A DNA stretch of 61,598 nucleotides, filler included. It is 5 parts of 5 records of this genome, joined end to end, with 100 filler letters (N's around TTAATTAATTAA, not from the genome) between each part and the next. Parts side by side here need not be neighbours in the genome. Positions count along the whole stretch, not along the records: positions 41,930 to 52,852 come from DRR378314_30; 4 more parts are not named here. One strand, 5' to 3'. This document shows, one piece after another, positions 1 to 61,598 of the stretch (its first letter is position 1; each line of letters starts with the position of its first letter). Both the position numbers and the translations under genes were made by a program. Under the pieces are notes generated by a model, which was not told where the DNA came from, searched no databases, and saw only the letters and a program-made list of their open reading frames with translations.

Positions 1-30
1 CACGCAAGCACGCAAGCACGCAAGCACGCA
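1..30. repeat. Microsatellite (CACGCAAG)x3.75 at window start
   Basis: Exact 8-mer tandem copies read directly from the sequence. Confidence 0.9.
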
Positions 31-1549
31 TACATGCATCTATCTGAGACTGAAAGCTTACATGGAAATGGGATCGTCCCGCCAAGAAAAGGCGTCTGTC
101 GGCTTTCGTATTTCGGTTCGATACTCACCACCCGCACAGAAGACGACGCAGTACGGTGCACACTCACCTGTGATGGACAGCGCGAGACATGCATGTGCCA
201 TATGAAAGGGAGCAACGCGCCAGCTAACCAAGCACGTTGGTAGACTTTGGGTTCAAGCTACTGACGTATCCATGGTTTCCCCAACTTATCATAAGCAGGC
301 ATCCAGTGTACACGTCCCAACTCGATGCGCTTCACTGGAGAACAGCACGCGGCTTCCGCGCAAAGCCGCACTCTGGACGCTGCCGCTCAGAACTCCGTTT
401 CGGGTTGGTTCCTTTCCATTGCTGTATGCTGTGTTTCACAGGACAGGCTACCCCTGAGCCATATCGCAATACGAGCGCTTTGCGTACGCATGTCCACGAA
501 AGCAACTTACCTCGATGCGGGGGTAGTCGAACACCTTCAAGGGCAAGCACTGGGCAGTAGAGCACGCGGACCAAGAAAGGGTGTCAATAACCGGCCTCGC
601 ACCATGGTAAAGCCGTACGACAAGCAGAGCTTCTCATACCAGACGCATCCCCATTCCGGATCATACATTTAGCAATTCCTTAGTGGTCCAAACGTGTATC
701 AGAAACAGTAAGTAAATGCTGCTTCATAACACAGCAACGTGCTTCGTGCAAAGGATTCCCCACAGTCTTGCAAAAAGGTGGCTGCGTTCCACGCGGAGAG
801 TCCCGTACCTCGTACGTCGAGCTGTGCAAGCGCAAGTTTCATCGAGCCGCAGCTGATAGCGTTTACGAGGGTAAGCTCTCGTCACTAGCAGCAGAATCTG
901 CTTAGGATTTAGCAATCACACGCACAAGAACCTTTCTGTATCGTGAGTAAGTATTATATGCACAAAAACGAGACGTGCGCGCATACCGAGCAAGTAGCTT
1001 CAAAGAAGCTTCGGAGCGCGAAGCGACCGAAGGCGAGGCGGAACATGCGAAACCCCTGCGCCTTGGTGCGGCCAGCCGCCAAACTTGACCAGGACGAGGG
1101 CAAAAATGCATTTAAAAAGATGCACACAGCCCAGTGTTCTCTTACCCGTCAACCAAGATGATGAGAGATTGGCAAAGTCACAAAAAAGGGCAAATGCGGT
1201 AGCAATCGGGAGCGAGCGAGAACTCGGAGCGCTCCTTAGTTGACGATCGCACCCTCCACCCCTCGAAGGCTCCAGGAACGTGCTCCCCCAGAATTGGGCT
1301 CCCTGTTGAGTAGGGCTCTGCCCACACATCCACACGCGCGCATTCTGCGGTTCCGCACACATAAGCGTGGCGCTCAGCTGCTGTGTTTCGCAACGCGAGC
1401 GCGCGTCGTCAGCTACAGCTAATAAAGCGCTTTGGGCGCGTAGATTCGGCCGTAGCCTTTCGCAAAGTCAATTCGTCTTGAATCATCTCTCATATTCTGA
1501 CCCATTCGTTGTCAAAAAAGCGCGAGGGACGATTTTCGTAAGCACCGCG

Positions 1550-2090
1550 GCGCGCGCGCAGCAAGCATGGTTGCTTGCCAGCGCTCGCGCGGCGAGCAAC
1601 GTGGGCGCGGACGTGGGCGCGGACGTGGGAGCTCGCGAGGAAGACTTGCAAGCACTGCGCGCGACAGTCTTGCCACACATAAGAAAAGTATGTTATGTAT
1701 ATGTACTGAATATTTTTTCGTTTACCCTTTGACGAGTAGGATGCGTGTGTGAATGCGATTGAAAGCTGGGGAAGCGACGTGTTGCAACCGCGCCTGCACC
1801 TCCGCGTGCGTCTCGATCATGCCACTTACGTGTGCGCACTCGGCGACGGCACACGATTTTTTTGGTATGTTGTCGGTCCCAATCTTCTACCCTATGCATT
1901 GCTAACACCCATCTTTCGAAATCGATCATTGATGTTTGGTTTATAGAGGTTTACAAGGAGCGCCGCATTCGCAAGAGGCTACATCACGCGCGCGAGCAAG
2001 CTGTTCGTGAACTCGATCAGCAGCACGGGCGCGGCGGTGCAGGCGCCATCCTGCGCGAGGTTCGTTGCGGCGGGCTCGCCGCTTCCGTAC
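1550..2090 (+). CDS. Probable coding exons of an unidentified eukaryotic gene, possibly the 5' part of the TAP26-like gene
   Basis: Protein-like segments (AREEDLQALRATVLPHIRK before a GTATGT donor at 1688; IESWGSDVLQPRLHLRVRLDHATY; VYKERRIRKRLHHAREQAVRE) separated by T-rich intron-like DNA. Junctions and boundaries are approximate. Confidence 0.3.
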
Positions 2091-3303
2091 AATGTCGATT
2101 CCTGTGTCTCCAGTCCTACATGCTGGTGTGGGTTTTTGACAGCTTCACGTGCAACTCTATACATTATGGCTAGCGTACACGTATGCGAATGCTTGTCAGT
2201 GACAACAGGCGAGATAAAGTGCGGAAGTAGTTGACTGCTACGCTGGCAGACCGGTTTAGCCCACAGGTAGCCTCGTGTTCACCCCCAGCACAGCCCAAAC
2301 TTTCCCCGTACACGTTCATCTTGGTTCGTTTTCATTCTACAATGAAACGGACTGCGTGCGTGCGGCTCTTCCAGAAGCCTAATCCTTATACTTTGCAATA
2401 CGTGGGCCCGTATCCGTTCCTTTGGGGCGCGCTCGCTTGTTTGCCGCGACTTCTCTCGTAGGTTCTTGCCAGTTCAAGCCAGGCTTCCGTGCCAGATGTT
2501 GACGGAGCGGGTGACGATGAAAAGGTGCGCAGCGAGTACTGCAGTCATGTACGAGAGCTTTATCGCAGCGCGGCGCGATGGATCTTATCAGTGTACATAC
2601 AATGGGTTTTTTCTTGCAATAGATTGGCAGAACGCTCAAAATGCATGCTTCCGCAAGGGCCATGTCCACAGAAACGTTTGCGCAAGGCGTGCGCACAAAC
2701 TGCCTACGAAGCCGTCGCTGTAGGCTCTGCATCGGGCGCCGTGTTTTGGCCAGAGGAGAAAAAAAGTAGTATATTGCCTTTCCCCGCTTTATTGTCGCGC
2801 ATCCCCCAATTGTCTTCATCTCATATCCAAGAGTGAAAACATTTGGGATGGCACACGCTAGGTTTTGGGTGACAAAGTGTGGCAATAGCAGACTCCGCCC
2901 ATTGGGCACCCGGACGCGAAGCTGCGCTCATGGGGGGCGTTCGCAAACCTTTCCGTATGTGCCTTGTGCACAGCAAGCGCCCAGCAGCGCACACGAGCGC
3001 CCTGACAAGCGGTACGATCCCTTGGGCGCAGCGCGCTCTTCGGTACGTTTTTTTTCTTTTCATCTGCCCGCAGCGTCGGCCTACGAGTTGAAGGGCGGGA
3101 CCGGGAGGGGCATTTGCTGCCATCGTGCTGCGCAGCTCGCAGTGGTAGATCAGCGTCAGAAACGTTTGCCAAACCCCCCAAGGGAATGGAATTCGGGACA
3201 TCCTCTCTCTCTGTATTCATCTACCGCGCTTCGTGTGCGCGAAATTGGTGGCAGCCCTGCGCCTTGCTCAGTCGCGCTCTACGAACTACGGGCCTTTTTC
3301 AGG

Positions 3304-3827
3304 CTTTATCCTAACCTCGAGAAGCAAGAGCTGCTGCTTGGCTCACCGACCGCGGCCGCATCGTGCTCTGCCAAACGCTGGAATATGCAGTTCAAAGCAA
3401 AGCGACGCGAACTAGAAGAGGCTCGCAAGGAGGAGGAGCGCCAACGCGCAGAGCGCGAGCGGCAAGTAAACGCGCGCAAGCAAGAGCGGAAAGAAAAGCG
3501 TCGACAGCTGCAATACCAGCGAACCAAGCGCGGTCAGCCAGGTGCGTTTCAGCAAACGCACATGACCCTGCACCTTCCCGCAGCTACGGGCATGTGCGTA
3601 TGAAAGGCGACATGTTGCGCAAGAATTCGCTTCGTGCAGGACACCCCTCACGCATGATATACGCCACGTACGTGGTTGCGGGTGTTTTCTGGGTGTGCGG
3701 GGTGCCGGGCCGAGCAGTTATGAAGCACGTTGTGCAGGATATTCTGGCAAAGGTGCGACGAGACAGTCAGCAGCCTGATCCAGAAGCGCCGGACGTGCCG
3801 CAGAAGCCATCGCCGCGGGAGCAGTGA
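3304..3827 (+). CDS. TAP26/CCDC59/Fyv7-like rRNA-processing protein, 3' exons (5' boundary approximate)
   Basis: Removing a GT-AG phase-1 intron (3542-3717) joins a charged coiled coil to RTKRGQP-VMKHVVQDILAKV, matching the family C-terminal motif (T++GQPvm..+i..lL.Ki). TGA stop at 3825-3827. Confidence 0.65.
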
Positions 3828-3889
3828 AGCAGAACGGTATGCGTTACAATGCTGAAATAGGGCGGCAGCTCGCAACAAAGCGTGCTCTA

Positions 3890-4152
3890 CGCCGTGCCTT
3901 TCTGCGCCGCTGCATGTTGCTGAGACTACGAATAATGCCAAAAAAGCTGCGGGAAATGGCCCCGTGCGCCAGCTCAAGACCGCGTATTTCTGCGCCGCCG
4001 CATGTTGCGGGGACATTGAAAATGCCCGCCCCCTAAATGCGACCAAAAGTCCCGTGTGCCAGCTCAAGGCCGTGTATTTCTACGCTGCTGCATGTTGCCG
4101 GGACAATGAAGAATGCCAAAAAGCTGCGACCCAAAGTCCCGTGTGCCAGCTC
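3890..4152. repeat. Diverged minisatellite, about 88-bp unit x3
   Basis: Units start at about 3890, 3978 and 4068 and share TTTCTRCGCYGCYGCATGTTGC...AATGCC...CCCGTGYGCCAGCTC. Confidence 0.85.
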
Positions 4153-4249
4153 CCCTACTTTTTCGTAAATCACCGTACGCTTGGCGCACACACAACCTTG
4201 GCAAAATGCAGCAGAAGAGGTCGACCGAGAGAAACAGTAACGAGCGCTC

Positions 4250-7200
4250 TTACGAGCATGCAAACACTGCGGGGGGAAGCTTCTTAGCATCTGCATCAGT
4301 GTAGCACGCGCTCTTGACCGCCATGGACCTACATAGTGCACCGGATCAAAGGCAGTAGAGAACCACATGAGCATACACACTTGAGAACATATACCCCTAA
4401 AGATTTACGTTTGCGTACAAGGGCAGCTGCTCTGCCACACGCGCGCGCACACGAACACAGATGCAATCACTACGGCCGACATGAAAAGTAAGCAACACGC
4501 TACCATACCATCCACAAACACAACAAACCCATGCTGATGCTGCAGGTGCTGGAAAAACACGCGATCGTACTTGTGTCGTACGAATCCAATCGAGCCTCAA
4601 AAAATGACTAGCAAGGCGCTGCATCTTACCAGCTGGTACGCAAGATTCCCGTTTTCTACTTGCCCAGCACGCACAGGCGTGCGCCTAAGCGGTGAAGATT
4701 CGCTTGACAGTAGAAAGGGCGGGAGACTAACCCTAACCCATGGAAAGCCGCACATCAAACAAATCACCTTCCAATGGTATGAACGACATGTTCATCCCGA
4801 TCCATCGAACATGCAAACATGTGCAGCAAAACCAACCGAAAGAAAACTCGCGTCTATCGCCCGGAGCCCATCAACGCGCACGAGACGAAGCGCTGGAAGC
4901 ACACCCGCAACCCCTACATTCACAGCTAGGTGTAAAGTCGACATCTTGCTGGAAACCACGTACTTGCACCACATGCAACCCGACGTTGCATGGCAGCTGG
5001 ATTCGCTCGTTTCCGACGAGCACGCATCCGCGGTGACACCGAGTGCGCTGCCGCTCATGAATCCAAAGTCACCCTTCTTGAACACATATACTTCCTCAAA
5101 ATAGGGATCGATCTGGATGCCACGCATAGGCAGAACACATGGATTTTTAGGCAGACGATCAGACGAAAAATAATTATACGCATTCTGAGAATTTCCAGTC
5201 CACAATACCCACCGAAGCGGCTTATGCGAAAACGCGGCCTCTCGCTCGCCCAGCGCCACGTGCTCTCGGCCATTCACAAGCGGGAAGAACTGTTACTCCG
5301 GAAACACCGACAGCAGCAGCAGCCTTAGCGGCAGACACGTCACCCCTACAACGCATCGTCAGAAACTGAGACAAGCACCCGTTGAAGCACGGTCGTACTC
5401 CAGTCGCATTATGATGCACAGGTAGAGCAGATTGGCATGAATGCAAAGCACCGCGTCGGAATACGTCCTTGCAGACTGCTATTCATTCGCATCTCAACCT
5501 AGCGCACTCCTGCCAGGCTCAGCGTATGTCACTCTTTAGGATACAACGACGAACGTACTTTGCGCGTATCAAGCGGCGCAACACGGTAGATAAGAGCCTG
5601 ATTCAGAGCCTCCTCGCTTGCAAACGAGTTCCCGTTCTTCCGCGTCTCGGAGACAAAAAAGTCCGCAACGCCTTGCATGGCAGCGATAGCCGCTACGAAG
5701 CGCATGAGCGAGGGAAACAGGAAAGCAGTCGGCAACCAAAGCGATTCGAGAAATCGCGTTGCGCCAGTCAGTTTCGCAGCACATTACAAGGCGCATGCTA
5801 CACGCCCCCACTCGGTGTGCTATATCAAAACCCCAACAGTATACATACAAATGATGCAGAGGTGTCGGTTCGTAGACGCATACGAAAGCGCGCAGTATGT
5901 GCAAAAACAGGCGACCAGACTAAGAACACAAGCCCAAAGAAAACTCGAGTGCGCTCCTAACCTGGGTTGCTGCGCATTTCAACGGCACCACCGGCGGCTT
6001 GGTCGGGGACATATCACGCAACATCCCAAACCTGGGATCGAGCCGATCCTATTATGCATAAATAGACGTAAAACGTACGCCCGCTCCCGCAGCGAGCGAC
6101 CACAACACGCGGAACAGCCAAAAGCAGCCGCATGATCATCGTGACAGCGTGCACCACAACAGCAGCCACACTGAGCCAACCGCTAACCCTTAACCCCTTG
6201 GCGCACAGCAGGGCGCGTTTCAATCATCGCGAGAGTCACAAAGGGCGCACTGGCTCGCGCGACAAATACACATCGTACACTACTTTCTTTGACATATACA
6301 CTGCACATGCAACCGCTTCCAATACCTGCAATGCGCGCGAGTGGCAATGTTGCTGCGCATGGCGAGCCCGGTGCACGGCATCCCGCGCAACGAGCAATAA
6401 TACACGATGCGTGAACGCAATTCTCCCACAATCTTACAGGCCTAACCAACTTGCGAGCCACACAGCGCGCACCGTCAATCTATCCGACAAGCACTTCCCA
6501 TAGGACATGCCATCCTCGCGGAGAAGTAGCACTGCGTGCCATCGCACGCAAGCCAATACTGGCAAGGAAAACTTTCTATCGTGCAAAGCCACGCGCGCTG
6601 CGCCGAACTTCCTCACAACACGCAAAATGCGTTCGACTTACAAAAATACTTTCAACGCATTCGCAAACACACACGTGAAACCAACCGGCCAAAAAGCACA
6701 AATGCACCCTGCTCCTAACCCTTTGTGCAGCGAAATACAAATGCAGTTGTGCAATGTGGTCGCCGTGGAGCTTCGTGCCGAACGCTCTCGGAAACGCCCA
6801 ATACAACAGCGCAGTAGGAGAGAGCGAGGCGCGCAAGTAGCAGAACCGGCTGCCGTACAGCAGCCAGCCTTAGAAGTACGTACGTCCACCGTGATTAATC
6901 GACGCGAGAGTTGTCCATTCAAACTGGTTCTTCTCTGGGTGCCATTGCACTGCAAAGATCGGGGCGCGGCGTCCTTCTACCGTCGACACAAACTCTCGCC
7001 CTGAGCGATCCAAGTTTGTCGTCACGATGCGGAAATCGCGCGACAGATACTCGTTCGCTGCAACGTCCAGAAAACATACGCATGTTGTATACCGCAGGTT
7101 TCAGAAACGAAGTACCCGGTCCCTGAACAAATTGTACAAACGCTAGACTGGTATTGCCGCGCGCATATGCTTCGCGCCGTGCGTACAAGCCCAGAGTGTC

Positions 7201-9192
7201 CGCCATCCCCTGACACGCTCCTAGGCTGCGCCAGGGCCAAAGCTACCGTCACGACGTGCGACGCGCCGGCCACTGCAACTCAGTATCCTCATTCAACCTA
7301 AGCAGGCCCATCATCTGCTGTAACATTTACCTACGTGACCTACGCTACTGTTTCTTGCGAGACCACAAAAAATTTGAAACCAGTGCGCAAGCGAGCCCGA
7401 TGTGCGCAAGTACTGCGCGCAACACGCACTTCCCAAGACAGCGCGGTCGCCACGCTAGCAGCAAAGCCGCCCACACCATGAACAAGACCAGTGCCCCACA
7501 GCACGATTCACACACAATCCCTACATACACGAGCGTGTGCGCAAGCAACAGACCTTGGAAATCTTCTGGGCTCACACCGCTGCTGTGATGGTTGTACGTG
7601 ACATTGGAATGCGTGAGCGTATCCACAACACTGCCGGAAAGGGCGTGCATGAAGTGGGATCCGTGTCCAGTGCGCGTAACGTTGAGAGGCAGCGAAATGT
7701 CGTCGGCATCAAAGTGACTCAGAATCGAAGGCTGTAAAGGTACAGCCACAAGTTTAATTCCAAATGCCAATGGGCAATGCCACGAGTACGCAAAAAGACA
7801 AACTTAGGCCAAGAGGAATTCGGAAAGCGTAAATGGCCCGCGTGGACGGTGCAGACGAGAAAACGAACAGAAGGGTACAAGGAGGCGATGAGGCCCCACA
7901 AGAAAAAACTACAAACGTAGCGCGACCGCAAGGCACTACAATGCGTGTGCTTGTATAAACAAAAAAATGATCATAATGCACACTGCGTGTTTCTTTCTTT
8001 CCCTTTGTTCGCAAGCGATCACCGAATACTTCTGCGAAGAATGTCAAACGTGCCAGCAAGGACACGTCGCGGTATATACCGCTTGCATGCAAGCATACCG
8101 TACGGGCTCCGATGCGCATGATCGTTTCGAAGCCAAGGCACGTGCCCCACAATGGAATATGCGATCCCGCCCGATTCTCCTGCGAAAGTAGCAGAACCAT
8201 ACACGACAATGACCATCAGACCGTACAGAAAGTGAAACATGGGCGCCCTAAGTAAGTGCGGCTGTGCCACGATTGCTGTGGAGCACCACCCCGCCGCGCC
8301 AGCGCGGCACCCGCCCAGCCTAAGCACTGGGTTGAAACCGCTTGCCAGCGACGCACACGCGCATGCATCTTGGCGAGAAAGGCGTGGCGCCCATGATCTT
8401 CGCAACAAAGAATTGCATGTCGCAAGAGTGAAGAAAGAAGCTTCACGCGGTGTATCAACAATCACACGAAGCGGCGCACAACACTCTGCTGTAGAAGCAC
8501 ACGGGGGGAATGCGAGCGAACTCGAGGTCGGGTGCACGTGAAACCAACAGCCGCGCGGCCACGCGCTAGCCACGGCGAGCGTGCACCCAAAGAATCGCCC
8601 ACCCCTCGCACGGCGGACAAAAGAAAAGACTGCGCTGAACCAAAACCACAGCATATGCGAAATCAGACTATGGCTTCTTGCATGCGAACCCCGTAACACT
8701 GCACGCGGAAGCCACCTACCCCCTTGGAAGCAAGCAGCCCACGCTCACAAACAAGCCAGGCAAGGCGGCGCACAAGCATGCGGTAAGCACGCACGCCACT
8801 ACCATGCGGCGGCGGCATCGCCTGCGCGAGCCGCTCGGAGCAAGGAAACGCACATCGAGAACAGCTTGATAAAGCGTCTCTGCCGCACGAATGTAGTCAG
8901 AGTGGATTTCTGAAGCGCCGCCACCAGTGAAGAGCACGCCGTTCAGATTCTTGACGATGCCACGGATCTCGTCTGCGCTCGCCTGGTGCCAGATCGGGAC
9001 CACGCGCGCACCCGCTGCCTCGAGCCACGACGCGTACGACACGGGGAAGTACGCCGGACCGTACGGCGCCAGTTTCGGCTCAAACGAAGCGGTAGGAAGC
9101 GTCAGCACGCCCACGACGGGCCCGCCGGGGTTCCCAGCCGAAGAAGCAATGCATGCAGCGGCAACAAGTGCAACGCCAACCAAGGTTCGCAT
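4250..9192 (-). CDS. GGH: Gamma-glutamyl hydrolase (peptidase C26), secreted/lysosomal, 7 exons, about 377 aa, with C-terminal Cys-rich module
   Basis: Exons 9192-8854, 8179-8099, 7731-7554, 7057-6884, 5692-5559, 5112-4964, 4328-4250. All introns are GT-AG and phase-consistent (1134 nt total). Signal peptide; motifs GARVVPI, NGVLFTGGG, WGTCLGFE (catalytic Cys), YNHH, AVQWHPEK (catalytic His), FFVSETRKN, FEEVYVF. Confidence 0.93.
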
Positions 9193-9788
9193 CTTTCCCG
9201 CAGCCGCAGTCGAAAACGCCGCGGTGTGCGCAGGGGAAGCGGGACGACAGAAGCGCCGGTACACGCTCGCTCCGAGTCAACTCGGAAATACGAGCGAAGC
9301 GCGCGGAGGTGGCGCATGTCTTCGATAGCTGTGCGCCGTGGAGCCAGCCATAAATCATTCCATGGTGCGACCAACGCCACAGGGTCGAGTAGGGAGGTTA
9401 ATGACACAACAAGAAAACCATGGTAATGTAGGGGTAGATAAGGAGGGTAGCACCGTGCTCTACTTTGCTTGAAGCGCTCTGGTCCGCGCCCTGCCTCCCG
9501 AGTCGCAGAACACCCCAAAGTTCGTGGGAGCTTGGGACAACAATTGCAGCGCAGCAGCGCACACCCTTTTCCCGTGCAACCACCAGCCACAAAGCCGCGC
9601 GCAGCGCAGCGAGTGTCTGCTTTGCGGCGCCCTACTGTGGGCATCGTACTGAAACGAGCGCCCAGAGCTGCGCACGAAAGAGAGAAAGGAAAGTAAGAGA
9701 CGAGAAAAAAAAGGGCCCGCGCGCAGTGCCGCAGTGTGCGTGCACTCTGCGTTCAAGCACCTCTGCTGTGCGGCCGGCCGTGCAAAGA

Positions 9789-12700
9789 ATGGGCTTGGCG
9801 AGCGCAGCGGTGCTGTGGAGCCACACGCCGCCGTCAGATCCGGTCGCAGCTCTTGCGCTCGTGCCACGAAGTGCAGGGCACTCCTGCGGCGCACCGCATG
9901 TTCCTGTGCTGATCACAGCGCTCGAGGATGGGACGATCGTGTCGTGGGGGTTCGTGTCGAGAAACACGCTGGAGCCGCTCTTCGTTGCAGCCGGCCACGC
10001 CGCCCACCCATCGGCTGTCACCGTCGCTGCTGTACATCGTCTGCCGGCGGTGATTGTCGCGTACGAGGACGGCACTGTCGTTTCGCTCGACTTAACAGAC
10101 TTACATTGCCTTGCGTACGCCCCACATCTCACGGGCGCTTCTGTTGTAAAGCTGGTGCCGCTCGCCGCGGTGGAAAATTCAGTCCTCATCTGCGACGCGC
10201 GCGGTCGGCTGCACGTGCTCTGCACGGCCACGCTCGAGCTGCGATACAGCCTTCACGGCCACAGTGGCCCAATCACAGACGCCGTCAGCATTCCATCACT
10301 CTGGGTTGGAACTCCATCGCAGATTCCAGGCTACGCTGGAGTGTGGCCTCGCGCAGTTGGCGGTGATGCCACTCACTCCGGCGACGATGGCTCATCGCCC
10401 TCGCACACCTCCGCCACCGCGGCTGACGCACAGCGCTCCCGCGCTGCAAGCGACGCAGCACCCTTGGTTGAACACGGCCCCGTAGACCTGCTGACGCTGG
10501 GATACGACCAAACGATGCGCGTATGGGCAATGACGGATACAGTACCAGAGTACGTGTGCTGTCGCGCTGCAGGCAGCTCGCACAGGCGCGCGCGCGCGCG
10601 TGCGTTTCCTCGTTCTTTGTTTCATTCCGGAAAGCCCCAGCTGTGCCTCTGTGTTGCAGTAGCGGGTGGGAAAGGCAACGCACGGTCGCATGTACTTTGC
10701 TACGTTTCAGGACGCAAGGACTTGGGGTACTCTATACGCTCCGTCAACAGATGAACTCAGTGTGATGCAGTTCGTTTGCTAGGAACGCTCCTCTGGAAGC
10801 ACGCGGACGTGAGTGCTAGCGCTTCCCCGCAAGTCGCGCACGACACTGCCTCAAGGCGCGAGGTGCCTCTCGGCGGGCTTGCACGGGAGGTGCTACGGGC
10901 GGCGCTGCTCTCCCATGCGCTGCGGCCGCCCAAAGCTTCCGTGTGTAGCACACAATCACTTGCACTGGTTTTTTTTCGCGGCGTGTGTATCGATACCATG
11001 CATATCGCATCGTTTCCTGCGGCGACGAAACCCAAGGTTCCTCAGGCCGCACGGCAATCAACGGTAGCGCCGACTTGGTCTCCAGTTTTGGCAGTGCTCG
11101 GTTGTGGCGCAGAATGTAGACGTGCGACAAGCGTGAGCATTGCCCGATTTGTGGTAGACTGGTGACTTGCGGTGCTTACCATAACGTCTACGGATCAACA
11201 CTGCTTGTGCATGGCGGGGCGCCCTCCGCGACGACCAAGGGGTAGGGAGACCAGCTGCGGCTGCATACGCGAAAATTTGCACGCCCTTCCTGCGCCATTT
11301 CCGCCGCGCGCGCACCAGTACATCGTTCAGCACCGCTGCCAATACATTAGTGCCGCAGTGCTTACCCGCCGAGGCGATTCAGCGCGACATTGTCATCACT
11401 CTAACCCCAACACACATGCTGTGACATGGCATGGACTCGCATTTTCGCTTCGCCTTTCTCTGTTGTTGCGAACGCAACTCTTCTCCACGCTGTGGCAACA
11501 GGTCGCGGACGTTTATGACGGCAGTCGATACGCTGCCACAGGAATGGCTGCAAACCGGCGAGCATGCTTCCTGCGCAGTGTGTCCTGTCGAACGGACGGT
11601 GCGTCGTGTGCTAGTGAAAGGTCATTGCGGTGCAGCCGTGGCGTGCAATATGTCGTTCATACCCCGCGTGTCGCGCGCAGCAGTGCCGCTGCACATGGCT
11701 GCGGTTTGTTTGTTTTCTAGACTCCGACATGGCTCAGTCGGAAAGGATTCGGCGAGCGCGCTGGCGGTGATCCAACACATTCTGTTTGACCGTGTTCATT
11801 TGGCGCTACCCCCCGCTTACTTTTACAGAAACCTGACAGTTTTCTACGCACAAGCGAGGTGCATGCGCTCGCTGCCCATAGTGTGCTCATCCCAGCCCAT
11901 TCTTGGCAAGCACCAGCTTCATGTGCGCGACGCCATCGCGAGCTCACTGCAAGCCGAGGCGTATCTGGTGTGGCCCTTTGCTCCTTAATTTATTTTGGCT
12001 CCTCCGCGACTCCCCACCCGGTCTTCTCCATGCACGTGCCGCCTAACCCGTAACTGCACGGCGCGCCGCCACAGCTGCTGGTTGTGTAACGTGCCCGGTC
12101 TGTCCAAATTGGCTGCCGCCTGCGCTTCTCGTGTATCTGATTGCTCATTTGCGCAGGTGGTGATAGCTGGAGCGCGCGAGGTGCGCGCATTCGCGCTGCG
12201 GTCCGAGGAAACGCTCTGGAAAATCAGCATACCCCTGGTCAATGACTCCATTATGCGAGTGCATTTTCCCGACGGCTCGGGACGCTGCGTTCTGTGGACG
12301 AAAACGGGCGCGCTAGTCGCGCTGGCGCCTGCCGACGACGCGGCCGGTGTACGCGTCGCCGAGCGTGCAGATGCTCCCGGAAGCGTCCGCGGAGAGCTCG
12401 CTGCTGCTGCTGGGCGTGTCGTGGCCGCACCACTCGATGGCAACGTGCGACGCGCGCGTGCAACTTTGTTTTCCGTCGCTGATGGCGTCCTCGGATACGC
12501 GACTGCCGTGCTGCACTGGCCGACCGCGCAGTATGACAAAGGACCGTCGACGCGCCGGCTTGCATGGGAAACGCACGGCCGAGTGACTGCCCTTGCGGTC
12601 ACGCGCCACGGATCTGGCGGACCAGCGAATGCGCTCGTCGCTGCGGGCACGCAGGGCGGGACCATCGTGCTCGCGCCGCTGTACGCGCACTCGGGTGGCG

Positions 12701-15700
12701 GCGCCCGCACAAACCCGCGAGACACCGAGTCCGTGCTCGACGGTGGTCATCGCGGGCTAGCAATTGCATCCCTCTGGTTTCTTCGATGTGGCGCTGCTAG
12801 TGGTACCGACGCAGCCACCGCCCAGCGGGGACAGCTGCGCCTGTTCTCGGCCGCCTCGGACGGCTCGCTCTGTCTCTGGTGCTGCGAGCGCCGCCAACGC
12901 CTGGCGCGCTTCGTGCATCACACGGGTCTTGTTGCCACGCTCGACCGGGTGCTCGCACTGCGGATCCCGGACGCGCCTTCTTTTGCGCGCAGTGACAGCT
13001 CTGCCTCCGACGCAACGCACACCCCCACACCCTTGTCTCGATCCGCAAGCGCCGCGGCAAAAGTCAACTCGCCTGCCTCGCCAGGGACGACCGTCCGAGC
13101 GGCGGCTGCCGCGCTGCGCAGCGGGACAGTGTTTCCGCCAGCGAGCGCCGCGGCAGAGTCGGTCCTGGACGGACTGGTCTTCAGCACGGGAGCCGATGCG
13201 GCCGCCACACTGATCGATGCTGCCAATGGCCGTGCACTTGCTTTTCTTCCTAATCTCCCTGCTCCAGCAGCTGCCATGCTGTGGGATGTCGATGCGGGAA
13301 TTATTGTGGTCGAGTGCGTCTCCGGAAGCACTGTCATTGTCGACGCCGCTACAATGCGCGAAATCCGACGAACCCCGCCCTCCCGCCGCCTAAGCCAAAC
13401 CGCAGACGACATGCTGCGTAGCAGCGCGCCGCGCCTGGGCGAGGCAGCGACGCCAATCGGTGAAAATATCCGAGCATCTGTAATAGCGCGGAATTCAATC
13501 GCCCTCACAACTCCGCTCGATGGTGCAGACGCGCTGCGGAAACTCTTCTGCGCAGACATGGACGTGCATCACATCAGCGCAGGAGTCGCAGTAGTGGCAG
13601 CTCCGCCCGCGGCACGCCCGGCACCGTGGGTCGCCGCCCCTGTTCCGCGTACTTCCGCCTCTCCGACCGTCTCGCCGCTTCTCGCTGCACTCAACCTGCT
13701 GACGATTGCGGATCTGCAGGACCGAACCGACAGTGCGTACGCGCAAGTGCTCAGGTACGATGCCCTTCACGGCTGCTCCTCCGTATGCCTTGCGTTGCCG
13801 AGTCCGTGCCGCAGGGCGCGCACTTATCCAGCGTTTTCTTCCAAGCAACTGAACCGACTTGCCATCGGCGTCGCTCTCTTTTGAAATTTCGAGTCAAACG
13901 TGGCCCTACACCGCTGAGAACGCAAGTCATAGATACAGCTGTGCTATCGGAACCGTCGCCGCGACCCTTGAACACATGTATATCGCCCTTCGCTGGCGGC
14001 CACGCAAGCATAAGGCGGCTCCGGACACGTCCGTACTTGCATCTGTTCACGCGGTACTACTGGATGTGGATACCAACGCGCCTTTTTTGTGCCCAAATAT
14101 GGCTTTGCTCGCCCTGCGCGCTGTTTTCTTTCCAGCATTGCGTCGCCGCTCCTGCTCGCCGACCTAGTCCTGAAGGCGCCTCCGACGGTGCAGCAGGCAG
14201 CGCGACGAGTCTTGCGGCATCTTGTGGCGACACACGGGACACCAGTCACCGCCGCGCTCACGGAGCGCCTGGAGGCTCTGATGCCGCGCGGCCAGAATCC
14301 ATGGCGGTGGGAGCGCGGCGCCGGGCCGCACACTGTCCTCTACAATGCCCCGCTGCATGCGCTTGCCGCGGGTCCTCCCGCTGATGGCAAGGCACTCCTG
14401 GCAGTGGCCGCCTTGGCGGGCGCAGCGGCCACCATGCGCGGTGGCGCGCTCACGGCGGTCCCTTCTGCTGTCGCAAGGTTTGCGTTCGAACGTCTCAGCG
14501 CAGTGGTAGTCCGGGCAACCAACAGTTCGCCGCCCACATGCTTGCAGTTTGCCCGTGTCGCCGCCGGTGTTGCATGGCACTTGCGAGACGAGTTTGCCAA
14601 GGCCGCAGACGACAGTGGACACGATATGGATACCCTTGTCGCGGCGGCAGACCGTCTCGTGCGCGCCGTCTTATCCGTAGGTGCCGCGGCAACAATCCGT
14701 ATCGCGTCGACAGCCACATCAGCGTCTTCATCTTCAGTGTCAACATCGGCGAAACTGCTTGCTGTTTCCGATGCCACAGCTGCAGCAACGATCGACGACC
14801 TCGATGACACCGCCGAGCTGCAGCACGACCACGACTCGGACTCCGCCGGGTCGTGGCTCCGTCCTTCGCCGTCGACGCTGCGCCGGCACGCCACGCGTTG
14901 CCTCTCTATGTTAGGAGCCGCTGCGCCATGCGTACTTGCGAGCGCTGCATCTTGTGCGGCACGTGATCGATCTGCGAATCCGGTCTCGCAAGCATTTGCC
15001 GTGGACAGTATTACCCGGCTTGTGCGGTTGCACCCCGCAGCGGTAGCGCCGTTTCTGGAGAGTATTGTCGCCAGCGTCGTGCGCTGCCTCGATCCCGACA
15101 TTCCCGGTATGAGAGATGCATGCTTATACCCTGCCACACGCGCTCTCCGCTCCTTGACGTACGGATTTTCGCCGGTGTCTCTCCATCTCGAGGTTCGTGT
15201 AGCAGCAGCGGACGTGGCGCGGCACACTTCCTCACTCCGCTGCCGAAGTGCGTCCGCTTACCGCCGTCGCCGCACGTCGCCACGACAACCTCGTCAGCAG
15301 CATCTACTTGGCGTACGCGCCAGCGTGCGGGCATGCTGACGAAAACTGCTGCTTTTTTTCATCTGGATATTCCTATGCTCTGAATTTCATCCACCAAATT
15401 TACGCTTCTCCAAGTCACGAACATAGAATAATCCGCTGCCAGAACCACCCGTTCTCGCAGAGAATGGCCCGCGGTAATGATTGGGCCATGGTCTCACTCC
15501 TCTCATCGCACCGTACTGCCATGTTCTGTATGCTGCCGTGAAATTAGCGCCAGCGTTGCGCTGTTGGCGCCAGACGCGGCGGGATCATCGTGCACGATCT
15601 ACGATCCACCGCAGTACTCCACCGGGCAACGACAGACCGGAAACAAGTCCATGCTCTCGAGTTTTGCAGCAACGGAACGCGCATCGCATCTTTTGCCGCA

Positions 15701-16823
15701 GACGAAGGTACGTCAAACTCCCAAGTCGCCTGTGTCGCGTGCAGGGCGGAAATCCCAATATCTTCCCTCTTCTCCCGCAGCCTCGCACACTTGCTGCTGT
15801 AAGGGAGTACATCTGCGAACCAGCCCCTCATGCCGCACGAAGAACAACCCGTACGTACCGCGCGATATATATCCCCATGAACGCGCGTTTCTGTGCAGCA
15901 TGAGTTTGGACGATTAGGTTTGGTTCTGCACTGCCGCTGTCGCCGCCGCCCCTGGGCGATGCCGAGCAGCGTGCTGTCGCAGAATAAGCCACCGGAGACA
16001 AACGCTGCACCCGCTCGTGCTGCAGGTCGTGCGCACTTCCCCCGTTCCCACTCTGCTTCTGAAGCAAGGTTTGTTCCGCCGCCTTACGTCCCCTGCGGTG
16101 CAAATTGCGAATGATTTGTTCAGGGTTCATTCGCGTTCTTCGGCTTCCGTCAGGTGGCATCATGTCGCTTTTCTCCGGCTCGGGCAGCGTATCAGAAGAA
16201 AAGATCGACGTTCCCGTGTCAAACCCTGCTATTCTGCAGCTCAATATGACAGCACTCCGCAACGCAGCAGGTGACGACTACGATCTCGATGACGATGCAT
16301 TCGACGATGGGCCGGACGACGGCACCAGCACGCCACAGCGGCTGCCATCTGGATCCACCGCGTGGGTCGGAGACGCCAAGGCGGCAGACTACTATGCAAG
16401 CGGTACACAATCACCGGCACTGGCGGGATCAGTTTCTCCTGACCACCGTTCGCTCCAGCGAGCCGAAAGTGCAATGCGCCGTAAAGCGCATATCTCGTGG
16501 CAGGTGCTGGCGCTTCAAAAGGTATGGCAGTAGAAAGCAGCTGTGTCGCACCGCCGCGTCCGCAAGCCCCGCTCGCCCACAGCGCCCCGACTTGTGCTAC
16601 CGATGTCGGATGGGCGTAAACCTGTCGCTCACTCTTCACCCCCCACTGCCACCACCCGACACTCGACTCAACGTCAGTACATCCTGATCGTTTTGTTGTG
16701 CAACTTTTTGGTGATTTTTTTTTTGTTTTGCAACTGCAGTTTCAGGTCCATTGGGCTGGTGAAAATGCAGTGGCCTTGTCGTCGGCAGGGTCGTTAGCTG
16801 GATGTGTAACGACAACTCTGTAA
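9789..16823 (+). CDS. WDR7/WDR72 (rabconnectin-3 beta)-like WD40 protein, multi-exon
   Basis: N-terminus VLWSHTPPSDPVAAL..LITALEDGTIVSW..LEPLFVAAGH resembles the WDR7 start. WD40 blades include HGHSGPI and LFSAASDGSLCLW. C-terminal VVRCLDP..MRDACL..FSPVS, CAVG..IIVHDLRS and HALEFCSNGTRIASF. Last exon 16746-16823 is in phase with the donor at 16522. Not all internal junctions were resolved. Confidence 0.8.
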
Positions 16824-17288
16824 GCTGCACGCGCATCGCACTTCCCCGAGCAGACGCGCGTGCTATCCTCGGCACTGCAACTTCGCTCTTCTCTTGTATC
16901 CAGCGATTCCTCCCCGCCTCGAGATATGTGTTGATACCTTGAAAACTGCGCGGCGAAATATTGGCAATAATACAACTTTCGAAGTACTTCCTACCGAGGC
17001 TCTCAGCGCGACAGCTGCGCGGCGCTGGGTTTTGCGGCAGCGCGCCTAGCCGCGTGGCACCATCCCGTTCGCTCCGTCTTTCCTATTTTTGCTAGACCTA
17101 GTTTCCGAACAAAGTGCGTTGCGGGGTCGCGTGCGCCCGCCCTTGCGCGCGCGGCGTCGCCAAGAGCGAGCACCTAAAATCGAAAGAAGAAAACCAACCC
17201 TTTCCAGCAACCGCGCCTCGCGCCCTTTACAGACGCCACCTTTTTTCCCTTTCCGACTTTTGCAAATCGACACGATTGTTTGCGGACC

Positions 17289-20076
17289 ATGGTGGCAGCG
17301 TCCTATTTGAAGCTTGTCAATATTGCATTCGCAGTACGTAGCTACCTGTCGCGAAGACCATCGTGCACGCCGTTGCACATCGGACGTAGTTTATACTGCG
17401 GCACGCAGCATGCACCAAAGCGATAACCGTGACACCCGAACCCGCGCGAGACGTACCGCGATCGGCGTCCCTGCGCACCCAAAGAGAGTACACCGGCCAC
17501 TGAACTCGCAGAGCGTTGCGTCTGGCGAAGCGACTGCTCCAGCAACCACTCCAAACCCGTAGCGCCCGTGGCCAACCCCACGGCAAGCAGCACCGCCCTG
17601 GCATGCCATATCTGCACCATCGCATCCCGTGTGCGAACAACAGGCTCACGCAATACGAACATACAATCGATAGCTACAGTGATAGTAGCACAAGGTGCTT
17701 CATTCGGGAGCAACGCAACCACGTACCGGAATAATCAGCTCGAAAGGGAGAGAGAGAGTCGGACTTGTCCCCTTGCAGACTCTCCAGGAACGCACACGCC
17801 CCACGTGCAAGGAAAGAGAATGTGCCGTCGACGCCGCTCCAACAAAGGTGGTCGGCTCGTTTGCCATACCATCCACAGCTCCCCTGCCCCGGGAAGATGG
17901 CGCATGCCTTTTCTTGCCATAGTTGCAGAGCCGCATACTTGCCTTTTCTTCGCACAAATGCGCATGATGCGCAACGCAACATGGTAACGCTAATCTTACG
18001 AAACGAGCACCCACGAAATAGCGTACGTCCAGCAAACGCAGAACACGACGTGCCCAGATTGCCGCTGATTCACAAGCCAGGGGCATGACGCGACCGCCGC
18101 CACTACCGACACCCGCAATCTTAGTATGGCAAGGATTCTTTTAGCAATCGTGATTTATACCGAAAGAATCGTACCCATGGGAGCAACGATGGCCCATACC
18201 CACGGTTAGGTAAAGGCGGTGTGTGCGCGCACCGTACTTGCCAGGATGTTCGTCGGCGGCACACCTTCGTGCGACGTCCCGCGCGGTCCGTGGGTGCTGG
18301 CGCCGCAACCCAAGCCGTCGGCTACAACCTCCGCAAATCCTTGCGTCGACAGGGAGCCTAATATAGCGAAGAAGAGAGGCTCACACTCGGAATGTCTGTA
18401 AAGCACAAACGCGACTCTAGCTTTCCTTCAGTCAAGCAAGCACACCGAAGCGTAACCAGTAGGAAGCACATCAAACTTGGAGTGCTGCGCGTGCGCGCTG
18501 CCACATTCTCTTCCCACGTGCCACGCCTTCATTCAAATCCCCTTATGCGGCAATTTATCCTCCTCTCTTTTCACCGAGCGGATGTGTGCCAGGGCAATCT
18601 CTAATCGCCCATTTAATTGAAAATCGCTGCTTCATGCGTGCTTGCCCGTGCAGTTTGCTGGACTTGGTCTGGCCGGCGTCGCCACGCACGCCCTGTACAC
18701 CAGTGCGGAGCTGCACTATGGATACAACATTCTTTTCCTGGCGGTGACGACAGGCATTGTGGTGTTTCTATTGGCGCTCATGGGCCTGCAAACAAAATCG
18801 CGCGGCGCTTTATCAGTCGTACGTGCATGGCAAACCTTGTGCCGTGCCTAAAGCCTTGCTAAAGGGCGCCCAGCGTTTCTCAAAAACTTCTAACCCGCCG
18901 AAGTTGGTTGCAAGTACAGAGCTTGATGTATGCAACGTGGGCGGCATGCCCTGTCCGTTGCATTTGAAGTAGACTGTGCGCTGGCGTGCAGAGATCGTCA
19001 AGAGCTTCTGTATTTGCAATCAGAGCGCTCATCGGCAGCACGCGGGCCTCACTTCCTTGCCGCAGCAACGAGGAGAGAGCCCCATCCCTCTCTCCTGCGT
19101 GACTTTCCTGTTCCCGTTTGCCAGCAGCATAAAAACGATATTCTCTTCAACTACATAGCCTCCACGCCTATATTACAGCCATGTTAGTAGAAATAGTAAT
19201 GTCGTCCTGCGCCAACAGCTAAGAGTACAAGTGTCACCCATGCGGTGCACTCTCCTTGCGCAGTATCGCGTGGTCCTTGTTCTCGTCCTAGCAGCGGAAG
19301 TCGCGGCCATCGTGGTGGCATCGCGGGAGCTCTCCGGCCCCCATGCGGAACGCTCCTTGCACACCTTGTGGATCGACACGAGTGATAACGTCAAAAATTC
19401 CATTCAGGCAACATTTTCATGCTGCGGATTCCATTCTGCAACCGATTATCCGGGAAGCAAGTGCCCGACGGAGACGTCGCCACCAGGTTTGTGGCGTGCG
19501 CTGATGTCTGGGCGAACCTCAGAGTCCTTCGACCGGCCCGCTAGATCTAGCAATACGTTGCCTCCCTGAACCGTTTCGACAGCACCAGGCTCGTATTTCC
19601 CACTGCTTACTGCCATAACCATGTTACCGCATATAATCTGCGCCGTGATCTGCACTATTCGCTAGTGCAAAGCTGCGAAGCAGTACGCCAGCCGATGGCG
19701 TGCAGGCAGCAGTCACTTACTACCGCGTGGGCGGCTGCCGTGCGTTCACGCGTCCTCTGCGCGTTGCAATACTTCTTCTTCCAAAACAGGCTGTTACCCA
19801 GCCCTATGGACCGAGGTGTCACAGCACTTGCAGGGAATCCGCGCCGTTGCGATCGGGCTTGCACTCGTTCAGCTTTTCGCGTTATGGGCAGCGACGGCAA
19901 CAATAAGCAGCCTGCGCTCCCAGTCCGCCATGGCAACCGCGCTCGACGAGGCCATCCACGGAGGTACAGCCACGCCATACCAGCACATATCCCCCCATGC
20001 CCTCTCCATAGAGAAATACTTCGCGCTCGACTCCACAATTTTTCCAGTTCACATTCCTGCCAAACCTCTTCAATGA
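17289..20076 (+). CDS. Tetraspanin
   Basis: Exons 17289-17333, 18654-18818, 19264-19486, 19790-20076 (possible extra in-frame intron 19964-20047), GT-AG and phase-consistent. Four hydrophobic segments; large loop with IQATFSCCGF..KCP..PGCYPAL. Confidence 0.85.
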
Positions 20077-20141
20077 ATAGGTAGAAGGCTGTAACTCGCT
20101 CCGCCTGCGCTGCGAAATTCGAACATGGGCACGCTTTCCAC

Positions 20142-20166
20142 AAAAAAAAAAAAAAAAAAAAAAAAA
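20142..20166 (+). repeat. Poly(A)25 at contig end
   Basis: Homopolymer 65 nt downstream of the tetraspanin stop. Confidence 0.9.
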
Positions 20167-20266
20167 NNNNNNNNNNNNNNNNNNNNNNNNNNNNNNNNNN
20201 NNNNNNNNNNTTAATTAATTAANNNNNNNNNNNNNNNNNNNNNNNNNNNNNNNNNNNNNNNNNNNN
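20167..20266. other. Artificial contig spacer
   Basis: N44-TTAATTAATTAA-N44, with stops in all six frames. Confidence 0.99.
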
Positions 20267-21766
20267 CAGCGGCGCCCAGCTCGCTTGCCTTCGTCCCACC
20301 GCAGCTTCGTTGCCGAAATATTGCCATCGCGGCCGCGCAGTCGGAAATTCGTGGGGATAACAAACGAAAAGCGTTTGCTTCACATGAAAGGCAATGAGAA
20401 AGTTGATGCCTACACGGGTGCCGCAGCACGCGGCGGCGAAGAACCTCGTCGCAATCGTTCTTGGTTTCTGACGACGGTGCCGAGGTTGGCCAGTCGGCCA
20501 CCCTTGCGGGCACTTGCGCCTTGCTAGCAAGTACCGACCGTAACGGCAAGGGAACGCTTTCATCCGCCACTTTTCTCACCGGCGACCCCAAGTCTAGTGA
20601 AGATAACGTTCATCGCTGGAAAGTAGCGTTGCGTGTAGTTGCTGCTGTGGAAGTGCCAGGAAGGAGAGCTGTTCTGGTGTGAGAGGTGGAAACCAACAAC
20701 ATACCCTGTCAATTTAACAGCAGTACACAACGAATTAACTGAACAGCTGTCAGGTCTCTGTAGCACGAAACGGACTAGATTCGGTTGAATTCTCAAAATA
20801 CCGAAATTAGCACAACAAATACGTGGCGACGTGCGCACAGCCTAACGGAACTGTGGAAGACGCAGCGGAACCAGAAAAAGCAATGCTACGTACCTCTTCA
20901 AGACGAATTCACGCTGTGCATCATTCCATGTTTTACTGGCAGATGGTTACCTCTCGCATGGAAACCAAGGTGCGTCCCAATGCCCCGCTGCCAGCACTCG
21001 TCGAAGGGGGGCTGTGTTGGGAGGAGCACATGGGACGCTCCTTTGCTCCACCGAAGCTCCTTCACTCAAGACCCTACTTACATCCAATGATATTGTAATC
21101 AAAATGACGTGGTTGAAATGGTTCCCACGTCGCGGAGTTCTATTTTCAGAAGTTCGTCTTCTTCTTGACCCACGCCTTTTTTCCCCAGAAATTTGTAGCC
21201 CTAGAAAACCGAAATGCCTCGTGCGCAAACGGTCGCTGCAGCGCAGTCGTGCCCGGCGACAGCGTAGTTTTTTTTTTCTATCTTTTCCCCCCTTGCCTGC
21301 TTCGGTGGAGTTTTGCGACGTTCGCAAGCCACAGCAGCCTGCGCTTGAGCACCGCTACCCACCGCATTCTCTCCCTCTCTATTGGCTGCAGCGCGTTTTC
21401 CTGCTTCCAATAGACATTCCTTTCTCTCTTTCTCTGCCTAAATTCAGCGCTGCGTGCCAACCGCAAGGGACTTCCACGAGTAGTTGTCAAAGCGCAGCCT
21501 CCAGTGCAGCACGTTAGCGCAGGTGCCGCACCGGAGCTTGAAGGGGTCACGCTTTTCGTCTCTTCACTTTCGTTTCTTGTTGAGAAATTGCGCGAGAATC
21601 TTGATTTTGCGACGTTAGGCGGCGAAAGAATAGGGATCGGACGCACCTTGGGGATTCGCGCAGGCTTTTCCCTTTTCTTTTTTCTCTCTGCGAGAGCGAG
21701 CGGGAACGGTCTGCCTTTCTTTACGTTTGTCTGCTGTTGCACAGCAGGACTGCTTGCTGGGAGGCG

Positions 21767-22513
21767 ATGGCAAACGCGAAGTCTGCGCTCAACGAATTCG
21801 TTCAGGCGCATGGGTTATTTTCCACCTACGGAAGTGTACGATATGAGCTAACGGAAAGACGTGCAGATCCTCCTGGATTTCGTGCGCGCGCGCTGTGGGG
21901 CCCGTTTTCGGCAGAATCGCGCGAGCTGTCGCGTCGAAAGCAGGACGCCGAGCAAGCTGCTGCCAGAGAGCTGCTGGAGCAACTTGGCGCAGCTCCGGCG
22001 CGGTCGAACACGGCGCAAAAGCTGTCCACGAGCGAGCCTTCGCTCTACAGCAGTAGCACGTTTGTAGCGGATGAAAAATCTCGCCTCAACGAAATTGTGC
22101 AGTCAAACCCAAGATTCCCAGAGCGCGGTCCTGTGCGGTACGATGTAAAGGAGTTGCGATCGGTGCCGCCGACTTACCGCTGCACGGCGACATGGGGCCC
22201 GTTTAGCGCAGAGTCTCCAACGCCCTGCGTGCGCAAGATAGATGCCGAACAGTCCGCTGCAGCCGAGTTGGCTGCGTTCATCGAGGAAGGCTCCGGTACT
22301 AGCGCGCGGACGTGGAGTACCGCGCCAGGACCACAGTCTAATCCCGTATCAGCGCGGCACGCGCCATTTTCGATGGCATCTATAAATTCGAATTTGCCTT
22401 CTGTTCCAAGTGTTCACGGGGCCGTGAAGCACATCCGGGTAATGACGTACGCCGTTTACGAGGACGGATTCGAGAAACAGATTTCAGACACCAAGATCGA
22501 CACACGGCTGTGA
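21767..22513 (+). CDS. Protein with two double-stranded RNA-binding domains (dsRBD), 248 aa
   Basis: Two repeats: AKSALNEFVQ..VRYE..PPGFRARA..RRKQDAEQAAARELL and EKSRLNEIVQ..VRYD..PPTYRCTA..RKIDAEQSAAAEL. No catalytic domain in the ORF. Confidence 0.85.
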   Translation: MANAKSALNEFVQAHGLFSTYGSVRYELTERRADPPGFRARALWGPFSAESRELSRRKQDAEQAAARELLEQLGAAPARSNTAQKLSTSEPSLYSSSTFVADEKSRLNEIVQSNPRFPERGPVRYDVKELRSVPPTYRCTATWGPFSAESPTPCVRKIDAEQSAAAELAAFIEEGSGTSARTWSTAPGPQSNPVSARHAPFSMASINSNLPSVPSVHGAVKHIRVMTYAVYEDGFEKQISDTKIDTRL

Positions 22514-25147
22514 GAGCGAAGCGGAGCCGTGAGGACTGGCGCCCCACAGCCACCCTTTTTTCCGCGACGAGAAAGAGACTGTATATTCATCTGTTTACCA
22601 GTTGGGAATGTATCACATCTCGTTTTGAGACGCAAATCTTTCTCGCTGGGAAAGGCGGGAGGTGGCGGGGCGCTCGCGCTGCTCTTCTTGGTCCAGAAGC
22701 GACCCGGCCAAGCGCGCAATCCGGAAGTGGCCACAGTCGAAAAGCGTGGGCGCTATCGCCATATTTGGCGCATGACGTCACGCCGCTTGTGGGGATATCC
22801 ATAAGCCCATTCTACAGACGATTCGAAATTCTTATTCTATAGCTGTAAACGTACCCCATAATCAAAATAATGCCGGTTTCGGTATGGATGCAAAAATGAT
22901 AAACTATTTCAGCAAGTGTACACGTTGGCTCTCGAGAACGTCTGGTGAACGGGCTTCGCGTTGACGCAGCGCTTGCGCTGCCCGGCGTCCCCCGCACAGG
23001 TGTTTCGCTCAGGCACGTCAGTACCTTGTTCGCAACTTTGTATTTTTATTCTCGATTGAGCAATCATCTACTGGAAAAGGTGAGAGGTACAGCTCTGAAC
23101 GCGCGCTTCTCCTCTGGCCGTGCGGGGCGGCACGGAGGGGCCTGCAACTTGAACCCCGAAAATCCTTCCGCTCGGTGCCATCCTGCGCGACCAGAGGAGC
23201 TTGGCCGCTGTGCCGCTGTTCTTCAAAAGTTTTTTTTCTCTGGTCGGTACTTGATTTCTCCTTTGTCTCTCGTTGTTCATGTTTTGAGTAGCTGTTATTT
23301 TCGTTGTGTCTGTCCCTCTCCTTCGGAATCTATACGATTTTTCCGGCGGGAACACGGTGCAGAGCAAACGCCTGGTCGCTCGGCAGAGCGCACCGGGGGC
23401 AGCGAGCTTTGTTGCTCTCCGCTCCGGGCGCGCTCGTCTGGCGTGCAGGCGTTTGCTCGAGGCATTGTGTGTGCGTGTGCGCTCAGCGTACATCGAAGCA
23501 TGTCAGCAGTCTCTGAGCATGTGCAATGAGATAGAAGAGAGATCATGTACCGTTGCTGGATCTTCTATGCCGGACAAAGGATAGCGAGGTTTGCAAACCA
23601 GCACGTGTTTCTTTGCTTCGTCCCAAGGCTGCCCTCGAGGTTCCCCCCCCTTTGGTGTGATTCTCTATTTCACGCTATATCGCTGCTGCACGCAGATCTA
23701 CTGTTGTACTCGCAACAACACAAGAGACTCGTGAGGGGCGATGCAGCGCGGGCATTGTGAATCCACAAGGTCTTTGTTACTCGTGACCATAAACAGAATC
23801 CAAGGGGAGCCTTTTTTTTGTGTGTGTATGTGTGTGCGCGTTGTGAGGGCCTCGTGGGGGAGCGCGCGTGGCGCTGGTCCGGACCAGAGAAATCGTGTGA
23901 ATACAAAAGTTGCGCGAAACGAGATTCCGTTTCTCCCATGCGTTCCATTGCGTCAGGCAGAAGACCGATACACTCTTTGTATGCACCATACTCACGACTT
24001 CAATTTCAGGGCTGCCACTGTGTGAGGACCCGGAGTGTCGCTGTGCGCTCTGCGAGCCGAAGAACGTGCAGCGCTCCGGGCGCGGTCTCGCAGGGTCACG
24101 AGTGACGCTGCACGCACGGCCGTGGCGCGGACGTGAACGCAGAGAACTCGAGCCGCCGCTCCTGCCTCGCTATTCCTCGTGCTACTTGCGAAACAAATTC
24201 TGTACGTTGTACTGCGTGACTCCGCAATTTTGTTGCACTTCTCGCCCAGAATAAAGTATCTCTGGGAGCGTTTGAACATTGCTCTAACTCCGTCGCGGTC
24301 CGATACGGTTTCTCACACTGCAACCAGAACAGGAAACTACCCGCGCAGTACAATTTCGCACTTGCCGCGAGAAATGGCGCGGGCGAGGTGCGCAATCAGC
24401 ACGGAAAACGTGACGCAGAAGCACAGAAAATGCGACGTGGCGCGCTACGGCACGAATATATTTCCTTTTGCATAACAATGCTGATGATTCCTTGGTGCTA
24501 TTGCGGAGAGGTTCCCCCTGCTCCACACACACACTCACTTTCGCGCGCTCGCTCGTCATTGCGTTGGTTTCTCTCGCTTCTGTTTCGCCAGGAGCGCGGG
24601 GTGTACGCGTTGGCGAGGGGATTTGCGTCACACAGCGACACAGTTCCCGCCGATTTCCTCAGACGTTCGGCAAAACGCGGGATTTCTGATTCGCACGCGC
24701 TCAAGGACAGCCTCACCTTTTTCGTATCGAACGTACCTTCTCCACACGCTAACGCAATCAAAACATCGAGCTTCATCGTACTAAAAGCTCCGGTTTGTAT
24801 CCAAAAGGAAGCGGTTTTGCCTCTTGGTGCGCGTGTGGAAGGAGCGGGGCGCGGGTGATCCCATTCAACATCACCACAGAGCACGTAGATGGGAACAAGC
24901 ACGGTGCACCAATAACCGCCGCCTCGAAAGCAGCGTCCTGCGTTTCTCGACCCACATGCCACGCGGTACTACCTTCGTAGCAACATTCGCGAGTGTTTCG
25001 CTTGCATTTCCGTTATTCATTGCATACAGATAAGTCTCTGGCCGTGTAGAATAGTGGAGCGAGCACATATACATATCATAGATTCTACCACAGCAAACAC
25101 GCATGGGATACCAGGAGAGAAACGGCGCCGCTCCTCTACCATGTCCA

Positions 25148-25367
25148 TTACATCGCTATCTTGAACCTTCCGCGCCCATCGCTTGCCAGGGACCCGGATT
25201 TCACGAGTTTCCGCAGCGCGGTCGTGATCGCTGTGGCCGTTGCGCGTACGCGACTGCGGACTCTAGCGCGGACGTTACTCTCGCTCAGCCACTCTTTTTC
25301 CACCTCGAGCAACTTGATAATTTCATGCTCGATCTCTTTCGCGGAAGCAGGAGAAGGCTCTGTATCG
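25148..25367 (-). CDS. Terminal exon encoding a winged-helix (H15/linker-histone-like) domain
   Basis: After a CAG acceptor: EIEHEIIKLLE..SESNVRARV..ATAITTALRKLVKSGSLASDGRGRFKIAM*, a three-helix plus beta-wing pattern. Confidence 0.5.
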
Positions 25368-27016
25368 ACAAGGGAGAGAAAGACGTTTCGAGAGAACGTC
25401 CACGTCAGAGTGTACGAGGGAAAACAGACGCACAGCGTAAGAGAGTAGTACAAGCTAGGGCGGCAGCAGGCAACGAGGGTCGTCCGTTACGACCGATACG
25501 AAACGGCGACTGCGTCCGACAGAGGGAGCTATAGGCGCCGCTGCTTCAGAGCGACCGTTTTGCAGGCTGCAAACAACGTACTAGGACCTAAAGCGCAAAT
25601 ATTCAGAGCATCAAAACACGTTTACCTCAATATTATAAGTAGGACAACCCCGATTTCCTTCTCGCGGGAAAAGGATGTAGACTTTCAAGGTCTGACGTCA
25701 TTCTGCGAGATCGGGAAGAAACTCGCCACAAACTCTGCCACTGACGTTGTGCAGCACTGGTACAAATACACTCTTGTTCCTTTCCGTTACACAACACCCG
25801 TGCTCGTACCCGTTTCAACGTTTGCGCGCGGCATTCCCGACGTTTTCACACGTCCCGCACGCGCTCGCAGCGGCGTATACGGTACTATCGTGCTTGACGC
25901 AACGGACGACGTATCATCCGCGTCACTCACTCGCTTTCCGCGTCGAACCGAGTGCCGAACATCGCTACATCCCGTAGAGAAACACATACATACACGTAGG
26001 AGAGTGAGATGGGAACGAAAACGAAAATGTAGAGCACCGGAAAACCGAGAGACGAAAGAAGCCAAAACGCACGTTGTTCCCGTTCCCAGAAAACAACAAC
26101 TCTATCCAGTACTTGGAACGGAAACAACGGAATCCAAGATACTCAACGAGCAGAAAAAAAAAGGAACAAAAAGAGCAGAACAAAACATGCAAACGATACG
26201 AGATACACCCCGATAGGATACGGGAGAGCGTAAACCTCACTTGTGGAGGGAAGAAGAGGAAAATTGAGGACTAGATCCAGTTCCGAGAGACAACGGGAGG
26301 AAACGAGCTCGAGCGCCGAGTTGAACAACACACAGAGGAAACCGAAAAAAAGAAAGAAAAGAGAGGAAGAAACGTGACGCTGCAAAGTGGAAACTGCTCC
26401 AAACGCAACAAAGATCGCGCAGAACGAAAAGCACACACAAACAACTGATCGCTACAATATAAGATTCCGCTCCTTAGACAAGACCAAACTTTGCGGAAAT
26501 CAACCACGTAACGGCTATGCGTATGGCACGTGCGGGCTGCACTTCAGTTCGGGCGGACAAACGCGCTGCAGAGAACGCACGACTTAGTCCATACACGACA
26601 ACATAGCTACAATTGCGTTCCTTTCACCTCTGCAAAGCAAGTTACGACTGCGACGAGAACTACTACAACCAAAGAGCCACAAGTAGCGCACCGGAACTGC
26701 ACAATTACACGCGGAGAACCACTTGTGGAAGCAGCGAGAGCGGACTTGCAACGATTCACGACGACAACATCAGTCTATTTGACTGTGAATCGATAAGAAT
26801 ACTAAAAAGAACCGAAAAAGTACCGATTTTAGGAACCGACAACCGTCACAGCCAATGCGCCCACAATCCCTCACAAAGCTTCGCAGTCGTGCTCTCTTCC
26901 CCCCGCAATTTCTTCGTTTCTACCCCCACTCTATCGCGTATGTGTCATATCAATGGAGATAAGTACGTGTGTGAGGTCAAGTATCGTTCCCACCCCGCCC
27001 GTTACACTCTGGCGTA

Positions 27017-30000
27017 TCACGTAACGTACACTGCGGTTTGCACCGGATCCGCAGACGTTCCTCCGCGTCGCGCCACCATCCGACCGCGCGAGAGCGTTAC
27101 ACGCTTCTCTTTCGCTTCGGGCTTCGTGGCGGATTTTTCAAGACGCTTTTTCGCCGCGCGCAGGTCCTTGAGCTCCGTGTTCGCTTCGTCTACCGCGCGT
27201 TCCGCTACGCGCACATCGGACGAGAGACGATCGCGGCGTTCACCAAGCGCAGCAAAATCACTCATTTCCGTCTCCAACCGCGTTTCGAGACGACGTAGAT
27301 TCACCGCGTCCTTTGGTGTACTGTCTCCACTCAGCGCAGCGTGAACCGAGGATTCCACCGATCGCACTACCGCCTTCTTCGCCTCGAGCTTAATCTCGAG
27401 ATCATCCAGCTCGCTCACGATCTTCCTCCGCAGCGCATCGGCGGAGTTCCGGCTCTCTTCCAGCTCGCGAATCTGCCGATCCAGCCGCGCGATCTCCGCC
27501 TGTGCGTCGCGCCGCACCGCTTCCGGTGACTTATCAACGCGTTTCGCCTCGATGGCCCAGTCGAGCTGCAACTCTGCGGCGCTCAGCTCGAGGTCCCGCA
27601 CATTGTCGATTTCCTGCGTTTCTGTGCGATGATGCGGCGCGTCATGTCGTGCGGTGCTCGCGGGATCGTTGGGCGCGGAGGGACCTGCGCTACCGTTACT
27701 CGACGCGCTGACCTGCTGCCGCATACGAACGGACTGGTCCATCATCTTAATACTCGCAGTGGCGCCATGGTATTTGCTGAGTTTCCCTTTCAGCGCCGAG
27801 AGTTCGTTGTGCAGTGAATCGCGTAGCGTATCGACCATTCCTTTTGCCGCAGCGCGTTCGTTGAGTCGCGACTGTGTCTCCACAACTTCGCGCTGCAGCG
27901 TCGCGGGATCGCTGGCGGAGTCGCCGCGATGGTGGTGGTGCTGCTGTTGCTCCTGCAGTTCCAATCGTGCCACTTCGCGTCGCAGCCGTTCCAATTCCGA
28001 AGTCGGGGCCGCTGCGGCGCTCGTAGCGCTGTCAACTGCACGGTGCGGCTCTTCCGCGTGCTCAATGAGCGGCTCTGAATGCGATGCACCAGCACTGCTC
28101 GTCGCCGCGTCCGTCGCCTCGTTCCCCGTGCGCCGCACCACCTCGTGCGCCATTGCTGCGCGAACACGCGACAGCTCTTCACGGAGCCGCGAACGCTCAT
28201 ACCGCGACTCCAACTCCGCCATACGAGTGCGCGTGGGCGTCGAGGCTACGAGAGCGCGCGAGGGTGATGGGGCATCGACCGGTTTCGCAGCACGGTCGCG
28301 CACTCCGGGCGAGCTCTGACTCGTAACGGTCGCTAACGGTCCCCCGGCATGACCGCGGTGCGTGGACGCGCGCGCTGCTCGTTTCGTCGCCGCGGCAGCA
28401 GTGCGCTCCGCTTCCGCAGCGCGTTGCTCCGCAGCGTTCACTTGGTCTCGCAGTTCCGCGCGCGAGTTCCGCAGGACTTCGATCTCAGCGCGCGCTCCTT
28501 CAAGATCACCTTCCACAACAGCTACGCGTTCTTCGAGCGATCGCTGCGCTGCGCGTGTCTCCTCGTGCGCTGCTCGTTCGGCGTCGACGAGCTCGGCGGC
28601 GCGCTTGCTCTCTTCAGCCTCGCGAATGTACAGCCCCTTGAGATCGTCGAACTCGCGCTGCAGCGCCTCCTGCGCTTCTCGCTGCTCGTTGAGGCTCTGA
28701 CGCAGCGTTTCCACTTCTTCTCGACGATCACGCGTCTCTAGTGCGGTGGCGAGGTCCTGCACGCCCTCGCTGAGCAGCTGCAGGGCGTGCTCAAACGCAA
28801 CTTGGACCGTCTCCGCCGTCTCCGCCGCTGCGAGCGATGAGCGCGCTTCGGACACGGACGAACCGCGCGATTCCGCCTCCCCACACGCGTGAAGTGCCAG
28901 TTCCGCGAGCGTGCATGCGACACCGCCGCCACTCTGCAGCGTGGAGACCAAATCCGCTTTCTCGCCGGTCACCGAGGACGCTTCGGCGGTCTTGGTCGCG
29001 AGCTGCTCCTCCAGCGCGCGGATCCGCGACTCGAGCTCCTTCACCTTGGCAAACGCGCGCGCACTCTCCACCACCGCATCGCGCTCCATCGATGACCCGG
29101 TACCGAGAGATAGGACTGCGGGAGCGGGTGCGGGAGCGCTTCCCGTCGGGCCGCTGTGCCGCTCCACCACCACCTGCGGTCCGAGCCCGGCGCGAGCGAG
29201 ATCGCCCGCCAGCGGGTTGTACGTCGAAGCGGGCGACGACGGCGTGCGGACGGCCGTTACGCTACTCGCGTCCGCAGCGACCGCGTTTGTGTCAACACGC
29301 AGCGCACCGGTGGAGGTGGAGGTGTGCGCGGGCGCGGCTGCGGCTGCTGCGACGGTTCCAGCGTCTGTTCCGCCACCACGCACTTCGGTGACATCCTTGT
29401 TGTCATTGTACTGTCCAGTGACATCTCTGACCGCAGCATCGCCGGACGAGCTGCCGGCCGCGTGCTGGCGCGCGCGAAGCACTTCGAGTTCGCGCTCGAG
29501 ACGCGCGTTTCGCTGCTCGAGGCGCTCGCGCTCAGCTGCTGCGGCGGAGGAGGATGAGGCGTCGGTGTGCGCGCTCGACCCGCTCACGGCGCCCGATGGC
29601 GGTTTGGTGGAGCGACGCGCGTGCTCGCCGCCGCTCGCCGCCCGGTTTCCGCGCTCCGATGCCGCGTGTGGGTCGCTTTCGACACGATCGTGCGGCGGCG
29701 CGGCAGCCGTGGAAGGCTGGGGTGCGCCATGGCCGTTGGCTTCGACTTCCGAAATCGCGAATCCGGCAGCGGACTCCTCGGACGACGTCGACTCCCAATC
29801 GCCATTCACCTCATGATCGCCATCCAGTGCCTCGTGCACGATATCGTGCGCATCGCCAAGTGACCCATCCAGCGAAAACGAGTCTCCCGGCTCGATACCG
29901 CCGCCTCGCGAAGAAAACGGGTTGTCACTCAATATCGAATCTTCGATGGCACTCTCGTCGATCCCGTTGAGCGCGGCTGGAGAAGGCGCCGGGGCCGCTT

Positions 30001-31144
30001 CCGGAGCGCGCTCCGTCCTCCCGGGTGTCTTCTTGCCTTTCCCGCGCGCACTCTGCGGTGTTTTTCGTTTGGTAGCCAGCGAGGAGCTTCCTTTTCGCAT
30101 ATTATGCGGAGTTGGCGACGAGCTGGTGGACGATGGGCCGGCGCGCTCAGCGCTACCAGCGCGGCGACGGCGAAGCCCATCGTGCGCTCCCTTGACGAGT
30201 CGGAACTGGAAGCATTCGCGCAGAGAAGCACCACCTGGAAGGACAAAGTCAAAGCGATGCTCATCCGCTGTGGAGTGCCAATGCACTTGATCCTCCTTGA
30301 AGGCGCGCAGAGTAGCCGAGTCGAGATTATTCTCAAATTTGCTAACCAGTTGTGGATGAAGCTCGGCTAGGAGGACCAACAGGCGTCGACCACCTCGACG
30401 GACTTCCGCCACAGAATCACTCGCAGCTTTACACGCCGCTTTCTCGAAGGAAGACTTGAACGAATGGCTTGCATCGTCTCTGCGCTCGAGTTCTCGCTCC
30501 AACAGCAGCTGTAGGTACTCGACAGCGCGAATGCGAGTCGTCGGATGAGCGTTTTCTTTCACTGCATCTCGCAGTCGATGCACGAGCGCTCGTCCCGCAC
30601 CGGAATGCAGCAAAATCAGTCGAATACAGTTCGCCGTGGACTCTGCGATCACCTGGATCGTGACAACGTTTTGGCGCATTAGCGCCAGTACAAATGGATC
30701 CGCATACGGCTCAAACGCCGGACCCACAGCTTCCGCAACTGCTGCCAGAGCGCGCGACACCTCTTTCACAACGGCAGAGCGGCGATCCATGATCTGCGCA
30801 CACAGCGCGTGCTTGAGCGCGATAAAACTGGACAAAAAGTCCTTATGCGAAGCGGCACCACCGAGAACGATCGAAGTAAGACGCTGCAGTGCGTACACAC
30901 GATCTCCCCACGGCATCTCCGTTGATTCCAGACGCAGCGGAAGTCGCTCCGTCAGTTCCATCGTCACCTCCGAGGGAGAGAGCTTGATGGGCTCGACATC
31001 CTCCACGGCCAGTGCTGCTTCGGCAGCTGAACCGTCGGAAAGTCCACTCGCAGCCGAATACGAACGGAAGATCGAGGGCGATCTCGATCGCAACGACGAG
31101 CGCCCGACAGATGCTTTTGAAGGAGAAAGCAACGTATCCGACAT
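27017..31144 (-). CDS. CLASP-type TOG domain protein with long low-complexity and coiled-coil regions (large exon; gene probably continues on both sides)
   Basis: 1375-aa ORF. VEPIK..WGDRVYALQRL..IMDRRSAVVKE..VTIQVIAES..RIRAVEYL..SDSVAEVR matches CLASP_N/TOG2 HEAT repeats. E/R/A/L heptad-rich C-terminal half. Candidate TAG acceptor just upstream of the ATG and GTACGT donor near the ORF end. Confidence 0.8.
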   Translation of the reverse strand: MSDTLLSPSKASVGRSSLRSRSPSIFRSYSAASGLSDGSAAEAALAVEDVEPIKLSPSEVTMELTERLPLRLESTEMPWGDRVYALQRLTSIVLGGAASHKDFLSSFIALKHALCAQIMDRRSAVVKEVSRALAAVAEAVGPAFEPYADPFVLALMRQNVVTIQVIAESTANCIRLILLHSGAGRALVHRLRDAVKENAHPTTRIRAVEYLQLLLERELERRDDASHSFKSSFEKAACKAASDSVAEVRRGGRRLLVLLAELHPQLVSKFENNLDSATLRAFKEDQVHWHSTADEHRFDFVLPGGASLRECFQFRLVKGAHDGLRRRRAGSAERAGPSSTSSSPTPHNMRKGSSSLATKRKTPQSARGKGKKTPGRTERAPEAAPAPSPAALNGIDESAIEDSILSDNPFSSRGGGIEPGDSFSLDGSLGDAHDIVHEALDGDHEVNGDWESTSSEESAAGFAISEVEANGHGAPQPSTAAAPPHDRVESDPHAASERGNRAASGGEHARRSTKPPSGAVSGSSAHTDASSSSAAAAERERLEQRNARLERELEVLRARQHAAGSSSGDAAVRDVTGQYNDNKDVTEVRGGGTDAGTVAAAAAAPAHTSTSTGALRVDTNAVAADASSVTAVRTPSSPASTYNPLAGDLARAGLGPQVVVERHSGPTGSAPAPAPAVLSLGTGSSMERDAVVESARAFAKVKELESRIRALEEQLATKTAEASSVTGEKADLVSTLQSGGGVACTLAELALHACGEAESRGSSVSEARSSLAAAETAETVQVAFEHALQLLSEGVQDLATALETRDRREEVETLRQSLNEQREAQEALQREFDDLKGLYIREAEESKRAAELVDAERAAHEETRAAQRSLEERVAVVEGDLEGARAEIEVLRNSRAELRDQVNAAEQRAAEAERTAAAATKRAARASTHRGHAGGPLATVTSQSSPGVRDRAAKPVDAPSPSRALVASTPTRTRMAELESRYERSRLREELSRVRAAMAHEVVRRTGNEATDAATSSAGASHSEPLIEHAEEPHRAVDSATSAAAAPTSELERLRREVARLELQEQQQHHHHRGDSASDPATLQREVVETQSRLNERAAAKGMVDTLRDSLHNELSALKGKLSKYHGATASIKMMDQSVRMRQQVSASSNGSAGPSAPNDPASTARHDAPHHRTETQEIDNVRDLELSAAELQLDWAIEAKRVDKSPEAVRRDAQAEIARLDRQIRELEESRNSADALRRKIVSELDDLEIKLEAKKAVVRSVESSVHAALSGDSTPKDAVNLRRLETRLETEMSDFAALGERRDRLSSDVRVAERAVDEANTELKDLRAAKKRLEKSATKPEAKEKRVTLSRGRMVARRGGTSADPVQTAVYVT

Positions 31145-31262
31145 CGAATCGCCGTCCGCCTACACCATACGCGCGCAGACGCAAGAACAATGGAGAGGTT
31201 AAGGAGTAGGACAGAGCGGTTCGATAGCGGGGTGGGGGGCGAAGCCCAGGCGCAATGAACGC

Positions 31263-31292
31263 TCTGTCTATCTATCTGTCTGTCTGTCTGTC
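31263..31292. repeat. (TCTG/TCTA)n microsatellite at contig end
   Basis: Tetranucleotide repeat abutting the spacer. Confidence 0.85.
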
Positions 31293-31392
31293 NNNNNNNN
31301 NNNNNNNNNNNNNNNNNNNNNNNNNNNNNNNNNNNNTTAATTAATTAANNNNNNNNNNNNNNNNNNNNNNNNNNNNNNNNNNNNNNNNNNNN
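31293..31392. other. Artificial contig spacer
   Basis: N44-TTAATTAATTAA-N44. Confidence 0.99.
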
Positions 31393-31579
31393 AAACTCGC
31401 ATCTTGAGGTAGTTTGGGTATACATATAAAAACAATGTTAGATATTATGCTAACCTGTGTTTTCAATGCTTAGGTTGTTATTACATAGAATATTACAAAA
31501 TTTTACGATTTGTTTTTTCCATCTGAGTACAAAAAGCTTTAAAATAGAAAAAGTAGTGAAAATGATAATGGAGAGCGAC

Positions 31580-32383
31580 TTGTCGCAACCAATAGTAGAA
31601 ATCAAGGATGTAAGCTTTTCAAGGGGCGACAGAAGCATATATAAAAATATGAGCTTCAGTGTTCCTAAGGGTAAGATCACTGCCATTATGGGGCCCAGCG
31701 GTATAGGTAAAACAACCATGCTGCGATTAATTGGTGGCCAATTAAAACCTGATAGCGGCACGATTTTATTTGAAGGTGATAATATCCCAACCATGACGCG
31801 CAAAGAGCTTTATGCCGCGCGTACAAAAATGAGCATGTTATTTCAAAGTGGCGCATTATTTACAGATATGTCAGTGTTTGACAACATCGCTTTTCCACTT
31901 AGAGAGCATACTCGTCTCAGCGAAGATTTAATCCGTCTTGTCGTATTGATGAAACTTCAGGCCGTTGGCTTGCGCGGTGCTCAAGACTTGATGCCTTCGG
32001 AACTCTCTGGTGGCATGGCACGACGTGCTGCCTTGGCGCGTTCAATCGCACTTGATCCAGAGCTCATTATGTATGACGAGCCATTTGCTGGACAAGACCC
32101 TATCTCAATGGGGGTTTTGGTCAAGCTAATCAAATCACTTAACCAAGTATTAGGCTTATCTTCATTAATTGTTACACATGACGTAACAGAAGTTATGAGT
32201 ATCGCAGATCATGTGATTATCATTGCTGACCAAGGTGTGATTGGAAGTGGTTCTCCAGAACAAATGCGTAATCATGAGTCGCCATTAGTACAGCAGTTCT
32301 TAAAAGGATTGTCTGATGGACCAGTACCGTTCCATTTCCCCGCAGAACCTTATAATGATGAATTACTTGGAGTGCTTAGCTAA
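31580..32383 (+). CDS. mlaF: Phospholipid ABC transporter ATP-binding protein MlaF
   Basis: Walker A GPSGIGKT, signature [18 protein letters not shown] start after a GGAG RBS (ATG 31568 is an alternative). Operon context. Confidence 0.95.
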
Positions 32384-33162
32384 TGTTCGATATGTTACAA
32401 AAGCTAGGCCAGAAAACATTTGGCCGATTTGCAGCGCTTGGCCGCTCTACCCAAATGTTAATTGGCGCGTTGTGGAACTTACCAAACTTTCGTAAAGGAA
32501 CCCCGTTACTTGTTCGTCAGTTATATATGGTTGGTTCGCAATCTTTACTGATTATTATGGTATCAGGCTTATTTATCGGCATGGTGCTCGCGTTGCAAGG
32601 TTACACCGTATTGGTGGGCTATGGTGCTGAGGATAGTCTTGGGCCATTGGTTGCGTTAAGTTTACTTAGAGAGTTGGGGCCTGTAGTGACAGCTCTGCTA
32701 TTTGCTGGACGAGCAGGCAGTGCGTTGACTGCAGAGATAGGCCTTATGAAAGCAACCGAGCAGCTTTCAAGCCTAGAAATGATGGCTATCGACCCACTTA
32801 AACGCATAATAGCGCCACGGTTTTGGGCAGGCTTTATCAGTATGCCGTTACTTGCATTGATATTTTCAGCGGTCGCTATAATTGGCGCTCACTTAGTGGG
32901 CGTAGATTGGCTAGGGGTTGATACAGGTAGTTTTTGGTCAATCATGCAATCTCAAGTGTCATTCCAACAGGATATTTTAAATGGCATGATTAAGAGTTTT
33001 GTATTTGCCATCGTTGTCACGTGGATTGCACTTTATAAAGGGTATGACTGTGTGCCGACATCAGAAGGTATTAGTAAAGCAACAACAGAGACCGTTGTGC
33101 ACTCATCTCTGGCTGTTTTAGGGTTTGATTTTATTTTGACAGCGGTAATGTTTACCAGCTAA
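32383..33162 (+). CDS. mlaE: Lipid asymmetry ABC permease MlaE
   Basis: [40 protein letters not shown] overlap with mlaF. Confidence 0.97.
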
Positions 33163-33176
33163 AAAAGGTATAGATA

Positions 33177-33725
33177 ATGAATTCACGGAAATTAGAAATT
33201 TTAGTTGGCTTTTTCGTCGCTTTAGGGATTGCAGCATTTGCAATGTTGGCATTGAAAGTGGCTAACGCAGGTATCAGTGGTAATGGAGATACTTATTTAT
33301 TAAAGGCTAAATTTGATAATATTGGCTCACTAAAAGCGCGAGCGCCGATTAAGGTCGGTGGCGTAGTTGTTGGCCGTGTTGAAGCAATCTCAATCCATCC
33401 ACAAGAGTTTTTACCCGTGGTTGATATGACAATTGATGCGCAATATCAATGTCGATTTTCGGATACTAGCTCAGTGTCTATTTTAACATCAGGTATCTTA
33501 GGTGAGCAGTACTTAGGCATTAACCCTGTTATTGCGCCTAAATCAGCTGAGCAGTCATGTTTAGGGCTTGAAGTAACAAGCAATGATGGTGACTTAGGAT
33601 TAGACGAGTTGTTTGGTGTAGAGAGTAAAGCATTAAACGATGGTGACTTTATTACAGACACTAAATCAGCACTAGTACTTGAAGAATTAATTGGTCAGTT
33701 CTTATTCAACCAAGGTGGCGAGTAA
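33177..33725 (+). CDS. mlaD: MCE-domain protein MlaD
   Basis: N-terminal TM helix, FDNIGSLK..GGVVVGRV, TSGILGEQY, DTKSALVLEELIGQFL. Confidence 0.95.
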   Translation: MNSRKLEILVGFFVALGIAAFAMLALKVANAGISGNGDTYLLKAKFDNIGSLKARAPIKVGGVVVGRVEAISIHPQEFLPVVDMTIDAQYQCRFSDTSSVSILTSGILGEQYLGINPVIAPKSAEQSCLGLEVTSNDGDLGLDELFGVESKALNDGDFITDTKSALVLEELIGQFLFNQGGE

Positions 33726-33730
33726 TTATT

Positions 33731-34411
33731 ATGTTTAAAAAACTTTTAGCTTTAATCACGTTTGTTTTTATCGCAACCAATGCAAATGCAAATACAGATT
33801 CGGTCAATTTAAAAGACCCATACAAGATGGTGCGTCAAGTATCAGATAATACCTTTCAACGTATTACGCGTGATCAGCCACTCATCGAAAAAGATAAAGA
33901 ACATTTACGTATTATAGTTTCTGAGGAGTTAATGCCTTATATCGACTATAAATACGCTGCGCTTCGCGTTTTAGGTAGCCATGTTTCGAAAGTGCGTGCG
34001 ATTAAAGATCCCGCAGAACAAAAACAAGCTATCGAAGATATCAAAACATTTATTGATGTTTTCCAAGAGTATTTAATTGCCACGTATGCGGGTGTGTTTA
34101 CCCAGTACACTAACCAGCAGGTTGAGTTTGCTCCTAGTCGAGAATTTGCTGGTCAAGATGTTGTATTAGTTAAAACTAAAATTGTTGATCCAGGTAAACC
34201 TGATATCAAAATTGATTTTAAAGTACGTGAAGATAGAAGCGGCGAATGGCGTGCGTACGACATGGTAGCAGAAGGCATTAGTTTACTTGATGCAAAGCAA
34301 AGTGAGCTTCAAGGCATTCTTCGCCAACAAGGCATTGAGCATGTAAGTAACTTACTAAAACAAAAAAGTCAGTTACCTGTCCAGTTCAGAGGTGAGGGTG
34401 GTAATGAGTAA
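33731..34411 (+). CDS. mlaC: Periplasmic phospholipid shuttle MlaC
   Basis: Signal peptide, ELMPYIDYKYAA, GEWRAYDMVAEGISLL. Confidence 0.93.
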   Translation: MFKKLLALITFVFIATNANANTDSVNLKDPYKMVRQVSDNTFQRITRDQPLIEKDKEHLRIIVSEELMPYIDYKYAALRVLGSHVSKVRAIKDPAEQKQAIEDIKTFIDVFQEYLIATYAGVFTQYTNQQVEFAPSREFAGQDVVLVKTKIVDPGKPDIKIDFKVREDRSGEWRAYDMVAEGISLLDAKQSELQGILRQQGIEHVSNLLKQKSQLPVQFRGEGGNE

Positions 34412-34697
34412 AGTCAGTGTTACTCAAGTAACCGATCATGAGTTTCGTATCAGTGGCGAGCTGACGCGAAACTCAATCGCAACTGAACGGCTTCTTAATA
34501 AAAACCCACAAAGTAACCATAAAACCTGGTATTTTGACCTTTCTGAGGTGTCTAGGGTTGACACGGCGGGCTTAGCTTGGTTAATTCACTCTTTCGCAGA
34601 ATTAAAGCAACAAGGCATTCGCCTTGAATTGCAAAATATTCCTGAGCAACTGCAAAATTTAATGCAGTTGGGACAGGTTACAACCTTATTTGAGTGA
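34404..34697 (+). CDS. mlaB: STAS-domain protein MlaB
   Basis: [20 protein letters not shown] motif; position in operon. Confidence 0.9.
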
Positions 34698-34702
34698 GAG
34701 TT

Positions 34703-34960
34703 ATGCAAACAAGCGAAGTCGAAACATTATTACGCGACGAATTACAATTAACAGAAGTACATGTAAAAGCCAACGGTAGCCATTATGAAGTGGTTGCTGT
34801 GGGTGAGTGTTTTGATGGCTTAAGCCGTGTTAAAAAACAACAGTTAGTGTACGGCCCATTGATGAATACTATTTCTGACGGAACAATCCACGCTGTGTCT
34901 ATTCGTGCATTTACACCGACAGAGTGGAAGCGTGAACAAAAATTTATCTTACCGCAATAG
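34703..34960 (+). CDS. ibaG: BolA-family protein IbaG (YrbA)
   Basis: [35 protein letters not shown]; lies between mlaB and murA. Confidence 0.93.
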
Positions 34961-34964
34961 TTAA

Positions 34965-36233
<1,269 letters not shown>

Positions 36234-36236
36234 TAG

Positions 36237-36278
36237 CCTAGAACCTAGGTCCTAGCTTCTAGGCCCTGGGTTCTATAA
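36237..36278. repeat. Palindromic YCTAGNN heptamer array between convergent murA and degS; possible bidirectional terminator
   Basis: CCTAGAA CCTAGGT CCTAGCT TCTAGGC CCTGGGT TCTATAA; 36239-36255 is nearly complementary to 36259-36275. Confidence 0.7.
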
Positions 36279-37355
36279 TTCTGTTTCAAGTTCGGCCACT
36301 TTGACCATCACTTTTAAAATTTCCCCACTTCGATAAAGCTGAAACTCAATCTCATTTCCAGGTTCTGAATTTCCTATTAACGTAAGCGTACGTTGCGGGT
36401 TACTAACATCTTTCCCTGCTATCTTAACGATTATATCCTGCTCTTTTATACCAGCCTGCCATGCAGGGCCGAACGGATCTAAGCTTGTAATACGAAGCCC
36501 TGCAACAGGGGTATAATTATCGCTGACTTCTTTACCTGTATTATCAACAGCAGTGCCTGTGAAGCCCAAATAACCTCTTACAACACGGCCGTGTCGAATT
36601 AACTTATCCATCACTTCTTTTGCTAAAGAATAGGGCACAGCGAAGAAAATACCTTGAATGTCCAAATTTTCACGCGTTTTGAACTGTGCAGATGTTATCC
36701 CCACCAAGTCACCTTTAGAGTTGACTAACGCGCCGCCTGAGTTTCCTACATTTATGGCAGCATCCATTTGTAATAGGCTATTGAACGGGCTGTCAGTGAT
36801 TTTTTGTTTGCCTGTTGCGCTGATTATTCCTTGAGTAATTGTTTGCCCTAAATTAAGTGGGTTTCCTATCGCAAGTACTACATCTCCCACACGTGGGTTA
36901 AAGTTATTATTCACTGGAATGACAGGTAAGTGTTCGGCATTAATTTTTAATAACGCCAAGTCTGTTATGGTATCAAAGCCGATGAGTTGTACATCAAAAA
37001 AGCGACGACCATCAGTGAGGATCACCATTATTTGATCCGCATTATTAATCACGTGATAGTTAGTTAATATATAACCATCACTGGACATGATAACGCCAGA
37101 ACCGAGTTCTTGAACTGTGTTTTGGCGTTTATATCGAGGTTGGCTAGAAATACTCTCAGAGAAAATGGTGACAACGGATGGTCCAGCTCTCTCTACTGCA
37201 TCAGAAAAGCTCAGGTGCTGACTTGTTATAGCGCTGGGTAGGGCAACATTCGGTAAAAGAGCCGCTCGCATATTAGGGCTAAAGAATACCACTAAGAAAG
37301 CGATACCGAGGCCAGCAAATAGAGGGGGAAGTACAAATTTAAAAAATCTTAGCAC
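36273..37355 (-). CDS. degS: Outer-membrane stress sensor protease DegS (trypsin domain + 1 PDZ)
   Basis: N-terminal TM anchor, TNYHVI, DLALL, GNSGGAL, one PDZ; downstream of degQ. Start uncertain (GTG 37355 or TTG 37379). Confidence 0.88.
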   Translation of the reverse strand: MLRFFKFVLPPLFAGLGIAFLVVFFSPNMRAALLPNVALPSAITSQHLSFSDAVERAGPSVVTIFSESISSQPRYKRQNTVQELGSGVIMSSDGYILTNYHVINNADQIMVILTDGRRFFDVQLIGFDTITDLALLKINAEHLPVIPVNNNFNPRVGDVVLAIGNPLNLGQTITQGIISATGKQKITDSPFNSLLQMDAAINVGNSGGALVNSKGDLVGITSAQFKTRENLDIQGIFFAVPYSLAKEVMDKLIRHGRVVRGYLGFTGTAVDNTGKEVSDNYTPVAGLRITSLDPFGPAWQAGIKEQDIIVKIAGKDVSNPQRTLTLIGNSEPGNEIEFQLYRSGEILKVMVKVAELETEL

Positions 37356-37396
37356 GGTATTCTTATTATTAGAGGGCAATCCTGTTATTTTGGCAC

Positions 37397-37429
37397 AAAA
37401 AAAATAACAGCGGCAAGTGCCGCTGTTAT
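37397..37429 (-). terminator. Rho-independent terminator after degQ
   Basis: ATAACAGCGGC stem followed by a T8 run on the minus strand. Confidence 0.85.
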
Positions 37430-37457
37430 ATATTTTATTATTTAATCGATATTTATA

Positions 37458-38816
37458 CTATTGAATCAATACAAACACAGATTCACGGCCTCTTTGAACG
37501 CCAAGAACAATATTACCTCTTGTGTTTTCGATGATTTTATTCATTTCTCTGATATTTTCTACGCGTTGACGGTTAACCTGCATAATAATGTCACCTTCTT
37601 CTAAGCCAACACGTGCAGCTGGAGAACGAGGATCGACAGATTCAAGCTCAACACCTTTTGCGCCATTTCGCTGGGTTGATTTGAGTGTTGCACCTTGGAA
37701 TGCCGGATGTAATTCATCACCTGAAGCGCTTTGACCAGAAGCACCATCAAGAGTTACGCTCACTGTTTTTACTTTACCGTCACGATAAATCCCCAGTTTC
37801 ACTTTTTTACCTTCGCCTAGCGTAGCAATCTTACTGCGCAGTTCAAGGAATCCGCTGATTTCAGTGCCATCAACGCTAGTAATTACATCACCTGCTTTGA
37901 TACCTGCTTTACTAGCTGCAGAATCATCCATTACTTGCATGACATAGGCCCCTTGCTTAACATCGAGTTTCTGTGCTTTAGCAAGACCAGCATCCAGTGG
38001 GCGTCCAGAAATACCTAAAGATCCTCTTCGGGTTTCACCATGTTCAATTATTTGATCAACCAGGTTTTTCATCATATTAGAAGGAATGGCAAAACCAATG
38101 CCTACATTACCACCCGATGCGCCCAATATGGCGGTATTGATACCAATTAGTTCGCCATTTAAGTTAACAAGTGCGCCACCGGAATTACCTTGATTGATTG
38201 CAGCATCTGTTTGAATGAAATCTTCATAACCTTCAATATTTAAGCCGCTGCGGCCAAGTGCACTAACAATACCCGACGTTACTGTGTGGCTTAAGCCAAA
38301 TGGATTTCCGATTGCGACCGCAAAATCACCAACACGCAATTGATCTGAATTAGCAAGTTTAATTTCGACCAAGTCATCCGCATCGATTTGTAATAAGGCA
38401 ATGTCGGATTCTTTATCACTGCCGATCCGTTTAGCTTCGTATTCACGGCCATCCTCAAGAGTAACAAGCATTTTTTCAGCATCTTGTACCACGTGATTAT
38501 TGGTTACTACATAGCCCTCATCAGCATCAATAATAACGCCTGATCCTAATCCGCTAAATTCACGTTTTTGGCTGCGTGGCTGAGGATTGCCAAAAAAGAA
38601 GTCAAGGGGATCGGCGCGTCTGCGTACTTCTTTAGACCCAGATACTTGAATACTCACAACTCCAGGGGTGATTTGTTCTAGCATTGGGGCTAAAGTTGGT
38701 AATTGTTGACCATTTACTGCAATTGGCATTTTGGCCGTTGAAACTGCAGGGGTTAATAGTAGGCTCGCAGATAGGACAGCTGAGCTGATTAACGATAATT
38801 TCATTTTCATAGTCAA
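37458..38816 (-). CDS. degQ: Periplasmic serine endoprotease DegQ (HtrA family, 2 PDZ)
   Basis: Signal peptide, TNNHVV, DIALL, QTDAAINQGNSGGAL, two PDZ domains; yhcB-degQ-degS synteny. ATG 38810 is an alternative start. Confidence 0.92.
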   Translation of the reverse strand: MTMKMKLSLISSAVLSASLLLTPAVSTAKMPIAVNGQQLPTLAPMLEQITPGVVSIQVSGSKEVRRRADPLDFFFGNPQPRSQKREFSGLGSGVIIDADEGYVVTNNHVVQDAEKMLVTLEDGREYEAKRIGSDKESDIALLQIDADDLVEIKLANSDQLRVGDFAVAIGNPFGLSHTVTSGIVSALGRSGLNIEGYEDFIQTDAAINQGNSGGALVNLNGELIGINTAILGASGGNVGIGFAIPSNMMKNLVDQIIEHGETRRGSLGISGRPLDAGLAKAQKLDVKQGAYVMQVMDDSAASKAGIKAGDVITSVDGTEISGFLELRSKIATLGEGKKVKLGIYRDGKVKTVSVTLDGASGQSASGDELHPAFQGATLKSTQRNGAKGVELESVDPRSPAARVGLEEGDIIMQVNRQRVENIREMNKIIENTRGNIVLGVQRGRESVFVLIQ

Positions 38817-38937
38817 GGTTTACTCCACATCACAGGAAAAGCAAAAACTAAAAAGGCTGCAAATAGCAGCCTCACTAAGGTATAGATATTATATAAAGCT
38901 GTTATATCTAAAGACTATGGGGTCAAAAAAAAGTTCC

Positions 38938-39381
38938 TCAAGATGCTTTTGATTGTTCTGAAACTTTGTTTTCACCAGCAAATAAACCAGATTCACCCGA
39001 GACATAATCAGCGGGTTGAGCATTAGCAGATGAACGGTCGCTTTGGCGCTCTTTTAAGGAGCGCTGAAGTTGTTCTGTGGTTTCTTTTGAGAAAAATGGT
39101 TCAGCAGGGTGCTGCTTTTTATCATTTAATAACAACTTATTGGTTTCATCAACGTGGTTAAGCAATTGATCATAGTTGTCTTTCATTCGATTAACTAATT
39201 TGCCAGTGCTGGCTAAATGGTCGGCAACATCTTGTCTGTATTGCTCCAAAGCGTGCTTCGCTTGTTCAGCTTGTTGTTCAAGCTCGTCTTGCTTAAATTG
39301 TTTTTTTGTAACAAACGCACCAAGAAAAAAAGCTGTTACTGCAACGATAACGGTAATACCAATCCAAGTAATTGTACCCAT
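38938..39381 (-). CDS. yhcB: YhcB/ZapG (DUF1043) membrane-anchored coiled-coil protein
   Basis: TM helix then LEQYRQDVADHLASTGKLVNRMKDNYDQLLNH and QPADY; synteny with zapE and degQ. Confidence 0.88.
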   Translation of the reverse strand: MGTITWIGITVIVAVTAFFLGAFVTKKQFKQDELEQQAEQAKHALEQYRQDVADHLASTGKLVNRMKDNYDQLLNHVDETNKLLLNDKKQHPAEPFFSKETTEQLQRSLKERQSDRSSANAQPADYVSGESGLFAGENKVSEQSKAS

Positions 39382-39562
39382 AAAATCCACCCCTTTGGGA
39401 AATGCAAAAATAACCAATAATAGTTCGCACGATGGATAACTCAATACGTGCTTTGATAACCTGATGTCAGGTTACATAAATCTTACTATGACTAATATAC
39501 CCCGAGTTACGATGCGTGTTAATATGTTGCGTAAATTAAACCGTCTTTTATTGTAACTACCT

Positions 39563-40651
39563 ATGACACCTTGGCAAAAGTACCAACAAGATTTACAGCG
39601 TGACGATTTTGTACATGATGCTGCGCAAGAAAATGCAGTGCGTCATTTACAGCGGCTATACGATGATTTAACGACAGCAAAGCCAGCTGAAAAAAACTGG
39701 TTTGCAAAGCTCTTTAATAAAGATAGCACGCCACCAATAAAAGGACTGTATTTTTGGGGAGGTGTCGGGCGTGGTAAAACCTATTTAGTTGATACTTTTT
39801 ATGAAGCCTTGCCGGGTAAACGAAAAATGCGTGTGCACTTTCATCGTTTTATGCACCGCGTTCATGATGAGCTAAAAAAGTTAAATAATAAGTCGAATCC
39901 ATTAGAAATCGTTGCAGACATATTTAAGGCTGAAACGGATATTATCTGTTTTGACGAATTTTTTGTGCAAGACATCACGGATGCTATGTTGTTAGGTGGT
40001 TTAATGGAGGCGTTATTTGAACGTGGTATTGTTTTAGTCGCTACTTCTAATATCGTGCCTGATGAGCTTTACCGCAATGGGCTTCAGCGTGCACGTTTTT
40101 TACCTGCAATTGCATTGGTTAATGAAAATACTGAAATTGTTAATGTTGATTCGGGTATTGATTATCGCTTACGGACACTTGAGCAAGCTGAAATATTTCA
40201 CAGCCCACTAGATGCACAGGCTGATAAAAACTTGTTTGAATATTTTGATAAGTTATCGCCAGAGCCTGGCACCTTGGATACAGCGATAGAAATTGAAGGG
40301 CGGATGATTAAAACGCGTAAAGTATCGGATTGTATCGTCATGTTTGATTTTCCTGAACTATGTGAAACGGCCCGTAGCCAAGTGGACTATATGGAAATAA
40401 GCCGTTTGTATAACACGGTTATCTTATCAAACGTAAAACAGCTTGGACAAACTAACGACGATGCTGCGCGCCGCTTTATTGCATTAGTGGATGAGTTTTA
40501 TGAGCGTAATGTGACATTAATCATCTCTGCTGAAAAACCAATCACTGAACTTTACACTCAAGGGAACCTAAACTTTGAGTTCAAACGTTGTATTAGTCGA
40601 TTACAAGAAATGCAGTCACTGGAGTATCTTGCAAGAGAGCATTTAGCTTAA
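39563..40651 (+). CDS. zapE: Cell division ATPase ZapE (AFG1 family)
   Basis: KGLYFWGGVGRGKT, CFDEFFV, LYRNGLQRARFLP, RCISRLQEMQS. Confidence 0.95.
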   Translation: MTPWQKYQQDLQRDDFVHDAAQENAVRHLQRLYDDLTTAKPAEKNWFAKLFNKDSTPPIKGLYFWGGVGRGKTYLVDTFYEALPGKRKMRVHFHRFMHRVHDELKKLNNKSNPLEIVADIFKAETDIICFDEFFVQDITDAMLLGGLMEALFERGIVLVATSNIVPDELYRNGLQRARFLPAIALVNENTEIVNVDSGIDYRLRTLEQAEIFHSPLDAQADKNLFEYFDKLSPEPGTLDTAIEIEGRMIKTRKVSDCIVMFDFPELCETARSQVDYMEISRLYNTVILSNVKQLGQTNDDAARRFIALVDEFYERNVTLIISAEKPITELYTQGNLNFEFKRCISRLQEMQSLEYLAREHLA

Positions 40652-40716
40652 TTAAACAGAGCACTTAAATTTCTTGCGGAAAAAACAAGCGCCAGGTAGC
40701 AATGTGGTTTAAGTGC

Positions 40717-40882
40717 TGGTATACTCCCGCGTCTGCCACGTTGCGTTCTATTGCCTTCATTAGCTTAGCCTCTTTTGAATGGCGCAAAAGTCTTAAACTC
40801 GAAGGGGTTGGAGCAAACATTTAGAGCGGTAATTAATAATAATTACCTGTGGTTTTAATTGAAAAACATTGGATTTTTATAA
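40717..40882 (+). promoter_or_regulatory. rplM-rpsI promoter and 5' leader (L13 autoregulatory leader region)
   Basis: Extended -10 TGgTATACT (40717-40725), GC-rich discriminator CCCGCG, and CCACGTT / TCGAAGGGGT elements recalled from gammaproteobacterial rplM leaders. Confidence 0.6.
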
Positions 40883-41311
40883 ATGAAAACGTTTGTTGCT
40901 AAGCCAGAAACAGTAAAACGTGACTGGTACGTAGTTGACGCTGAAGGTAAAACTTTAGGTCGCATCGCTACTGAAATCGCTCATCGCCTACGCGGTAAGC
41001 ACAAAGCTGAATATACTCCACACGTAGATACTGGTGATTACATCATCGTTATCAACGCGGAGAAAGTTACTGTAACTGGTAACAAATTCAAAGATAAAGT
41101 TTACTACGCTCACTCTGGTTTCCCAGGTGGTCTTAAGTCTACTACTTTTGATAAACTTCAAGCTGCAAAGCCTGAAATGATCATCGAAAAAGCTGTTAAA
41201 GGCATGTTGCCACGTGGTCCTTTAGGCCGCGCTATGTACCGTAAACTTAAAGTTTACGCGGGTACTGAGCACAACCATGCTGCACAACAGCCTCAGGTTC
41301 TAGACATTTAA
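40883..41311 (+). CDS. rplM: 50S ribosomal protein L13
   Basis: [36 protein letters not shown]. Confidence 0.99.
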
Positions 41312-41322
41312 GGAGCACTATC

Positions 41323-41712
41323 ATGGCAAATCAATACTACGGTACAGGTCGTCGTAAAAGTTCAAGTGCTCGCGTATTCTTACGCCCAGGCACTGGTAAC
41401 ATCGTAATCAACAAGCGCTCTTTAGAAGAGTACTTTGGTCGCGAAACAGCACGTATGGTTGTTCGTCAAGCTCTTGAGCTTGTAGATATGACTGAAAAGT
41501 TTGACTTACACATCACTGTTGCAGGTGGTGGTACTACTGGTCAAGCTGGCGCAATCCGTCACGGTATCACTCGTGCACTTATGGAGTTTGACGAGTCACT
41601 ACGTCCACAACTTCGTAAAGCCGGTTTCGTTACTCGTGATGCGCGTAAAGTTGAGCGTAAGAAAGTGGGTCTTAAGAAAGCACGTAAGCGTCCACAGTTC
41701 TCAAAACGTTAA
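41323..41712 (+). CDS. rpsI: 30S ribosomal protein S9
   Basis: [30 protein letters not shown]. Confidence 0.99.
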
Positions 41713-41733
41713 TATTACGTTTTACAGAATTCC

Positions 41734-41760
41734 AAAAACCCAGCTTCGGCTGGGTTTTTT
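41734..41760 (+). terminator. Rho-independent terminator after rpsI
   Basis: AAAAACCCAGC-TTCG-GCTGGGTTTTTT. Confidence 0.95.
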
Positions 41761-41829
41761 GTTTATGGATGAAAAAGTTAGCGATAAACACAGTGTTATC
41801 CTATACACCGTAGCGTGGGTTGAGTATCA

Positions 41830-41929
41830 NNNNNNNNNNNNNNNNNNNNNNNNNNNNNNNNNNNNNNNNNNNNTTAATTAATTAANNNNNNNNNNNNNNN
41901 NNNNNNNNNNNNNNNNNNNNNNNNNNNNN
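41830..41929. other. Artificial contig spacer
   Basis: N44-TTAATTAATTAA-N44. Confidence 0.99.
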
Positions 41930-42679
41930 CAAAGAGAGAAACGCTCGTTCCAACCGAAAACGCAGCAAACGCTACAACCGACATCAACATGTGCGAGATC
42001 GCCCCATGAATCGAACCGAGAAAGCTATGGAATGCTATGTCGGAAAACTTGTATTGAACACCGGAATACTCGTGAATACCACGTGTAACGTGTATCGAAC
42101 AGAGGACAAAGCACCATAGAGGCAGATAATCGTGAAGCCTACTCGCACGCGCGCGACTCCTCCGTTCCTTTGTTTCTTACTTCTCCACGGAAAAGGAAAC
42201 GAGAAACGTGTCGCTACTGAATTTGACATGAGATCGTAATCGACCCTAAAGACAAGCATGACAAGGGAGAGTGTGTCACGGAAGAATGAGCAAAGGAGAA
42301 TCTGCTTCGTAAGAGTGAAACGAAACGGTAGAACGGAGAAAGGGACTTGAGCGCAACAAGGACGATTCCACGAAAATATGCGAATGAACAGACAAAAAAA
42401 AAGCGTGAAAGACCGCTTCGAATCATGTCGTTTTGCCAGAAAGGAAGAGGAAGAACGCGCGTCGAAAAGTGGACTTGGAAGGACCAAATATTGCAAATGA
42501 CAGAACAATTCTCCATGAAGACCTGAAACGAATCGAAAAAAAACATCGAGACCATAAATCCGAAGCATCCGTTTCTTCGCGAAACACTGCTATTTCATAT
42601 ATCTGCACACTTAGCGTACAAGTGATGGATAACGACTGCGGAAACGAGGTCACGAAGTCGCAGGAGCAACACACATCGT

Positions 42680-45600
42680 ACCTGCGCGCTCTTATCGCTG
42701 TATTCTCCGCCGAAAATTACCGCTTTCGCAATCCCTTCCGCCTCTGTGTCGTCTTGCACAAGCGTCATCGAACATCCTGAGCGACAAGGAAGGTTCTTTT
42801 TCTGTTTCACCGACTGCCAGACCGGTGTCCCGCCTGTAACGAACGAACCAAACGAGGACTTGTGAGAAGAGAAGTGTTGTCCGAACAGAAAGGGGAAAAC
42901 GGAGACAATCAAAAGAATCACGAACAGCAATGTCAAAGGAAATAGCACGGTGCAAAACTCGGAAAAAAAGAGAAAGGAATCCGCGGAAAAACAAGCAATC
43001 GAACACCGATACCAGACAACGAGAGACGAACGAGCACTGTATCGACCACGAGCTGAGACGAACGATTATCATTTCTGCGTCGAAAGCAGGACATCCTGTA
43101 ATCTCGCGCGGGATTCCATTTGCATGTACGCGCATTCTTCTCGTCCATATATCACTCAACAATAAGAAAAAAATATGATGTGCGCCTTGGTACAAGAGTT
43201 CATTGGGAGTGATCGTCGTGTACTTCTCACTTGCTTTCCGCGATCCTCCCTCGCGCGTGCGCGACCGCTTTCCGGACGATTTCTCGCATATGCGGATCGA
43301 CGGTGGCAACTCTCGTATGCGCCGTACCTCCTATAGGTACTGTGCACGCGATAAAGTCCCCGCAGTCACGGTCGAAATCGGTTCCTCCGTACGCGACGAT
43401 CGTGCGGAACGATCGCAGCGCAACGCTCCCGAAGAACGCTCTTCCCTTCGGCGCTGCTCGATCGGCGTCGTACCGAAAGATCGACCACGAACCCGAGGAA
43501 AGGTCCAGCACATCAACGCAGGGATCTTTTCTGCCGCCAAAGATCACCACGCGTGACCCAAGGCGAAACGCTAAGGAGAACAGGGAAGAACGGGAGCGAA
43601 AAGAAACACGTGCAGTTCCCATACAGCGTTACCACGAGGCGAATCGAGAGCAACGGTTGTGGGAGAAATCATCAACCATCCGTGTCGTACGGTATCGCAC
43701 GATGTCGTATATTATCGCACGCTGTCGTATAGCGCAGCAGAATCGCGCGTTTCACATTGGAAACGATACGCTGTGAACCATGAGTAGATTTTCCTGTGAA
43801 TAGCGATATGGAAAGATTATAAACCACGTATGCGACCCAGTGTGCTCTTCGCACGAGGTCTCTCACGTTCGTTGCGCTGCGCCGTCGTCCCCATCGCCCA
43901 TTCTCCCAATCACGACACAAATCGCGTTTCACGTCCAATGACGCACTTTCCCTCCCACGCCGTGATTCCCATCACCAGAAGGTCAACGGAACTACCTCTA
44001 CATTATTGCTTACTCGTTCGAATCGGCGATGACGGGTTCGAGCGGTGGACTGTCGCGCAATTCATCTTCTTGTACGTACCACAATGTCCGCTGCGCGATT
44101 CCGCTCCGCTGCTGTGCAATTCCCACTGCAACGCGAGCGCAAAAGGAGAAGAAGAGCATCAAGGAAGCAAAAATCAGAAACCATAAGAAACCGCCACTGA
44201 AACAACAGAAAGGAAGATACAAGTGTCAGCTCCATGAAAGAGAGAGAACGACAGCGACAGAGAGTGAAAGAGAGACTGTAACGGTCCAAGTGAAGTGCAT
44301 GTTCCACTGTACACTGTACACAAATCAGATCGATCACCACAAGAATATGACGCGAATCGTTGGAAGAAAGGAATGAAACCCGATCAGTTCGTATTATAAC
44401 AAGGTGGATGTAACGATATCATGCAGCTTCCGTAAACCAACAGTCCAACGATCCGTTCTCAAGCGATATGCAACCTCTACTTGCCGCGACAAGGACAGAA
44501 AAAAAAACGTATCAAAAAGAAGAAGAAAACACCGGTAGAGCACATATTTACACGTATTCGAGCCACTTACAGCGAGAACTACCAAAAGACGGTCAGAAAC
44601 GGCGAGAACGGAAACTTCAAAGTGCACAAGAGTTTAAACGAATCGTGACAACTCCGTTGTAAAATCCTTGTACGAATAGCTAATTCTTCACCAATAGTGC
44701 AGAAAAAATAGAATCAAATTACACGAAATAAGATTCCACTGATCTCCATTTCCCTTTCAACCTAATCGTTGTCGAGTACGCGAGAAGCGAGAAATCGGTA
44801 CATTCAGTGCATGAAATGTGACAAATACCAGGAAAGGACACTATTGCTCGTTACTCATCTTCTCTCTTGCTCTTTCCGAGACGAAACACTCTTGGAAATG
44901 ATATCGATTCAATTTTCAATAGCAGATAATCGAGACTATTCTCCGTTTCTCTCGTATGTCTTGATGTACCTCGTACGGATTCGTCCAAAGTACGTGACTT
45001 TCTCCAGGAGCTTTTCGCCCTTGACCAGTTTCACGACCGATGATCAAGATCCTGTTCAGTGGAATATCGAACCAAGATTATTGTCAGAGCAGAAATGATT
45101 CTCTTGTTGTCATCAACTTCACGAGAAAGCAGAGAATGTTCATCGAATTCAGTTGATTTCGTTTCCCATCGTTCACAAAAAAAGGTCATCAGTGTCCACG
45201 TCAGAGTAGCAGCAAAAGACGTAGAAGAAGAACACGAAATCGCTTCATGTGCGAGAAAAGAGAGAGTTGAAGGGTATTGAAATCCGATGACAAAAACAAT
45301 AATTCTGAAGAACGACAACGGTCCATAGAATGATTGTGTCGGCGAAGCAACAAAAAAGAGCGACGGGCAGAATAAAAACACTAAAAACTTCAACGCTGCA
45401 ATATCAATATTTTCGACACCAAAAGTCTTGTGGAAAGCGGAAGAACAACTCCAGTGTGAGCGGATCGAGAAAGAAACGTGATAGAGAAGATTGATTTCTC
45501 GCGTATATATACTTCACGCTATTCTTCCGCAACATGATTTCGGTTCAATAGTACCATTGATTGGTGTAGTAGCAAAAGGAAGAACAAACGGTGCGGATTG

Positions 45601-47622
45601 GCGCTCCGATTATAACAATATGATCCTCGTTGACCATAATAATCTTCGTAGTCCCTGACAAAACGTTGTCTTTTTCGTACCCTTTTCGCCCTTCTTCCTG
45701 GATGATTGTAGCTGTGTGTCCAGAGCGAGATCCGCATCCTACGAGACCCAGTGGGAGTATAGTGGTACAACAGGAACACGGAGAAAGAGAAGAACGAATG
45801 AAAAGGGACACAGATACTATGCGGAGTAGAAGAGCGGGAGAGGAATACGAGCGAGAGAAACAAAAGAAGACCGTCGATACCATTGGGCTCCGTGTCGTTT
45901 CTTCGGAATAAAAATTCATACCACGCTTTGTCGCATAACACCTACACGAACTCTTTTTCGTCAAATACTGCGAGTGCTGCGAGCAACGCTCTACATTCCC
46001 CTGCATCACACGTGCTTGGCTGTTCGAGATACAAAGAAGAGACGTATTGGACCTAACAGAAATGAGGAGCGAGTCCTTCCGCAACGAGGGAGCAACGACG
46101 GATTGGAACGACTCTTGATCAGTGCGCAATATTCCGCACACTCACGTCTCCCTTTTACCTGTATACTTGGAAGTCGTTCGGTTTCTGCGCGAGTTCCCTC
46201 GAATTCCTGCTGAAACAGGCGACCATGTCATCGACGCGAGGTCCAGAAGATACACGTCCTCGCTGCAACGGTGACCGCGATATACGCAATCGAGTTTCAG
46301 AAGCACGAAAGGATCGCCCGTCGATCGCACAAGAAGAAAGGGGAACTACAGCGTAGTATTGCTATACTACGCTCTGCTGGGTCTACCTGAGTGTTTCGAC
46401 CTTCCAATATTTGCAAAGCGTGACACCCCTGCTAGCATGTAGCTTGTTCGCGCCGCGCGAGTGTCCTCGGGTGCTCTACGCGCGTGCAGAAGCGCAACGA
46501 GTCTGATTCGTCAAGCAACAAGACGCGTACCGTCGAGCAATACCATCTGTTCCTCCAAATACGAGCACAGAATCGCCGTTTACAGTGGCGGAGTGTCGAC
46601 TAAGACGAGGAGATTCACCTGCAAAAGGCGCGACATGCCGGCGGCGAAGAAGGAGAGCACATAGGTGCGAAAGAAGCACGTGGTGAAACAAGCTCGCCAG
46701 AAACCGGCAACGCTGCTCTTCGCCGCACAGAAGACGGAAAGCACTATGTGATATCTTCACCATCCGAAAAAGAATGCAGATACTGAAATAAATATTTTTG
46801 CTACCATGAAAAACAAGTGTCGCTTTGTGTGCCGGAGAGCCCGGTGCAACGCACTACGAGCCAAACTTGGCGCTCGCGCCGTACGTGGAGCACTGACCGA
46901 GCCACCACCGACCCGCTGCTCGCGCGCAGGCGACGCCACTTTCCTACCACAAGACCACAAAACGCAGCACGAGCCGCAATGTAATACGCTCTTTCGAAAC
47001 GTGCGTCTAACCCTTGCGTTGCGACGCGTCTTGCTCCATAGGCGCCATAGAGGCCGATGTAAAGCGGAAACGTTGACAGACAAGCCGCATCCTACAAACT
47101 ATGCACAAACTCTTGCCTAACACGCGCAACATAAGAGCTCGCCAACACCTTTCAATCCTCCAGAGCACAAGAAGATCATCACATTCCTATTCCTATTCGA
47201 CGAGCATACAAGTGAGAAACGTTTACCCAGAGTCGAAAAGAAAAGCGAGTAGAATCGGAGCCGCACCTTGCGTGCTGCATCGACTCCACGAGAGCGACAA
47301 CGGCGAAAAGCACCAGAGGTCTGCCAACACGTCCGTGTCGGCACTATTGTTCGATTTCTTGGACGCGTACGACTCGCCGCCGTGGATGAACACTTGCCCA
47401 TTATAGCAAAAACTCGCGTGGTGCGAGCGAGGTGGTGGCCCTACGCAAACAAACGAAGGACACGGGTCGCAAAAAAGAAAAGAGGTGAGCACACGCTCGA
47501 ACGCAGCAGCTCTGCAGGGAAGAGCACGTGCCAACGATTCGCTTACCTGCCGTACCAACTTCTTCGAAATCTTTCACTTCCACACCCCGTAAAACTGGTT
47601 GCTTGGCACGATCTCTCGACAT
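42680..47622 (-). CDS. Kelch-repeat protein, many small exons (3' end unresolved)
   Basis: Exon 1 (47622-47547) splices in phase to 47440, giving GTAGPPPRSHHAS..VFIHGG..LADLW..W. Further Kelch pieces: LSRHSAT..VLVFGG, DVYLLDLASMTW, RSGHTAT, VVIFGG..LDLSSGSW, GRAFFGS..VAYGG, AVIFGGE. Confidence 0.8.
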
Positions 47623-48091
47623 GACTGAGAAAAATAATCCAACGACTCCAGTCCGGAGGAATTTCCCGATGAAGCAGACGCCAAACGAAAACGCGAAGAA
47701 TTGGAGCACCGAACTTTCCCTGCGAGTGCACTCCCCGCAGCTCGCGAGCCACCAGCGAGAGCGCTCCGCGCCGCTAACTCACCCTCCCGTTTCGGAAAGA
47801 AGGAGAATTCGCAGAAGCCAAAGAAAAAAGCACTATCTCTTTCTTACTTCAAAAACAAAACGAATGAAAACGAAAACATATGCGCACAGAAGGTCGGAGA
47901 ACAGAGAAGTCTTCCATGCAACGTAAACGCGCCACTCTGAGAGTGTAAACTTTTGCAGTGGAACAAGGTGATCAACAAGAATTTTTGATCGTTGTGCGGT
48001 GGTAAATGGAAACGCACTGGAATGGCTTCGGCCTTTGATCAAGTATTCATATACAATTTTTTACCCTTCAGCGGTAAAGCCATACGGGCTA

Positions 48092-48166
48092 ATCAAACGG
48101 TCATGGGTTCGAATCCCATACCTGTCATTCGGCGGGTTGGCGCAGCGGTAGCGCGTTTGATTCCAG
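48092..48166 (+). tRNA. trnW: Circularly permuted tRNA-Trp(CCA): 3' half 48092-48127, TTC spacer, 5' half 48131-48166
   Basis: Re-ordered halves give a full 72-nt cloverleaf: acceptor GGCGGGT/ACCTGTC + A73, D stem GCGC/GCGC, anticodon stem TTTGA/TCAAA with loop TT-CCA-GA, T arm ATGGG-TTCGAAT-CCCAT. Break at 37/38; T8 terminator downstream. Confidence 0.9.
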
Positions 48167-48173
48167 AATGGGC

Positions 48174-48181
48174 TTTTTTTT
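48174..48181 (+). terminator. RNA polymerase III terminator (T8)
   Basis: T run 7 nt after the tRNA 5' half. Confidence 0.8.
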
Positions 48182-49459
48182 GGCTCTCCAACCCTAAAGA
48201 TTGTAACCTAGAGGGTTCCCGTCACCGCGCATCGTGCAGTAGGGACCTCCGGCGCACGAGATGTGCGAGGCGTTTGCAATCAGCGGGAGTACGCTGGCTC
48301 TCGTGGTTTTTTTATTATTATTATTTCATCCGAAGGATATCTCCGGAGAATATACTTTCAGGACACCTATCATCTACATAGTGAGGGCGAGGGCATCCCG
48401 CGCTACTTCTTACTCGCTGCGAGAAGCGGATGCGCGCCAGCATCCCCTGCCAGAGGCTTTCGAGAGACGGGAGAACCTCTCCAGCGCACGGTAGCATGAG
48501 CCTATTGCTTACACGGAAGCACGCAATCCACTCGGCATGCAACCCGAGGCGCACCAACGCTCGCAGCGGCCGAGAAGGCGGCACTGAAACTGCACACGGA
48601 CATGTGGATAATCATTGCTTTGAGTTCGCGAAGAACGTGGCGGACGAAGGGGAGCGTGCGCTCACTTCGCCAGAACTGCCGCGGATACTTCACGCTCTCG
48701 GACGAAAGCAACAGGAACGTAATTTGTGTGCTTTTTATTGACAAAAGAAGAACAGACGAAATAGCGACACGCTCTCGGGTCACTGGTCTTGCGAGCGGTG
48801 CAAAGCAGCAGCTCCCACACAGCAGCTGCTTGTCAGAGGTACACAGCACCCCGCGAGAATCGAAACGATCCAAGAGAGAGAGAAATCGCTCAAAGTTCCC
48901 GGGAAACGCTGATGCCACAGCAAAAAAAATATAGAAGCAGCTCTTCACATTGCAAGCAGTCTCTGCACCGAGGTAAATCGCACTGGAAGCCAAAGCGGCG
49001 GCGCGCCATCCCGCGAACGCTCGTCCCACGATGATCGGGCGCGGAGGATCAAAACTCGGTGCAACGGAGAGGAAAACATCCAGGCAAACGCGACACGCAC
49101 GCCGCCACAACTGCCATCAAGACCAGAATCTACCCGGGACGACAAGTGGCCGTGCCGTGCCCGTTCACACCAGGGGAAGCATGACCCACCAAGCCGCGTT
49201 CTCCGCGCCAACAACTCGCTTCCACTCACGCGAACCGCGCGAACCGACGCGACGCAAGCGCAGAACAGAACAGAGTTCAAGGCGTCACCTGCTGCACCAC
49301 ACGCACAATGCGCGTAGCAGGGACAAATGGCCTGTCGAAACACGGACTGAGCGCGCTGGCTCCGACCAAGTCATACACCCGCTACGTCAAACGCCATACG
49401 CGCAGATAGGCTGCGCTGACGATGAGAACAGAGGCAGCGTGCCGCCATAGGGTTCCAAT

Positions 49460-52400
49460 TTACCAGTCCTTCTTCGGGACGGCCCAGTCGCATGCGGACT
49501 CGATGCCGAGGTTGTTCGAGCCGCGGACAATGCGGAACCAACCGTTCTCTCCCCACGCGGTTCCCCACGAGTTGCGGCCGATCCAGTACTTCGTCCCATC
49601 GCTGTCGACGCCCCAGCCGACAATGGAGATCTCGTGCATGATCTGCGTCACGCCCGTGGTATCCTTGAAGATGCCGCCGTGGTAGTTCTCGAACTCCTCG
49701 GTGACGGCCATACCGCAGCCCATGGGGCCGCGCGCGTACAGCTCCTTCATCATTGCCGTCTCGCCCGACACGGTGCCGTGCTCTTCGATGAAGTACTTCT
49801 TCGGGTTCTGCACAGCGAAGCAGCCCTTGTCGGGGCTGCAGTTGCGGCAGATGTTGATGTCCGTGCACTGCGTGCCGTTACCCTCGGCACGGTAGTTCGA
49901 GCACGTGTCGTCGGTGATGCCGTTCTGGTAGATCCACTCGTACGCGGCGGTCGGATCACCTCCCCAGCAGCCGTGCGAGTCGCCGCCGGTGACGCAGTAC
50001 ACGAGGACCTGCGCGGCGAGCTTGATCTCCGGGAACGCGCCCTTGCGCATCATCTTGATGCGATCGCTGAGCGCGCTCGTCGTCCCCATGGTCCAGCAGG
50101 ATCCGCAGTAGCGCGGGATGTGCTGGTTCATGTTCAGAGTCACAAGGTTCTGCCCGTTGATGTTGCGCGGGTCGTACGACGCCGGAAGCTCGTCGTCGCG
50201 GATGTAATCCTGCGGCAGTGGCGACTTGATGACACCGCGGCGGACACCTTCGAGCTTCGGGTCGCGGCGCACACCCCAGTTGTTGTAGTCGAAGAACGTG
50301 CCCTTCTTGAACACCTGCGGCGTGTTGCCGTCGTTCACCGACTCGCTCTCCTCAGCAATCAGCGCCTCCTCGACAAGGTCGGCCGTGTTCTCGGACTCGG
50401 CAACCTCCTCGGTCTGCTCGCTCTCAAACGCAACCTCGGCCTCCGACGAAGGCTTCGACAGAGTCGGGACGCCCCAGGAGACGTCGTTCTCAATGCCAAG
50501 GTTGTCGTGGTGCATCTTGATACGGAAGAAGCCGTGCTCGCCCCAGTACGTGCCCCAGCTGTTGCGGCCAACCCAGTACTCGGTACCATCGCCAGCGACG
50601 CCCCAGCCAACAATCGAGATGATGTGGTTCGGGATCGGCACAAGCACAAACTCGGAGAAAATTCCGCCCTTGTACGCCTCGAACTTGTCCGTGACGTGAA
50701 TCGCACCCGCAACCGGGCCACGAGCGTAAATCTCGGCCTTGATCTTATCAGCGCCGTGGACGCTGCCAAACTCGTTGACATACCACATGGTGAAGTTGGT
50801 CACTGCAACGCACTTGCCCGGGCTGAAAGACTGCTTCGTCGGCGAGCACGTCTCGCAGATGCCGGTCGGCTTGCACTCGCCGTCCACAGCTTCGTAGTTC
50901 TGGCAAGTCTCATCGGGGAGGCCCTGCGACCGCATGTACTCGTACACGCCGCCGGGGTTGCCGCCGCCACAGCTGCCGCCGCCGCCGCAGTTCAGCAGGA
51001 CCTGCGGAGCGAGGTTCACTTCAGGGTAGGCACCCTTGCGCTGGATCGAAATACGATCCGAGAGCGCGCTCGTTGTTCCAAAGGCCCAGCAAGACCCGCA
51101 GTACTGCGGAATGTGCTGGTTGCGCGGCACGGTAAGATACTCCGTGTCGGTCCACGAGAAGTTTGCCGGAAGCGATGAAACATCGAGCACTTCGTGCGGG
51201 CGCTTCGACAGGACACGCTCGCCCTTGGGGAAGTGCGTCGGCCCGTGGAAGCACGCTTGGTGCTGCACTCGACATGCATCGGGAAAGGACGAGTGGAAGT
51301 CAGCAAAAAGACGGGATCAGAGACGATAGTTTCCAAGATTTGTAACGCTGCACGACGCCACGAGGACCGCACGGCGACGCCCACAGCGATCGGAGCAAAC
51401 TCCGCAGAGGCGCTCGGAAAAAAGGGGAAAAAAGCATCAACTCCCACAAACACAGGATGTAGGGCAGACTAAACTAAACGAGTTCAGAATTCCAAAGCAT
51501 GTGCGCTACAGTAATCTCACACACACGAATAGTACGGCAATATGCAGAAAGCTGAAAAAGTGGGGAATAATCCCGACACGGCGCGAAACGGTGCCTGCCA
51601 AACGAGCGTGGTGCCTGACTGCCGCCCAGAATGGCATGGTATGGTAATCCCTAACCCTAATAAAAAGCTTGTTTCTTGCATTGATTTGACTGATCCACAT
51701 TCGCGGAAGGGTCCTCTAATGCACCCATTACAATCGTTTTTGGTGTGACAGGATCGCGGTGTCAGACGCCGCACGCAGCTGTCGTGGCGAGACGACGGTC
51801 CGCGTGCGCAAGTGCCAGAGCGCGCGCCGCAGCGGCCACCACGGCCTTGCTGACTGACACCGTCCAACCAAGCGAAAGGCCCGCGCAGAGCCCTCGGCAC
51901 CCGCCGCACGTGCTAAATAGCGTCACCAACCCCTGCCAAGAACGATGCACCACTGCAGATCCAGCAGACGAGGAGCTAAATCTACAGCAATAAAATAATA
52001 CAAAGGCCGCGTATGAATGCAGGCGTCTACGCAGCGGTGCAGACTCGCCGTCCGGGAGCGCCGCCGCGCGCCGTGTAGGCGCCATGCGGTAGCCCAGGGG
52101 CCCCCAAACAAGCAAGCGCGCGCCCGCGTTGCGCCAAGGCCTCGCACAGGGCGTCACACGCAGCGCCAGCGCAGAGAAACCGCTGAGCCCGTTCAAAGCA
52201 ACCCCTGCTACGTATATCATTCTACCCTTTTCCTCAGTTGACATGAACTATTCAGAGAACCAGTACTCGAATACGTTGGATTCTCTCTGCAGCAAAAACG
52301 GAAGGCGAGTAACGGCTGACACCGCGCACCAGAGCAACGCGCGCGTGCGTGCGTGCGCGCATGGGAACCACGCCGGCTCGACGACCTAACGCACGCGTGC

Positions 52401-52540
52401 GCACAACGGCGCGACACGACGACGCTTGAAAGCGCTCTCAACCTCTTTTATCAACGCCCATAGAGCAGCTACATAAAGCTTGTCCTTACCTTGGCATTTG
52501 CCAGAAGAGCGAGGGCGAGAATCACAAGAGTGACCTTCAT
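49460..52540 (-). CDS. Tandem double-domain cathepsin Z/X-like cysteine protease (C1A), about 617 aa
   Basis: Signal-peptide exon 52540-52490 (MKVTLVILALALLANAK, GTAAGG donor) is in phase with exon 51262-49460. Two papain domains, each with NQHIPxYCGSCW, catalytic His (NHIIS / MHEIS) and RNSWG. Strong GC3 bias. Confidence 0.93.
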
Positions 52541-52852
52541 CGCGGAAACAAAACGAGTGCTTCGGGAAAGTTGAGATCTCACGTGCGAGCGCGCGAGAAT
52601 ATGAGTAGCTTTCACCCTTGGCGAGCAAAGAGAAAGCTATCAGCGTCGACGCCCGCGAGTACAGTGCAGGACAAAAACGTCGCCAATCGAGGGTCTGTCA
52701 AAGAGATTGAGGCGGAGTCCTGTGGTGGAAAAGGAAGTGTCTCGAATCTTCGCAACACTGCCCAACCCCAGCCAGCCGTAACGCGCACACAGCAAAGCGA
52801 ACTTGCCCTGTTGCGGCGCTCAACGAACATCATTGGAGCCCCTCGGCCCAGA

Positions 52853-52952
52853 NNNNNNNNNNNNNNNNNNNNNNNNNNNNNNNNNNNNNNNNNNNNTTAA
52901 TTAATTAANNNNNNNNNNNNNNNNNNNNNNNNNNNNNNNNNNNNNNNNNNNN
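52853..52952. other. Artificial contig spacer
   Basis: N44-TTAATTAATTAA-N44. Confidence 0.99.
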
Positions 52953-53377
52953 TCTGAGCCGACTAATGACGTGATATCACGTTCGTCACCTGCTCCTCAG
53001 AGAATTGTCATGGATGATAACCGTCTAAACACTTTGGATCGTAGCACCAGCATTGGATTGATCCTTTCCCGCTGGCTGGCCTGAGTCGTAGTAAGCGCGA
53101 TGGTATAGCGTCGATCAGGGTAGCTTGGAAAATAGGCTATCAACTTCCTCTCGCTTCAGCATTCTGGTGCCTGAGGGTCAGAATCAATCAATGCATCGTT
53201 GATAGAAGAGCCACAGTTAATGACCCGCACCGGTGTGTTCATAACAACCTTTGTAAAGTAGTTAGCGTAGAAGAGAGGTAGACCTTGGTATAATATGCTG
53301 CGCTGCATGATGTTGGCGCGGTATTGCGTTAGCCTTCACCATAAAGTGTCGTCATCCTGCTGTTTAATCTACTTATC

Positions 53378-54316
53378 GTGAGCCGTTTTGTTCCTATGCC
53401 TTCTATCTCGTTACCAACGCTACTGCCTCGCCACCTAGCCATTTTTCTGATGATGTCGGTGGCTACCATGTTCGCAGCTAACCACGTTTCCGCGCGGCTT
53501 GCGTTTGATAATGGTACTGGCTTACTTCTTGCGGTATTGATGCGTTCTGGCGTGGCGTGTTTGATTTTACTGACGTTGGTCGTGGTTCAAAAAAAGCGGC
53601 TTTGGCTACCGCCCGGCACATGGCCATGGCAGTTGGCAGTAGGGCTTCTGATTGCCATTCAAAGCGTGAGCCTTTATTCAGCGGTTGCACGTTTGCCGGT
53701 GGTCATTGCGCTGTTACTGGTTAACACCTTTCCTATTCAATTAGCGCTGTTAAGTTGGGCGCTGGGCGGACCTCGGCCTTCGCTGCGCAGTTGCCTGATT
53801 ATGGGCACTATTTTGATTGGGCTGCTCGTGGTACTCGATATACCGAGTTGGTTCGCGGATGCCAATGCCATGGGGCCTGAGTGGTTGGTTGGTATTGGGT
53901 TTGGGTTAAGTGCCGCTTTTGCGTTTGCTTGCGCGCTTTGGGTCACTGAGCATCGATTGGCAGGGGTTGGCAGCACCTTACGTAGCCTGCTGACCATGCA
54001 AACGGTGTTTATTGTCATGATTGTTGGTGGGGTGCTGGGTGTGGTTCCTGGAGGAATGAGCTTGCCAGATAACAGCGCAGGCTGGACAGGACTAGCCTTG
54101 TTAGCCTTGCTATACGGCAGTGCTTTTTCCCTACTGTTTATTTTTGTGCCACGCCTGGACATGGCGCGCAATGCTCCGGTGATGAACTTCGAGCCAGTAG
54201 CGTCGTTATTGCTTGGTTATATCGTTCTAGGTCAGATGCTAAGCCCAAGCCAACTCGTAGGTGGGGCAGTGGTCGTTGGTGGCATTGTTGTGCTCAGCCT
54301 TTCTAAAGGTAGGTAA
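53378..54316 (+). CDS. EamA/DMT family transporter
   Basis: About 10 TM segments in two repeats; NTFPI and MNFEPVASLLLGYIVLGQ motifs. ATG 53396 is an alternative start. Confidence 0.9.
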   Translation: MSRFVPMPSISLPTLLPRHLAIFLMMSVATMFAANHVSARLAFDNGTGLLLAVLMRSGVACLILLTLVVVQKKRLWLPPGTWPWQLAVGLLIAIQSVSLYSAVARLPVVIALLLVNTFPIQLALLSWALGGPRPSLRSCLIMGTILIGLLVVLDIPSWFADANAMGPEWLVGIGFGLSAAFAFACALWVTEHRLAGVGSTLRSLLTMQTVFIVMIVGGVLGVVPGGMSLPDNSAGWTGLALLALLYGSAFSLLFIFVPRLDMARNAPVMNFEPVASLLLGYIVLGQMLSPSQLVGGAVVVGGIVVLSLSKGR

Positions 54317-54433
54317 ACAGGAGAGGAAAAAGGAAACTGTGTGCAAGTTGGGCCGGCAGATTGCGTTCTCCTAAAGTATAAGCCAAAATTAAAAAGTGTA
54401 AGGAAACGCTGTTTTTTAACTGAGGTTTAACTT

Positions 54434-54943
54434 ATGAAGATGACCGTATTATCACTCACCTCTGCCGCTCTTTTAGTTGGTGCGGGTACGTTCGCGGCAT
54501 CGGCTCAAGCGCAACAATCCTTCCAGTACCCACAAGGATATGTGGGCGGCGATGCCATGTTTTGGAGCTTGAACCCAGAAAGAGGCTCTTCACGCGATGA
54601 CGTTGGTTTGCGTCTCCGTGGTGGGGCACAGTTCAATGATTATTTCGCCTTAGAAGGTCATTTGGGCACGGGTGGTTCAGATCGTGGCGCCGAGCTAAAT
54701 CATGTTGCGGGTGCTTATGCGAAAGGTATCGTACCCATTGCTCCAGAAGTGCGTTTGTATGGCTTGGCGGGCTTCACAGAGGTTGATATTAATAGCGACC
54801 GTGAAACCGGTTTCTCCTACGGTGCCGGTGCGGAAATGGATATCAGTTCCAATGTATCGGTAGGCGCTGACTACATGCGCTACCTGGATAAATCTGCCTA
54901 TGATTTTGATGCTGCCAGTGTAGGCCTAAAGTACCGGTTTTAA
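54434..54943 (+). CDS. Outer membrane beta-barrel (porin family, OmpA-like transmembrane domain) protein
   Basis: Signal peptide, amphipathic strands, C-terminal VGLKYRF BAM signal. Confidence 0.88.
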   Translation: MKMTVLSLTSAALLVGAGTFAASAQAQQSFQYPQGYVGGDAMFWSLNPERGSSRDDVGLRLRGGAQFNDYFALEGHLGTGGSDRGAELNHVAGAYAKGIVPIAPEVRLYGLAGFTEVDINSDRETGFSYGAGAEMDISSNVSVGADYMRYLDKSAYDFDAASVGLKYRF

Positions 54944-54981
54944 GGCAACAGCCAATACTTGATTAATCTACCAGTTGAAAC

Positions 54982-55021
54982 AAAGCCCTATCGCTAACCC
55001 TAGCGATAGGGCTTTTTTTTT
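54982..55021 (+). terminator. Rho-independent terminator
   Basis: AAAGCCCTATCGCTA-ACCC-TAGCGATAGGGC followed by T9. Confidence 0.93.
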
Positions 55022-55143
55022 GCGCTAAGCAAAGGGGCTTGCTAGCGAATGGTAAGGGTATCTGGTTAGCATAATAAGTTGATGTATCAAGGGAAAGTCA
55101 TTGGAGTGACTTTATTGAGCGCTTGTTCATAATGAAAATATTG

Positions 55144-55155
55144 TTAGCGTGCTAA
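55144..55155. promoter_or_regulatory. Putative SlyA/MarR operator TTAGCGTGCTAA
   Basis: Palindrome matching the SlyA consensus TTAGCAAGCTAA at 10/12, 85 bp upstream of the HlyD-family gene. Confidence 0.5.
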
Positions 55156-55240
55156 TGGTTTGTTAGACTAAAGTATTCCACCTAATAATATCTCCAAGCG
55201 GTGACATAGTCGCTTTGGTGCTCGTCAATGAGAAATCTCA

Positions 55241-56302
55241 ATGTCCCCTGATCAAAAATTTACTCGCTGGGTGAAAATAGCCCTGTCCGTATTTCTATTG
55301 CTGTTCGTTTACTTCTTAATGGCCGACAGTTTTATGCCCATGACACCTGAGGCGCGGGCAATGCGCCCCGTCACCAGTATTGCTCCTGAGCTAAGCGGCC
55401 CTGTGCAAGAAGTCGTGGTGAGCGACCATCAGCCGGTAACCCAGGGTGATGTGCTATTTCGCTTAGACCCATCGCCCTTTCAAATCGCTCACTCCCAAGC
55501 CCAATTAAACCGGGAGCAAGCGGAGCAAGAAAACGCTCGCTTAAATGCAGAGCTAGCGGCTGCCAGGGCATCACTTGCCTCGGCACAGGCTACTTTCGAT
55601 GAGCGCAGCGGTGAGCGCCGTCGTGCTGAGGCGCTTCTTGGGCGTCAGGGGATTTCTCGCCAGCAATACGAACAGCAGGTCGCGGCCGAACATACCGCAC
55701 AGGCGGCTGTGGCATCTGCCCAGGCACAGATTGAAAGTTTAGAGGTACAGTTAGGAGAAGAGGGCGACGATAACTTACGCCTTCGCCAAGCGAATAATGC
55801 CCTTGAAAAAGCTGAGCTGGATTTAGCCCATACGGTGGTAAAAGCGCCAGAGTCCGGTGTGGTCGCTAATCTTCAGCTACAGCCTGGCCATTATGTGCAG
55901 GCGGGGCAGCCTGCAGTGGCGCTGGTCGCGAGCACGGTAGAGGTCGTGGCTGATTTTCGTGAAAAGAGCCTGCGCCATGTGGTGCTTGGCGATGAAGCAA
56001 AAGTGGTCTTCGATGCGTTGCCTGGACAAATTTTTGAAGGGCATGTCAGTGCCTTTGATGCCGGCACCCGCGCAGGCCAGCAGGCAGTGGATGGTCAACT
56101 TGTGGATATTCCTGCTTCAGATCGTTGGATACGAGATGCGCAACGTGCGCGTATTCATGTGGCGTTAGATACGCCGTTGACTGAACTACCCCCGAGTGGT
56201 GCGCGGGCAACGGTGCAACTAGTGCCGGGCGAACATGCAATGGCTAAGCCGTTTGCGTGGTTGCAGGCGCACCTGATTAGTTGGCTGCACTATGTTTATT
56301 AA
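55241..56302 (+). CDS. HlyD family efflux membrane fusion protein
   Basis: TM anchor, lipoyl halves (IAPELSGPV..GDVLFRLDP; VKAPESGVVANL), alpha-hairpin. Confidence 0.92.
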   Translation: MSPDQKFTRWVKIALSVFLLLFVYFLMADSFMPMTPEARAMRPVTSIAPELSGPVQEVVVSDHQPVTQGDVLFRLDPSPFQIAHSQAQLNREQAEQENARLNAELAAARASLASAQATFDERSGERRRAEALLGRQGISRQQYEQQVAAEHTAQAAVASAQAQIESLEVQLGEEGDDNLRLRQANNALEKAELDLAHTVVKAPESGVVANLQLQPGHYVQAGQPAVALVASTVEVVADFREKSLRHVVLGDEAKVVFDALPGQIFEGHVSAFDAGTRAGQQAVDGQLVDIPASDRWIRDAQRARIHVALDTPLTELPPSGARATVQLVPGEHAMAKPFAWLQAHLISWLHYVY

Positions 56303-57374
56303 AGCGGCTATTAAAACGTTTATTAAAAAGACGCCTGTAGTCGCTGTTAATAAGCCAGCGCTCTCTCAAAATGGCCTGCGCCAGTGCCTGCGGGTAGCGG
56401 GAGGCGGTTCGCTGGGGTTTATTATTAGCCAATTGATGGGCTGGAATTATGGCGTTTTTTTTACCGTTTTCCCGATGTTCTTGTTGGGTATGGTGCCCAT
56501 TTTAAATAGCAGCATCATTCGCCAGTTTTTGGCGAACGTTAGCTTGAATGCTTTGGAAGTCAGCTTGGTGGTGGGGCTTCTAAAGCATATGCCGGTAGTG
56601 ATGACGCTGGTCGTACTAGGTCTGTTTTTGCTGCGCTTCAATCTAATGGCAAAAGGCCCGCTGTTTCTGTTTGGCGCGAATGGTGTGTTGACGCTAAGCA
56701 TATTGCTGCACTTTGCTAGCTACCCTGGTGTTGATTTAAGCGATCTCTTGGCGAGTAATATTATGGCTAGCCTGCTGGCGGTATTTATCGCCATGTTGAT
56801 GCATACGCTATTTCCCGATGTTGAACCTCGCCAGCTACCACCGCGTGGTGCAAAGCCTGCAGCCCAAATTCGCCATGAAACATTGATGGGCGGCATTACG
56901 GCCACACTCTCGTTCGTAGTGTTCCAAATGTTTGACCTCAGAGATTCGCTGTCAGCGCAAATGGCCACCATTCTGATTCTGTTTGCTTTAGGTTATTCCG
57001 GCGCTCGAGTGTCGGCAGGTAAGCGAGCCATCGGCACGCTACTAGGCTGCAATCTGGCGCTGGCAATGCAGCTATTGCTTTACACCCAAAGCCATCATTT
57101 TTTGCTGGTGATTTTGCTCTATTGGCTTGGACTAATGCTGTTTGCTAGAGAACATATTTTGGAAGGTGGCGGCTCAGGCATTGGCTTTGGAGGGCTGACA
57201 ACGTTGGGTATTCTCTTTGGCCAATCGTTAGGCCCGCAGCAAGACCTTGTTTATAGTGCGCTTTATCGGTTCTCTTCGATGAGCGTTGCGCTCGTGGGCA
57301 CCTTGTTGGTAATGGCTTGTTTGCACTGTTTGCTAAATAGTTGGCAGCCAACGCGCCTGCCTAAAAGTAATTGA
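56292..57374 (+). CDS. DUF2955-type (FUSC-like) inner membrane protein
   Basis: LRQCLRVAGG..WNYGVFFTVFPMFLLG, multi-TM, overlaps the HlyD gene; start uncertain. Confidence 0.75.
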   Translation: MFIKAAIKTFIKKTPVVAVNKPALSQNGLRQCLRVAGGGSLGFIISQLMGWNYGVFFTVFPMFLLGMVPILNSSIIRQFLANVSLNALEVSLVVGLLKHMPVVMTLVVLGLFLLRFNLMAKGPLFLFGANGVLTLSILLHFASYPGVDLSDLLASNIMASLLAVFIAMLMHTLFPDVEPRQLPPRGAKPAAQIRHETLMGGITATLSFVVFQMFDLRDSLSAQMATILILFALGYSGARVSAGKRAIGTLLGCNLALAMQLLLYTQSHHFLLVILLYWLGLMLFAREHILEGGGSGIGFGGLTTLGILFGQSLGPQQDLVYSALYRFSSMSVALVGTLLVMACLHCLLNSWQPTRLPKSN

Positions 57375-57480
57375 GGTAACTTTTCTAACAAAGGCTACGC
57401 TAAGGAAGGTGTCGCCATTCGAAGTGAGTATTCACTTAGTGAGCGGCATCATCCCCACTAACGGATTAGAGGTGTTCGTC

Positions 57481-57660
57481 ATGGCAAGTGGCAAAGAAGA
57501 TAAAGTGAAAGGTACTGTCAATAAGGCCGCCGGAAAAGTGAAGGAAGCAGCTGGTAAAGTAACCGGCAGTAGTAAAACAGAAGCTAAGGGTAAAGCCCAA
57601 CAAGTAAAGGGCGAGCTGCAGAAAGGTAAAGGTAAGGCCAAAGAGAAGGCTAAGAAATAG
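57481..57660 (+). CDS. CsbD family general stress protein
   Basis: EDKVKG..KAAGKVKEAAGKVTG..EAKGKAQQVKG, 59 aa, GAGG RBS. Confidence 0.88.
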   Translation: MASGKEDKVKGTVNKAAGKVKEAAGKVTGSSKTEAKGKAQQVKGELQKGKGKAKEKAKK

Positions 57661-57682
57661 CGTCTAGCCAGGGTATTTCAAT

Positions 57683-57715
57683 GCCAACAGAGGTCAATAA
57701 CCTCTGCTGGCTTTT
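57683..57715 (+). terminator. Hairpin terminator between csbD-like gene and convergent transporter
   Basis: GCCAACAGAGGT-CAATA-ACCTCTGCTGGC-TTTT. Confidence 0.7.
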
Positions 57716-57724
57716 GGTAGTGAC

Positions 57725-59191
57725 TCAGTAGTGGCCAAGCAGCTTCCACCATAAACCACCAACGACTACCCAGATGAGCAGGTTCACCACGCTCATAATG
57801 AAACCTGCTTTCCACCACTCTCCCAGCGTCAGGTAGCCTGAGCCAAATATGACGGGTGAGGTGCCTGTGGCGTAATGGGTTAAGGTCATCATAATCGAAG
57901 ATGTGGCCGCCATAATCAGCACAAAAGGCATAGGTGGGGCGCCGAGGCTTAAGCCAACGGTGAGAAATGCTGCCATCATCGCGGTGATGTGTGCAGTCGT
58001 GCTGGCAAAAAAGTAGTGGGTATAAAGAAAGGTGAGTACCAAGAGTGCAGAGGCTCCCGCCCAACCAATCCCCATCGTGGTAATCCAGCTCTGCATATTC
58101 GCTGAAAACCAACTAATTAGGCCTGTTTCGTTAAGCTGGCTAGCCATCATAATAAGAGCACCAAACCACAGCAGCGTATCCCAGGCATTTTTTTCTTTCA
58201 GCACATCTTCCCAGGTCAAAACCCCTGTTAGCAGCAGTAGCGATAGGCCAATAAACGCAGACGTTGTGGTGTTAAGTGTGAACGCATCCCCCAGGAATAT
58301 CGCTGGGATATCCGCCCAAAGCAAAAGCAGCACTAAGAAAACGAACAGCATAATGCCTTCGTTACGGCTTAGTTTTCCTAGTTCGGCAAGTTTATCTCTC
58401 GCCAATTGAGTGGCATTTGGGGTTTCTTTAATTTCCGGTGGGTAAAGCAAGTACAGAATGTACGGCATCGCCAGGATGGCGACCAAGCCCGGCAGCAGCA
58501 TGGCGACCGCCCAGGTTAACCAGCTCAGCTGTATTTCCGCTCCGGTGGCGGACGAGATAAGTTGAACGGTTAATGGGTTAGGAGCGGTGGCGGTAATGAA
58601 CATAGCCGAGGTGATGGGGTTGCTGTGGTAATTCACCAGCGCTAGATATTTGCCGATTTTACCCGACGTGTTGTCTTCAGGATGAGAGTCAAAGCTGTGA
58701 GCGATAGAGCGCATAATGGGATGAATGATACCGCCACCCCGTGCGGTATTACTGGGTGTGACCGGTGCAATTGAAAGTTCGGAAAAGGCGAGGCCATAGC
58801 CGATCCCCAACGTACGCTTGCCAAAAATCGAGATGAAGTAGTAGCCAATACGCGCACCCAGGCCAGTTTTAATCAACCCGCGTGAAATCATAATCGCAAT
58901 GGCAATTAACCAGATAAGTGGGTTGGCATAACTGCTTAAGGCGACAGTGATGGCCTTGCCTGGCGTATCGCCGGTAACGCCGCTGGCCGCGACAATAGAA
59001 ATCGCAATCACAGAGATCGCCCCAATAGGCATGGCTTTGCCGATGATCGCGACAATGGTACCGACAAATATTGCCAGCATAAGCCAAGCGTTTGGCGTCA
59101 GCCCTTCTGGCAAAGGAATTACCAGCCAAATCAATAAAGTGGTGGCCACAGCAATTGCGGTCGACCAGGGGTTGAAAGGTAGTGTCGGCAT
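57725..59191 (-). CDS. DASS family divalent anion (di/tricarboxylate) permease, CitT/TtdT/YbhI-like
   Basis: APVTPSNTARGGG, SAMFITATAPN, HYFFASTTAH, THYATGTSPVIFGSGY. Confidence 0.93.
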   Translation of the reverse strand: MPTLPFNPWSTAIAVATTLLIWLVIPLPEGLTPNAWLMLAIFVGTIVAIIGKAMPIGAISVIAISIVAASGVTGDTPGKAITVALSSYANPLIWLIAIAIMISRGLIKTGLGARIGYYFISIFGKRTLGIGYGLAFSELSIAPVTPSNTARGGGIIHPIMRSIAHSFDSHPEDNTSGKIGKYLALVNYHSNPITSAMFITATAPNPLTVQLISSATGAEIQLSWLTWAVAMLLPGLVAILAMPYILYLLYPPEIKETPNATQLARDKLAELGKLSRNEGIMLFVFLVLLLLWADIPAIFLGDAFTLNTTTSAFIGLSLLLLTGVLTWEDVLKEKNAWDTLLWFGALIMMASQLNETGLISWFSANMQSWITTMGIGWAGASALLVLTFLYTHYFFASTTAHITAMMAAFLTVGLSLGAPPMPFVLIMAATSSIMMTLTHYATGTSPVIFGSGYLTLGEWWKAGFIMSVVNLLIWVVVGGLWWKLLGHY

Positions 59192-59368
59192 AATGGATAC
59201 CTATAGATTAAAAAAACAGCAGCCAGCGGTACACTTGGTATAAGTAAGATAGCGCGCTAAATGCTATTTAAGTCTATAGATATCTAATGTATCTCTCATT
59301 GTTCCACGTCAATTGCCGTTCCATCATCCAGTGGGCTCAATAGTGATGGGGTATCACTCACTTCAATC

Positions 59369-59515
59369 ATGCCTACCATGATGAAAGCGGCAATTTTTGT
59401 TGAGCCTGGGCGCATTGAAATTGACGACAAGCCCAATGGCCCCTTTATTAGCGTGGCTGTCGACGAAAAACTCGCTAGCGTCCACAGTGGCAACGATGAC
59501 CGCTGTATCCAATAG
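59369..59515 (+). pseudogene. 5' remnant of a zinc-dependent alcohol dehydrogenase
   Basis: The first 22 codons MPTMMKAAIFVEPGRIEIDDKP look like an MDR dehydrogenase N-terminus; unrelated sequence follows and the frame stops after 48 aa. Confidence 0.6.
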
Positions 59516-59547
59516 CGAGTTTTTCGGATTTAAGGGATAGCCAGTGC

Positions 59548-61257
59548 TTAGTTCAATTCCAGCGAGAAGCTCATTTCAACGCCTGCATCATCCACTCTGA
59601 ACCAGTACTCCATGTTCTTGTAGATATCGCTGTATTGCCTGAGCAGATCAACATCAAACTCTGCCATTTCATCGGAAGGCATTTGCGCTATGACATCGGC
59701 CAGCGAATCGTAGAACTCACCTGTCAGATGGCCATGAACCAGTAGGTCCCGCTCGGAAACAGAGGCTTGCAGTTCTTCCTGTAGTGTTTCGGAATCGCTA
59801 ATGCCAACGCCCAAGGTAATGACGTTTTCAGACATAGCCGCGTAGAGCTTTGGTGAGTCTGGTGGCAGCATCATGCTGTCAATTTTTTTGGCTTCTCCAC
59901 CGGGTTCAAGTCCAAGTATCCCTAAATCAGGCACGAACGCGCTTGCTGTAGACAGCAGGGCAAGCGGATTTTGCGAAGCGAGGGTCAAAAGGCCGGTACC
60001 GGCGGGCTCGCCCTGTTTCATTGTCAGGTTGTTAAGGCGTGCTCTGAAACCAGACAAGGATGGGCCAACCATCATGGCGATGGGATTATTGATCGCTTTA
60101 TTAAGCTCATTCCAGCTGCTGTTTAACTCCTGTAGCTCAGCACAGCTAAAGGGGTTTTGACGCACTTCCTGGGCATACTTCTGAACAGTTTGCATCAGTA
60201 CAGGTAGATTCAGGCCTAGCCCAAAGCTGGCCATGCCCTCTGTGCTACCAAGGCCCGGAACCTGAGCGGTCATTGCACGGAGATCGCTGACAATAGCTTC
60301 ATCGGTTTCCAGTATGAGATTCATCTCCATACGGTCGAGGTTATACTCACGCATGCCCATTACAAGACCGGGGAAGCGGTTGGTGATGCGGTCAATATCT
60401 GCTTGGCAGGCGGAGAGATCCAGCCGCTCTGCATCAGCCGCGTCCAATAGTGCTTGAGTACCTAAGTGTGTGGGTGTACTCAGCTCACTAAGCAGGCGTG
60501 ATGAGTCGATTTCCCCGGCACCATAGGGCGTGAAGCCATGACGCTGTTCAATTTCCTCTAGAGCGCCGGTATCACCAATGTTGCTGTCAGGCAGGCTGTT
60601 ACCCAGCACCTGCGATAGCAACTCATCACTAACATTTTCTGGCACCACAGACATCAACAGCTGCTTATCGATAATGGCCATGATGGCTTTAATCGGACCA
60701 TCTTGTGTTAGCACCCAGTACTCTTTTCCATCTGTTGTGGCCGTACTCGGGTTGATATCTGCATTGGTGAGGATGCGCTGCAGCGTTTCGCGGAAAGCGT
60801 CTTCATCCTGCAATTCCATACGCAGAGTGGGCAAGATACCCAGTCCGTATAAAGCGACCTGGGGGCTCATTTTAAAGCCCAGTGCATGGATATCATCGAG
60901 TGTTTCAACCCCGACAAACTCTTCACCCATCGCGATCAACAGTGACATCAGCGAATGCAACACGTCATCGTCAATTTCGTGCAGCATGTCGCGCAGTTCG
61001 TCTAAGTCAGCTTCAAGGCTATCCTTTGGCTGCATGCGCTGGTAAAGAGCAAAGGCATCTTGTTCAGGCATTGATTCCCGTGTTGCCACAAAATAGGGAG
61101 AGTCGGCGGGGATATATTTCAACAGGGAAGCTGAGAGGTTTTTTGGTGCTTCCTGCTGGGTGTCTGTTGCTGTTGGCGCGCTATCATCGCTGCAGCCACT
61201 CAGTACGCCCGTGCTGAGAAGAGCAAGAGAAATAGCCAAGGATAGTTTCGTTCTCAT
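59548..61257 (-). CDS. Uncharacterised acidic lipoprotein, 569 aa
   Basis: Lipobox VLSG-C after a signal peptide; LLKYIPADSPYF N-terminal motif; GGA RBS. Confidence 0.8.
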   Translation of the reverse strand: MRTKLSLAISLALLSTGVLSGCSDDSAPTATDTQQEAPKNLSASLLKYIPADSPYFVATRESMPEQDAFALYQRMQPKDSLEADLDELRDMLHEIDDDVLHSLMSLLIAMGEEFVGVETLDDIHALGFKMSPQVALYGLGILPTLRMELQDEDAFRETLQRILTNADINPSTATTDGKEYWVLTQDGPIKAIMAIIDKQLLMSVVPENVSDELLSQVLGNSLPDSNIGDTGALEEIEQRHGFTPYGAGEIDSSRLLSELSTPTHLGTQALLDAADAERLDLSACQADIDRITNRFPGLVMGMREYNLDRMEMNLILETDEAIVSDLRAMTAQVPGLGSTEGMASFGLGLNLPVLMQTVQKYAQEVRQNPFSCAELQELNSSWNELNKAINNPIAMMVGPSLSGFRARLNNLTMKQGEPAGTGLLTLASQNPLALLSTASAFVPDLGILGLEPGGEAKKIDSMMLPPDSPKLYAAMSENVITLGVGISDSETLQEELQASVSERDLLVHGHLTGEFYDSLADVIAQMPSDEMAEFDVDLLRQYSDIYKNMEYWFRVDDAGVEMSFSLELN

Positions 61258-61317
61258 CTAGAGTCAGTCCTTTGAAAAATGTTAGCTTTAAATTGAACAT
61301 TTGGAAGAAAATTAACT

Positions 61318-61336
61318 ATGAATGATAATCATACAC
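61318..61336. promoter_or_regulatory. Possible Fur box upstream of the lipoprotein
   Basis: AATGATAATCAT core; 13/19 match to GATAATGATAATCATTATC. Confidence 0.4.
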
Positions 61337-61366
61337 AACTTAAATTAAACTAACCTCTCCTTGCTT

Positions 61367-61406
61367 AAAAAAATGGCCCTTGAGGTCGTGTAAGACCCAA
61401 GAGCCA
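61367..61406 (-). terminator. Rho-independent terminator after thiC
   Basis: Minus strand TGGCTCTTGGGTC-TTACAC-GACCTCAAGGGCCA followed by T7 (one bulge). Confidence 0.7.
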
Positions 61407-61438
61407 CTCGTTATTAGCGAAACTTACAGGCTGCTATT

Positions 61439-61598
<160 letters not shown>

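What the first reader, a model, noticed from the sequence alone, without database searches (positions are those of the whole stretch)
48076..48181. Circularly permuted tRNA-Trp(CCA) gene in an intron-rich protist
Seen in sequence: the 3' half (positions 38-73, ATCAAACGGTCATGGGTTCGAATCCCATACCTGTCA, 48092-48127) lies upstream of the 5' half (1-37, GGCGGGTTGGCGCAGCGGTAGCGCGTTTGATTCCAG, 48131-48166), separated by TTC. Swapping them gives a complete eukaryote-type tRNA-Trp with all four stems paired, CCA anticodon and A73. The break is at the canonical intron site 37/38. Leader AAAGCCAT (48076-48083) pairs with trailer ATGG(G)CTTT (48168-48176), and GGG (48086-48088) pairs with anticodon-loop TCC, giving a relaxed bulge-helix-bulge/loop. 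A T8 terminator follows. Established: permuted tRNAs mature through a circular intermediate made by the tRNA splicing endonuclease and ligase and then opened by RNase P and tRNase Z. I know them only from Cyanidioschyzon merolae, prasinophytes, chlorarachniophytes and the archaeon Thermofilum. Inference: the host looks like a bacterivorous heterotrophic protist, so this may be a new lineage or isotype for permutation. Standard tRNA scans would miss it or call it a pseudogene.
Basis: partly seen in the sequence, partly recalled or inferred. Interest (0 to 1): 0.93.

Follow-up and report, generated by a model that had tools for sequence, protein, structure and literature searches.

The report
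Back-to-front tryptophan tRNA gene
A marine eukaryote of uncertain affiliation encodes a tryptophan tRNA with its back half written before its front half, a rare gene layout so far reported only from some algae, their viruses and one archaeon, though nothing yet shows that this copy is expressed.

Summary
Positions 38-73 of a tRNA-Trp(CCA) (48092-48127) lie upstream of positions 1-37 (48131-48166), joined by TTC.

- **Re-ordered sequence:** ARAGORN calls a tRNA-Trp. All 21 of 21 stem pairs are standard and 17 of 17 conserved nucleotides are present.
- **Native order:** ARAGORN and Rfam (gathering threshold) find nothing.
- **Specificity:** a duplication scan of the whole window (50,520 segments) finds this locus and one stray call.
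- **Flanks:** a TATA-like box lies about 26 nt upstream and a T8 run follows. Leader and trailer pair in the register of a relaxed bulge-helix-bulge, which 0.16% of background flank pairs match.

The contig is nuclear eukaryotic. The gene sits between a Kelch gene with nine GT-AG introns and a cathepsin X-like gene.

Best reading: a type II (37/38) circularly permuted tRNA gene matured through a circular intermediate. Trp is absent from the 34 genes tabulated in 2014.

Not shown: expression, absence of a linear Trp gene, or host lineage. The "bacterivorous protist" inference is unsupported, because the window is five contigs joined by linkers and two of them are bacterial.

This scan noted permuted tRNA genes before on other DNA (an archaeon, a giant virus), but none in this genome.

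The parts
48050..48056 (+). TATA-like box (TATACAA), followed by a T6 run at 48057-48062; candidate upstream pol III promoter about 26 nt before the first paired leader base
   Evidence: Read. TATA-like words start in a given 10-nt span with a frequency of about 0.6% on the three eukaryotic contigs. The promoter role is inferred by analogy with permuted tRNA genes of C. merolae and green algae (Soma 2014, section 5).
48076..48091 (+). Leader. 48076-48081 (up to 48083) is one strand of the outer helix. 48086-48088 (GGG) pairs with C35, C34 and U33. 48090-48091 plus A38 form the 3-nt bulge that holds the 3' cleavage site.
   Evidence: MFE and centroid folds; register test.
48092..48127 (+). 3' half of tRNA-Trp, positions 38-73: 3' strand of the anticodon stem, variable loop, T arm with a perfect B-box-like GGTTCGAATCC, 3' strand of the acceptor stem, and discriminator A73. 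No CCA is encoded.
48128..48130 (+). Intervening sequence TTC, which closes the acceptor stem as a loop together with A73. [quoted passage not shown]
   Evidence: Published intervening sequences span 1-74 nt (Soma 2014 Table 1).
48131..48166 (+). 5' half of tRNA-Trp, positions 1-37: 5' strand of the acceptor stem, D arm with an A-box-like sequence, 5' strand of the anticodon stem, and loop U32 U33 C34 C35 A36 G37.
48167..48176 (+). Trailer. A48167 together with A36 and G37 forms the 3-nt unpaired stretch that holds the 5' cleavage site. 48168-48176 pairs back to the leader (one bulged G in the centroid fold).
48174..48181 (+). T8 run, a pol III terminator-like signal. Its first three T also belong to the outer helix.
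   Evidence: A T run of 8 or more starts in a given 12-nt span with a frequency of about 0.2% (14 such runs in 84,230 strand-bases).

Best explanation
This is a type II (junction 37/38) circularly permuted nuclear tRNA-Trp(CCA) gene of a eukaryote.

Proposed mechanism; every step is inferred by analogy with the algal cases and none is shown here:
1. RNA polymerase III starts near 48076, directed by the upstream TATA-like box. It transcribes leader, 3' half, UUC, 5' half and trailer, and stops in the T8 run.
2. The transcript folds into a tRNA body whose acceptor stem is closed by a 4-nt loop (A73 plus UUC). Its anticodon stem continues into a relaxed bulge-helix-bulge made by leader and trailer.
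3. The tRNA splicing endonuclease cuts after G37 and before A38. The tRNA ligase joins G37 to A38, giving a circle of 75 nt.
4. RNase P and tRNase Z (or exonucleases) open the acceptor loop and discard UUC.
5. CCA is added, giving a normal tRNA-Trp.
For: **What the sequence shows**
- The re-ordered halves are called tRNA-Trp(cca), with 21 of 21 standard stem pairs and 17 of 17 conserved nucleotides. The tertiary partners G15:C48, U8:A14, G19:C56 and T54:A58 are present.
- The break leaves exactly a 7-nt anticodon loop after joining.
- The MFE fold of 48076-48181 is the permuted cloverleaf plus a terminal helix (z = -1.96; 7 of 200 shuffles fold as well).
- Both cleavage sites fall after the second base of a 3-nt unpaired stretch. 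These stretches flank a central helix of 3 pairs (G48086-C35, G48087-C34, G48088-U33) in canonical BHB register.
- In 27,718 background flank pairs, that register occurs in 2.6%, an outer helix of at least 6 bp in 6.9%, and both together in 0.16%.
- A T8 run follows directly and a TATA-like box lies about 26 nt upstream.
- No CCA is encoded, and there is no promoter-like or T-run signal inside the 3-nt linker.
- No remnants of the lost outer halves lie within 600 nt on either side; alignment scores of 7-11 compare with a shuffle mean of 7.9 and maximum of 14.
- The contig is nuclear eukaryotic. RNA-derived contigs of run X1 splice nine GT-AG introns out of the neighbouring minus-strand Kelch gene. 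The other neighbour is a cathepsin X-like gene.

**From the literature**
- Type II is the commonest published class. hBH motifs, upstream AT-rich or TATA boxes and downstream T stretches are the published hallmarks (Soma 2014, sections 4, 5, 6 and 8).

**Recalled, not tested**
- G1-C72 plus A73 is the eukaryotic/archaeal type of Trp identity set.
Against: - I obtained no RNA evidence for this locus.
- I obtained no orthologous locus, so there is no covariation or conservation test. The one metagenome scan was swamped by bacterial tRNA-Cys/tRNA-Val neighbours (0 permuted among 119 loci). Trp-specific patterns found 0 matches in viral and prokaryotic collections.
- The BHB is relaxed. The fourth central pair is a U32/C mismatch, two extra leader bases (48084-48085) face the 5' cleavage bulge, and nucleotide -3 (C48089) cannot form the yeast-type anticodon-intron pair with U32.
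- An unconstrained leader-trailer duplex energy (-7.4 kcal/mol) is reached by 14% of background pairs.
- Three of the six outer-helix pairs use the T run, so these two signals are not independent.
- The MFE structure prefers to extend the anticodon stem (A38-U32, A48091-U33) rather than form the bulges.
- A 3-nt linker would be shorter than any published eukaryotic one (5 nt in the B. natans nucleomorph).
- Whether a linear Trp gene exists elsewhere in the genome is unknown.
Confidence: 0.72

Rival explanations
1. A non-functional relic. This would be a permuted pseudogene left by tandem duplication of an intron-containing tRNA-Trp gene with loss of the outer halves, or by reverse transcription of a circular or permuted pre-tRNA. 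It would not be processed into a working tRNA.
For: These routes are the proposed origins of all permuted tRNA genes (Soma 2014, section 10). I have no expression data for the locus and no orthologue to show purifying selection. The BHB is imperfect, and its unconstrained pairing energy is unremarkable.
Against: There is not one mismatch in 21 stem pairs, and 17 of 17 conserved nucleotides are intact. The flanks carry a T8 terminator, an upstream TATA-like box and a leader-trailer fold in the right register; the joint register criterion is met by 0.16% of background pairs. A decaying relic or a random retro-copy would not be expected to have these. No decaying outer halves remain nearby.
Confidence: 0.15
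2. A stable tRNA-like pol III RNA that stays permuted, working as a Y RNA-like or YrlA-like tRNA mimic with a closed acceptor loop and paired termini rather than as a tRNA precursor.
For: The only sizeable Rfam match is YrlA (RF02553), at 40.5 bits and E = 3e-07 over 48075-48180, covering model positions 1-114. YrlA RNAs have this topology and are described as resembling circularly permuted tRNAs (passages of bioRxiv 10.1101/312249). Paired 5' and 3' ends followed by a U tail are also the general Y RNA layout (recalled).
Against: The score is well below the family's gathering score of 69. The model segment between the terminal stem and the tRNA-like body is largely deleted or mismatched in the alignment. 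YrlA lacks an anticodon loop, whereas here all seven loop nucleotides, including U33, CCA and R37, are kept, split exactly at 37/38. YrlA is bacterial, and this contig is a spliced eukaryotic one. No TROVE/Ro60 gene was seen among the ORFs scanned, but only part of one window was examined.
Confidence: 0.06
3. An assembly artefact: a collapsed or chimeric join of ordinary tRNA-Trp gene copies.
For: The window comes from a fragmented draft assembly with bacterial contigs mixed in. I obtained no independent sequence across the join.
Against: The halves are flanked by unique sequence, not by the rest of a tRNA. Upstream of A38 there is no 5' half and downstream of G37 there is no 3' half. A collapse of ordinary tandem genes would need a 3-nt spacer with no terminator between the copies. 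The flanks form a coherent transcription unit and fold. Both neighbouring genes on the contig are confirmed by RNA-derived contigs up to 47913 and from about 48732.
Confidence: 0.04

Closest known systems
Type II (37/38) permuted tRNA genes of Mamiellophyceae (Ostreococcus, Micromonas, Bathycoccus) and of the Bigelowiella natans and Amorphochlora nucleomorphs. Source: Maruyama et al. 2010 as summarised in Soma 2014, PMC3978253 (sections 4-6, 8 and 10 read), plus passages of PMC3673656 and PMC4494063.
   Same: 3' half before 5' half on one strand; junction at 37/38; relaxed hBH-type motif made by leader and trailer; AT-rich or TATA-like upstream region and downstream T stretch; no encoded CCA; short intervening sequence (5 nt in B. 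natans).
   Different: The isotype is Trp(CCA). The tabulated green-lineage genes are Ser, Leu, Cys, Arg, Asn and iMet. The linker is 3 nt. The host genes are intron-rich and did not group with the green-plant clade in a cathepsin tree. No expression data exist here. The isotypes of the 7 Bathycoccus genes and of the Auxenochlorella genes sit in supplements I could not open.
Permuted tRNA genes of Cyanidioschyzon merolae (Soma et al. 2007, via the review PMC3978253).
   Same: The same proposed maturation pathway (endonuclease plus ligase give a circle, then RNase P and tRNase Z). Upstream TATA-like box and T-stretch terminator. Six of its 11 genes are type II.
   Different: C. merolae also has junctions at 20/21, 50/51 and 59/60 and extra introns. 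Its linkers are 7-74 nt. There is no Trp gene among its 11.
YrlA, the bacterial Y RNA-like tRNA mimic (Rfam RF02553; passages of bioRxiv 10.1101/312249).
   Same: The same topology: terminal stem formed by the 5' and 3' ends, then T arm, closed acceptor-like hairpin and D arm. This explains the 40.5-bit sub-threshold match.
   Different: YrlA is bacterial, binds Ro60 and has no anticodon loop. The score here is below the gathering threshold. A full anticodon loop can be reconstituted here, and the contig is eukaryotic.
Permuted tRNA-iMet and tRNA-Tyr of Thermofilum pendens (Chan, Cozen and Lowe 2011, PMC3218864; passages and the review table seen).
   Same: Circular permutation with very short linkers (1 and 7 nt).
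   Different: These are archaeal, with the junction at 59/60, an encoded CCA and additional introns.

Membership tests
Circularly permuted tRNA gene (type II) | 3' half lies upstream of the 5' half on the same strand, separated by a short intervening sequence that joins position 73 to position 1 | tested here: met
   48092-48127, TTC, 48131-48166. The published linker range is 1-74 nt.
Circularly permuted tRNA gene (type II) | The re-ordered sequence is a canonical tRNA with the conserved elements | tested here: met
   ARAGORN calls tRNA-Trp(cca). 21 of 21 stem pairs are standard and 17 of 17 conserved positions fit.
Circularly permuted tRNA gene (type II) | Junction at 37/38, with leader and trailer forming a BHB or relaxed hBH motif | tested here: met
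   The junction is exactly 37/38. There is a central helix of 3 pairs in register and a 3-nt unpaired stretch at each cut, with the cut after the second base. The outer helix is 6-8 bp, offset by 2 nt. The joint criterion is met by 0.16% of 27,718 background pairs. This is a relaxed motif, not a strict hBHBh'.
Circularly permuted tRNA gene (type II) | Upstream promoter-like element and downstream T stretch, with neither inside the linker | tested here: met
   TATACAA at 48050-48056 and T8 at 48174-48181. Function of the box is inferred.
Circularly permuted tRNA gene (type II) | Expression: a circular intermediate and a mature, CCA-tailed tRNA that spans the junction | not testable with these tools
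   Only contigs of polyA/oligo-dT or unspecified libraries were on offer. No small-RNA reads were available.
Circularly permuted tRNA gene (type II) | The gene is needed, i.e. no linear gene for the same anticodon (supportive, not defining) | not testable with these tools
   No whole genome is held for this window. The window itself has no other tRNA.
YrlA (Rfam RF02553) | Covariance-model score at or above the gathering score of 69 bits | tested here: not met
   40.5 bits; absent at gathering thresholds.
YrlA (Rfam RF02553) | No anticodon loop; bacterial host | tested here: not met
   All seven anticodon-loop nucleotides are present, split at 37/38. The contig carries spliced eukaryotic genes.
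Ordinary (collinear) tRNA gene, Rfam RF00005 | Collinear cloverleaf detectable in the genomic order | tested here: not met
   0 ARAGORN genes with or without introns. RF00005 gives only 14.6 bits at E = 9.8 for 48131-48224.

The most novel reading that the evidence does not exclude
This is a working nuclear permuted tRNA gene in a eukaryote outside the red and green algal lineages and their endosymbiotic derivatives. It would be the first permuted tRNA-Trp and would have the shortest eukaryotic linker (3 nt). That would show that gene permutation with maturation through a circular intermediate arises independently wherever a 37/38 intron, the splicing endonuclease-ligase pair and an upstream pol III promoter coexist. 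It would also mean that standard tRNA annotation silently misses essential tRNAs in under-sampled protists.
Probability: 0.3. Interest if true: 0.8.

Novelty: new member of a known kind. Interest (0 to 1): 0.58.

Why it matters
- **Rarity.** A 2014 review counted 34 permuted tRNA genes, in six algae and one archaeon. Later papers I found add Bathycoccus, a prasinovirus, Amorphochlora and Auxenochlorella. All eukaryotic cases trace to red or green algal genomes.
- **New isotype, possibly new lineage.** A Trp gene in an intron-rich marine eukaryote that does not group with sampled green algae would widen the isotype range, and perhaps the lineage range.
- **Origin model.** It would bear on the 'recent, independent origin from intron-containing genes' model.
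- **Processing limit.** It would test how short an acceptor loop RNase P and tRNase Z can open.
- **Annotation.** ARAGORN and Rfam miss the gene outright. If it is the only Trp(CCA) gene, the genome would look as though it cannot read UGG.

Tried and rejected
- **Whole-genome check** for a linear Trp gene and for other permuted genes: no genome is held.
- **RNA evidence.** Four runs were laid on the contig. No contig covered the tRNA locus. Only the neighbouring genes were covered, so nothing can be said about expression of the tRNA. Run X1 (organism A) gave spliced contigs of the Kelch gene. X2-X4 (marine or aquatic metatranscriptomes) matched only the cathepsin region, mostly at 90-95% likeness (X2: 4 of 67 pieces at 99% or more). 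I draw no habitat claim from this beyond 'relatives occur in such samples'.
- **Orthologues.**
All were adjacent ordinary bacterial tRNA genes (mostly Cys then Val). The best acceptor complementarity was 5 of 7, and none was permuted.
  - A Trp-specific pattern found 0 matches in viral contigs and 0 in genome contigs.
- **Host placement.**
  - Best hits of the cathepsin domain reach only about 60-63% identity and come from mixed eukaryotes.
  - A quick ML tree of 35 rows leaves the query on a long branch in an unresolved fork. It falls outside a green-plant clade with 99% support and outside the choanoflagellate clade. The careful search did not finish, and this is a single gene with paralogues.
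  - The CLASP-like ORF gave 1 hit of no use.
  - The atlas search only showed that the N-terminal half of the cathepsin ORF is also C1-peptidase-like.
  - Pfam scans of 30 further ORFs on the eukaryotic contigs gave no phylogenetic marker.
- **Unconstrained leader-trailer duplex energy** is not significant; 14% of background pairs do as well.
- **Second small RNA downstream.** The region 48182-48311, which ends in a T7 run, shows no excess structure (z = -0.49).
- **Earlier findings of this scan** hold nothing for this genome or sequence.
- **Maruyama et al. 2010** is not held. I know it only through the review.

Full report
**1. What the window is**

The 61,598-base window is not one molecule. 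It contains four separators of the form N44-TTAATTAATTAA-N44, at 20167-20266, 31293-31392, 41830-41929 and 52853-52952. It is therefore five contigs of a draft assembly placed end to end.

- The finding lies on the fourth contig, 41930-52852.
- Two other contigs look bacterial.
  - 31393-41829 has about 41% GC and uninterrupted ORFs for an ABC ATPase, MlaE, an EPSP-synthase-fold enzyme, two DegP-type proteases and an AFG1-like ATPase.
  - 52953-61598 carries EamA, HlyD-type, DUF2955/FUSC and Na-sulfate symporter genes.
It has no support, because these sequences are not linked to the tRNA contig.

**2. The contig is nuclear and eukaryotic**

- Contigs of run X1 (organism A, coded) lie on the minus strand from 42218 to 47913 and skip nine intervals that all begin GT and end AG on that strand. 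Their lengths are 106-844 nt, and six of the nine begin GTAC.
- Joining the exons gives one open frame of 494 codons.
- Single exons hit Kelch-repeat families in Pfam.
- From about 48732 to 51683, also on the minus strand, lies a 618-codon ORF with two papain-family (C1) stretches. Its best relatives are named cathepsin X or Z.
- The tRNA locus sits on the plus strand in the 818-nt gap between these two genes.

**3. The observation**

- Positions 38-73 (48092-48127) precede positions 1-37 (48131-48166), with TTC between them.
- Joined in silico, ARAGORN calls the 72-mer tRNA-Trp(cca) with a complete cloverleaf.
- All 21 of 21 stem pairs are standard, and 17 of 17 invariant or semi-invariant positions are as expected. 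The tertiary partners 8:14, 15:48, 18:55, 19:56 and 54:58 can form.
- In the genomic order nothing is detected: 0 ARAGORN genes without or with intron search and 0 Rfam matches at gathering thresholds.
- With permissive thresholds, the collinear tRNA model reaches only 14.6 bits at E = 9.8.
- As a specificity control, I doubled every sliding segment of the window so that a permuted gene reads as an intron-containing gene. Of 50,520 segments, calls arose only from segments starting at 47959-48103 (39 Trp-cca, plus alternative intron placements of the same locus), and from one stray 'tRNA-Stop' at 59191.

The sequence is therefore certainly derived from a tRNA-Trp gene and certainly permuted in this assembly.

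**4. Signs of a working gene rather than debris**

*(a) Transcription signals*
- A T8 run starts seven bases after G37. Runs of eight or more T occur 14 times in 84,230 strand-bases of the eukaryotic contigs, about 0.2% for a given 12-nt span.
- TATACAA lies at 48050-48056, about 26 nt before the first paired leader base. The frequency is about 0.6% for a given 10-nt span.
- The B-box-like T arm lies upstream of the A-box-like D arm, so the usual internal promoter geometry is inverted.
- In C. merolae and green algae this same situation goes with upstream TATA-like or AT-rich boxes and downstream T stretches (Soma 2014, section 5).

*(b) Fold*
- The MFE structure of 48076-48181 is the tRNA body with a closed acceptor hairpin plus a terminal helix AAAGCC/GGCUUU.
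- The fold has z = -1.96, and 7 of 200 shuffles fold as well.

*(c) Cleavage geometry*
- In canonical BHB register, the four leader bases before the last two should pair with nucleotides 35-32.
- Here G48086-C35, G48087-C34 and G48088-U33 pair, and C48089/U32 does not.
- The unpaired triplets A36-G37-A48167 and U48090-A48091-A38 each place the predicted cut after their second base.
- Against 27,718 background flank pairs at the same spacing, the three in-register pairs occur in 2.6%, an outer helix of at least 6 bp in 6.9%, and both together in 0.16%.

*(d) Other features*
- No CCA is encoded.
- Nothing resembling the lost outer halves remains within 600 nt.

**5. Weaknesses**

- The motif is relaxed. 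Two extra leader bases (48084-48085) face the 5' bulge, the fourth central pair is a mismatch, and the yeast-type pair between position 32 and intron position -3 cannot form.
- The MFE fold prefers to lengthen the anticodon stem (A38-U32, A48091-U33) instead of forming the bulges.
- Measured without regard to register, the leader-trailer duplex (-7.4 kcal/mol) is matched by 14% of background pairs.
- Three of the six outer pairs are the start of the T run, so terminator and helix are not independent signals.
- All the feature tests were chosen after seeing the locus.
- I have no RNA evidence and no orthologue.
All were ordinary neighbouring bacterial tRNA genes, and none was permuted.
  - A Trp-specific pattern found nothing in the viral or prokaryotic collections.
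  - No genome is held, so I cannot say whether a linear Trp(CCA) gene exists or whether other tRNAs are permuted.

**6. Mechanism**

By analogy with the algal genes (Soma 2014, sections 6 and 8), the likely pathway is:

1. TATA-directed pol III transcription from about 48076 to the T run.
2. Folding into a permuted pre-tRNA whose mature domain is intact, so a eukaryotic endonuclease could use its ruler mechanism.
3. Cuts after G37 and before A38.
4. Ligation to a 75-nt circle.
5. [quoted passage not shown]
6. CCA addition.

None of these steps is shown here.

The leader and trailer together look like the two ends of a former hairpin-forming intron. This fits the model of tandem duplication of an intron-containing gene followed by loss of the outer halves.

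**7. Rivals**

- **Dead relic (0.15).** It is disfavoured by the flawless tRNA body and the coherent flanks, but cannot be excluded without RNA or comparative data.
- **Stable tRNA mimic of the YrlA or Y RNA kind (0.06).**
  - It is suggested by the only notable Rfam match (YrlA, 40.5 bits, E = 3e-07, gathering score 69).
  - That match reflects shared topology. YrlA is described as resembling a circularly permuted tRNA with a closed acceptor loop and no anticodon loop.
  - Here the complete anticodon loop is preserved across the break, and the host is eukaryotic.
- **Assembly artefact (0.04).** It is unlikely given unique flanks, a 3-nt spacer and RNA-confirmed neighbouring genes, but the join itself is not independently covered.

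**8. Comparison with what is known**

- Table 1 of Soma 2014 lists 34 permuted genes. The isotypes include Leu, Gln, Thr, Gly, iMet, Ala, Arg, Lys, Ser, Cys, Asn and Tyr, with no Trp. Linkers are 1-74 nt, and the shortest eukaryotic linker is 5 nt.
- Later papers found with my searches (mostly listings, with passages read for those cited) add:
  - seven genes in Bathycoccus and one in the virus BpV1;
  - the two Ser genes in Amorphochlora;
  - unspecified genes in Auxenochlorella.
- A 2026 review still confines eukaryotic cases to algae.
- The isotypes of the Bathycoccus and Auxenochlorella genes are in supplements I could not open, so 'first Trp' holds only against the 2014 table and the texts I saw.
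- This scan had noted permuted tRNA genes on other DNA before (a DPANN archaeon and a giant virus), but nothing in this genome.

**9. Host**

The host is unplaced.

- The cathepsin domain has no relative above about 63% identity among 536 significant hits.
- In a quick 35-row tree the query sits on a long branch (0.92) in an unresolved fork. It falls outside the supported green-plant (99) and choanoflagellate clades.
- This is one gene with paralogues, so it does not exclude an unsampled green or red alga.
- Because permuted tRNAs are so far an algal trait, the finding itself raises the odds of an algal host.

**10. Verdict**

This is a real and apparently intact type II permuted tRNA-Trp(CCA) gene. 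It is a new member of a known kind, with a new isotype relative to the published table and an unusually short linker. Its value rises sharply if the host proves to lie outside Archaeplastida, and if tRNA-seq shows the joined, CCA-tailed product.

Noticed in passing
window 20167-20266, 31293-31392, 41830-41929, 52853-52952: Four N44-TTAATTAATTAA-N44 separators. The window is five independent contigs placed end to end, so adjacency across these points means nothing biologically.
   Followed up: yes
window 31393-41829 and 52953-61598: Two contigs look bacterial. They have uninterrupted ORFs for ABC/MlaE, an EPSP-synthase-fold enzyme, two DegP-like proteases and an AFG1-like ATPase (about 41% GC), and for EamA, HlyD-type, DUF2955/FUSC and an SLC13-type Na-sulfate symporter (about 50% GC). 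They are probably contaminants or associates in the assembly.
   Followed up: partly
window 42218-47913 (minus strand): A Kelch-repeat gene with nine GT-AG introns of 106-844 nt, six of which begin GTAC. RNA contigs also show an alternative joint, 42244 to 42681 beside 42520 to 42680, which suggests alternative splicing or exon skipping near the 3' end.
   Followed up: partly
window 49463-51316 (minus strand): The cathepsin X-like ORF is 618 codons, with two C1-peptidase-like parts. Pfam reports two stretches, and the language-model search puts residues 1-370 among C1 peptidases too. Homologues of 570-600 aa exist in many eukaryotes, so this is a conserved tandem-domain architecture.
   Followed up: partly
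window 48075-48180: Rfam's bacterial YrlA model matches the permuted tRNA at 40.5 bits (E = 3e-07). A sub-threshold YrlA hit in eukaryotic or archaeal DNA may be a practical flag for anticodon-loop-permuted tRNA genes.
   Followed up: partly
window 48304-48322: A T7 run followed by (ATT)n lies about 125 nt downstream of the tRNA terminator. On the minus strand it reads as an A-rich AATAA-type stretch, but the cathepsin RNA contigs end further away, at about 48732. The intervening 130 nt show no excess structure.
   Followed up: partly
window 27020-31159 (minus strand): A 1380-codon open frame in a stretch of about 67% GC has a CLASP N-terminal (TOG) domain at residues 79-286. It has almost no detectable relatives in the word-based search (1 hit).
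   Followed up: no
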